From: Camelus ferus | Lineage: Eukaryota | Assembly (NCBI RefSeq): GCF_009834535.1 | Contig: NC_045696.1 | Location: 87,918,001 to 87,982,000 of the forward strand | Reading direction: 5' to 3' | Length of the DNA stretch: 64,000 nucleotides | Part shown: positions 1 through 64,000 of the stretch, piece by piece | How the letters are laid out: every line of letters starts with the position of its first letter | Numbering within the stretch: the first letter of the stretch is position 1 | The notes under the pieces: model-generated | Told to the model about the DNA's origin: nothing | The model's database searches: none | The model's input: the letters and a program-made list of their open reading frames with translations, nothing else | Translations under genes and position numbers: made by a program

Positions 1-344
1 TGAAATCCTCTAAGCAAGATAGAAGCATAAGGACCTGTCAGGTAAATGGAGCAGCACCATAAATAACAGAGCAGATCAGCCCACAGTATATTGGCTTTCG
101 ACCACCCACTAAATAATGTCCAAGGATGTGATTCTCAAGTACCTCACTACCAGCTTCCAGCCTCTTTCCAGACTCACCTCACCTTGATCCTTATCTTCTA
201 CTCTATAATATGAGCCAACAGGACTTGATCCATTAGTTGAGTTTAACAATATTTCCTACCTCAAGTCTTCTTTTCACTGTTTTGATCTATCCACTCATGA
301 GAGTCTACTTTGCCTGGTGAGATTCTGCTAATCCTTCAAAGTCC

Positions 345-873
345 TGTTAGGTAGTTAGATAAGTGGAGGCACCAGGCAGATGAGGTGGAGAAGAGGGAGG
401 ATGGTCCCAAAGATGGCACTGTGCCCACCTCCAGCATAAAAAGGCTTTACTTCCTCTAAATGAGTGCCAGCTTCAACTGCTTGGTAGTGACAAAGACCTC
501 CTAACTGGACATGACCCGATGCTCACTGTAATATAATTAACATTGTAATTTAAGCTCTCACTATGGGTTTTTCTGTGTGCATCACGGGTAAGGACATGTA
601 TAAAAGGGGGCAAACATGACTAAGCACTCCAGAGGCAAGAGCCGTCAATCAATCAAGACACCCACTCTAAGGAAAGGTATAAGAGAAGGGACAAAGACTG
701 CCACTTTTCCTCTCTTGGATCAGCCTTCCTCCTGTTCTTAGAGATGTACTTTCCCTTTGCTAAAAAACCTTTAAAATCTTCCACTACACAATGCCTGTCT
801 CCCATCTGAATTCTTACATTCTGGGTATGACAAGACCTGGGGTCTTTTCCCTTCCCCTTTTGGAGAAGTTTAA
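345..873 (+). mobile_element. Solo ERV LTR inserted into an old L2 fragment
   Basis: Starts TGTTAGGTAGTTAG (345) and ends ...GGAGAAGTTTAA. Flanked by direct repeat (aa)gtcc at 339-344 and 872-877. Removing it rejoins an L2-like 'atccttcaaagtcc|catacaaccatctcctcc' sequence. TATA-like and degenerate poly(A)-signal/U5-like sequence inside. Confidence 0.75.
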
Positions 874-2529
874 GTCCCATACAACCATCTCCTCCATAAA
901 GTTTGCCATCATTACCTCCTTTTTTATCCATTGTTTTTGGAAGCAAATCTCTCCCACTGAATGTTTACGGTAATATATGAATACATCACTCTTAACGTGC
1001 TCACTGTTTGTTGATTCCCTGTTTCTATGTCACATCTACTCAATAACTAGCACAGTTTATCATCTGGAAATTTTCTGTTAATTAAGATCACGTCACACTT
1101 GAAATAGATTGAAAATCAGAAAAAGGTGGCAGCTAGCGTGAGCAAATTAAAGGGTGGGCTTAACATAAAAAATGAGTAAATAAACAAGAAAATATTTCAC
1201 CAACAATTCTGCATTGGAAAGAAAAAGAAATAAAAAAGTGTATCTTCTAACACAAGTTATAACAATGAGATTAATCAGTTTAACAGGCTTCCATGACTAT
1301 TTCTAGCTTCTTTACATTTCTAGTTTCTGTGATCATGAATAACAAAAGCTAATCAACTCTTTCAACTGTAGGGCATCATCAGTGGAAACAGTTTTCAGAA
1401 AGAGCACTTCAGAAATGATTCAAAACCTCTAGTGGTTACAGGTGGAAAGGCAGGTTTGGGCCAAAACTGCAAATTGCTTAACCAGTCTTCAGATCACTAG
1501 TTCATTTCAAAGCCATTTGACCTGGAATAAGCCTGCTGAACCTAACTCTTACCTACCCTGAGATAAAAACTATCTAGAGGGACTAGACAATTGATTCCCC
1601 AAAGGACTCCAAAATGAAACAGTGACTAAGGTAGATAAAAGAGAAAAAGAAGCTCAGAACTTGAGCCACAAATTATTTACACTCTTAATTATGTTTTCTG
1701 AAATAGAATTTAAGTTGGGAATAGCTTCCAGTGAAAACTTAGATGTTTCCTAGAGCCAATCTAGTAAATTTATCTGAACTCATCAATTTAATCAAATAAA
1801 ATAATACTAGTCAAATATATTTTAACAAACACCATTACTGAAAAAACATGCCTAGGTAATAAAAATTAGCTTAAGCAACCTAAATAAATGGCTTCCTTAT
1901 GTTAAGCAACATTCAAATTGCAAAATTTCACTTTGAACAAGAATTTGAAAAAAACTTCTACATTCATTGCAATGGCTTACAAAATTAGCATCAAATATAA
2001 ATATAGTAATAGTTCCATATTAACATACCTCATTATTACATGTACCTGAATACATATTCATACACACACACACACACAAACATGAACATACACAAATGTC
2101 AGTATGATAACAGTATAAATAACACATGCTTTGGGAGTCCAGAGATCTGAATTTGAAATTTACCATCCCTGACTCTAATTTACTCTATGCCTTGTGGTTC
2201 AGCTCTGCTCCTTTAGAATTTAGTTTCAGAAGTAGAAAAGAGATGTTTGGACAACACGAATTTTGGTCTACATGTGCTTCTAGTAGTAACGGTGTACGGC
2301 TTCATGATCTTACATGATGAATAGGGTTGAGATAGTATGCACCTTAACCACAAGGGTGATAAATGTATTCTCCTCAGAACCAGTACTTCAAATAAAACAA
2401 GAAAAAATTATGTTCAAATAATAAGTCAGAGTAAGAAGACTTTCCCCTCATTCCTATCCTCTACCAGTTGCCTTTGGAGTTTTAGTATTCATTCTCTTCC
2501 TTACCCTTCCAAAGCATAGAAAATTAAAC

Positions 2530-3070
2530 ATTTATTCATTCTTTGAATGCATCATTTTAGACCATCAGTTTTGTGCCAGGGACTGTTCCTAGGCGGTGGA
2601 GATGCAGTGACAAACAGTACAGACAGGCTATCATAAATCTCATAGATCTTATAACTAGTGGGGGAGACAGATAATAAATAACAAGGCAAGATAGTCATGG
2701 AGTATGACAAGAGGTATGGAAGCAGCTAAGATAAAGCAGGTTGATCAAGAAAGACCCCTTGAAATCTTGAGACTCTGAGCTGAGACCAGAGAACAGGCCA
2801 TATGCCAACAATGTAAAGAAGTGGGGGCGTGCTTGCAGCAGACAGATGAGCAGAGACTAAGGTCCTGGGAGGAGAGAGGAATTGGTGGTTGGTCATTAGG
2901 ACCCATTTACTAAGCAGGACCATGGAGCACTGGTTTAAAACTTCTGTCAAGGATTGTCATGAAGCCATGCCTTGGATATTTTAACAAGAAAACAAGTCTA
3001 GGCTTTGGAGGTGTTCTTGACCCCTGTCTCAACCTCACTGGCCACATCCAGTTCATCAGCAAATCTTGTT
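2530..3070 (-). mobile_element. L2 LINE 3' fragments
   Basis: Typical reversed L2 3' end (tcattctttg...tgtgccagggactgttctagg...gatgcagtgacaaac...ctagtgggggagacagataataa) followed by further degenerate L2-like pieces. Confidence 0.65.
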
Positions 3071-3074
3071 TTAT

Positions 3075-3340
3075 GAAACCACAATAACTAACATTCATTG
3101 AATGCTTAAAAGGTGCCAGTTAGCCACCAAAGAGTTTTAAGTTTATTAACCCATTTAATCCTCACAACCTCCCTACTTTGTAAACACATTACCATTATTG
3201 TCCTCATTTTAAGTATGACCCCATGATGCATGTATGGATTGAGTAACTTGCAATGAAACACAGCTGTGATAAGATAAAGCCAAGATTCTAAGCAGCATGT
3301 CTGGGCTCCAGAGCCCAGGTTTTTCTTTATTACATTTCAC
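3075..3340 (-). mobile_element. MIR SINE
   Basis: ataactaacattcattgaatgctta...catttaatcctcacaacc...accattattgtcctcatttta...gagtaacttg...acacagct matches the reversed MIR core. Confidence 0.7.
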
Positions 3341-3504
3341 TCTCCTCTAAACTCCCATCAATTCTGTCACCTGCTTACTATCCCCACTGCCTTAGCTTTA
3401 TTTAGTTCAAAGGCTCATCTTCTCTTTGATTGGACTCATGCAAAGGCTCTACATCACTTCCACTGCTGCCACCATCTCTGCTTTCCAGAACATCCCTTAT
3501 GTCT

Positions 3505-4545
3505 ACACTGATGCCAGTGTGACATTGAACACCAAGCTGTTGGACACTTAGAATGTGTCTAGTCCAAACTGAGATGTGCTCTAAGCCTAACACACACACC
3601 AGATTTCAGAATGTAAAATATCTTTAACAATTTTCCCATTGATGACACATTTCAGTGCCTCCTAATCTGAGGCCCCAAGAGCTAGCAGCATCCAGACTTC
3701 CACTCTCTCTCAAGATGCTGCTGCCTGGCAGTGTGCTGCAAGAGAGCCCTCAACAAAGAAGGTCAGAAAGCTGGGTGCCCAGGGTTCAGTGTCTTGTCAC
3801 TAAGGGTGTCCTCCAACACAAAACAGCAGCATACTGCTCTGAAGAAATGTGTACAAAGGAAAATAAGGAAGAGGCTACAAAATTAACTTTTGGCCAAGAG
3901 AATGAAGGAGGCCAAAGAAAAACGCCAGAAACAGATCGCAAAGGCACAAAGCTTGTCCTCTCTGAGAGCTTCTACCTATAAGTCTAAATCCACTCAAAAA
4001 CAGGATTGTTCTAAGAGAAACAAATAAGATCAGATCCCCGCCCCCTCCTCCAAAAAAAAGCTTAGCAGCGTGTGAAGGGAGAGAATCCAACAAATAGTAA
4101 GCAGATGCAAGAGGAGCTGTTTTCTAAAGGAAAACACCTTTTAGAAAGGCTGCGTTAAAGAGATTTCTTGACCTTACTACTTCTCCGGGTCTTAAACACA
4201 GTGCCAATGTGCACACACAAACATGACACGGTTCCCAGGACCCCGCCACCTCCTTCAGCCATGGCAGGAGCTTTTTTGTACCCAGAGCGAGCACATCTAG
4301 GGAAGCACTTTGACCTCTCTGATTCCCCTTTCACACATGCTGTTACTAACTCAGCTTGTCCCCACTCCTAGCAGCAGATGGTCCATGGACCCCTTTCCCA
4401 ACCACCTAGTCACATGTCTGAGGGAGACCAGAGAGCTCTCTGGCTTCTGATCCCTAAAAAAAAAAAAAGTGTAAATTTTTAAAATTATAACATTTTGGAT
4501 ATATTGGGTTAAATAAAATACATTATTAAAATTGATTCTACTTGT
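3505..4545 (-). mobile_element. MER33-like hAT-Charlie MITE split in two (about 3505-3650 and 4478-4545) by the RPS6 retrocopy
   Basis: Left half aatgtgtctagtccaaactgagatgtgct...acacaccagatttc...aatgtaaaatatc...attgat. Right half ataacattttggatatattgggttaaataaaatacattattaaaattg continues the recalled MER33 consensus where the left half stops. Confidence 0.8.
3653..4059 (+). pseudogene. RPS6: 5'-truncated processed pseudogene of 40S ribosomal protein S6 (C-terminal half plus 3' UTR)
   Basis: Intronless match to the RPS6 3' CDS: VQCLVTKGVLQHK (cf. IQRLVTPRVLQHK), ENKEEA, and cttttggccaagagaatgaaggaggccaaagaaaaacgccag ([14 protein letters not shown]) ... tcctctctgagagcttctacc (SSLRAST). Then 3'UTR aaataagatcaga and an A8 tract at 4052-4059. 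Multiple frameshifts. Confidence 0.95.
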
Positions 4546-6959
4546 GTGATAAGGATGAAAGAGAAAGAGGGAGGGTAGGAAGGGTGATCTACCCTGATGG
4601 ACAGCAGAATCGTGAAATCAGGGCAACAAACACAGGAAGTCTGTTTCCTAGGGATGATTGTACCTGAGAAAGGTCACTTCAAGTGAATCTATAGAAAATG
4701 AAAAACCAAAATTTCACAATAACTATTTTTATATGTTTAATTCAGATTTTATATTGAACAAATGAAGCTGAAAACACTATGTTAGTTTTTATCTTGTGTT
4801 TTAAAAGATGTGTATAATTGAAACTATCCTGGATTCTTAAAATGAACTAAGAATGGACCAATTTGGTTAAATTGGGAGTACCACACAACTTCTCTTCACA
4901 TGCAACTTTCACAGCACAATAATAAAAGTCAGTTTCACAGATGCATTCAAGGGCTTCATTAATTTTCTCAAGGGCCTCTTTATCATCTTTTCAAAGTCAA
5001 ATCATTCCCTTTTAAAATAAGTTATCTGGTTCTCATCCTTGTCAATTTTCTATCTTATTGGTATCTAGTTTTAACTCCCTTGCTTGTCAATTGCTTTGTT
5101 TTGGTTTAAGCAGTTTGCCAGTACCACTTTCATGTGCTTCATCTAGAACTCTTTTTTAAAAAATTGTAATTATACTTTATAATCATTTAGTTTTCATTTG
5201 TTGTTGTATTGCCCTAAGTTGCAACAAGAGATTGGCCCTCAAAGATGCTGGAACAATGGGCCAGACACACTAGCATTGAACAAATAGGGACATTTGAGTG
5301 TAGACTAATTTTCATACATCATCAGTTCATACTAAATAATTTCTGGTTACAGTAACTATTGCTTCTCTAGAAAATGTTGTAACTTCAGGGATACAGAAAA
5401 TGAAAATGTAGTTATGGAGGGCCTCTGTTAAGTAAAGGACAAAATTAAAATTATAGTCAAGACAGTACACCATTAGAGAGAAAAGCAGAACTTGGGATAT
5501 AGCATCTAGTGTCTTCTACCAAAGTCTTCATTTTGTAATTAGGAAAATGATCTGTCAAACCTTTGAAGGGAAATCTTCTGAAGGAAGTCTCCAAGAAGGG
5601 AAGATAGCCAGAGAGAACACCTTTCTCCCCTACATGAATTGGAAGAAGCTCTGCTGGGAAACAGAAGTAGAACAGAGTTGTTCTATGCACTGAACTAGAT
5701 CCTCTAAGCAAGAAAGTCAAAACTGTGTCATTATTTCACAAGATGCCTAGAAGAGGCTCAGAACTGCAAATTATGTATAAGGCCTAAAGCTGAGAAAAAA
5801 CTGTTTCTGTTTTAGAATTACAAAATATCCAATCTGAGCAGATTGTGTGGGAGGAACATCAAGCTTATTAAAAATGTTTTTTTTCTTCTCCCAAAGTTTC
5901 CCCTGCCTCAGGCTAAGCAGCTCCTAGCCCAAGGTGACACTGAAGTGGATGGAGAAGCCAGTTATAATCAAAGAGCTGTCAAGGATTTGCTATTGGAGTT
6001 GACACTGCCCCACTAACTAACCATGTTTGTAGAGTTATTGACAACTTTAAACATCACAGCTAAAAATCAGATTGCAGTGCTCTTCCAGGATAGAAAGTCT
6101 CACTATATCTAGGCTTCATAGAAAAAACAAAGAATTTATGAAATGTAAACAAAATAGCCTAGAAGTATTTGAGAGTGAGCTATCCCTACAAATGCCTCCT
6201 GTGTCTATTTTTGTTTGCCTGAGTCCACCTTCATGCACTTGACAAGTGCTGACTCTGGGCCTGCAAAGTGTTGGCCACAATGCTGGGCAGCATTGATGAA
6301 AAAGGTTCAATGTCCCCTTCATACGACCCCGTAGATGTATCAGCTAGTTTGGGCAGATTGTTGAGCTGGTAGAACACACAGTTTGATTGTTTTTCCATTG
6401 ATTTGTGATTGGTTTTCTATTGATTTGGCAGACAAATTCTCTAGCATCATCTGCACGACTCCCAGTCCTATGGGCTCTAACTTGGCGTGGACAACTACTT
6501 AACCCTCACCCATAGACTAAGCTGCCTTCCAATACCGGGTATAAATAAAGGCCCAACTAAATCAGTTCCCTCAAATCAGTCACACCATTGACTCTGCCTG
6601 GCTTTGGTAATCACTGCCTTGTAAGTCCTTTTCTCCTGAGTTTTAGCTCCCTCACCTCTCCTTCAGCTCACTGAAACATCTGGACCAGCCATCAGACCCC
6701 CCAGAATCGTTCACCTAATTTGATGTTTGATAAAGTGTGGTTCATGGATACCTACCTGCATTGGAATAACCTGGTCGCTGGGCCCCACCTAGACCAGCTG
6801 AATGAGAGAGAGAGAGAGAGAGAAGGACAGACTCAGAGAAAGGGAGAGACAGAGATGGACAAACAGGAGAGAGCAGGAGAGGGAGGTGGGGAGCAAGGAA
6901 AAAAAGGGGGTTTGTTTTGGTGGCAGAGTGTCAGACTGAATTTTATCAAGTGCCCCCAA

Positions 6960-7612
6960 GTGGTTTTCACACTTTATTCCAAATGCTGTAGGTTTCCTCC
7001 TACCTCAACTGGTCATTCTTTCTCAGTCTGGTTGGCTGGTTCTGTTTTATCTCATGACGGCCAAGTCATCGTAAATACTACAAGACTCAGTTCTTGGAAT
7101 TCCTCTCCTTTCTATCTACATTCATTTCCCTGCCATCCCTTGGTTTTAAATGCCATCTGGTCACTCTCAAATTTTTAAACCCAGCATGGCCATTTCCCAT
7201 GGAGTCCAACTGTCTAGTTGACATCTCCATTGAGTGTCCAATAGACATCCAACATGTAATGTATCCAAAGCTGAGTTCGGGATCTTCATCTTCAAATCCA
7301 CTTCTCCTTTGATCTTTTCCTACCTCAGCAGTGGCAACTCCCCAACTCAGTTACGTACCCCAAATGGCATCATCTTTTTACTTATAACTTCCTCCCTCTC
7401 CTGTACTCCTCACATCCTTCTCTGCTTGATTTTCTCCATAGTCCTTGTCACCATATAACATACTAAATACTTTCTTTTGCCAACTGTCACCCACAGCCCC
7501 ATCAGAAGGACAAAGATTATTGATTTTTTTTCTCACTGTTACATCTTTAGTTTATAAAATAATGCTCAGTTCATAGCAGGCACTCAGTAAATATTTGTCG
7601 AATAAATGGAAC
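6960..7612 (+). mobile_element. L2 LINE 3' portion
   Basis: tttcctcctacctcaactggtcattctttctcagtc...tccaactgtctagttgacatctcc... ends with the canonical L2 tail aggcactcagtaaatatttgtcgaataaatg. Confidence 0.85.
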
Positions 7613-7927
7613 AGTTACTAACACATAGGCACTTAATAGGCTACAATGTGAAAGTCTAAGACAGTGAACATGAACATGACCTCAGACTCTACCCGCCAGG
7701 CAACAAGAAGACACTCTACTATTATTCCCTCCCATGCCCATCAAATGATTGACTACCAATATTTCCAAACGTTATCAGCATCACCACCACCATCCTTATC
7801 GAGGTACTGACAACATAGTATCTAGCTGGAAACACTGCCATAAGAAATCATGTGTGTAAGACCCAAGGGCAGAATATCTTATTCATTCCAAAGGAAGCTC
7901 TCCCTGAATCAGATTTGTAGTCTAAGC

Positions 7928-8235
7928 AGTCGGTTCAAACCTGGCAGACCAAGTCTGCACATTTATCTGTTTGGCCTACACTATCTTAATTTTGTTAATG
8001 CTATGCCAATACTTCAGTATTAGGAGACTGCATGTAAAAATCCAGATTTCCAGTTTATTCTGTGTGATGAGTAGATCTGATTGTGCTGGGCCTGCATTTC
8101 TACACAGTAGTTGTCAGCAGATCTAACAACTGCCCCCTCCTGACTGGGGCCGCTCTCTCTCGTTGCCACAACTGCTGTCCTGCCAGATTCACGTTCCCTT
8201 CCTGGTCTCTGTGGGCATTTGAGTTGGCAGCTGAC
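7928..8235. mobile_element. MER102-like hAT-Charlie DNA transposon remnant
   Basis: gtaaaaatccagatttccag...gctgggcctgcatttc...ctggtctctgtgggcatttgagttg resembles the recalled MER102 consensus. Confidence 0.6.
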
Positions 8236-10008
8236 TCAACAGCCTAGATTTTTGCAAAGAACTAGTACTTAAGATCTCGGCTCTTAGTGCTGGAAAACAA
8301 AAACATATAGGCTAAAAAAGTACTCCTCTGGGGGAAATCCACTGGTTAAATGCTCTATCAAGTTAGGGGCTCACGATTTTTTAAACCAAACAAACCAAGC
8401 AGAAATGCTCTACAGTATATTAATGATTGCTCATTGGTGCCATTTCTGTGAGAAGAGGAACAAAAATACTTTTGGTTTCATCCAAAACAAGAAGTGAAGA
8501 TTCAGAAGGCTGGAGAATGCATCCCCATTACTTTCAAAGGAGTCTGCAGTGAAAAATCCTATCTATCTTACATTCAGCACACAGCCTTCATTTGCTGACA
8601 GATGGTCATTCTAAGTGTCATGGTCTGTCTCAACATATAATGAAAACTATATAAACCTTCTGTTGCACAGCAGAGGCGTGAGGCTTAAACACCTGTTTCA
8701 AATTACTGATACCATAAACATTCTTGGAAATTGGAAAACCTTGTGTTTTAAGAAAGTCAGAGGTGTCAGAGCCAAGCACACTAAGCTGAGTAGGCTTGAG
8801 TCCAGTAGCAGTTAAAAAAATTATACCTGTAGCTACTGGCAAACAGCTGATGGTAATAATGATATTACCAAGTGGCAATACAGTTAGAACCTACTGCTAG
8901 GGAAATCCTGTATATTCTTAAAAGTACTTAAACTAATGCTGTATATTTTACGTTACATTCTCTTCTCTTTTCAATGTGTTAGCTCTGGAACGCTTGTTGG
9001 GGGAAATTTTTAAGGTGGTGATGTTTTGAGGTTGTAATTAATAGAAAGATTAGTGACACTCCATTAATCCTTTTTATGTCCATCAACTGATAGATTGTCA
9101 ATATTACACTCAAGAAACTAAGCTGCTAACATTTCAGCTCATCTAGCAATTTCATCTAAAGAACAGATCCGAGTTCTTGTCAGTCTACAATGAAGCTGTC
9201 ACTGCATTTCTCTGATTCCTTCAGGGAAACATCTGCCTACTTGAAACTTTCATAATGAAGCACTGTCAAATTACTGAAGGGCTGCATATCATTCAATAAT
9301 TAACCTGGAAAGACTGCATGCCAGTGGCATCCAGCCATGACAAACAGTTATTGTCCCCGTTACCTATCTGAAAAAGAGGTTAAATGTTCTGAAACAGACA
9401 TTCTGCCTTCCACTTTATGGGTATATATCAGTTATTTAATAAGCTTTTCATTTTGCACTATATGAAAATCAGAGGTAGTTTTTAGTGTATTGATTGACTG
9501 GTAAGTCTGCTTTTAAAATAATCTAATCTTTAGAGTAATTATGCAGTTGAGTCTGACTTCAAGATTGGAGGGCTGCAAATAGCTTGTCAGAATGTCAATT
9601 GGCATTGCCTTTTACATCCATGACAGTTTGAGTTATATGAACACTGTAATCAGTCTTGCCAAAACACACAAAAATAAATTCCACATAAATAAATGAACAT
9701 TTGAAACCCATCGTATTTCCCATACACAGATACTCAGGGTTCAATTATCACCATGGATCAGGCTGGACAATTTTTTCATTGCTGTACCACTTGACAAATA
9801 TTTGAAGAAACAATACTTACTAAGCTAATAGCATTTCAATGAATTAAAATAGTGTTTACTAAAATCTATCACAACCCTACACTTGACTCTTAGTGGACCA
9901 AAAATACAATTTCTACTTTTATATATATATTACTTATAAGCAAGTATAGAGATTATATTTATTAATTAAATCTCTGTAGGGATTTATTTGTTAAAACTTG
10001 TACCCATA

Positions 10009-11228
10009 GGTCACAAGGATGGTTCAACAAGTGCAAATAAATCAATGTGATAAATCACATGAACAGAAGAAAGGACAAAAACCACATGATCACCTCAAAA
10101 GATGCAGAAAAAGCATCTGACAAAACTCAACATCCATTCACTATAAAAACTCTTACCAAAGTGGATACAGAGATCCCTTATCTCAATGTAATAAAAGCTG
10201 TGTATGACAAGCACAGCCAACATAATACTCAACAGTGAAATCTTGAAAGCCTTTCCACTAAAATGGAACAAGGTAAAGATGCCCACTCTCGCCACTTCTA
10301 TTCAACATAGTATTGGAATTCCTAGCCATAGCAATCAGACAAGAAAATAATAGGAATCCAAATTGGAAAAGAAGGGGTAAAATTGTTACTATATGCAAAT
10401 GACATGATACTATATATAGAAAACCCTAGAGACTCCACACAAAAACTGCTAGAGCTGATAAATTCAAGAAAGGGGGCAGGTTATAAGATTAACATACAGA
10501 GAACTGAAAATCAAAACTACAATGAGGTACCACCTCACACTGGTCAGAATGGCCATAATTAAAAAGTCCATAAATGATAAATGCTGGAGAAAGTGTGCCA
10601 TATGATCCAGCAATCCCACTCCTGGGCATATAGCCAGAGAAAACTCTAATTTGAAGAGATGCATACACCCTAATGTTTATAGCAGCACTATTTACAATAG
10701 CTAAGACATGGAAGCAGCCTAAATGTCTGTGAGATGATTGGAAAAAAGATGTGATGTACATATACAGTGAGATATCAGTCATAGAAAAGAGTGAAATAAT
10801 GCCATTTGCAGTAACGTGGATGGAACTAAAGATTTTCATACTAAGTAGAAGTCAGACAGAGAAAAGACAACTATCATATGATATCACTTAAATGTGGAAT
10901 CTAAATAAGTGACATAAATGAACTTATTTACAAAACAGATACAGTCACAAAACAAACTTACAGTTACCAAAGGGGAAAGAGGGAGGAAGAAGGATAATTG
11001 GGAGTTTGGGATTAGCAAATACAAACAAATATATACAGAATAGATAAACAACAAGGTCCTACTGTAGAGCACAAGGAACTATATTCAATATCTTACAATA
11101 ACTTATAATAAAAAACAGCATTTTATATATATATATACATACACATATATGTATAACTCAATCACCATGCTATACACCAGAAACTAACACAACATTGTAA
11201 ATCAGCTATAATCCAATTGAAAAAAAAA
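10009..11228 (+). mobile_element. 5'-truncated cetartiodactyl L1 (ORF2 RT region to 3' UTR and poly(A)), internally deleted, with TSD
   Basis: ORF2 peptide remnants ([18 protein letters not shown]; the conserved FADD region reads atatgcaaatgacatgat). 3' UTR ...aaacaacaaggtcctactgtagagcacaaggaactatattc... then poly(A). TSD aaaacttgtacccata (9993-10008) / aaaacttgtactcaca (11225-11240) at a TT/AAAA site. Confidence 0.95.
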
Positions 11229-12997
11229 CTTGTACTCACAAAGTGAATACTTGTTTCAACATTAAAAAGAAAAAAATTCCCTTTTACTTTTTTAAAAAAT
11301 ATTTTCTATGTGGCTTAAAAAAATCAGACTATCAAAAATATGTAAGATAACCGTATGCCTCTCAATTCCACAATCTCACTCCCCAGAGAAAAGCAGTGAA
11401 CAACATTTCGTCTCTCACCTCCAAAATCTGAATGTCTATCTTATGAATGATATTGTACTCATTGTTCTGTACCTTGCTATTTTTATTTAATAATGTATTT
11501 TGGACAGTTTCTCATACTCTGATGTCAGGATAGACCTACTGCATTCTGTTTAACAGACGCATACTTTTCCACTGAATGGACATATTATAATTTATTTAAA
11601 TGTTCTTTTACTTCTAGTTATTTTGTTTGCCTACTGTTTTTAGCTGCTACAACAATGCTGCAATGAACAAAAGAATGACTTTCTAATAGCATTATTTAAA
11701 AGTGGAACAAGTTTCTTTGAGAAATTGAGGAAATTATCCAAACTTCTACAAGTGAGGAGGGCTAGAAGAACTTCTAGCTCCATGATTCTTGCAGTCAGCC
11801 TCTCTCTTAGCATCAGGATCAGCCCATAGAATTTACTCCCAAATGTTCATTTATGTCCTCTTCATGGGTCTCATCATAGTCAGTTACATCTATAAGCTAG
11901 GGAATCCCACAGCTATTCAAGGCAGGAGTATATGAAGGTTTCAAAAAGCATCTCTTTTTCCATGTCTCTCTCTTCCTCTCTGTCTTCACAAATACACACA
12001 TACATACATACACACACACATTTCAAACAGATTAGTGGAACATTTAAATTATGATTGTATTCCATATTTTTGGTCCCCAAACCTCTTAGGTGTCCCTCTG
12101 GTGTTGGGAAAGCCTAAAAGAAGACCCAAAAAAGTAGTCAGACTTACAGAATCTTTGGAGATGATGGAGTGCTCATGACATCATGGAAGTGAGAGTATGG
12201 ATGCCCCCAAGCTAGCTCCAAAATAAACATTTAAACAAAAATCAGAAAATACCTTTCTTCAATTTCACAATGCCCCTTCAATTTATAAGCTTGCTTTTAA
12301 CCAACATTTTCTGATGGTTATAGGAAAAGTATTATAAGGAGATACTGGGGGAAATCAGCTGTTCATTGTCTTGAGTTCAATAACTTTTGTCTCAAAAGTT
12401 CCTCTCTTGCCATCTCCTCAGGTTCTTCAGGCATCTTATGATACTCAGCTTGTGCCCCACCCCAATTTCCTGTATCAATCAGTCAAATTCATTGAAAGAA
12501 GGCACCCCTTACTCCTGTGAACTTTCCATCTATTCATCAAAGGGCCGTAGACCTCCCACACTGTAAGCGGGTAAGCACCGTGTAGAGTCAACTGGTTATG
12601 ATGAATTCCAAATTTGAGTTGCCTACCAATACGTAGATAACTCACTGAGTCATAGCAACTTTTCTTCTATAAATACACTACAGCTCAAAGTCTTTTGAGA
12701 AAAGTGGTAACTTCTTAATAAACCTCTGGATCTTAAATTATTTATTTTTTGGTCACTTCATTTCTAGTATATATAATATAAATTATATATGTGTAACCCA
12801 TGTTGCAGTATTTCTAGTATATATGTATATATAATTCTAGTATTTATTTCTAGTATATATATGCTGCAATCCATGTTGCAGTGTACATGCATCTTTTCTC
12901 TTATGTGATGATTGCCTTATGCAAGTAACAAATTTGAATTATTTTCAGTAATCTTTTAAACACTACTATTCATTTGTTTGGTTTTCAGTTAATCTTC

Positions 12998-13177
12998 TTA
13001 ATTCCCCAAACTCTGGTCTTGCTCTGTATCTCCTTTTTTTCTTCTGTTTGGTATTTCACAGGGCTGTTTATCCTTTATTTTGCCTTCACCGTCTGCCCTA
13101 AGCACAAAGTAGGACAGATCTCTTGGGGTCCTGTCAGTTTCCTGCAACAAAGACTGGACCAATTGTTTAGCCCTTGT
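12998..13177 (-). other. Candidate terminal coding exon on the minus strand (59 aa + stop)
   Basis: Acceptor ttctatttggttcctcttcag, then open frame TRAKQLVQSLLQETDRTPRDLSYF...QSLGN*. AATAAA-type signals lie downstream (+ strand tttatt near 12843 and 12741). No homolog recognised. Confidence 0.3.
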
Positions 13178-13344
13178 CTGAAGAGGAACCAAATAGAAGC
13201 TTTGGTAGAAGTTATGACTCAGAAAGAGAGACGTAAATAGCATGACCCTTTGTATACAAGTCTCCAGGATAAGAAAGGAATAAATATGACACATACTAGA
13301 GGAAAAGTGGGATTACCCCCCCACCATTACAATCCTTCAGACCT

Positions 13345-13522
13345 CTGTTTATCAACCTGAGCTGCATATTAGAATCATCTGGTGAGATTTTTTAAATTCT
13401 GATGTTTAGGACGTACCTAGGACTAACTAAATCAGATTTTCTGTGGTCAGATTTGGGCATCAATAGTTTCTAACACTACCCAAGTGGTTCCAGTGTGTGG
13501 CTACATTTGAGAACCAACGTTT
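13345..13522. mobile_element. MER5-family hAT MITE
   Basis: ctgcatattagaatcatctggtgag...aaatcaga...ccaagtggttccagtgtgtggc...tttgagaacca. Confidence 0.75.
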
Positions 13523-15759
13523 GGGGGTAGAGCAGAGCAGCAATCTGATATAAAAATCTCAGGCCTTTGGAGAGGGAGGCTGTCCCCATGGTTAATGAGT
13601 CCAGACCTTTTAGTGAGGAAGGTAGAATTTCATTGGCACTGGATGAATGCCTGGGGTGTGAAAGAATATGAAGATACATTGTTTCATTGGATTCTACTCA
13701 AGTCCTTGAGGTACGTATCAGGTCCCCATTTCATAGAAGAAAATGCTGAGGCTCCAATGACCTGCCCAAAAGCTGAGAGAACTGAGATTCTACCCCAGAA
13801 CTATAGTGCCAGGATCCACGCTCTTTTGTGCTGTCCTGTGCTTCCACTGTGCTGCAAAGCATAGGGTGAACACCATTGCCACTGCAAATTCTATCTCATT
13901 TCCAGCCTCCTAGGGGTCCTTGTCCTCAGGTTTCATATCTGGCCCCAGGAAATTCTCAAAGAAGGAAAATGAAGGGAAGGAGTTCTCGACACACACAGAA
14001 TTCTATTTTACTCAGAACTTCCATTCAATCAACAGGCTGTGTCTCTGACATTCTGATAACAGAAAACAATTTCTTTCGCAGGCTCCTTAGCACATCAGCA
14101 CCAAGTTTCCCATGTCATATCCACTTCAATTTCAATTTTACCCCAGGACACATGCACCTCGGCATGGTCAGATCAGCAGCCTATCAATGATGGCAAAATT
14201 TAACAGCCTTTAGAAGAGAGCTGGATGAAAAGGATTCCTAAATGCTTTTCAATGCATCTGTGAATCCTCCTCCTTTCAATGGTGTAATATTTTAGAATCA
14301 GCCACTCAAGTTGACATCCATTCTGAATGGCAATGTCTCACCCTTCTTATGAAGATAAATTCCAATGCCATGAGTCTCTTTAATGTGGGCTCAGTACCAA
14401 TGAAACTATTTCTGCTGCTGCCTGGCATGGACAGATAGACAAATATTTCCTTAGAAAATACCAGAAATCATTTTAAAGCATTAACCTCATAGTTTAACAA
14501 AGCCCAGTAAGCTATATACCTTGCCTACCTCACTCTGCCTTCTCACAGAGTTCTCTTTGCAGATCTAAGACTCAAAATTATGTTTTCAATATTCAGTAAA
14601 GCCCAATTAAGAACTACCTGGAATTCTTTATCCTTTCATCATCTATACATTGGGGAGAGTTCTAGCATATACTTCACAAGTTTATTTAAAGATTAAAATG
14701 AGGGATGAGAGAAATTCAAGATGATTCAGTAAATTATGTGGTACTTAGTAAAATTCAATATATATCAGCACTATTCCCTCAATTTTTTATAACTTACTGA
14801 AATTCCCTTATTAAAAAGTCTAAGAGCCTATTTCATTCAGAGAAAGGATTTCAGTAAAAACTTCTTCTCTAGTAAAAATCAGATCTCCTAAAACTGATAT
14901 TCCCTCTGCCAAACAATGAAAGTAATGCCATCCACTGTACTGTATCCTAGCTACCAGAGCTCTGTGTTATTTGTGCTCAATTATTCTTTCTTGAATCAGA
15001 TAGAGACTATTTTATTTTTCCTTTTATTTAAGTATATCTACCCCTTTTTTCAAAGGAATGTGAACCACCATACTATAGAAACATAAATTTAATAGAAAAA
15101 TATAAGAATCTACATCAATATAAATACAATTTCTTACGTGGGAAAAAAAAAAAAAAAAAGCATTTCTTACCCTTGTGCTCTGAGATAAAAATAGCCAGAG
15201 AAATTGACCTTGACCAGTCTACCATAGAGATGGATGGATGGATGGAGTTGTCCTTTAGCTACTGGACTTTTGTCTTTCATTTAGTATTAAGGACTTGACT
15301 TATAATGTCAATAATTTTACTGTAAACTGCTTCAGTGCTTTTGGAAAATGGAATATAAATACATAAATATATGAACAAAAAAGTTCTCTCACATGCATGC
15401 TAAGCATTATTTTCACTTCAACATCACAGAATGAGAACCCACCCCAATTTCCTCTGTTCTGTAAATACTAGGTGCAGACCTTTATTCTAGACAGTTGGGT
15501 TACATTAGTGAAGATGACAGGAAAGATCTCCCAAGAATGATATTCTAGAAGAGAACTTTCCTTTCCAGTTGGGGTATACCAATGAGCTAGGGTTGTACCA
15601 GCGATTGATCCTCTTAGTCTTCTAGGTGGCTAGGTTCTGCTCTGGGGATGCTGGAGCACTAAACTCACAAGTCACTTATCTGGTTGTAAAGACATCTCTA
15701 TTTGGTGTTTATTAAGTATGCAAGTCATTAGTCCATTTACCCTGTATGCCATACAAATA

Positions 15760-16374
15760 CACTCAATCCTCCTTATTCACTCATTATGTATTTGCAAATG
15801 TGCCTACTCACTAAAATTTATGACATCAACACTCCCAGCTTTTTATGGTCATACAGACATACACAGAGCAGTGAACAATCACCCAACACAAACATTCCAG
15901 GCTGAAGCTGAACAAAGAAACAGTCCGCTTTCTTATTTCAGCTCCTACCACAATCAAGTCCCCTTTCTGTGGTCTATTTAGTGCCACATCTTTCACATTT
16001 TGTGCTTTTTGTTGGGGATTTGCTCTTTAATGTGGTCCCCAAGCACGGTGTCAATGTGCTAATGCTCCTAATCTCAATATGCTTTACAGAGGGAAAAACA
16101 TGTATTAGAAAAGCTTCACTAGAGCATGAATGATAGCACTGTTGGTAGTGAGTTCAACATTATGAGTCAATAGTATATATTAAACAGGATGTCTTTAAAT
16201 AGAAATACTCATAAAACTAACTTATGTGTTGATGGGTGGATGAAGATGTTGTGACCAGAGGCTTATAGGAAACTAATCCTGTGTTTTCTATAGGAGCAAT
16301 GAATCAGCATTCACTAGTCTAGTGTTCACAGTGACTTTATAGAACATAGCTACCATGAGTACAAGAATCAACTG
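15760..16374. mobile_element. MER44/Tigger7-type TcMar-Tigger non-autonomous DNA transposon
   Basis: TA then cactcaatcctccttattcac...gcctactcactaaaattta...gtggtctatttagtgccac...gttgtgaccagaggct...gactttatagaacatagctacc...gaatcaactg. Degenerate terminal inverted repeats. Matches the recalled MER44 consensus along its length. Confidence 0.88.
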
Positions 16375-16479
16375 ATTTCTTAGATGTGGTATCATGCAAA
16401 AAAGTTTGTGAAAAATTCTTCCAGATGACGAAAGACAGACAACAAGCCAATAAAAGAATAAACAGAGTGTTTTCATATA

Positions 16480-17420
16480 TTAAATCCTATGGAGAAAATG
16501 AGATGAAGTAAAGAGAAAAAAGGAGATGGGGAGGAAGGGGACCACTTAAGATTAGATGATCAGAGAAGTCCTCTGGGATGAAATAATAGTTGTGCTGATC
16601 CTTGAACATCTAGAAGAAGCCAGTGATAAAAAAAAAAAAAAAAAAAGATGGGGAGAAGAGGTAGAGGATTCCAGGAAGAGACAGTGAGCATAAAAACCTC
16701 GAGGAATGACTAGCCCTAGTATATTCCAAGAACAGAAAGGCCAGAGTGGCTGGAACACAGCTTGGCAGGATGGAAGTGGAGGGCAGAAGGCATAGGCTAG
16801 ATCATAGAAGGACTGTGGGGCCATGGGAAGGAGTTTGGATTTTAAGCATAAACAGAAGCCATTTCCCAACACTAAGCAAACAAATTGTACGACCTGATCA
16901 ACATTTCAAACGCTCCCTTTGGCAACTGTGTGAAGAATAATTGTAGCTAGGCCAGTAAGAAAACAGAAAGAGCTGGAAGAGGCTCTGACAAGATCCAGAT
17001 GAGAGAGATGAGAGATGATGGTGGCCTGACTAGGACTGTGGCACTAGGGATGGAGTGATGTGATGATGTGAGTGGATGCTGACAGCACTCGTGAAGGGTA
17101 AGCAAAAGCCAGGAAAAAAGGATACCTTCTAAGAGGCTTGAGCCATTTGAGAGCAGTAATTGTGGGAAGAATAGTTCTTTATGAACAAAACCATGAATTC
17201 TGCTGGAGATGTCTAGAAATCAGTTTAAGATATACCATAGAATTCAATAATAAAGTCAGAGACAGAAGTATAAATGTGGGTATCATTGGCCCTTAGGTGA
17301 CATTTAATTAAAGCCTTGGTACTAAATGCAATTACCCAGCAAGGCAAGCAGAGAACTGACCAACAAAATCCTGGGTAGACCATTAAGGACAAGTACCAGA
17401 GAAGAAAATTCAGCCAAGAA
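16480..17420 (-). mobile_element. L2 LINE fragment
   Basis: gatcagagaagtcctctg...ttccaggaagagacag...aaggccagagtggctggaa...gggccatgggaaggagtttggatttta...gatgatggtggcctgactagg. Confidence 0.8.
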
Positions 17421-18519
17421 AACCAAAAAATGAATCTCCAGATGAAAGAGGAAGGAAATTACTGCTTAAAAATATTTTAATTCTTTCATAGGTATTAAGA
17501 GTCTTAATGATGTAAATTTGGTTGTCTATATTATGAATGTTTTATTATCAAACAGAACAAACACTATGTTGGTGTATTGTTATTCTTGTTATTATTATTT
17601 GCTTAATCAATCACTACCGATATTGAGTATTCGACTCTACTAATGTGTAAATATGCTTAGAATTTTACCCAGGGACAATTTTTGTAATTTTCTTAAGCCA
17701 CAAATATATAAATTGAATAAATTTTCTTTCATTGCAGATAAATTCTTTATTGCCGTAAGTTGCTAGAGACCTCTAATTCTCAGGCAGTGAAAAGGAGCGT
17801 AGCAACGAAGGTCATTCTCCAGGACGCAGAGCTGTGGCCCACATGCTGTGTTTGGTTCTTCTCTATTCAACATACTCAATTGTTTTTGGCAGTTGAGGTT
17901 ACCTACTTCTAAACTAAGCAATAAAATGCTGAAATGTGGACACAGTTGCAGATGGACAAGTACATCGAACTTAATGGTAATTTTGTTTGCATGTTTTTCT
18001 TCTTATTATCATCTGACAACAGAACTTAGGGATTTTTATACATTTGAAATCATTTGTTGTTATAAACAATGGAAAACTAGGCTTGCTGCCATTCACAGCA
18101 GGCACAGCTCAGAGTTTGATAAAGAAGAACGTTAACACCCTGACACAGCATCATTTGGCTCCATGTTGAAATCAACCCCAATGTGGGCTGAACTACCTTT
18201 TGAAAGAAAAATGTCCCTCCTCTCTGCCAGCACCCCCATGACCTCACTCTGCCACCCACCTCTCAGCTTCCCAGTCAGAAGCTCCATACTCTTCTACTCA
18301 TTCTTTTCCTTTTTATCCAAGATAGTATTTCTCCCTCTATCCTCAGCACCCAGCAAAGTGGCTGGTAAATCACAGGTTCTCATTAAATGTTGAAATAAAA
18401 TGGTACCTTTGATTTACAATTGCCCTGTTTTCTAAAATCTTTTATGTTTTATTGCACAACCTCTTACTCTTTCAATTTTATCAGTTAATTTATGATTGGG
18501 GGCTTTTTTGCTTTTTAAT

Positions 18520-19420
18520 GGTCAGTCCATATTTTGTAGCATCTACTATTGACAAGACTCTAAGTTTGGAACTGCAGCTGTAACAAAACCGCTCTTGAGG
18601 AACTGACAGGTTAATTGTCTGTTGAATAATCAGGATAATTAAAAACTATCCAAAATAAGTCCCAAACATATAGATTACATTAAAGGTATCAAAGCAGTTG
18701 ATAGGAAAGAGATCTGCACAGGTAGGAGTCATTAGGGAATATTTCTTTGCAAAGGCAGCATTTAAGCTAAATATCAAGAATAAGACAGAAAATAAGTCCA
18801 GGGAATATCTTCCTGGAATAACAAATGTAAGCAAGGGTCCTGAACTGGGAATGCATCATGAATTTAAGGGACTTATAAGTAGAACAATTTGTGGAAGTGA
18901 AAGATCAAAACTCAAGGTAAAAAATGGAAAAGGCAAAGTGAGAAAGACAAGTTGGGCCCATGTCCTAGAAGATGGCTATTTTTTATGCTTACATCCAGAA
19001 TCGCTTTGAAAAGCAGCAGGGGGTGACTGCAAGTTCTGTAATTATTAAAGAGGAAAAAGATCAATTTGTAAGGTGTTCAGGTGGCTTGTAAGAAAGGAGA
19101 TGTTGCTGAATCCAGTGAGAATATGATTAACATAATACATGAATAAGAACGGTTGTGAGAACTATAGAATGTATCGATTGATTAAATATGGTTGAAGGAG
19201 AAACATGAAAACCAGCATTGAGGTTTCCAGCTGGGGTGGCCAGAGCAGAGGAGGTATTACTAACAGATATAAGGAAGTCAGGACAGATCAAAGGGAAATT
19301 GTCTGGGGAAAGAGAGAGAATTCTAATTTAGGGTTATTGACTCCAGGGTGGTATCAAAGCACCTCCATAAAGCTGTTAAAATGTTTCGTAAAAACATCTA
19401 CCAAGAAGACAGAGACAGAA
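18520..19420 (-). mobile_element. Degenerate L2 LINE fragment
   Basis: catattttgtagcatctact...gcatttaagctaaat...gcaagggtcctgaactgggaatgc...gaggtttccagctgggg. Confidence 0.6.
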
Positions 19421-20435
19421 GACTGGAGATTAGAACAGAAATCTTTCCAGCCTCCCTGGAAGACACAGGTGATCATTTTTGGCCCATAGTGTCTGTATGT
19501 ACTGAGTGAAGGCTCTCAGCATCTAATACATTTTGATACTATTTTGAACTAACCTCTAGGATAAATCCCTTCAAGCTAAAGAAAAATAGACAAATTTCTA
19601 ACCTCCAAAATACCCTTAAAGACCGTGAGTTCAATGGATATTTACCCATAAGAATTAAGATAGCTAACAAGAGAAGTGTGGTTTGCAAGAGAACAGGACT
19701 AGAGAAGACCTGGGTGTCGGCTGCAGGCTCATTAGCCTTCTCTTCTCGGGCAACTCACAAGTTGACGGCCCTGGCTCCTCGCCTGTTAAACAGCAACATT
19801 AGGCCAGACAATCTAGAACATTCTTTCTAGTTCTAATCCTTGTTTCTATCAAATTTCTTTGTATTATAGCAACAATATCATAACTTATAAAGAAAATCAT
19901 ATCTGTAAGAAAAAATACAGAGAAAAGAGAGATGAGAGGCTCTTGTTCATCAGGGAAGCTGCTTTAGACTTGTTCAAAAAGCATCTTCTATGTCTCTGAT
20001 GACCAGCTGGGGTCATTAAAGGGCTGCTGAGACATGTAACAACACAGATGGAGTAAGAATTCCAATAGAAATATAATATACAAGCTTTTAATGAGTAAAA
20101 GTCCACACATTCATTTTTTACTTAACGTGACTGATTCTTCCAGGGAGGAATCAATGCATCTGGATTTTTACTGCACTGATCAGACACTAACCAGAGAGAA
20201 GGAACCAAATCCACTGTTAACCATTTAATGTTCCTGATGCTTTACATATGTAACATGCATAACCTCACTGAATGCTCCAAACAGCCATCTAAGATTAGTA
20301 CCATTTTGATACTGGAGATTTTCTCAATGAAGCTGAGGTTAAAAAGGTAAAGTAGCTTCCTCAACCATTACTTGGTTAGTACATGCTAGAAGCAAGCTTT
20401 AAATGCAGATTTTCTTCCAAAAGCACTTTCCTTCC

Positions 20436-20526
20436 TATACAATGGAATACTACTTAGCCATAAAAAATAAAATAATGCCATTTGCAGCAACATGGATGGA
20501 CCTGGAGACCATCATTCTAAGTGAAG
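20436..20526 (+). mobile_element. ~90 bp internal L1 ORF2-end fragment with no poly(A) or TSD
   Basis: tacaatggaatactacttagccataaaaaataaaataatgccatttgcagcaacatggatggacctggagaccatcattctaagtgaag is near-consensus L1 ORF2 C-terminus. Confidence 0.9.
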
Positions 20527-21624
20527 CTAATTTTTATGTGAGTTTGGTTACATGTATTAACTGAAAAAGAACAGAGCAGCTGCATCACATAAAAAATACA
20601 ACCCCTGAAAGAAAATTAAAACATAATATTCCATAGTTCTCTAGAACACTGGCAGTAAAATGTTTATATTCCTCCTTAATAAGTAGTGTGTCTGCAGTTA
20701 TTATTGCTGGCACTATGCTAAAGTCCCAAAGGGGAACTCAGGATGTCAGCTATGGGCTCCTCCCTCCTGAAGCATTTTTTAAACAATGAAACATTAAAAT
20801 TTCCCTAAATAGTCTGGTTAAGATGCTCAGGAGTAAAGAAGCTTATGAAAAAAATAACAGTGTTTTCACAAGCAGAGCCTTTTCTTACATCCTTAAAATG
20901 TGTATTTAATAACTCCCTGCTTTTAAATATGTGTTTAAAACTGTGTGTGTAAATATAAAGAAAGCCCCTAGAGATGTGGAGGTGCATCAGCTTTCAAGTC
21001 AGCAGTTGAAGGATATGTCAGTTCAATTAAAGATAAAATAATGTTTTGCCACATTTAAAATACACTTAAAAATCATGTTTCAAAGTGTTATTTTTTAATT
21101 CATTTTCCCCTAGAAAAAATCCAGTATCTTTGTTTTTAATATAAAGCTTTAGAGGATTTAAAAATAAAAATATTTCTTGGGCATCAAAATGTCTTATGCA
21201 AAATACATATTTAAATTCCATAAGCCTTAATGAATGAAAAAGACATGAATTCAATCTTGGCTAAATTATACATTACTTCAGAAATTATGGCAAGAGTGCT
21301 AGATAAACATTTCTAAAAATAAAGTATCCAATACGCAATGAATTCTAAGTTTATGGTTCATCACTAGGATTAATGGCAGGCCACGATTTTACCTCCTTTT
21401 CACTCAGCCATAAAGGTTGAGTTTGTAAGTTCTTATTTTTGTGCCAAGACATTCACATTTAGAGAATTTCCTTTCACTGTGCTGGAGCATCTTGTCTTAA
21501 ACTGTCATTATACACCACTCATCACTATCAATGTCAGCTGTAAGAGCACCAGCTGCTCCTGCCTCAGAGAAAAACTCTCTAGCTTCAGAGTTTAGATGCT
21601 GACCATCCTATAATTTTTGTACTG

Positions 21625-22060
21625 CTTATTAGGCTGTCAGTTTGATCAGTAATGAGAATTTCCAGTGGGACTTAAATAACAATATCCCTTTATTTTATAA
21701 ATATGAGCTGGAATGGGAGCTTCACAGTCCTCTCCCCAATCCCTACATGGTCACTTTCCCCATCCCTTGGGTAAAGCCCCCATTCTCTTAGTCCAAGATG
21801 ACTGCCAGAACTCCAGGTACCATTCCCTTACTCCAGGTCTCAGATGGCCTGCCTCTTTAAGGAGATTTTCCAAATGTCACACACAATACTTCCACCTAAA
21901 ACCCACTGGCTAAAACTTTGTCACATGACTAAGCCTTGATTGCAAGGCAAAATGGGGTGTAGACTTTTACTTCACTGGCAATATGACCAACTGAAAATAG
22001 AGGTTATTTCTAACAAGTTAAAAGAGAATGGATAACGGGGGGTAGCTAGAACATCCAACA
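21625..22060 (-). mobile_element. MaLR MLT1-type LTR
   Basis: gtgggacttaaataac...tccaagatgactgccag...ttgtcacatgactaagcc...gcaaggcaaaatggg...agagaatggata. Confidence 0.6.
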
Positions 22061-22654
22061 GTCATTTATATGAAAGCTTACACTTAAAAAAAAAAAAAGT
22101 ACACATTCATTAAAACCCATCAAGAATAAGAGCACAGATTACTTTCATTTTATTATCGAATTTGAACTGAGTCGAAGGAAAACTCATGCAGTGGGAACCT
22201 GGTTGGAAGCCTGGCTGGAAACCCATGTGTAGAGAGAGCTGGTCCACAGTGAAAGAGAGGGAAACAGGAGGAGCAGAGCTAGAAGGGGGGCAACCTCACT
22301 CTTCCTTGTGTTAATTTAGTGTCTTCTGTTCTAGCCACCAAAAGCACAGTAAGTAGAATAGGCTATCAGGGACACAAAAATAGAAAGAGAGCAAATATTT
22401 TTTGAACACTTATTTATATCAGGTATTATGTCACTGTATTACGTCTTAAACCGTATAGCAAGATAGCATCTACTGAGGCACTAATCAGCAAAGCAATGGA
22501 TGTACACGGGTAACCTATTTCCAATGGCAATGAAACATTGTTTTTTTTTTTCATTTTGGGTTCCCTACCAGAATCATGAGGAGAAACCCATCCAACACAC
22601 AATAACTCCCACCAAGCATTCTGTCCCATGTAGAGAAATAATGTTTGGCCTGGG

Positions 22655-23130
22655 TGGCCAAAGCGGTCATCCTCTCACTCAACATTTGTTCCCAACCAGT
22701 AACTCTTGTTTCCTTTCTCATAGAGCCTAGAAAGCTAAACATTACATTTTGCTTTCACTCAAAGGAAGTTACATAAGAGTCCTGGACCTCCCTATAAAAA
22801 CATCTTTGGAAAGGGCTTGTCTTCCTAACTGAAAAATAAGTAAGTCCTTTAGAGAGGAATGAGTTTGGCTTTCCTACATTCTACCTTCCCCGATTCTTAA
22901 TACAAGGCGCAGCTGCCATCTTGAAAGCGTAAGAGAAAAATTGACCCACCAAGACTGCCTAGAAGGAAAGACAGAAAATACGTAAGGTTCCCTGAAGGAA
23001 TTTTGAATAGCTCTACCAACCTTTGACTGTCTATTTTAGAATTCTTTTTATGTGAAAAATTATTCAGCATTCAAGTTACTCTTGGTCATCTTTTCTGTTG
23101 CTTGCAGCTAAATAGTTTCTTAAATGAAGA
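22655..23130 (+). mobile_element. ERVL/MaLR-type solo LTR (LTR33-like)
   Basis: ctagaaagctaaacattacatttt...gcagctgccatcttga...ttttctgttgcttgcagctaaatag. Confidence 0.55.
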
Positions 23131-25380
23131 GGTAGCTTCAAAAGCTCTTCTGGCGATGATGTTAACCCCAGGATCTAGTAAAATGACTGTACTCTGTTCC
23201 AGAGACTACTTCTCCATCTTATCACCTGCTTCCCAGGCTGTCTTCAAAGATTCTTCTGCCTCCCTACTGCTGCCCCACTGCACTGACCACCCTCAGGGTT
23301 GCCATGGACTGACCTGCGGTTCCGGCTTCAAAAAGCAGGCTTTTTGCCAAGAGTATTGCTCAAACACTATCCAGACACGTGGAAAGGCACGTCCTTCCCT
23401 CTCCTGAAACTATACCACTTATTGCTGCTTTCATTTTCTATGTGGACCGGGTACCACAAAAATCAGACACTTGCCTACTGTAGTTTCTATGGTTCCATCC
23501 ATATGAGGGAACCCCCCCTTTCCTCATCAGTCAAAGTAGTTGATACTGTCATGGAAATTCACCACACACACACATACACACACCTAGAGCTACATATTTA
23601 GAGATGCTACTTTCATCTCTGTTTTAACATCATCTTTAAATGTAAAACTGATACATTAGTCCCACAAAAATCTTGTAGGATTTGAATTATTATCCACCCC
23701 AACTTTGAAAAGAATAACATGACTGAACTCAAGCAGCTGATAATTGAGGAAGACAAGATTAAATGCCATATGTGACCCAAAATGCTTTCTTTTCCACTTT
23801 ATTTCATTTCCTCCACTGGCTGGCATACTGTTTTGGCTTCTAACTAAATTACAATTGAGAAGGGAAAAAAAGGTCAAGAAAATAAATAAAGAGCTCTGGA
23901 ATTTGTGGCAGCATGCTTTACAGAAGGAGCAACAGTTACTAAATAAATGTAGCTAATAGGAATTAAATTTGCCCAAGAGACAGTATCTTCCAGTGTGAAG
24001 GGTTGTGGCCATGGAACTGGATTTGTTTGTTTCCTCATTTAATAAACATTAAATGCCTTTCATATGAGACACTGTGCTAAGATTCAAACATTCAGAGACA
24101 ATTAAAACTATCCTTTTGAAAAACAGAGTTAGGAAGAATGAAAAGGGTAGGGAGAGAAATGAAGGAGGGAGGGAGGAAGGAAAAGAGAAATAAATTATTT
24201 CATATGGAACAAATATAAACCAATGATCAATTCTATCCAGACCTTTTTTATGGTAGGGGGAGGATTAATTTGTTCATTTATTTATCCATTAAATAATTAT
24301 AAAAATCATACCTGGAGGTACTATCTTTAAAAAGTTAGGTAAGATTTCTGTCCAAGTGGACTGTACAGTTTAGTAGAAGCATCGAGCTGAGAATGTTTTC
24401 ATGGGTGGTAATTCCTTTCCTGGTTCTTTTCACGTGCTATTTTATCCTGAGAAGCTCACATAAATATCTGGGTTTCAGTTTCTTGATAGGTCAAAGAGAT
24501 AGCTCTCCCTGCCTTTCCTAGCTCACCAGTTTTTGAAAATACCAAAACAAACAGTGTTTTGAAATCATTTTTAAATTGTGAAACATGTTACAACTAGAAA
24601 TGATTTTTCCACTTGGCCATTCTTTACCCAATGGAATTTAGCACCGAACAAGCAAAGTATATGCTAGCAAGGGTGAGTTCAGCACTGTAAACTCACTATG
24701 AACACTAAGGAATTCAGAGAGAATAAATGTGAAAAGCAAGCTTTTCTTGCTTTTGACTGATGGCATTTTTTCTTCAAAGCCTTTGCCGTAATATATAAAA
24801 AAAAAAAAAAAACCCATCATGACGTCCATATAATAAACTATCTGCCCACTTTCCTATATAACTGCATGAAGTGTTACCCTCAAACCTCCTAAAAATACAC
24901 CCGGTTTGGCTTGAAATGCAGTAGCTGTGTCAAAGCACACAGAAGACAATTAAATGGTACACTTCTATGGTAGGCACACACACTTCCCGGAAGATTTACC
25001 ACCCTCCAGACTGAAGGTCCATGTTCTCCAGGTAAAATTCCATCTCCTGCAAAATACGGTAGTTTTGAAATTTTGTTTTAAATCCCCACTGTGCACATCA
25101 TGCAATTTATTTCTTATTAGATGGCCTAAACTTTGCTGGTGAAACCTCTTCTAATCTGCAAAGCCTCCATTCCTGGAACAGTCCCAGGAAGACAGGGAGA
25201 CACTATTACTGTAAAGCTTAGAAGCAGCCCCAGTGCCCCTTTCAATCATCTCAGCTGAAAGCAAAGCAATATTATCATCTCAGATACTCAAAGAGGAACT
25301 TGAAAAACTCAGCAACCCAACATTTTTGAGTTAAAACCATTTCCAGTTGTTGAGGGCTAAAGGATTTTTTTTTAATTTTC

Positions 25381-26472
25381 TCTGCCTAATTAATAAGGGT
25401 ACAGGTGCACAGCTAGCTAGCTAGATATGAGCAGAGAAAGTGGGGCTCAGGCCACATGGCAGGAAATCATACAGCTCGTGAACAGCAGAAGTCCTTGGGA
25501 AGACAAAAAGAAGCAGGAACCTCCAGACTGACAGGAAGCCATGTATCTTGAGTGACAGGGGTCTTGGAGGCAGACAAAGAAAGCTGGGAATTTCTGGCAT
25601 ACAAATGTAACTTTTGCTTATTATGCCCTCATTACAATAAAATAGTCTTGCAGATGGGAGGTACCCATTATGCACCAGCGCCATGAGTTTTGATCAACAC
25701 TAAATAAGGACAAAGCTCCCTCCTCCCTTTGGCAAAGGGGAGCTGGAATGAAAATCAGAAAATATAACCCAAAACCCCTTAGTCCCCAGTGCATATTCTG
25801 CCTCTTCATTTTTACACCCCATATCAAGCTTGCCATAGAAACTCAGGGCAGCTGCTCATCAAAGTCTGCTCACCTGAGTCATTCTCCCCGTAAGAGCATA
25901 CTATTACTTAATAAATTCTTGCTTTGCTTTCTTGACCTCTGTGTCTCATCTCTGAATTCCTTCTGTGATGAGATAAGAATCTACCCCTCCAGTAGCACAG
26001 GGGATTCAACACATGGTTCTGCTACTTAAATACCATGTGGCAAGTTACTGACTTCTTTGAGACTCAATGACATCACCTATAAAATCTGCTTTTGGGCACA
26101 ATTCCCATTTTTTCTGACTGACTGATCTTTTTCACTCTTCTCAGGTTCTCACCCTCATCCACGGGTAAATTTAAAGCTGAGGTTGCAATACATGGCTTGT
26201 CAGGTAAAGAAGAGTATGTACTATGAGGCTGGGGGAAAGACATGTCCTGAAAGAAGTCATGGGAAAGGACAGGAGGTGCTCAATAACTTTCTACTGTCAA
26301 GAAGGAGAGGAAGGTTAATAATGTCCATCAAGGAGGGAAGGGGTAATAGCAATCAAAGGTCAAAAAAAGCAGGAGTGAGAATACAGATGTGCAGTAAGTA
26401 GCTTGAGCCCCACTTTCTCTGCTCTTATCTAGCTAGCTGTCTGTGCACCTGTACCCTTATTAATTAGGCAGA
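25381..26472. repeat. 69-bp inverted repeat pair (25381-25449 / 26404-26472)
   Basis: tctgcctaattaataagggtacaggtgcacag...agagaaagtggggctca versus its reverse complement; 66/69 identical by manual alignment. Confidence 0.97.
25390..25991 (+). mobile_element. Solo ERV LTR
   Basis: AATAAA at 25910-25915 followed by U5-like cttgctttgctttcttgacctctgtgtctcatctctgaattccttctgtgatgagataagaatctacccctcCA. The 5' boundary is uncertain. Confidence 0.7.
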
Positions 26473-29400
26473 CTGATGTAGGAGACTATTAGAAAAGTCC
26501 TAATTGATTCTGATACCAAGACACTGACTCTTTGCCTTTGATTTAGGCACTTCTTGACTAAAGATAAGAATGTGTTTAAAAAGTCAGGGTCAAGAGAATA
26601 TATGTAAGTGGGAAAATCAGCTGCAATGAGAAAGAGGAGAAACCTATTTTGTAATGGTTAGTCTTGAACACATTTCTATTCATCTTTGTTTTGATTCTGT
26701 GTTTGGTCTACTGTTAGACTATGAATAACCTTGAAAATAGTAACTATAGGTATTCTTTACAGCTCATTCAACAAATAAATATTGAGTGACTATTACAGTC
26801 ATAGGATTGGAAAAGGATGTGTACCAAAATACACAATTGAGCCTCTTGTCTACCAAGATGATTTAGAATCTAATAAGGGAGATACTACTTATATTCAAAT
26901 AACTTCAAATCAAGTAGGAACATAAAAGAGAAATGAAAATGCTGCATGAATTCAAAGGAACAAAGCTCACATCCCAGCAGAGATACTGAAATGCCTCATG
27001 GAGGCAGAACTAATTGAATCATAAAGGGTGGGTAAGATTTCAAAAAACAGAAATGAAGGAAAAGATGAATAAAAAGCACGTGCAAAGGAAGAGGAGTCAA
27101 AAACTCCAAGAACTAGTTTTTTGGAAGTAGTACAGAGTAAGAAAAACTCCTTAAAGGAGAAATTGGAAGGTGAGGCTGAAAAGCAAGCTACCTAATAAAC
27201 TCAGTTAAAATAAAAGGCCTGATTCTGATTAAGAAACTGAAGAGCTTAGCATAGGTCTAAATGTGAGTTGGTGCAGATCAATTCCCTAATTCCTCTATAA
27301 TTAGAACTTGTCTGAGAGTTTATTAAACACAAATCATGACATGGACATTGTGCCAGATATTTAGAGAAACTAAGTATTTTCAGTACAGAGGAGCCTCGTT
27401 GCTTGCACAAAATGATTTCACAAACAAACACAATGTCCCCCAGTTCTCCAGCAATAATACTGCTAAAATATTTCCAAAAATATATTATAAATATAGCTAT
27501 TGCAACAGAGAGGCACTGCTGAACTGATTTGTAACACATGGGTTAACAACTGGTTCATTCCTCATGGTGTTTACACACAGAAACTGTGAAGAACATGAAC
27601 GTATGGCATTAAGCCCTTTGTCACCTAGTTTTCATGCTGTAAGAAATTTTAAATTGTCATGTAAACTGGTTTTGAAAAGGAATTTATGTACAGACTGATT
27701 ACAAAAGAAAAGTGAGGTGCATAAAGCAATAAAACAAGATGGTTTTGCAGGTAGCCCTGAGAAAGATAAAGGAAACAGGTCAAATAAATCTTGGCTTCCT
27801 GCATTAGGTAAAAGATGGGAAGAGAGGTAATGACAAAGCCAGAGGAGTCTATTCTGCCATATTTGCATGAAATTCTGAAGAACAGAACTGAAATCCAACA
27901 AGTTGGTGTTGCAGGAAGAGCCTTTGAGAGATTCTCTTGGTAAACTGGAAAGTCTGTCTAATCAGGATAAACGGAATACAATTTTTCCGTAAATCTTAAG
28001 GTGATTTGGGTTTTCTTCCCACCTCTCAAGCACAGAAATACTCTGATTTTTCTGAGACAGTGATCAGACCCAGAAGGCATAAATCAGTAACATTAAGTCA
28101 CAATCACTCTTTACCATTTTATTGGGGTCAAGATAAAATCATACCCAATGAATAAAATAAATGTGGTAAAACCATAGAGATACAGCAGTCAGAAGGAAGT
28201 TACGTACTTCAGTTTTCCTCCATGTAAAATGTTAGTTTGACAGTAGTAGAACCTCATTTCTGAGTTATTTGGGTATTACTAATTTATCTTATTTTAAAAA
28301 AACTCATCTGTGATGTCTTTTTGTTACAGCAACATCAACATTTTACACTTACAATTCCTAGTTATAAAAGATTTCCTGTATCATATTTTTTAAGTTCTTA
28401 TGGAAGGATAATCTACTGAGTTATTATTTGCATTTAATTCTCTTTGTATTTTTCTTTCTTTTCCATTTTAAGAAGTTGGCTGGCTTTGAACTCTATAGTT
28501 CAAAGTTCATTATGCTCAAAGACCTGTTAGTTCACTAGGAGATCCATCTTTCCTTTTTCCCAGGCAATAATTAAGTGCTCTAGGCCTTTTATTTATGGTA
28601 TTCAAGTTGCTGAGTTAATAGGAGAAATATGTATTGCTAGTTATTAGGAAATAATCAGTTAGTCACTAATTTGCCATAAGATAGACAATTTGTAAATTCC
28701 TGGATCTCAGTTTTCTTGATTGCAGCAAAAGTCAATGTATGTTTGCTAACATCTCTCCTAGATGTTATACTCAAATTCTTTGATTTTTACAGTAACCAAA
28801 GCAAACCAATCTACTATAAGAAGCTCTGAAGAAGCAGCCTTAGAAATTGAAGATATGGAAGAGTCTGTCCATTTTATGACATAAAAATGTGATTTTTCTC
28901 CAATATCTGATGATCCTCCAACACATCTAAGGACCTCAGCATTACTTTTATTTTTATAATCACTATTTCCCCATGTAACACATTCAACCATATTTTGTAT
29001 TTAAAAGTATTAAGGGGTAGATAGAATGTGGCAGGAAAAGTTATCCAAAAGTTGGAAATAAGGTAGAATGATGAGGATGAGGATTTTTCAATACTATGAT
29101 ATAGCACCTACTAATAATGCCACCTTACTAATTATTTTTACTCTTGAGGAAATGTAACTTTGTGTGACTTACTATCCATAAGTGATTCAGGCCTAAGCAT
29201 TTTACAGCCCAATAAAGACAGGGGTTAGTTTATATGAAATTGATGAACGGTGATCTTTTTCCCTTGCCTGGTAGAGAAAATAATGTCAAAGTTTATGGAT
29301 GCATTGTCCTATAGGATATACACCTATTTCATCATCCTTGGCCTCACTGATTATAAATTCCAGTTCCTCATAGCCTCTTCACATCATTATCTTATCATTC

Positions 29401-30143
29401 TATATGTTACCTCATTCAGGAGTTAATAAAACTTTAACCCATGTTGGTTATCTGTTTGTATGAGATTATGTTTTAAACAATTGGAAAACTATGCTTTCAG
29501 AAGTGGGATATTCCTGGAAAGAATAACTACTTTCTTCACGAAAGCACCAACAAAGCCCCCTTTAGGTCAATTCTCTACATTTTTAAAGCTCCACTTTGTT
29601 AAAAATAAGTTTAATAGATGGCACTGATCACATTTCCAAGTGTTTCGTAATCACGGAATTCAGTTTCTCACTCTCTTTACTTCTCTAGAACAGAGTTTAC
29701 CTTTATACAAAAGTCTTTTAATTTCCAAGAGAACTGGCCATTCCTTCTCCCCTTAGCTTAAATTGAAACAAAGAGCAAATCTTGACAATTCACCCATTAT
29801 AACAGTATCTCTTCATTTTTTATTTAACAGAAAACAGCTTGTTGCCTTAACAGTAAAGAATGAAGTGACAGAAAATAAATGAGTTTCTATATTTAAAGTA
29901 AGCATTTTGTTGCCAGAGCAACCAGAATCTCCAATTATATAACGCAGATAATTGCCTATCATAAGAACAAACAGAAATGTGCTAGCAAATGAACAGATCT
30001 TGGAATTTATAATTAATGAAAGAAATGAAAAAAAATGACATTTTACTATTAACTGGAGTACAATAAAATCTGAAAGTGATAATCTGTTCCTGTTATTTTT
30101 ATACTAACAAAAATGAAAACAATTTTTTTCAATATGCTTTTAG

Positions 30144-30243
30144 ACATAGAGGAGATGAATATGAAAACATAGGGGACCCCAGAAGGAAATTACAAATACT
30201 TCTTAAGATCAGCCACATCTATCACTTGGCAAAAGTTGCCAAG
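30144..30243 (+). other. Candidate 100-nt internal exon on the plus strand
   Basis: TACTAAC branch point (30102-30108), T-rich tract, first downstream AG at 30142-30143, donor AAG|gtaact. One open frame HRGDEYENIGDPRRKLQILLKISHIYHLAKVAK. No homolog recognised. Confidence 0.3.
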
Positions 30244-31059
30244 GTAACTCCCAGTTTTGCTGCCAATAAAGTTGACTCTGGCCTTCATTTTACTTTAAAT
30301 TTTGGATATGTGAAACAACAGCCATGATCAAATTACTAGAAGTATGTGCATGAATAATGACTAGTAATGAGATTTTCAATTGAGATTGATCTAACACTTG
30401 TTAAAACTTGCTAGTGTGATGTGGACATTGGTTTTATTGTCAAGTTTTTAAAATTTTGTTTTAGTTACTTTTTTTTTAATATCTTTAACTCTTTTTTTAA
30501 AAAAGGACTTTCATTTTCTTTTTTTATTTTAATATCAAGTTGAATGAACAAATTCAAGTTTCCAGTTATGGCTAAGGGCTATATATTCTATTATAGTCCT
30601 GGTCAGATATAAAGGTACAAAGTATAATGTTATTCATTTTAACTACTTTGAAAAATTCTTTTCTTCAAATTTCCCTCTTAGTACCTTTGTTGAAATGTAT
30701 AACTTGGCATTAGAACAGTTTAGAAATTGCTCAAGATCCAAAGCAAGATTAAAGTCAAACATCAAGTTTGTACTTAATGTCAATTATATAATACTTGTAA
30801 CATCATTTTCAGGGCAAAAATTGGTGACTCAATCTATGGGAAGTGTTTCAGTTTTGTTTCTTCCCAAATGCTTTACTGACTACATTAAAAACACTGATTT
30901 GCAGGTGCTTAGTAAAATGTTCTGCTGCTTAATTTATTGAAAATATTCTGTGGCTTCCACTTGGGAAGTGAAATACACTTCACACACAGAAGAAATTTTA
31001 AAAAGAAACGCAAATCTTCTCCTCCTCCTCTTCCTCCCCTTTATAAACAATCAAAGGCC

Positions 31060-32765
31060 AGCCCAATATGATGAAGCCAAACCAAGTATATATCTACACA
31101 GAATGAAGAAAGAGGGAGGTGGCAGAGTGACTTGGAGCAGGGTTAAGAACCCAGGGGTATGAGCAGAGAATCTACACAGCTGGAGGCTTGAAGTGGAGAC
31201 TGTGAGAGCCGAGAAAGCAAAGGAAGGCTTCTGTATTGGTGGGCAACCCAGCACTGGGTTTCAGTGCATGAGCAAGCTGAGGAGGGTATCCACACAAGTC
31301 AGTGACATGAAGTGTCGGAACCAAAAGAGTGTGAGGAAGACATTCAATTAAAGTGGGAGCTGGGAACTGGTAGTGCGTGCCAGAGTCCAAGCTAGTTGGA
31401 GCCAGTCTCCACCAAGGGGCATCCATGGAGTCAGTGTGGGTGGGGAGGGGTTTTGTTCACGTGAGACTGGTAGGAGATGGGACACATACAAGGTTGAACT
31501 TGATGTATTAAACTTAACGGGAGCAAGTTTCTTGTTGGAAAAAGATTATAAATATGGAAAAGGAGAAACTGAGAATGAACTCTGGAGTGTTAAATTGCAT
31601 TGGATATACTGATGGAAATATGACTTTTTAAGTATAGAAATATACATATAGAGAGAGATAGAAATATAGGTATGAATATGTGAGTGTGTGTGTGTGTATA
31701 CTGGTCAAATTAGGTCAATTTTTGTTTAAAAATAAATTATAATAACAGACTATAAGCCATTGGATAAAATAGGAAATCATTCATCAAGATTATTTTCTTA
31801 AAACCAATTTAACTAAGGTCAGTTAGACAATATAACATAAGCTGACTGATATGTTTCTTACTACAAATTTGACTTTTTTATACAGTCTATTTTTATATCC
31901 TGTTTTTGCATCAATATATCTATTTTAACATTCAGTAGTTGAACACCACTATATATGATTTTTTAAGACATAGGGTTTATTTAAAGTTAAGAATTTTTTT
32001 GTATACTTGACTAGTGATTCATGAATAAATGAATCAATTGAATTTGATGACACATAGGGTATTTATATACTTTCAAAGCACCTCCTTATGAAATACATAT
32101 TCATTATAAAGAGGGAAAGGTGTGACTTTACAGAGGAGAAGCCTGGCAAACAGCACAGAGATCAAATGATCAAAGTGAATGTCGTCAGTGATGGGACAAG
32201 TGGAAATTATGCACCACGACTGATGGAGTGAGAAGAATATGGTATTGCTTCTAAAATGCCCCTGCCAAAACGCATAACCTGACTTTAATTATTAGGGAAA
32301 ATCAGCAAACTCAAATTTGCAGGACATTCTACAACGTAACTGGCTGTACGCTTCCGAAGTATCGAGGTCATGAAAGTCAAAGGTTGAGAGACTGTTCCAC
32401 AGAGGAGACAACCAAATACAAAGTGTGGACTGCATCATTTTGTTTCAGAAGATACAGTGGGGATGATTAGTGAAACTTGAACAGGGTCTGACAATTAGGT
32501 GGCATCAGGTATCAACACTGTTACCCTGATTTTGGTGGCTTTATTGCAGTGTGTGGGAGAATGTCTTTGTAGGAAACACACACTACAACATATGGAAATG
32601 ATGGGACATAATAAGGTCAGCAACTTAGTCTCAAATGGTTTAGAAGAAAAAAAGTCTTTTACTTGCATGAAAATTAAGTCCCCTTAATTTTACTTGCAAC
32701 TTTCCTGTAAGTTTGAGATTTTCAAAATATAAACATCATATTTTTTAAAAATTTCAAAATAAAAA
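31060..32765 (+). mobile_element. Old L1 (L1MC-type) 3' UTR, interrupted by a templated insertion
   Basis: ccattggataaaatagga...aaagcacctcc...gactttacagaggagaagcctggcaaac...atgatcaaagtgaatgtc...gacattctacaacgtaactggc...cttgcaactttcctgtaagtttgagatt. Confidence 0.85.
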
Positions 32766-33560
32766 GAGCAATTACTCCTACCTTCCTTTAACTCCTCTCC
32801 CTACTTCATTCTATCACCAAAATTCTAACACTATAAAAGTGTTGCCTCTTAGCTTCATGATAGGAAACATGCTTTAATTACCTATATATTAAGAGTAAAA
32901 TTTAATACATTGAGTCCATATCCTTTATCTTTTCATTTTTTAGTGTTATAAACCATAGGTGTTATTTTTACATTATCTCTTGAAGCTCTTAGAAAAATGT
33001 TTTTTAAAAACAGAAATCATTGAAACAAAATATAGTACAGAACTCCAGGGTACAAAATGTGTACCAATGGAATAGTATGTTTTTATTGATGCTACAAATA
33101 GAAATTCATCATAATTGACCTTCCTACAATATTTTGAGAAAACTCCTTGTAAAAAGAAATACTGTTAGGATCAAAATGTTTTGAGAACAGTCACTAATTT
33201 CTACAGAATAAAGGCAACTTTTAGGGCAAAATGTTGAAAGGGTTTGACTCATTTGTGAAGACAAATTTATAATGATGAATTGGATTTTTTAAAAATCAAG
33301 GATAATTATCATTTCATGCAATTCAAACACTGCATCAAAATTATTTTCTTAAAACCAATTTAACATAAGGTCAGTTAGACAATAACATAAGCTGACTGAT
33401 ATGTTTCTTACTACAAATTTGATTTTATACAGTCTATTTTTATATCCTGTTTTTGCATCAATATATCTGTTTTAACATTCAGTAGTTGAAAACCACTATA
33501 GATGATTTTTTAAGACATAGGGTTTATTTAAAGTTAAGAATTTTTTTGTGTACTTGACTA
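31782..33560 (+). repeat. Non-tandem direct duplication of ~230 bp (31782-32013 and 33333-33560)
   Basis: catcaa(g/a)attattttcttaaaaccaatttaac...gacatagggtttatttaaagttaagaattttttg...acttgacta is present twice with only a few substitutions and indels. Confidence 0.97.
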
Positions 33561-33865
33561 TGTATTTTTAATACTTCTACTTCATAAGAATATTCTTTGA
33601 TATGCCAAGATGGAAATTTTATTATGAGAAATGTGCATTTCCTCTATGTTTAAAATAGCAACTATTCAGCTCACTTTCATGACTCAATACAATTACAAGG
33701 TGAAAATGGCACGTACACTGAGGTGGGTCCATTCAGTTCAGTATGTGGGGTGGAAATACATGCTCTGCTCACAGCCTTTACTTCTAATAAAGGGCACAAC
33801 AGATACAAATAAAAATATACTGTGTAAATAAATATTTTTATATAAAGAAGCTGAACTTTCCAGCC

Positions 33866-34238
33866 CTTTTTAAGGCTGAATACTATTCCAATTTATGTAT
33901 ATACCCCATTTTGAATGAACCTGGGGGATATTATGCTATGTGACATAAGCCAGTCACAGAAAGACACTGTCTTATTCCAATTATGTGAGGTATCTAAAAT
34001 AGTCAGATTCACAGAATCAAAGAATGGAATGGAGGTTGCAAGGGGCTAGGGGTAAGGGGAAGGAGGGAGTTACCAATCAACAGGCATGAAGTTTCAGTGC
34101 AGCAGGATGAGTAAGCCCTAGGGCTCTGCTGTATAACTTTGTACCTACGGTCAGTGATAATGTATTGTATATCTCCTTCAAAGTTTGTTGAGAGTAAATC
34201 TCATGTTAAGCACTCTTAACCCTTTTTTACAAAAAAAT
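33866..34238 (+). mobile_element. L1MA/MB-type 3' end with 5' inversion
   Basis: 33866-33912 is reverse-orientation L1 (tttttaaggctgaatactattcc...tataccccatttt), abutting forward L1 (gaatgaacctgggggatattatgcta...ataagccagtcacagaaagaca...). Confidence 0.8.
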
Positions 34239-35321
34239 GTATTGTGGTAACAGTGAGCTTGTGTTAATTCTACAGGTATTTTTCCAAACATAATTTGCCA
34301 ATTGGTGCCAGCAAATTTGATCATCTTTATTATAATCCCACTTAGATAGTTTAAAAAAAAAATCGGATTTCTTTCAAGTCATCTAATGTTAGTATTCCAG
34401 GTGTGTGTGTGTGACGGGGCAGAGGGAAGGGTAACTCTTCAGACATAATATTTCTGATGTTATTTATCTGTGAACATGCCAAAGCCTTACTTTTCTCACT
34501 AGTGTAATCTGATTATTAACTCATTAGTGATTTATGAATTAATCAATTCATAATTCATTTGCCTATTCCACTCCTTTAAGAACAGTAACTGTTACCTGTT
34601 AAGAAAGTATCAGGACTAGTACTTGAGAGTAAGGAATTGCTGAAATCAGAAGTGTGCAAGTGCAGTAACATTCTGACAAAAGCACTTGCCTTTCAGTGAG
34701 TTGAGATTAACACAAACATAAAAGAATTGCCTCTTGCCAACTTTATTTGGAAAGCCCAGGCATCCATGTGTGATGGAATAAATTTAAAAGTCCAGATGAC
34801 GCAGGAGATACTTGGAATGACGGGCCAGAGCATTCAGTTAGCCTTCAAATTGATTTCCTCACACATGGATGACCATTTAGCTTAAATGGGAAGAGAGAAA
34901 CACAACTCATCTACAAATATGTCCAAGAAATATTTGGTTTGGTTTCAGAAAATAGGATTTTTTTTTCCTTAGGCTCAACTGATTTGCCTGGCATTCTTTA
35001 AAACAAGTACTCATTCATCTTACTTTTACAACAGTAGATCTGGTATTAGATGGTCTGACGTTGGATTCACATAGGACAGTAAAACAAATTTTAAGTAGCA
35101 GATACGGATATTCTTAATAATTGGTACATTAAAAAATAAAAACCTTTAAAACACGACAAACAACCAAGCAAACAAACAATATGCTTAAAAATGCATTTTT
35201 TCAGGATTGCATTCTTCCTAATGAATTGCTGTGTTGATACAATTTAACAAAAAGATTAATTTCCTTTGTGCACCTTCTGGGTCAGCCTATTCAATGTAGC
35301 TTGTTTTTGAGGCTTATTTCT

Positions 35322-35535
35322 CTTTTTTTTAAATTGAAGTATAGTCAGTTTACAATGTTGTGTAAATTTCTGGTGTACAAAATAATGTTTCAGTCAGACA
35401 TGTACATACATATATTCTTTTTCATTATAGGTTACTGTAAGATATTGAATATAGTTCCCTATGCTATACATAAGGAACTTGTTATCTATTATATATGTAG
35501 TAGTTAGTATCTGCCAATCTCAAACTCCTGATTTC
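35322..35535 (-). mobile_element. Short young L1 3' end (camelid-type)
   Basis: T-tract then aaattgaagtatagtcagtttacaatgttgtgtaaatttctggtgtaca...gatattgaatatagttccctatgctataca...aatctcaaactcc. Confidence 0.9.
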
Positions 35536-36029
35536 TATTTTTTTTTTAAATCAACTGTGGATGCTTTATTTTCTCACGTATCTAAAATCAACTTCAAATT
35601 GTAGCAAGACCAGAAAAATACTTCATTGTGGTATAGGGCATCTAGAAATCATGCCATATATTCGCATGACTTTTAAGGCTAGGTTTTACCACTAGTTAGT
35701 TTTAGGAAGGCATTTTTCTACACATTGCAGTTTATTACCATCCCTTTTATGTAGGGGATTCTTTTCAAGAATAATTTGACCTGTAGTTTCTTTTACTGTT
35801 CCCTGGTGTATTTCGGATATTGTATTGTCCAATGTGAATGCAATTTCAGACGATCTGATCTAGTGTCGTAAAATTAAGATGAGTGAATACTTCCTTTTAA
35901 AGCATGTCGGGCAAATCAGTTAAACCAAAGAAAAAAATTATTCTTCCTGAAACAGGAACAATATTCCAGAAAAATATGTTTTTGTATGATGATCTTATTT
36001 TTTAAGCTTTTCTGTGGTTTCTTCACTTT

Positions 36030-36285
36030 ATTTTTTCCTCAAGTTTTACTGAGATATAATTGACATACAGCACTGTCTAACGTGTACAGCATAATGATTT
36101 GATTTATGGATATTATGAAATGATTGCCACAATAAATTTAGTGACCATCATATAGATGTGAAATTTAGATAAAATGATTTCCTTGTGATGAAAACTCTTA
36201 GGACTTATTCTCTTAACAACTTTTACATACAACATACAGTGATGTTCATTATATTACTTATGTTGTACATAACATCCCTAGTACT
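36030..36285 (-). mobile_element. L1 3' end fragment
   Basis: ttttactgagatataattgacatacagcactg...ccttgtgatgaaaactcttagga...tgttgtacataacatccctagtact. Confidence 0.85.
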
Positions 36286-37544
36286 ATTGGATAAGGTCCA
36301 TTGGATACGAAGCTGAGTTCATTATTACAACTCAAGGACATGATAAGGAAGGTACCCTCACATAAATTCACTGTCCAGTGAGAACAACTGAAGACAGTGT
36401 GCAGACATCCCTCACATCTTAGACATATAGATAGAAAACTGAGAGCTCAGTTGAGAATCAAGAGATATACTATGTGGTCCCAATTTTCTACTTTTAAATT
36501 TTGTGACTATCCAGTAATCATTTGAATTCTATGAACCACAGCTTTCTCATCTCTAAAAACAACAATAGCTGTAAGCATAATGAGAGGCAAAATCCAAAAT
36601 ATGTATGTGTAGGCACACCCATAATTTATTCTACCTGGCTAATGAAAATCTAGGTTCAACTATGCTTTGCACATAGTAATGTGAGATTGTAGAAGGAATG
36701 CTTAAATTATTACATTAGACGTAAGCATGAAATTCTACTCAGGGTAATTTTTGAGAGCCTTTTATGTATGATCAAAGCTCCAAGATTTAAAGTATGCAGA
36801 GCTACCCTTCAGTTCTCTATGTCCAGTTGGGCTTAGATGAGAAATTTCTAATAGCTACTAATGTCTCTTTTTAATCATCTCTGCTTTTAAAATCTCTCTA
36901 TGTCTAATCCATTTTAATTTCCTCATTAAAGTTGTGCTTTTAGAATGTACAATTATAATCAAATGATTTTACTTTCACCCAACAAGGGCCCTCTCTTTGT
37001 ACTGATTGTGCAAAGATTATGTTCTATTTAATTTTTTCTTCCTGACATATAATAGTACTGGGTAATTTTAAATTAAATTAATAAATATCTTCCTTTTAGG
37101 TAGAGAAAATTTCACATAGAAGAGAATGAATGAATGAATAAGCAAGCACGGCACTAGGTTTGTCATTAATCAATCTCTTTTGAAAACTACCTCCTTGGCT
37201 TATAAAACTGTGTTATAGCTTATTTTGTGCCTATTTCTACCACTGTTCTCTTCTTACAAGCCAGGTTTGTACCTTAAACAAAACTCTTTATGTTCCCAAT
37301 GCTTCCCCTTTAATAGTTACAGAAATTTTTCAGTAAGACAGAAGCAAAAGAGTAATAATAAATATATATTCCACTCAAAATAGATATGCCTTGCAGTGAG
37401 CATAAAATGGAAATTATGACTGCCATCTCTGCTTACCTTTAAAAATACGAGCATCTCACAGTGCACAGGATTATTCTATTGCTAAATACACATAGTTTTT
37501 GTACAACATGGTCCCTAAACGTAAGCAATAGCCAAGATAATGTT

Positions 37545-37951
37545 ACATAGTTACCAGATCATTTAAATATCTTCCTGAGCAGACAATAAGACTACATATC
37601 TCAAACCCTACTGCATGCACAGAGGATCATGTGACAGTTCTGGATAATGCAGTGAGAGTGGAAGGGATGAAGGCCAATTCCAGGCTGGCCCTTAACACAT
37701 CCCCTCAATGCTCTGTGCCCTTTCATCTCTCATTCTGTCAAAATGATAACATCTGAGTCACCTAAAAGCCACAAAATGGTAAGATGGTATGGCCTCAAGA
37801 TGGAAGCAACCTGGGTCACCTGAGTCACCACTTGGAACAGGGCCACCAACCCAACATTGGATTATAACACAAGCAAAAATAAACTTTGCTTTAAGCCACT
37901 GCGATTTTAAGGCTATTTGCTAACAAAAGGGTAGCCTAGCCTAATGAAAAC
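37545..37951 (+). mobile_element. MaLR MLT1-type LTR
   Basis: aagactacatatctc...gatcatgtgacagttctgg...gatggaagcaacctgggtc...aaataaactttgctttaagccactgcgatttt. Confidence 0.8.
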
Positions 37952-38614
37952 ATGGGCCAACTAAGCAAACTGGAACTCCCCGAAAGAAACAACCAAATGT
38001 TTGAATGTTGAAAGAAACTAAGATCAATAGTACATTCCTTCCTATGGGACTTTAAAGGATAGCTTTCACTTTGTTCCTCACTAATCAAACTTAGATGCTG
38101 TGCTAAAAGCCGGAAGACAGAGGTTTCCAGCGCTGTCATATATGGTCTCTATTTCTCTAGGCTTCAATTTCCTCACCTGTTAAAATGAAAAGATTGTGCA
38201 AGATAATCTCTACTGTTCATTCTAAGTCTATAATCTATAACAGTAAACTTATCTAAAATATATTATCACCTATGTTTTGTATAAGTAATGAGATTTATAT
38301 AAAAAAAAAGCCAAGAGATTTGTAAAATCTCAATTTCTCTTATCAAGAAAACTAAGCCAAGTTATACTTCATGTTTTGAAACAGTTTTATGAAGCTCTCA
38401 GTAATATGAAAATGTGTGTGTTATTAAAGATTTAAGGAAGTTTAAATAATATGCCAATTTTGAACGTGAACTTGCTGTAGGGATAAATATAAGCTTTCTC
38501 CAAAAATAGGTTGAGTATCAAAATTGGCTACACCCATTTAATACATTATCTAACATATTCAAAATCATAGAAATCATAAAAATATGTTTTATAGCAGGGG
38601 AAAGGGAAGAATAC

Positions 38615-38862
38615 AAAGTGGTTGAGGTACTAGACTGTGGATATAGACTGTATGAGCTGCTTAGCCCTGCTCTAACCAGTGATGTGACCTTGGCCAAGCT
38701 ACTTTACCTCACTCTGCCTTAGTGTCCACAACTGTAAACTGGGAAGATTAATAAAATCTGCTTCACAGGGTGGTCATTGTGTGCATTAAATAAGTGGACA
38801 TATGTAAAATACTTCAATCAGTGCCTGCATATAGTTAGAGCAATATGAGTTCGCTATTATTA
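38615..38862 (+). mobile_element. MIR SINE
   Basis: gtgaccttggccaagctactttacctcactctgccttagtgtccacaactgtaaactggg...cagtgcctgcatatagttagagcaata. Confidence 0.85.
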
Positions 38863-40099
38863 TGCACTGAATTTATATTGAAAGTAAATTCCTTCCTTAT
38901 TTAATTCAAATAGCTTTGATATGCAACACAGTTATAAAGTTAGAAAGATTTAAGGTAATTTGACTTAATGTTATTTTCCAGTGCTACCAAAAGCTACAAA
39001 TTATTCATTATTCATTCAAATTATTCATTGACACTCTGTAAATCTCTCTAGCTTAGTATATCAATAACATTAGGCTAATTCAAATTAAGATTCTCTCATT
39101 AAAACTTATATTTGGGCATAAAGCTAAAGAGCTATCAATATGAATATTTCCAAGATGAGAAAAAGGTGACAACTTGAACTTTAGGGTTTAATACAGTGTA
39201 GCAACACTTTCAGAAAAGGATCAAAATATTTGCTTAGCTCAAAATGTATATGATTTTATCAAATTATTAATTTAAAACAATTTTATGTCAAGCACTAAGG
39301 ACACATAACTAAAACTCAAGATTTTTTTGAGATCAAACCAATGTGTGTAAATAAACATAATACCAAGGGATAGGAAGTCGAAAGTTGAATAAAACAAGTT
39401 AGGGAGAAGTTAGCTGAGACTGTTTGAGGAAGACAATGCACAAACATTTTTAGAGTGCCAGACTCAAGGCTAACAACATTAACTCACTTCAAAGATGTCA
39501 CATGGACAACTATTTCTCACTGTATGGCAAACTAGATAACCTAAAAACTCCCTTTATCAAAAACCTGGAAGCACTGGTTAAGATATAACAAAGATGCTTT
39601 AAAAAGTGAAGCTCAAAAAGAAGAAAGGCAAGTCCCCAAAGCCCCCAAATTAAGTAGAATCTGAACACTAAAGTTGGCATTTATGTATTAGTGGAAAGTT
39701 CCACTCCTGCAGAGAAAGCAAGGTAACTAGATCTAGGGCATTTGTAAAGAACTGGGGAATCAAAATGCTCACTTTATGTGAAGAATTCAAAGGGCTACAT
39801 ATTCAGTGAAAAGATGGAGAAGAATAAACTTATCATCAAGCCAAGGAGAAGAGGAAGTTTATCTGTCAGGCCAGTGAGCTCTGAAGGAAAAGGAAGCAAT
39901 GAAGAGAGAGGAGGGTAAAGACAAAAAGAAGGAAAGAAAAAAAGGGGGGAACATCAAAAAAAAAAAAAAAGAGGGAGAGAGAGACTTCACAGAGAAAGAG
40001 GAACCACAGAGGTACTATCATATAAGTTTAGGGGTTCAGATTTATATGACTCGCCTTGTCATAAAAGATCTAAGCTGAGAAATCATCATTAAAATGCTT

Positions 40100-41066
40100 T
40101 CTGAGAAAACACGCAGATGCCCAGCAGGTACATGAAAAGGTGCTCAATAGCATTCATCAGAGAAACATAGATCAAAATGTCAATGAGATACCACCTCACA
40201 CCTATCAAATGGCTGTTATCAAAAAGACAAGCCTTGGCAAAGATATGGAGAAAAGGAAATCCTTGTACACTGTTGGTGGGGATGTGAACTGATGCAACCA
40301 CTATGGAAAACAGTATGGAGATTCCTCCAAAAATTAAAAGTAAAACTACCATATGATCCAGCAATTTCACTCCTGGCTGTTTATCCAAAGAAAATGAAAA
40401 CACTAAGTTGAAAAGATACATGCACCCCCATGTTTTTTGCAGCATTATTTACAAATAGCTAAAGATATGGAAATACCCTATGTGTCCACTGATGGATGAA
40501 TAAAGGAAATGTGGTATATGTACAACAGAATATTATTTTGCCATTAAAAAAGTAGGAAATCATGCCATTTGCAACAACATGGATGGACTCTGAGGGCGTT
40601 ATGCTAAGTGAAGTAAGTCAAAAGACAAACATATGTAGAATCTAAAAAAACAAAAGTAAAAAACAAACTCACAGATAAAGAGAACAGACCCATAGCTGAC
40701 AGAGGCTAGGGGGTTGGGGGGCAGGGGGTTGGGAGGTGGGGGATGAGGAGCAGGAGATGAGCAAAATGGGTGAAGGGAATCAAGAGAATCAAAAGGTATA
40801 AACTTCCCCTTATAAAGTAAGTACGTCCTGGGGATGTAATGTACAGCATAGTGACTATAGTTAATAATACTGTATTGGATATTTCAAAGTTGCTAGGAGA
40901 ATAGATCTTAAAGTTTCTTATCACAAGAAAAAAAATTTGAGATTATGTGAGGTGATAGATTTCAATCAGACTTCTTATGGTGATTTCACAATGTACACAA
41001 ACAGTGGATTGTGTTGTACACCTGAAACTCATGTTTTATGTCAAATATACTTAAAAAAAAAAAAAA
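40100..41066 (+). mobile_element. L1 ORF2 3' end, 3' UTR and poly(A)
   Basis: caatgagataccacctcacacct...ccatatgatccagcaatttcactcctgg...catttgcaacaacatggatggac...tgttgtacacctgaaact...A-tail at 41053-41066. Confidence 0.92.
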
Positions 41067-41169
41067 CCACCTCTAGAAAAAGGTGTTCCTTTTTCCTGAA
41101 TGTTAACATTTTTGAGATCTTACAGAAAGCAAAAGCAAAATCTCTGGGAAAATATAAGGATAGTTTAGT

Positions 41170-42250
41170 GTTAGAAATTTGATTAATATAATTCACCAAG
41201 TTACATTAAATGAAGAATAATATAAATATTTCAATATATGAGAAAATGTATTTAGTAAAAATTCAACACTCATTCATGAAAAAAAAAATCTTTTAAATTA
41301 TAAATAGAAGGGAACTTTCTTAACCTGGTATAGGTTAATTTGGAAAAAGCAACTGCAAAGAGTGTATTTACAGTTAAGCTTTAGAAATATTCCCATTAAA
41401 GTCAGGAATAAGACAAGATTCCTTCTACACTTTGCTTTTTTTATTCAGCAATGTATCAAAGGCCCTAGCCTGTACAGCAGTAAAAGAAAAATGAATCAAA
41501 GTTATAAGGAGTAAAAGACATAAAAATATCAATATGCACATACTACATGATTGTCAATATCCTAAGAGAATCTACAAATAAATTGCAATCATGGTCCGAC
41601 ATTACACAAGTGTTTAAAAATAAAATTTTTAAAGGAAGCTGTAATTTAAAATAGCAGTGATAATTATAAGGTGTCTTGGAATAAATCTGACACAAGATAA
41701 GTAAGCTTAATGGAGAAAATTACAAAGCTCCTGATATTAAACACTTAAAAAAAAAACAGATTTACTATGTTCACAGTTGGGAAGTTTCAGTGTATAAAGC
41801 AGCTAATTTTCCCTCAAAATGTTACAGAGACTCAAAACAAGTGTAATGAATAATCTGAAAGGACATTTTTTTTTTGTTAAACTTGGTAAATTATTCTAAA
41901 AATCATAGGTGAAAAGCAAAGGACTAAGATGAGAAAAGACAGTTTGAAGAAGAATATGGTGTGGAGGCTTACTATACCTGGTTAACAGAATAAAGGTTCT
42001 AGAAATTGACCCATGTATATATAGAAACTGGTAGCACTTCCTATCACAAAGGACAGAAAGAATATGCTGTTCAGTAAATAGGGCTGGAACGATTTATGAC
42101 CTATACTGAAAAAAATAAACAAAATTTAATTCCTACCTCACACCATATGTAGAAATTAATTCTTCATTGATTAAATCTAAATCAAATTTTCAATAATGTT
42201 AAAAGAAAATTATACGGCCCAATGGCAGGGAATGATAAGTTGATAAATTA
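41170..42250 (+). mobile_element. Ancient degenerate L1 ORF2 fragment
   Basis: aaaattcaacactcattcatg...aagtcaggaataagacaag...ttggaataaatctgac...cctacctcacaccatat. Confidence 0.75.
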
Positions 42251-42614
42251 TCCTGAAATAAAGATTAACTAGATTGCATTCAGTGTGAAGTCTGCATCCT
42301 ATGAATGATTCTCAGACAAGCTATTTTCCTTTTCAGTCATATAATAAGTTACTCTATGTATTTTTCCGCTAAGCTCATATGCCTTCTTGTGTATCTTTGT
42401 GTTTCTTGTATAACATCTCCAAAGCTATGTCATCAGTTCTTATGTACACAAATATATACAGACTATTTCTTTTGTTATGTAAATGATAAAATACATACAT
42501 ACTGCCCATCTTCTTTACTTTTCTACACATGTTTATTAGAGATGGTATAATATCAATCTATATAGGAAATAAAATAATTCCTCACTTTTAAAAGGGTAAA
42601 CACTACTCTACATA

Positions 42615-43292
42615 ATAGTGAAGATATGGAAACAATCTAAGTGTCCATCGGTGGGTGAATGAATAAAGATGTGGTGTGTATATATATATATAAAATATCT
42701 TACTCAGCCATGAGAAAGAAAGAAATCTTGCCCTTTTCGACAACTTGGATGGAACTTGAAGGCATTCTGCTAAGTGCAAAGAAAGAAACTGCGTGATATC
42801 ACTTATATGTGGAATCTAAAAAAAAAAAAAAATAAGAGCAAGAATAAAAATGTCAAACTTATAAACATAGAAGAAAAGTGATTGCCATGGGCTGGAGGTG
42901 GGGGAAACAAGTAGGGGTTGGAAAAAAGGGACAAACTTTCACCTGTAAAATGAATAAGATCTGAGGATCTAATGGAAAACGTGGTGACTATAAGTTAGTA
43001 ACACGATAATTATATAATCGAAATTGGCTAAGAGACTAGAACTTAAATCTTCTCAACAAATTTATATATACGTATTTATATATAAATGTGTGTGTGTGTG
43101 TATATATATACATACACACAAGAGAGAAAGATGGATGTGTTAGTTAACTAGATGGGAGGAATCCTTTTACAATGTATACATATATCAAATCATTACAATG
43201 TACATTTTAAGTATCTTACAATTTTATTTGTTACTTCTACCTCAAACCTAAAAAAAAAAGAAAGAAAGAAAGAAAAACAAAACCAAAAAAAA
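42615..43292 (+). mobile_element. L1 3' end with A-rich tail
   Basis: gatatggaaacaatctaagtgtccatcgg...acttggatggaacttgaaggcatt...ttatttgttacttctacctca + A-rich tail. Confidence 0.88.
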
Positions 43293-43329
43293 CCCTACAT
43301 ACTACTCCATGATATAGACACATCAAAGT

Positions 43330-44810
43330 GTATTTAACCACTCCACTACTGATGGGATTCAGTCTGTTTCCAATTCTCTTGTACACAAGTGAATATAGAT
43401 ACAGATACATAATTGTGGTCGTAGTGCTGGCAAATATTTCAAACGTCTCTTTCTACAGACTCTCTCAGTTCACACTTTCTTAAGCATAATATGAGAGAAT
43501 TTGCTTTCCCAACAAACTGAATACTATCAAACACTATGACATACACTAATGGTTTCTCCTATTGAAGTTGAGTACATTTTCCATTTGTTTAAGAACATTT
43601 TGTATTTTCTTTTTTATAAATCGTGTATTTCTTTGCTCATTTTTCTATAGTGTCTTTTTCTTATCAATGCAGAGATTCTTATTTATTGGGAAAATTTGCA
43701 CACTGTGGTTTTGTTATGTGAATTGCAAGTATTTCCCCTGTTAATTCTTTGGTTTTGATTTATGATAGCTTTCTCATGCTAAATTTTTATGTTTTCTGTT
43801 GTTTAAAACTCATATTTTATGGGTTTTATGTGGTACTTGGAAAGGTTTTTTCCTGTCTATTATGTTTTGGGTTTTTTTGTTTTTTTTTTAGCATCCCCAT
43901 GGTTTGGTCAAGTTTAAGTGTCTTTCCTTTACCATTGATCTTTGATTAGTATTGATTTAATTTGGCATGAGGTATGACTTTCATTTTTTTCAGATGACAA
44001 TACAGTTGTCCCCAAACGTGTACTATTATATCACTCTTATTACCCCTGTCAGTTTGAAATGCTACTTTAATTATAAAATACAGTGATATGTCTTTGATTC
44101 TATTTCTGTCCTTTTTATTTTATTCCACTGATCTGTCTCTCTGGTACACTAGTACTATATTAACATCAGACAGTGCCAGTTCCCTCTCATTGTTACCTCT
44201 AACACTTTCTTACAATTCTTGATGTTAATATATAAAAATTCATTATCAGCTTCCCTGGTTACAGTTTTGTTGTTGTTTCCATTACCTTTAACTACAGATT
44301 GCATAAAATATATAGATTACCTCTGGAGAACTGACAGCTTTATGACGGTTGTTCCTATTTTTGTTTTAGTTCAGTCATTTTGGTTCCTTCTGGAGAATTT
44401 AAAAGTTGTCTTCATCTAGATCTTACACACTTTTTATTAACTATATTCTAAGGTATTTTATTTTTGCTATTATTGAAATTATCATAAATCAGTCTTTTTT
44501 CAGTCTTCTATAAAATTGATGTCTGTCTATATAAAACATTAAGTTTTATATAAAAATTATGTACTCAGCTGTTTATTAAATTGCTACTGTGGAAATACTT
44601 TTCCTATTGATACTCTTGAGTTTTCCAAATATAAAATCAATACCATCTGTGAATAACAATATTACCTAACCTTTTCAAATCGTGTACTTCAATTTATCTC
44701 TCTTATCTAATTGTATTATCTAGGCCAATATTACATAATAGTAGACAGTTTTCTGTTATTGCCAATGGATGGTAATGTCTCTAGCATTTTCCTATTTAGC
44801 ATATTATGTA
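43330..44810 (-). mobile_element. Ancient degenerate L1 (L1ME-type) ORF2 fragment
   Basis: T-rich reversed L1 motifs: tccactactgatggg...cattttttcagatgacaatacagttgtccc...tattccactgatctg...ccatctgtgaataac. Confidence 0.7.
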
Positions 44811-45019
44811 TAAATGTATATATTTAGTGCACTATCTTATACATATATAGCTCTAGCTATATATGTAGAAAGAGAAGAACACTACATACAGCACTAAAAG
44901 GGATAAATATTAAACTGTAGGATTATATAAATAAACATGTATCGAAAACATCAAATGTATAATATTGCCCTTTTTTTTTCAGTCATAACATTCACATGTA
45001 TGTTAGTCTTAGATTTAGA

Positions 45020-45746
45020 GTCTGCTGATGGGTGGGGCTGTGTCCTCACCTAGTTAGTTGTTTCACTTGAGGTGTCCCAGAACTGCAGCCTACAGTTTGC
45101 TGGGTGGAGCTGGGTCTTAGCGCTAATGACCCAAGAAGTCAGCCACCAGGAGAGCTCACACAGATGAATGCTCCTGAATACATCGGCCATGAGCATCTTT
45201 GTCCTCAGAGTAAGCCACAGCAACCTCCCCAGGAGGGCTTCCAAGACCAGCAGGTAGGTCTGGTCCAGGCTTATCGAATTACTTCCTCTGCCCTTGGTCC
45301 CAGTGCATGTGAGATTCTGTGTGCACCATTTAAGAGTGAAATCTCTATTCTCCCGCAATCTTATAAAGCTCCTGCAATCAAGCCCCTCTGGCCTTCAAAG
45401 CCAAATGCTCTGGGGCTTCTCTTCCCACTACCAGACTCCCAGGCTAGGGAGCCTGACTTGAAGCTCAGAACTCTCACTCATGTGGGAGAACCTCTACAAT
45501 ATAATTATTCTCCAGACTGTGGGTCGCCCACCCAGGGGGTATGAGAGTTGATTATATTCTTGAGTCCACCTCTCCTACCCATCTTGCTGTGGTTCCTTCT
45601 TTATATCTTTAGTTGAAGGTCTTTCCTGGTAGGTTCTAGTCTTTTTTTAATTGATGATCATTCAGCAGTTAGTTGTGATTTTGGTGTGCTCATGAGAGGA
45701 GGTAAGCTCAAGGTCCTTTTACTCCACCATCTTGGCCACTCTCCTC
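45020..45746 (-). mobile_element. Isolated cetartiodactyl L1 5' UTR (promoter region) without ORF1/ORF2
   Basis: The minus strand begins GAGGAGAGTGGCCAAGATGGTGGAGTAAAAAGGACC...CACCAAAATCACAACTAACTGCTGAA, the typical L1 5' start with a YY1-like AAGATGG motif. Similarity ends near ctgctgatgggtggggctgtg. Confidence 0.85.
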
Positions 45747-45899
45747 AACCTTTAATTCTTCCCAGACTGCAAAGACTTCCCCTTCTGACTCCTACTGATA
45801 GACTATTTCTTAAAAATATAGTCAGTCTTTGTTATTCTTTCTTTAGTCACAATTAGTCACAAGGAAACTCTCAAGCCAATTTCTGCATCCAATTCCCAC

Positions 45900-46129
45900 C
45901 ATTGCAAAGAAAGCTTTAGATACTATATCTTGTGGTAGGCTCTTCATTTTGCAATATTTTCTTTGTATCTTCTTTTCACAACCACAAGTATTTCCTCTCT
46001 TCCTCCCCTTGCACCAGCTGCTTGATATTCACCAATATTTGGTTCCTTTTTGATTTGCATTTTGGTCTGTTTCAGTTTTGTTCTAGTTTCACTGAATGAG
46101 GCAGAGAAAGCTTTTCTGTTCTCAGTATC
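45900..46129 (-). pseudogene. Putative decayed exon of an unnamed coiled-coil gene
   Basis: Acceptor ...catgcag. The phase-2 frame reads ILRTEKLSLPHSVKLEQN*NRPKCKSKRNQILVNIKQLVQGEEERKYLWL*KEDTKKILQNEE, compatible with the phase-2 end of the 47148-47261 segment. The donor is uncertain. Confidence 0.4.
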
Positions 46130-46249
46130 CTGCATGTTTTTCAGAAGAATGAATAAAACCTTACTTCATGCCCTTAGCATCAAACCAGAAGTCTTGTAAG
46201 TGGATTTCTAAAGCAAACTATCCGGTAAAAATTCTAAAACTAGACATTA

Positions 46250-46960
46250 AGCACTATTTTTTAAATAGTGAAAAGACATGCCATAGACTATGAAAAGATA
46301 GCTGTAAGTCACATGGGCAGATATAAAACTAAAATACAGAATATAAAGAATTTATACAAATTATAACAGACAACAGCCCAATAGAAACAGCTTCTATGCA
46401 TAGTGATTTATAAAAGAAATTCAAATAACCAAATAAACATAATAAAAGATGCTGAACTTTGATGATAGTCAGGTGGGCAAACATTTTCAAATCTAACATT
46501 GGAAAATGTGAATTAGGGAAGGAGAGGTAATCTCATATTCTGCTATGAGCATATTTTGGTGCAAACACCTCAGGAAACAATTTAACAATTGTTAGATTGA
46601 AGACCCAGCAATTCCATTCTTAGCTATATACTTTAGAAAGATACTTGCCTAAGACACAAGTTTATAAGAGCAGTTTTTACAACAGTAAAAATTTGAAACA
46701 GAAATGCATAAACATTTGTAGCATCCTCAAACAATGAAATACTACAAAACTGTAAAAAGATGAATTTTATGTGTAAAATTATAAACATATTTAAAAAATA
46801 GTGCTGACCATAAAATTAAGTCTAAAAGTATATACATAATATGATACTACTTAAAGTTTATTATATATAATAATATGTATATTTTAGGATCAAATTCACT
46901 TGCAATAAAAATACTTTTAAAAAAGCATGAGAATGTTGACTATTAAATGTAGTATTTATT
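46250..46960 (+). mobile_element. Ancient L1ME-type 3' fragment
   Basis: aatagtgaaaagaca...acagaatataaagaa...gacccagcaattccattcttag...caatgaaatactacaaaactgtaaaaaga. Confidence 0.7.
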
Positions 46961-47147
46961 CCAGGAATCCATAAATATTTGAGAAAGTGAGCCAAGTACA
47001 AGCCCAGACTTCACACAATCAATATTCAGACTATCGTCATAGGAACACTGAAAAAAAAGTGTTAAGTCATAAGCTGGTGATATCTAGGACATTCGAATGC
47101 TAATATACAACCCACAGTAGCCAACTGAAACTGCTCCCCTGAGAAAC

Positions 47148-47261
47148 CTGTCATATGAACCGTTCACAAACATTTCTGCTTCTGTCTCTATTTCTTTTCT
47201 GTTTTACTCTGCCACAGCAAATCGTAAAAGCTGAAACATCAAATTGGACTGGTGACTATGT
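47148..47261 (-). pseudogene. Putative decayed exon (114 nt, phase 2-2) of an unnamed coiled-coil gene
   Basis: tatttag| ... ACAG|gtttct. Translates HSHQSNLMFQLLRFAVAE*NRKEIETEAEMFVNGSYD with one in-frame TAA. Confidence 0.45.
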
Positions 47262-48204
47262 CTAAATATGTATAGACAGACACATGGAGTGTTAAAATAA
47301 CTGAGAGACTTCAGAGCTGTAACCAGGGCCATCCCTCTTTGTATAGGAAGACAGTGAAACGCAACCACAGCCTCTCTCTCAGGCTGAGCCGCCATAGTCA
47401 GGGTTCTTAGAACAAACTGTCCTACTATGATTGATGACAGATTGATCTGTCTCCTGCAAAACTGAGGCCAACAACACTGAATGTAACCAGAGAACCGTAC
47501 GTTTCTGTATCATTAACTTATTTTTCCTCTATTTCCTTGTATCATCTAAATTTTGTCAAGATTTCAATATATTAAATCAAAAATCTCAATTTCATAACCA
47601 CTTATAAAAAAGCTCATAATCTTAGTCAATTATTTATAATTAAAATTACCATTTGTTTTAATATAAAGAAATAAAACTGAATTATAGATTGGTTTATTTA
47701 CTTGCAATGGAAAGTTATTAAACCTGAAGCTGTTTACCATCTTTCTATAGCAATAATGAAACTTGCCAACTTGCACAACCATCAGAAACAATCAGAAATC
47801 ACATACATGAGATCTAGCACAGCATTTTTTAATGACTCACAAAGACAGCAGTAGGAAAGCTGTTACCCCATTGCTCTTTACACTCTCGGGTAGTTTACTA
47901 GGATTCAGAAGGACAGACATCAAACTTCCAAAGTAGGTTCTTGGTACTTGGAACACAGGCATTTAAGCTGCACCAATAGGGGAATCAACACATTCCCCTG
48001 GCATCATCAACGATGCAAAACTACTGTATACAGCATTATCCAGGCTCTCAGACCTGACTTACCACCTCAGTATTCTACAAAGGATGATTACCTTAAACAA
48101 TGAAGCTACTGCCAGCTTTGTGGAGAAACGTTCAGTTCCTAAATCATCTGCCAGGAAGGAAGTAAATTCCCTTTCTGGGATAAAAGCCCATAAGAAAGAA
48201 ATCT

Positions 48205-51200
48205 TAAGACAATTAACCCCTTCCTCTTACTACCAAAGTTAGAAGCCAGAACTCATTTCCCTTCCATCTTTACAGAGAGAACACTGGTCTATGACTTCAT
48301 CAGGCCAGACACATCTACCGACAACTTCAGTTTAGAAACGAGCCACATGAGGTCACAGCCGTGATAAGGAATCCATTCTGCTCAGAATGGTGAGAAAAAA
48401 ATCAGGCTTTAGAAATCAGCATGAACAGAATTTCTTCTGGCTAATCCCTAATGCCTACATGCAAGCTGCAGTCTGTCTCCCAACGGCCGCAAGCAGTGGT
48501 GTGTTTGCTGGGGCAGTGCTCACAGTACTGTGCCTACATTTTCTCTGGCTATGCAGCTTCAAAACCTCCATCTTGAACCCTCCCAAAGATTGTATCATCT
48601 GCCTAATGTATTTTAACCCATTCCTTTTCGTTTCAGCAAGCTAAGCAGCTTTTGTTTCCAATCAGAATGCTGACGGATGCTGAATTAATTGCAGGCACAG
48701 CTGCAGATACCACATTCTTAAGAAAACAGAAATCTGAGATTGGTGATATAGACAGGTTGGGTTTGGAGGTGGTAAGGATCCAGCTCAGGAAACACAGTGA
48801 TTAAACATTTAATTAAGTTATTCCAGGTAACTCATTGGAGACTAGCTTCAGAACACTGAGAAGCCACTGCTGTGGAATAGTATGAACAACATCAAGAATA
48901 CAAACCCTACAGGGTAAATTGCCTACTTCTAATTGTACTAGACAATCACCAGTATATACACTATATATATATATATTTTATGTATCTGTGTGTGTGTATA
49001 AATAATATGCTCAAAATCCCAAATTCCCAGCTCAAGGTACACTGTGAGAACCAGGAAAAGCCTAGTCTCCTGAAGTGTAACCTCACTTAGTAGTACAACT
49101 ACACTTAATTGCTAAGCGTATGCTACTTAGTAGTGTCATCCCAGGGCTGAGGTAAGCAAAGAATTACATTCTGTCCAATGACATCATCTGAATGGACATC
49201 CTTGCCAGGTCTTACAGGTAAAATTCAGACCACTGACTAGGAAAGAAGAGAACCCTGGAAATTGAAATGGGGACTCAGAAGGATTCAAATGCCTCTGAGA
49301 ACTCTAAATTCCTCAATCTCATTGAGCCTTCATCACCAGAGGAAGCAGTTTCTCCTCCCCTTTTGCTGGGCAGCACTTCCCTATACACTCATCAACCCCT
49401 TATCTTGTGAAAGAAGGCCAATTCTCCTTGGTCCTCACCCCTCATTATCTGCAGATCTAAGACCAGAGATAGACCATGTTTACTCTCTTGGGGTAGATGC
49501 AAGGGGGAGTAACTTCCATGTTCAACTTTAGGTGGAAAAACTTTACCCCATTAAAAAATTGCAAAATTTGGCTAATCTAGATTAATAAAATCCTAGAAAA
49601 TATATATGGGTATAGATTTAGACATTAAACTAAGAAGGAAAGGAAATTATTTTAAAATAAGATAGTTTCTCATTATAAGAGAGTTAGCAGTGATTTCATC
49701 TGCTTTAAGACTGAAAATTGTTCTAAACATTTGCCAAGTTGGTTGACTAAAACCTGAATTCATGGCGGTAAATAAAGTTAAGGGGTAAGGAATTCTTGGT
49801 GTACCGTAGAAGAAGGAACCCAACACCTTAGGAAACTACAAAAATCAAAGTGATTTATAAAGTAGCCTGATATCCATTCCCTGGTATCTCCAAGGGTCCC
49901 AAACCATGTCCCGTAGGAGGGGCCTTAAGTAAAGCTTTTCACAAAACACCAAGAATAGCACTGACTCTCAGAGCACCAATATATTATAAAAGCATAAGCT
50001 CTAAGATGGCTATTCTCTGTTGGCTGGGAATATGCATGGATACAGTACTTTTGAAACGGGCTCTCTATGTCAAAAGTGCTGTTAGAATCTTCAGGTGGAA
50101 AAAAAACTATACCTTGAAAACAGAAGAGAGAATCCAGGCATGGCTAGGTTAAATAGCAGTGTTAGCAAGATTATCAGGATGATCTGACCCACAGGGATCT
50201 TTTGTTGTGGATGTTTGATCACTGGATTCTTAGGATCTAAGTATAGGGGCAGTTCACTTGAGTCAGTTCACAGACCTAGCATGTCTTCCATAAGGAGAAA
50301 TTGCATATAATTGTAGAGTATGTTACAATAACATCAAAAGTGCCTACTGTAAATTTTCCTCTATAGCTTTCCCAAAAGGACCCACATTTAACAACCAGGC
50401 TAAATGTGCACTGGAGAAAGGGACATTGCAAGATATTTCAGAGATGATTAGAAACTAGCTTTAAATTCAGTCCCTGAAGTCAGACAATTGTCTTCTACTG
50501 GTAAGAATGGGGTTTTTGAAAAATAGAATTGTGGGCAGAGACCACCTCAAGTGAGTCTTATGGAACTCTAATCCTATCTCTTCCCCTAGCAAACAACCCT
50601 ACAACATAGTGCCTTACAGCAGTGATATATATTGTGCTCATAAATTTGCTTAGACAGGATTTGGCAGTGAAAGTTCATCTTTGCTCTTTGTAGCATCAGT
50701 TCAGAGCTAGAATCATCTGTCGAATTATTCACTCATATCTGGTAGTTGATGCTGGCTGTGGCCAGAACACTTACAAGTCTGAGCTGGGGCTGTTACTTAC
50801 AGCACCAACAAGTGGCCACTCGAGGAAGTCTGGACTTCTTCCGAACACAGTGGTTGTGCCCCAACCACCACAAGCATCCCAAGAAAGAGAGCAAGTTGTA
50901 CCTTCTTTTCTAACACAGCCTTGGAAATAGAATACGGCAAACTGACACTGCCTATTTGTCAAAGCAGTCACAAGATCTCACTGTATTCAAGGGTCAAAAG
51001 TATCGATTTTAGCTCTTGATGGGGGAGTAACAGGGTTCCGGAAGAGCATATGGAACCAGAAAAACCACTGCAGCCATTTTGGAAATGTATCATCTTTCAC
51101 ATCATTGCTACTTTATTTACTCATACCAAGGTGTATATTTGTAATACATATACTCAGTAACTGGAAAAAAAATCTCTACACTAGCTCTCAAATGATTGAA

Positions 51201-52985
51201 TCAATCTAAATGACAAATATTATCATATATTTAGTCAGGCAATTTCTGCCATTGCAGCAGTTTTTCCAAAATTTGGTCTCATTTAGGGAGCAAATAAACC
51301 TGCTGCTGCTTGCCTGTTGGTTCATAAATATTGATCTGACATTTCTTTTTATTTTTGCTATTCCAGTAAGTAGACAGTATGAGAAGCAGTTTATCACTCT
51401 AAGGTAGGCCAATAGCACACCTTCTTTGTCTTCTATCTGGGATAAGTCAACTACTTGGCTCTCTGTTGTAATATAATGTAAAAGACTGATTTCACCATCT
51501 CACAGAACGTCATGTTGTCCAGTATACTGATATCATCATATATCTAGGTCCTGATAAGCAGAAAGAAGTCAATAGTTTAAATGCCATGGTAACATGTGGA
51601 TGCTGGTGGCTGTGAAAACAATCTCAGGAAATTTCAGAAGCCTGCTACCCCCATGAATTTTCAGAATGTGGTAGCCTGGAAGGAGTTAAAAATTAGTTGG
51701 CTGCACCTTGCAATTCTAACCTCTGAGAGAGAGATGACACCTGACTGCTATAAAATTTTAAGGAAAAATCCTCATAAGCCATGTTTTATGTGCTGCTGGA
51801 CATCATTTAAGTGAACTGGAATGTTAGTTAATCAGTGGGGTTACAAGAAGTTTGTATGAGCAGGTGGCTCAGTTTCTAATGTGCCTATTCCTACTGCAGT
51901 GTCATCACTTCCTCAACCCACCTCTCTATGACCAAACAGAAAGGGGGTTTTTTGTAACTATGTGATCACAGAGGAAACTTTTCTGATTTACAGAGAGCTC
52001 TGCCCAATATGGTGGCATTAGTTAATATGCACTGTTGTGGCTTCAGAGTCCCACTTGAGGTAGCTCTGGGGGACAGAGGGAAGGATAATCCTGCCAGTGG
52101 GCAAAACTACCAGGGTACTTATTGTAGTCTACTTGTCTTAGGAGGAGAGACTGTGTGAGGAACACATACAAGGACCAGTAGTTTGACCAAATGGTCTGGG
52201 AAAAAGAAGTTTGGATAAACCTCTCAGATTTAACTCAGAATTTGACAATGTTTGTCCTGTGCCAATGTCCAGCAGACGATTCCCAGTGAAGAGGAGTTCT
52301 CAACAATTAGGGGGACAAGTCGTTCTAACATGTGGATCCTAATCAGTCTTTTTTCCCCAATCCATGTAATATTTACTCAAAAGTGGCCATGGTGGCATAA
52401 GGAGATTTTGAATAGGCTCAACATATGGACCTTCCTCTCACCAGTGCCGACTTGGCTATTATCACTATGGAGTGCCTAGTTTTCTAGCAATGGCAGCTGT
52501 CTCTGAGCCCCTGATAGGGGCCCATATCCCGAGGAGACCAGATAGCCACTTGGCAGCAAGTTGGTTAGTTTGGACCCCTTTCCCAGAGTAGATTTTTCCT
52601 TATTGGACTACACACTTACTCTGAATTTGAATTTGACTTCTCTGCTTGCCATGTTCTGCCAAGAACACCATCTGTTGACTCACTGAATGTCTACTCACCG
52701 TCAGGTTAAACCAAACAATATTACTTCTGACTAAGAAAACGCAATTTACAATGAAAGAAAGTAGGGCAGTTGGTTGTTATTCATGGGATTCGCTAGTACT
52801 GTGCCCCAGAAACAACTGTCCTTATGGAATATCGGAATGGGCTTTTGAAGACTCAGTAACAACGTCACCTGAAATACAGTACTGCATGAGAGTCAATGCC
52901 ATCCTATAATATACTGCCTAGTGTTTGATGCTGTCCTCTCAGCCAGAATATGATCTGTGATCCAAGGGATAGAAATGAGAGTGGT
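48205..52985 (+). mobile_element. Degenerate ERVL (class III) provirus: LTR16-like LTR (about 48205-48680) plus gag/pol remnants
   Basis: ERVL gag-like gaaccctggaaattgaaatggggact...gaggaagcag. RT region remnant near 51400-51540. Integrase remnant at about 52551: WQQVG*FGPL...LIGLHTYSEFEFDFSA (cf. WQVDYIGPLP...LTGIDTYSGYGFAFPA) and SD*E (cf. SDQG). Confidence 0.85.
50575..51100 (-). mobile_element. MaLR MLT1-type LTR nested in the ERVL
   Basis: caaacaaccctacaacatagtgcctta...ttattcactcatatctggtagttgatgctggctg...tgtcaaagcagtcacaag...cagccattttggaaat. Confidence 0.8.
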
Positions 52986-53747
52986 TCATTTAATCTAAGA
53001 ATCTGATTGATACAGTATCTATTTAAGTAGAATACATCTCTTAACTTTAAAAGGTATTTATTGAGATCATTGCATCTAATCTCATGATCTTTGATTAGGA
53101 AAAGTTGTTCTCAAAAACATTTGATTACAAGTGTTTAAATTATTTCTATACATATTCTACCCTAGACTCAGACATTTAAACATAAGTTTTACATCAGAGT
53201 AGGATTATTCTATTTATAAAGAGTCACAAAGTATCTGCTATATAGTAGGTTCTCAATAAATATTTGTTGAACAATAAATTTTTAAAGCAAACTCATTCAG
53301 TGAATTTTACTATTTTTCATGAAATTTTTATTTATGAATAAAAATACAGTTTGTAACTTAAGAATATACATCTAGTATGTTAAAATACTGTTACTCAACA
53401 GTTCCTGCTTATTCCTTTTGTTGAAGTGACTTTTATTTTTAACATTTTTACAACTAACAGTCTAATATTAAACAAAAATTGTATTGCTATATAAGCAATG
53501 GACTATTTCAGCCCATAGTTATTCTATAGATATAAACTGTATCTGATAAATATTTATTATTTCTAGCCATGATACATCTTTCTGTCTAAATCAAAACAAG
53601 TTAACCCCAACAAGGAAAAATGTAATGACAATTTCTTTGAAATGGAAAGAAAAGCTATTCTAAGGAAATAAATGTATTTTTTTGCTATTCTCATAGACAG
53701 TAATGTAAATGTGTTTGCCTTCCTTAGAATTATAAAAAAAACTCTAC

Positions 53748-53942
53748 CTGTTCCTGGGTTTTATTTTTAAGAGTTTGAACCTGTGACGTAAACAAGGCTA
53801 TCTTTTTCTCTTTGTTGCAGATATTTTTAATCCAATTCCTATAATAGTGAAACTCTGAGAATCTCAAACAGATATGGGCTTACTTTTTTTTTTTTAATGG
53901 GATCTGATCTCATGAGATGAGATTTTTTTAATTCCCACCTGG
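53748..53942 (-). pseudogene. Putative decayed exon of an unnamed coiled-coil gene
   Basis: Strong acceptor ctttttcttgttttccttttttctctctggtag| and donor CAG|gtagag. Translates ...LFEILRVSLL*ELD*KYLQQREKDSLVYVT[fs]VQTLKNKTQEQ. Both stops are one C>T change from Gln codons. Confidence 0.55.
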
Positions 53943-56900
53943 CTACCAGAGAGAAAAAAGGAAAACAAGAAAAAGTAGAACTAAACTCTGTATGTAAATT
54001 TACATCTGCTCTTCAGAGAACTACAAATTTCATGCAACAAAAATGACAGCGTATGAATTAAGTCAGTTTTTACCAGAAATGGAAATACATATTAAAACAC
54101 CCATTTCTGAAAATGGCTCCAAGTCACTGGAGTATTGTTACAAAAGTAACAAAAGCAAAAATCATGTAAGCATTGTTAAAGAATAAAATATATCCTGATT
54201 TTATGTATTAAAGTAAAAAAGACAAGACATAATACATACAGAATTATTAGATATATCCTAAACAATTATAGGTTCTTGATACAGTATATCAGTCACAACT
54301 CAGCAAAAATTCTATTTTCATTAATACCAAAAAAGCCCCACCTCAAATAAAAGAGCCATCAAAAGTCCACTTTCTTACTTCAAATCCACTTTGTTTTGTT
54401 ATTCAAACATTCTGATATTTTCAAAATTAGAACTATTCTGATGATGCAAATTAAATCTGTACAGGATGCAACTCTACCATTCACAGATTTTTATCTCCTA
54501 CTAGAAAAGGGTCAAGTTTATTTCATTCATTATGTTTACATAATCAAAGCACTAGGAAGCACTAACAGAGGTGCCTTTCTCATGAAGTCCAAGCAAGAAG
54601 ACAGAGGTGTAAATTACTAATAACATAAGAAAAAAATGAAGTATGTCTGCAACAAAATTGTAAGTCATATAATGTGGGAACTAATCAGTATATTCTAATT
54701 TGAGTATTAAGGAACGCTGCAAACAAGTGGCAATTTTTAAACCTAATCTCTAAGTCTGATACAGAGCCTTGCGTGTGATAGTTACTCAACAAATGATTAC
54801 TACATGCATTTTTTTAGTAATGTTTTCGGGAAAAAAAATTTCAAGTATGTAAATAATGAACTTTCATAAACAGAATCAGTCTGACATAGCCACTAACAGT
54901 CTTGGCCAATATGTGATGGTAATTGATCCCAAAATATGATGACTGTGCTCTGCAGTGGTTGTGGACCATTCCTCAAGGACTACCTAACTTGACCTGGAGT
55001 GCTGTATCATTCCATGGTGCAGCAACTTTAGCCTTAACACAGTGAATATAACTCTCAAAATTTAACGTCTCCCAATCTAATTCCATCAGAAATCTTCACA
55101 GAGGTGTGTGTAAATCTAATTCTGCACCAGGAAATATTGCTGTTATATGTTAAAAACAAGTCAAAGGAATCCACTCTGGCTATCATCACAGGACTGTAGC
55201 AGATGGTAGGAGACGGTGTTCATTATAGGGACCACTTTAAAAAAACACTTTCATAAAAGCATGCTCAAGAATTTGGGGATAGGAAGAGACTAATGAGCAG
55301 CATAGGTAAAGAATATCTGCTTTCCAAAGCTAAATGTACTCCACCAAGTAAATATGCTATCACCCCCAATTGTCAAAGTCTCCTCACTTAACCTTTCAAA
55401 ATTTCAGAAAGAGGGAGGAACAAAGCTATCACTAATCATCTACCAATCTCACTGCATCTGCTGAAGCATCTTGGTATCCACCATTAGTGAGATGGATGAG
55501 AAAGGTTGCCTTCACTCCTCTGGTGATGCATGAAGGCTGTTTCTTTGTTAGCAGCAATCCTCCTTTATTGGCATGAAAGCCCAGGAGTGGGAAAAAAAAC
55601 ATTTTTTTCCAGTTTACTCAAGAGACACATCCACTTCACCCAGAATAGATAGATGCAGGAACTACTCTACATCCCTAAAAATTGTAATTTTTGTGTGTGT
55701 GTTACAGAATCTCCCTCATCCCTCCTCTATCTGTGTTTAAAGACTGACTCTCCTCAAAAGTTTAAAAAGCTTTAAATTCCTAAACTGGAAAGCAGAAGGA
55801 CTGGACTCTGTGTTTCTATGTGTCTCTAGCCAATTGGGTAATTTTTTTTTAAGAGTAATTTGGTCATGCTATGGCTCTGTTTCCCCCATATATCTGCTTT
55901 AAGGGCCTTTTTTGAATAAATATAAAACGTATATTGTAGGAAGTGAAACAAAAATAAAAAGAACAATTATTCAACTATAGGTTGAAATAAATCCTATTTC
56001 AGCATTCAAAAAGAAGAAAATGATGGGACCAATCTTGGAAAATGGTCATCTGTAACTGATACAAAACTATCAAAATCAACAACTTCAAAGGAGGGAAAGA
56101 ATTCTGCTGAAGAACCAGACGACATGCCAACAGAACTTTTGGGTCTGCACTCAGTCTTACTTAATCCATCTTTGATATTAGATCACATTGGTATACTTAA
56201 ATATTTTTATTATATCACTGTAGTTTTAATAATATTCTACATAGAACAAATTACAGAAATCCCCCCAAATGGGTGTATAATCTAACTCCTACCCACTTAC
56301 TTTTGTTTTATACCTGCTATCTCAACAAGACTGACCAAAAGACTTTTTCCAAGAAATCTGTTTCTATCTAGAACTTTACAAGAAATATACCTATTCTTCT
56401 CTTCAACCTACTGATAAGGTCTCGATTAAATTATACTTCTTTCCTGGTGATTTATGAGATCACCCCAAATCTCAGGACCCTCTCCCTCTTCTGTAATGCA
56501 TAACTTGTAACTGGTTTGGGCACTGAAGAAATAGTTACAAAAAAATGTACATGTGATAAAGGTCTTATGAGTAAAAAGAAACACTGCCCAAAGAGTAAAT
56601 GAACTAGAAAGTCACCTGAACAAGGACCTTTATCACTAGATATGGAAACTAAGATTGATTACAATTGATCATGAGGGGGAAGGAATATAGACATCAACCA
56701 AAAGATGAGTTTAAAATGAATGGAACCTTTTCCTTCTGTGATTCTTCATCATTTACTCTCCCACATTTTGCTTAACTTTCGCGTGTCTGCAAAATAGAAG
56801 CAAAATAGAAAATACCTAAAAATATGAGTCAAAGTCTATGATGTGCCCAAAACTCTGCCTAGTGTAAGGAGAATACAGAATTTGAAGGCAGGAGCCACAC

Positions 56901-59329
56901 CAGAAAGTCATTTGTAAACTAATTTTAAGCCATTTAAGCAAGCAATGACCATAAATTTAATATTAAAATCCAAATGATGTGGTGCAGACTTCACATGTTG
57001 CTATTTCACCCAAGGGGCAGGGCACTGTGCAGAAGAGATGTACAATGACTTTACACAGAAAGGTAGAGATGACTAATTACCAAAGGGAAGGGAAAGACAA
57101 GGGGAAGAAGAAGAACAGGAAGAAGACATTTCAGATTCATGGACAATTTGAACAAAAGCTAAATCTGAATGTACGTGACACTGTGCAGGGGATTAGAAAG
57201 GGCACGTAGAAGCTACAGTCCACAAGAGGTAAGATTTCCATTTCATTTTATATCATGTCTAGAGACTAGAACTAGAGTTAAAAGATAAGAGTTGATCATC
57301 TGCTGGGCAAACTGTTTCTCTTTAATATATTCATCTATAGTTGGGGGAAAAAATACCACCCAGCTTTCAGATATAATGAGATTAAAAATAATGTGTTTAA
57401 AGCACTAAACTCAGGGCCTACTCATGGTAGGTGACTATTAACTTTAGAATTTTTTCTCAGATCAATAAAAGCAAGAACTTCCTAACAACTTAGAGCTGTC
57501 CAACAACAAAAGGAACCAACTCACTGAGGAATTAACTCCCTATCACTGGACATGTTTATATATAGCCTATACCAGTGGCTTTTCCAAAATGAGTTTTGTG
57601 TAGAAAAGCATTGAGCAAGGGAAAGAATTATTTTTATGTTTATTTTTTATCCCACCTTTCAATCTTTATTTTTAATAAGTTATAACATTCATACTACATT
57701 AATCCAGGTGTAAGTGTTCATTACTTTAAAATAAATGTACATAAAGTGGGGAATGTTCCCAAAAGTTGCTTACTAAGAGAAGAAAGTCATCCCTAAATGT
57801 TTTTATTGCTATCTGTTGAGGATGTAGGAAAAAAAGAGTAAACTAGGATAAGCAATAGGGTAGAAATAAAGACAGCATGGTATGGAAGTCTCAGATTATG
57901 AAAGACTTTGAAAGTCAAGCCAGCTGTCTGCCCTATGTGGCTTTTCATATACATTAACTGAATTTTTATATGCTTCTGACTCATTTACAGAAACTGGTTA
58001 TAGAACATGTTAACAGAAAGTGTCAGGCTCTAGAGTAATTATTGGAGGAAAATTGCTTTTGAGTCTGGTCAAAAATAAAAACAGGGAGATAAAGACACCA
58101 GATTTGGACACAAAATTCCAGTTAATAATAATGATGCTAATAAGACCTAACTTTATTGAGTCTTTATTCTGTTTTAGACACTGTTCTAAGTAGTTTATAT
58201 GAACTACCTCATTTTTCCTTTTAACAAATTTGTGAGGTAGATACTGACGTTATAGGTAAGAATGAGTAATTTGCTAAATAAAGGTCACATAGCTGGTTAG
58301 GAAGCAGAGCTCAGGAAGGTTAGCTCCAGCCTCCACCAGCATGCTTTCTAGACGAAAGCATGATTTGGCAATACTTATTTTAAAATCTCAAAAAGGAATA
58401 TGTAATTCAACCCAGGATGCCTACTTCTAGGAGTAAAGTGAATAAGTAATTATGGATGAGTACAAATAGTATTCATATTACTCATGTGATAATGTTTATC
58501 ACAGAGATGTTTATAATACAGAAAAGCAAGAAACCACCTAAATATTCATAGTAGAATTATTTAAATAATTTATATTATATCCACATATAGGATACAGCTA
58601 TTTAAATTGATGTTGCAGATGAGCATTTTCCCAACAATTTTATCAAAAAAACTTTCCATGCATAGCTGCAACATATAAAACAGAGACAAGCAGAGCCCTT
58701 CTGTCTGAAATGGGCTGAGTTGCCAAGGAAATTGATCCCTGCCCTTATAGCACTATGGCTTTTGAGTCTTTGGTAAATCTCACTGCATGAGTGAATACTA
58801 TTAATGTGGGAAATTTTCCACAGTAGAATCTGAGAAACAAAAGACAGCTACAAAATGACTATATACAAATTTGTTCCAAAAAGTCAGTGGGTAAGGACAA
58901 TATAGTCAGAATCCACTCCCGGAAAAAAAAACAATCCTTTTAGTAATAGATAAGGATATAGAGGATTGAGCAGTCTAATTCTTTACACTTCCTCCATCAG
59001 ATTAACCGGCAGCCCTCCTGGGTGGTGTTCCAGTCCTCAGAACACCTTCATTCCTGGCTCCATCTGGGAGGGCAATCAGTGCTCCTTCTAGTCCCGCTTA
59101 TAGATTCTTCAGAATCAAAGAATCTTACTACTGCTGGTATCTTTCAGAATCTAACTTGATGTTTCATTCTACAAGAATCTTTTCTCCCACCATCCAATAC
59201 ACAGCAGGGGTAAGGATGGACTCAGTTCTGCAATTCCAACTCAGCCACTCTATTCTATTTTTCCCTATGATTCTTGATACCTTTAGGTTATCCTTTGTAG
59301 ATGCCAGTACTCAAGCCACCTCCTTGTAT

Positions 59330-59746
59330 ACTTCACTCCCACACTAACATGATCGATAGTACAACAGAAGTGTTGGTATGTGACTTCTGAAGCTTGGTTG
59401 TGAAAATCATTGAGGATTCCACCTGGCTCTCTTGGATGGCTTGCTCTAGGAGAAGCCAACTGTTTTCCCCAGAGAACACTTAACTACATGGAGAAGTCTA
59501 CATGGAGAGAAGTAAGGGTCCTGAACAACAGAAAGTACCACTTGCCAGCCATGTATGTGAGTCTCCTTGGAAGCAGATCCTCCAGCCCAGCATGTATCTA
59601 GCTGCAACTGAATGAGATATCTCAAGGAAGAACTGATGAACAGAGCCCTCCCCAAATCCTGACCTGCAGAAACTATCATCAATGGTTGTTGTTTTAACCA
59701 TTAAGCTTTGTTCTGATTAATTTTGGAGCAACAGATAATGAAAACA
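59330..59746 (+). mobile_element. MaLR MLT1-type LTR
   Basis: tgtgacttctgaagc...cttgctctaggagaagcca...ttggaagcagatcctccagccc...caaatcctgacctgcagaaact...gcaacagataatgaaaaCA. Confidence 0.85.
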
Positions 59747-60210
59747 CTCTTGTCCAAATTAATCATGACAGGGAGCACCTTTCCCTGAATCTCTGAACCT
59801 CTCAATAGTCTGAGCTTGATGAGCTGAGCAAGGTCATTCACCATTCCTGTCAGCACCTATTTGATACTCACCCACTTTGAACTCTCCTACAAAAAAAAAA
59901 AAAAAAATTCTGGTTCCATTTAAAAACTGGAAAATCTTTCTAAGACAGATATTTAAGAATTCAATTTTCAGTTCGTGATCATTTTTGTTCTTCCAATTAC
60001 ATCGATTACATCAATCACCAATATTCAAAAGACATTTAAAGGAAGAACTGATCAAAAAAAAGCAATCATCTAGATGAAGAATCATTATTTACTAAACATG
60101 TTAAGTGCTTCTAAAAGGTGAGAATAAACAAATGACACTGAAAGACTAAGAAACAGATTTATATTTTTTCATTAGACTGTGAGATTGGAAAACTCAGAGA
60201 TGCTCCCTAC

Positions 60211-60289
60211 TCAGGAAAACTGGCTGTAGTTCCTCTCAGCTGGCTTTCATCTTCTGCTGCTCCTTTCCCAGTGTCACATCAAAATCCAT
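60211..60289 (-). pseudogene. Putative decayed exon of an unnamed coiled-coil gene
   Basis: MDFDVTLGKEQQKMKAS*EELQPVFL with donor A|gtaggg. The acceptor appears mutated (cattttaa instead of ...tag). Confidence 0.4.
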
Positions 60290-60737
60290 TTAAAATGTAC
60301 TGCTATTTTTGGTGACCATTTCTTTAATTAGGGTATCAGTTCAACAGATGAACTAGAGTGGCTCAAAATTGAGAGTGTTTTCAACAAGTTATTTCCCTCT
60401 CACACAAAAAGTCTGAGTTAACAAGGCTGCTCTCTTCTGCAAGGTATAAGGGCCCAGACTCTCTCTCTCATTTTTTTTTTTCAGCCCCGACTGAGGTACT
60501 ATCCTTGTTCATACATCTATGATAGAGCATAGGAGGGTATAGGGGAAAGAAACTGTTGACTGATTTTTTTTTTTTTGCATTCAATTGACTGAAGCATAAT
60601 CACATGTACATAAATAACACAAGAAAGTTGAGATTTTAAAGTTATTTCTCTCAGTATTTATCCTTGGGCAGTATATGCCACATATATGTTTAAGAATTTC
60701 CAATGTATATGCACAAATTTTCAACATCCCTCCTTAC

Positions 60738-60863
60738 AGTCTCAGACAAATTTCTTCAACTCTTTTTACACTACATCCCTTTTGATTAATATTAAAATAT
60801 CAATCAGCTCTCTTTCCTCTTCACTTCAATCAGGTATTAAGAATCGCTAACTCAAGGCAATGT
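60738..60863 (-). pseudogene. Putative decayed exon of an unnamed coiled-coil gene
   Basis: ttgttgtcag| ... ACT|gtaagg. Translates HCLELAILNT*L[fs]SEEERELIDILILIKRDVV*KELKK[fs]LSET. Its phase-2 start joins the phase-2 end of 61138-61202. Confidence 0.5.
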
Positions 60864-61137
60864 CTGACAACAATGCATTCCAACAACTACTGTTACATTT
60901 AAACTATTAGAATGACACCTAGGCCACACAAATGAGATGTTGTTAGTTGATTTATTACACAAGGAGTGTTTTTCTTCCCACACACAAGTTTCATAAAACA
61001 GCATAATGACCATTTCATTGCCAAAAAACTTAAGTGATGATTTTCTCCATCTATAAAATTCACATTAAGCAACCTGAACCATGTCATTTTTAAACTGCAC
61101 ATGATAATTAAATGATCCAATGAGAAACAGAATTCAC

Positions 61138-61202
61138 TCATTATCTCATCTTTCTTCTTGGGTCTGTAACTGTTCCTGCAATAAATACCCTTAAAAACTA
61201 GC
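61138..61202 (-). pseudogene. Putative decayed exon (65 nt) of an unnamed coiled-coil gene
   Basis: tcacatcctatcttacag| ... GA|gtgaat. Translates ASF*GYLLQEQLQTQEER*DN(E). An alternative frame (LVFKGIYCRNSYRPKKKDEIM) is open. Confidence 0.45.
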
Positions 61203-62109
61203 CTGTAAGATAGGATGTGATGAAAACACAAATTCAGTGCAACAACAGCACTCACCCTGTGACAGACACTGTCATCACTCTAGTGATTGGGCAATAACCA
61301 CCTCCCATCCTCAAAGCAATTGAATGAAATTTGAATAAAGAAGATTTAACCAAGCAGATATAGGTAATAAGGGAAATATTGCCTCAGGTGGATTGCAGGA
61401 AAGAAACTGACACATTCAAGTACAGTATGTCCAGATCACAGAAAATGAGAGACAGGCAAGACCTGGGGCTGGAGACAGAGTCATTAATTGTATCACACAG
61501 GGGCTTTGGGGATTTCACTCGAAGGTCAATTGGAAGCCACTGAAGAATATCAAGGAGGGAACTGAAATAAACATTTTATGGAAGAAAGCATATGGTGGTA
61601 AAAGCAGAAACTGAGCATCATAGACAGGCAAGACTGCATGTGAAGACAGTAATTTAGAAAGCAATCACAATAATCCAAGCAAGAGGGTGGTGACTGAGAG
61701 TGTCTTAGACTAGGGGTATAGAAGAGAGAAAATGTGAAACCACCACCAGTCAGCAGGCAGAATTGGCATGACTTGCATAGGAAAACACAAAGAGTTTAAC
61801 TCTGGGGGAAAAAAACACCAAAAATGCTAATACAGTTATTCTATGTAGTAATAGTCTAGGCAACTTCTTTTGATCCTTATTCTCAAAAATGTCTACAGTG
61901 AGCAGTATTAATCAGGAAAAGTGACCTAATTGGAATGTGCAGTTTTGTTTATATCATATGATTGCATCATGTAAATAATACAATATAAATAATACAAGCA
62001 AATAATCCTTCAGGGGTCACACAAAAATGATGCCAATGATCTGATAGAACTACTGGTGTTTTTCTTCCTTCTTCTTTGCTCTTTGGTAGGGCTTGCAAAT
62101 ATTTATCTT

Positions 62110-62335
62110 TCATTTATTTAATCATTTATTCAATAAATATTTACTGAGCATCTATACTCTGCCAATCACTCTTCTAGGCACTGGGGATATATGGGAGCAA
62201 AAACCAAAACCAAAAGCTAACAACTCCTCCTACCTTCATGAAGTTCATGTCCTGGTGTGTGTATGAGGCAGTCTAGCATGTGTGGTGGAGGTGGGGATGG
62301 GGTGCAGATATTAGACAATAAATAAGGTAAATAGA
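62110..62335 (-). mobile_element. L2 3' end
   Basis: catttattcaataaatatttactgagcatctatactctgccaatcactcttctaggcactggggatat. Confidence 0.85.
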
Positions 62336-64000
62336 CTATATTGAGTATGCCAAACGGTTAAAAAAGTGATAGGCATGAATTCCTTTTTTTATTAACTGCC
62401 AAAATAAATATTTTCAAGCACAAAGAAGAAGTGAATTAGTAATAGAACTTTGAGAAGTTCAGACAAGATGGACTCATATGTCATCCTCTCATCTTTTCAC
62501 TGTCCCCATTACACAGTAGTAAACTGCCATCCCCACGCACTGACCTCAAAGCACTATGCTTACACTGTATAGTTCTTACCTGGTTCTATTAGAGTTGCAA
62601 AATATATTTTGTTATTTCAAGACTAGACTTATGAATAGACAAAGTTTGGAACCAGTGGTAGAGAGACAACCATTGCTCTTATATTTTAATAATGAACATC
62701 ACAAGTGAACCTCATGTTGTGCATAAAGACTCTTGATGTATGAACAATATCCATTAATTAGTAATTCAGAAATATCTAGTACAAACCCTGTATCTCAAAG
62801 AACACACTTCTAAATATAACTTTTCCATCTGTAAATGGAATTTTGGAAATGTGTTCTCATCAATATTATCTTTTGAGACTCACAAACCTAATGATATTTG
62901 CACCTGACTGGTTGCAAATTTTACTTGGGAGTTATCTATGGAATGGACAGAATTAAATGTAAACATGCCCCACAAAAAGAAGTCACTCTGCCACCCACTG
63001 GTAACCAGTGGCATTGCAGCCTTTGAGGCTGAGAAACTGGAGAATTGTGAATTTGTGCCTGTGAACATTGAACAATATATGTTGGCGAGGATAATCACAG
63101 TCGTGCTCAACTTTTTGAATGATTTGAGATTTTCAGTTGAATCATTTTGTGGCTAAGTGAAGGGAACTGTACATATTCTTCCTGTCTTTCGTTTCATACT
63201 GTGAAGATGAACTTTCTATCCTAACTATAAATTAATGTGTGTGTTTTAAAGGGTAGAACAAATATGTTCACTTAATATTCATGACCTATTTGGTAATGTA
63301 TCTTAAAAATTAATAGCATGCATAACGTTGTGTTTTTAATGAAAGTATTTGAACATTTCTTATACTGTGCAGTGACTAAGTTTATTTTACATAACGAAAA
63401 TAATTCACCACATTCGGTATGATTAGCTGTTAGCTGCAAAGGGTACTCCACAAATCTTCATGCTAGAGGAATTATGATTTGGGGGTAAGCTATTTCAAAC
63501 CTCAGTAACTTTGTTCCCTTTGGGTTATAGTAGGAATATGGTTTATTGATTTTTCTCAAAACATCCAGTGCTTTTCAATGAGGCAAAAGTTTCAAGTATC
63601 TTCACGCAGTAATTTCAAAACTCTCCTCAAACTATAAAACAAAGATTTTTTTCATACATAGTTTAGTGAATATGAAGCAATACAAATTATAATGAGGATC
63701 TGGCTCTCTCTCAGAGCAAAAAGGAAATTTAATTATAGATAAAAATCATCAACCAAAGTAATACCTTTCCCAGAAAGCCAGGAGCAGACTACCATAGCAA
63801 ATGGTATTTAATCCTTCCTTTCACAAGACGTGCACTTTTGAAAAAAATTAAGGAAGACTAAAATAAATAGTGTATACTTCCTCTAAAAGTAAAATCTTTG
63901 CATAGTAATTATAATGACCTTCCTAAATAAGTAAAAAAAATGAACTACTCCAAAATTGAAAATTTCAAGTATTTGTTAAATAATTGTTAAATAATTAAGT

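What the first reader, a model, noticed from the sequence alone, without database searches (positions are those of the whole stretch)
45900..61202. Probable decayed multi-exon coiled-coil gene (unitary pseudogene) on the minus strand, missed by the ORF track
Seen in the sequence: at least six non-repeat segments (61138-61202, 60738-60863, 60211-60289, 53748-53942, 47148-47261, 45900-46129) lie on the same strand. Most have polypyrimidine-AG and GT boundaries. They translate to E/Q/K/L-rich helical peptide (LLQEQLQTQEER, EEERELIDIL, KEQQKMKAS*EELQ, LL*ELD*KYLQQREK, VQTLKNKTQEQ, IKQLVQGEEERK). Splice phases match for 61138->60863 and 47148->46129, and for 60738->60289 if a 1-nt frameshift is allowed. 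Many stops are one step from Gln/Arg/Glu codons. Inference: the introns are retained, so this would be an in-place gene loss rather than a retrocopy. I cannot assign it to a known gene, so it may be an unannotated gene lost in this lineage or more widely in placentals.
Basis: partly seen in the sequence, partly recalled or inferred. Interest (0 to 1): 0.7.

Follow-up and report, generated by a model that had tools for sequence, protein, structure and literature searches.

The report
Possible ancient gene relic, unidentified
Several short stretches of a camel chromosome look like the worn-out exons of a gene that died long ago, but no living version of the gene could be found, and the look is no stronger than ordinary non-coding DNA nearby can give, so it is about an even bet.

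Summary
The six segments and quoted peptides are present. All six end in GT; five start after AG, and 60211-60289 does not. The quoted peptides of the first two segments are not in one frame. The coiled-coil look does not beat chance: z 0.5-1.8 against own shuffles, versus 3.1 for an RPS6 retrocopy in the window. There is no heptad signal, and seven plus-strand stretches score as well. No intact homologue was found, but power was low below about 55% identity. Against one of them, the frame (25 of 32) is no better kept than the intron (19 of 24), and changes look neutral. So any gene died before those lineages split; a camel-only loss is unlikely. In favour: excess strong splice-site pairs on this strand (12 against 5.3 expected) and a phase-compatible chain with added exons. 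Verdict: about 48% an ancient unitary pseudogene, unidentified.

The parts
61138..61202 (-).
   Evidence: acceptor 99th percentile, donor 71st; frame 1 is open, frame 0 holds the E/Q-rich peptide
60738..60863 (-).
   Evidence: own-shuffle z 1.07
60211..60289 (-).
   Evidence: z 0.46
56727..56786 (-). Added candidate exon D; strong acceptor, weak donor, phase-compatible between B and E
   Evidence: chosen by me after the fact, z 0.37
53748..53942 (-).
   Evidence: acceptor 100th, donor 97th percentile; z 1.74
51421..51550 (-). Added candidate exon H; strong splice sites, phase-compatible after E; 3 stops in every frame
   Evidence: z 2.54
48063..48147 (-). Added candidate exon I; strong splice sites; its only open frame is the one that F requires; the junction codon into F is a stop
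   Evidence: stops per frame 4, 4, 0
47148..47261 (-).
45900..46129 (-).
62580..62627 (-). Possible further upstream exon; very strong donor, weak acceptor; tentative
   Evidence: z 0.0

Best explanation
The segments are remnants of a multi-exon, minus-strand gene for a charged, largely helical protein that was inactivated in place, before the camel lineage split from at least two other (unnamed) lineages, most simply on or near the placental stem. After the first disabling change, selection on the protein ended. Exons and introns have since drifted at the same neutral rate, collecting stops and small indels, while some splice sites remain recognisable. It makes no protein today. Shown: segments, splice dinucleotides, a phase-compatible chain, and the age and neutral drift of segment G. 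Inferred: that the segments were ever spliced together or translated, the date of loss, and the kind of protein.
For: (1) Strong acceptor-donor pairs on the minus strand of 45801-64000 number 12 against 4-6 in the other seven strand/region bins; expected 5.3, P 0.0085. (2) A chain A-B-D-E-H-I-F-G is phase-compatible at 7 of 7 junctions with one net frameshift inside E; the only open frame of I is the one F needs. An automatic chain search under a coiled-coil composition recovered E, H, I and G in 1 of the 4 settings whose chain was printed. (3) In the G core, 3 of 33 columns differ in the camel alone, and in all three both other sequences agree on E, Q or A where the camel has G, a stop or T. 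(4) Only 2 non-spurious matches among 1.84 billion proteins, and no second copy in the window, fit low-copy DNA. (5) The minus strand has T>A and G>C skew, as a germline-transcribed strand would. (6) Hundreds of genes per reference species are present in opossum, chicken, lizard, frog or coelacanth and missing in eutherians (PMC5577775, passage seen).
Against: No intact homologue for any segment (Pfam; PDB; protein libraries). No exon-over-intron conservation (25 of 32 against 19 of 24), and substitutions are as radical as neutral. Stops in the chain frames, 13 in 264 codons, are close to the 6.3% background. In 12 of 12 settings at least one of seven real control stretches gave an equal or better chain. 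The skew is as strong at 1-30000. The Q at the camel stop is forced by the library holding only open frames. No heptad signal.
Confidence: 0.48

Rival explanations
1. There never was a gene. The segments are purine-rich patches of old non-coding DNA that read as E/K/Q/R in some frame, picked out with nearby AG and GT and joined by free choice of frame.
For: Seven plus-strand stretches score at or above the best minus-strand segment. Own-shuffle z 0.5-1.8 against 3.1 for a true coding-derived control. Control stretches give equal chains. Stop density near background. Neutral drift with no exon peak. No homologue.
Against: Excess of strong splice pairs on exactly this strand and region; H and I were found by splice strength alone and fit the phases; the camel-only changes in G all run away from E/Q/A. 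Each of these is weak.
Confidence: 0.37
2. The strong splice sites belong to a spliced non-coding transcript on the minus strand, and the peptide look is incidental.
For: Splice-pair excess and transcription-like skew, without any protein-level constraint.
Against: No reads could be laid, so neither splicing nor expression is shown; the skew is not specific to this region.
Confidence: 0.08
3. The segments are worn pieces of old transposable elements, or of an old DNA-level or retro-copy of a gene that survives elsewhere.
For: The window holds such relics, e.g. an RPS6 retrocopy piece, and purine-rich plus-strand stretches that I recall as L2-like score highly.
Against: No parent for G among 1.84 billion proteins, where 65% identity would be found in 70-99 of 100 simulations; no second copy in the window; no Pfam match on either strand around A-C and on the plus strand around E, F/I and G (0 of 15).
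Confidence: 0.07

Closest known systems
[quoted passage not shown] 2017, PMC5577775 (passages and supplement term searches seen)
   Same: Genes intact in non-eutherian vertebrates and missing in eutherians; the paper notes that sequence similarity between the lost gene and its remnant is rare, as here.
   Different: GLCPs are defined from an intact gene in a reference species; none is in hand here. OTOL1, SPTSSB, SLITRK3, LINC02067 and LINC01192 occur in 0 of 4 supplement files, and six neighbouring gene names in 0 rows of file 4.
Unitary pseudogenes (Zhang et al. 2010, PMC2864566; Zhu et al. 2007, PMC2134963; search listing and abstract start only)
   Same: In-place loss with exon-intron layout kept and no working copy left.
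   Different: Those cases have an identified working orthologue in mouse or dog; this one has none and looks older and more decayed.
Processed pseudogenes, e.g. the RPS6 piece at about 3776-4000 in this window
   Same: Neutral, stop- and frameshift-ridden coding remnant.
   Different: The RPS6 piece finds its parent at once (E 4.8e-8) and stands out from shuffles (z 3.1); the finding's segments do neither and are spread over 15 kb.

Membership tests
unitary pseudogene | Intact orthologue at the syntenic place in another species | tested here: inconclusive
   None found; power 3-41 of 100 at 45% identity; no vertebrate genome could be searched for synteny
unitary pseudogene | Exon-intron layout kept, with splice sites and compatible phases | tested here: inconclusive
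   5 of 6 AG, 6 of 6 GT; chain compatible at 7 of 7 junctions but no better than real control stretches in 12 of 12 settings
unitary pseudogene | Disabling stops or frameshifts | tested here: met
   13 stops in 264 chain codons plus a stop at one junction; this is also true of non-coding DNA
unitary pseudogene | Neutral evolution since loss | tested here: met
   Segment G only: frame 25 of 32 against intron 19 of 24; mismatch scores as neutral, p 0.43-0.91
unitary pseudogene | No working copy elsewhere in the same genome | not testable with these tools
   No whole genome held; no parent for G in the protein library
coiled-coil protein gene | Heptad periodicity of hydrophobic residues | tested here: not met
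   0 of 8 segments beat 95% of same-length window stretches with my own rough heptad model; decay and frameshifts weaken this test
processed pseudogene | Recognisable parent gene, exons joined without introns | tested here: not met
   No parent for G; segments are separated by 274-6486 bases
transposable element relic | Match to a repeat consensus, many copies | tested here: inconclusive
   No repeat library available; no second copy in the window; no Pfam match

The most novel reading that the evidence does not exclude
An undescribed vertebrate gene of nine or more exons, lying near OTOL1 on the homologue of human 3q26.1, was lost on the placental stem and is still intact in marsupials or sauropsids; its fossil exons remain readable in the camel genome.
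Probability: 0.35. Interest if true: 0.5.

Novelty: new member of a known kind. Interest (0 to 1): 0.27.

Why it matters
If real, it adds one gene to the list lost as placental mammals arose, a class that human- or mouse-anchored screens miss because neither species has the gene, and it shows such fossils can be read from raw sequence. Without an identified living orthologue it says nothing yet about biology. If not real, it is a caution that purine-rich non-coding DNA mimics coiled-coil exons.

Tried and rejected
No whole genome is held. Rfam: 0 matches. Pfam: 0 of 9 segment readings, 0 of 6 frames of 49601-53202, 0 of 9 further pieces, 0 of 15 flanked readings; the window was not scanned whole. 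Word-index protein searches: 6 candidates and none at E<=10, none, 803 candidates and none at E<=10; simulated power for one search was 28 of 100 at 55% and 56 of 100 at 65% identity. In one search, 12 of 14 hits are long proteins that all carry a bacterial secretion tail (Por_Secre_tail) and match by a repeated short motif; rejected as spurious. PDB: nothing for G, E, B or H; G profile best E 0.24; F gave multicystatin at E 0.04 from summed 5-bit pieces, rejected. ESM Atlas: no usable hit for P0008, scores 0.76-0.77 for candidate exon I. Metagenome and viral contigs: 493 and 376 pattern matches, none confirmed. Sequencing runs: 20 of 24 listed runs hold 59500-62000 in part, two RNA runs of one study at share 0.76; none could be laid, so this is no evidence of expression or splicing. 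The source organisms of P0008 and P0011 could not be looked up. Resemblances to CAGE1, TRIM coiled coils and L1 ORF1 were recalled, not found by any search, and dropped. No fold was predicted, since any short charged peptide would come out helical. Papers: OTOL1+SPTSSB+synteny 0, OTOL1+eutherian 0, OTOL1+camel 0; searches listed nothing on a lost gene here; the supplement of PMC10195156 had 0 hits. bioRxiv supplements are closed and could hold gene-loss lists that bear on this.

Full report
Setting. The window is mammalian DNA of 31-43% GC with no Rfam match and no long reading frame that looks like a gene. No whole genome is held. Earlier, unchecked scan notes call the genome a camel's and place a gene beside IL12A 1.32 Mb beyond the window's end, with KCNE1, BTLA, GSK3B and MUC13 78, 38, 32 and 28 Mb before it. 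With the cattle and human gene order as I recall it, that puts the window near OTOL1 on the homologue of human 3q26.1. This placement is inference. Gene lists for the chicken and quail interval name no coiled-coil gene there, only one unnamed LOC in chicken (passages of PMC7402339 and PMC10970133).

The observation. All six segments and their peptides are present. Six end in GT and five follow AG; 60211-60289 follows AA. With recalled, approximate splice matrices, two acceptors are outstanding (61138-61202, 53748-53942) and three are middling; G has a better acceptor at 46091. The phase match F to G holds. The match A to B holds only for A's frame 1, not for the frame of the quoted E/Q-rich peptide. 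The remark on stops is empty, since every stop codon is one step from Q, E or R.

Is it more than chance? A frameshift-tolerant scan for coiled-coil-like exons ranks G first on the minus strand, but seven plus-strand stretches score as high or higher. Against their own dinucleotide shuffles the six segments give z 0.46-1.84, while an RPS6 retrocopy piece in the same window gives 3.07; high-z tiles are not enriched here (15 of 302 against 8-15 of 248-301). Best-frame E/Q/K/L content gives nominal p of 0.002-0.28 against mononucleotide shuffles, but the segments were picked for this. No segment shows heptad periodicity (0 of 8 below 0.05).

A possible gene structure. Among those pairs, 51421-51550 (H) and 48063-48147 (I) fall between E and F. 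With 56727-56786 (D) they give a chain A-B-D-E-H-I-F-G that is phase-compatible at 7 of 7 junctions with one net shift inside E, and I is open only in the frame that F needs. Segment C does not fit. The chain was assembled after the fact from several candidates. Its stop density, 13 in 264 codons, is near the 6.3% background. An automatic chain search beat 30-base block shuffles of the region (0-2 of 30 reached it) but was matched by at least one of seven real, partly overlapping control stretches in 12 of 12 settings. The minus strand has T>A and G>C skew, but so does 1-30000.

Outside evidence. Pfam, PDB and word-index searches found no homologue of any segment tried. The one exhaustive search, with segment G, gave 14 hits among 1.84 billion proteins. 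Twelve are long bacterial-type proteins with a secretion tail and are spurious. Two are short frames, P0008 and P0011, that match G's core. P0008 continues in another camel frame and on past the donor (25 of 37 identical, E 2e-18), so it is genomic DNA read through, not a spliced product. P0011 ends just before the camel's TAA, which fits a shared stop though a contig end is not excluded. Their organisms are unknown; that they are mammals is inference from the level of identity.

What the two matches say. Camel against P0008 is 25 of 32 identical in the putative coding frame and 19 of 24 in the intron; against P0011, 23 of 37. Mismatches are as radical as simulated neutral change (p 0.43-0.91). 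So no protein constraint is seen since these splits, and a camel-only loss is unlikely. Of 33 three-way columns 14 vary; the 3 that differ in the camel alone have E, Q and A in both others. That leans towards a more protein-like ancestor, weakly, since the library holds only open frames. An intact relative of G at 65% identity would have been found in 70-99 of 100 simulations, at 55% in 23-74, at 45% in 3-41. An intact placental orthologue or parent is therefore unlikely; a marsupial or reptile one is not excluded. I ran no vertebrate positive control on that library.

Mechanism and rivals. The best single account is an in-place loss of a multi-exon gene before these lineages split, followed by neutral decay (0.48). 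Shown are the segments, the splice dinucleotides, the phase chain and the neutral age of G; inferred are splicing, translation, date and protein type. The main rival is chance selection from purine-rich non-coding DNA (0.37); a spliced non-coding RNA (0.08) and old repeat or duplicate pieces (0.07) follow.

Known kinds. If real it is a unitary pseudogene of the kind called 'genes with lost coding potential' (PMC5577775; passages; locus names absent from its supplements). The defining feature, an intact syntenic orthologue, is not in hand, so membership is open. Eight literature searches listed nothing on a lost gene at this place, and no earlier scan note covers this DNA. Interest 0.27: an unidentified, even-odds fossil of a known class.

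Noticed in passing
window 3776-4000 (+): Decayed retrocopy piece of the C-terminus of ribosomal protein S6 (PDB match E 4.8e-8); used as a positive control.
   Followed up: yes
window 26977-27189 (+): E/K-rich reading with a strong donor at 27169; Pfam Dppa2_A at E 0.075, below its cut-off, no PDB match. Looks like the purine-rich strand of an L2 element by my recall.
   Followed up: partly
window 31722-32013 and 33285-33560: A direct duplication of about 280-290 bases (97% over a 138-base core) around roughly 1.3 kb of other DNA.
   Followed up: no
window 25381-25455 and 26398-26472: 75-base inverted repeat, 93% complementary, around 942 bases that look LTR-like by my recall.
   Followed up: no
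window about 45030-45760 (-): Looks like the 5' end of an L1 element by my recall, inserted about 140 bases downstream of segment G.
   Followed up: no
window about 53884-53930 (-): Inside segment E, a 24-base piece lies between two copies of a 10-base A-rich word, the second running into a poly-A tract followed by a strong donor; possibly a small insertion.
   Followed up: no
window 4900-5213 (-): K/E/N-rich stretch with short open pieces; no credible Pfam match; possibly an old DNA-transposon remnant.
   Followed up: partly
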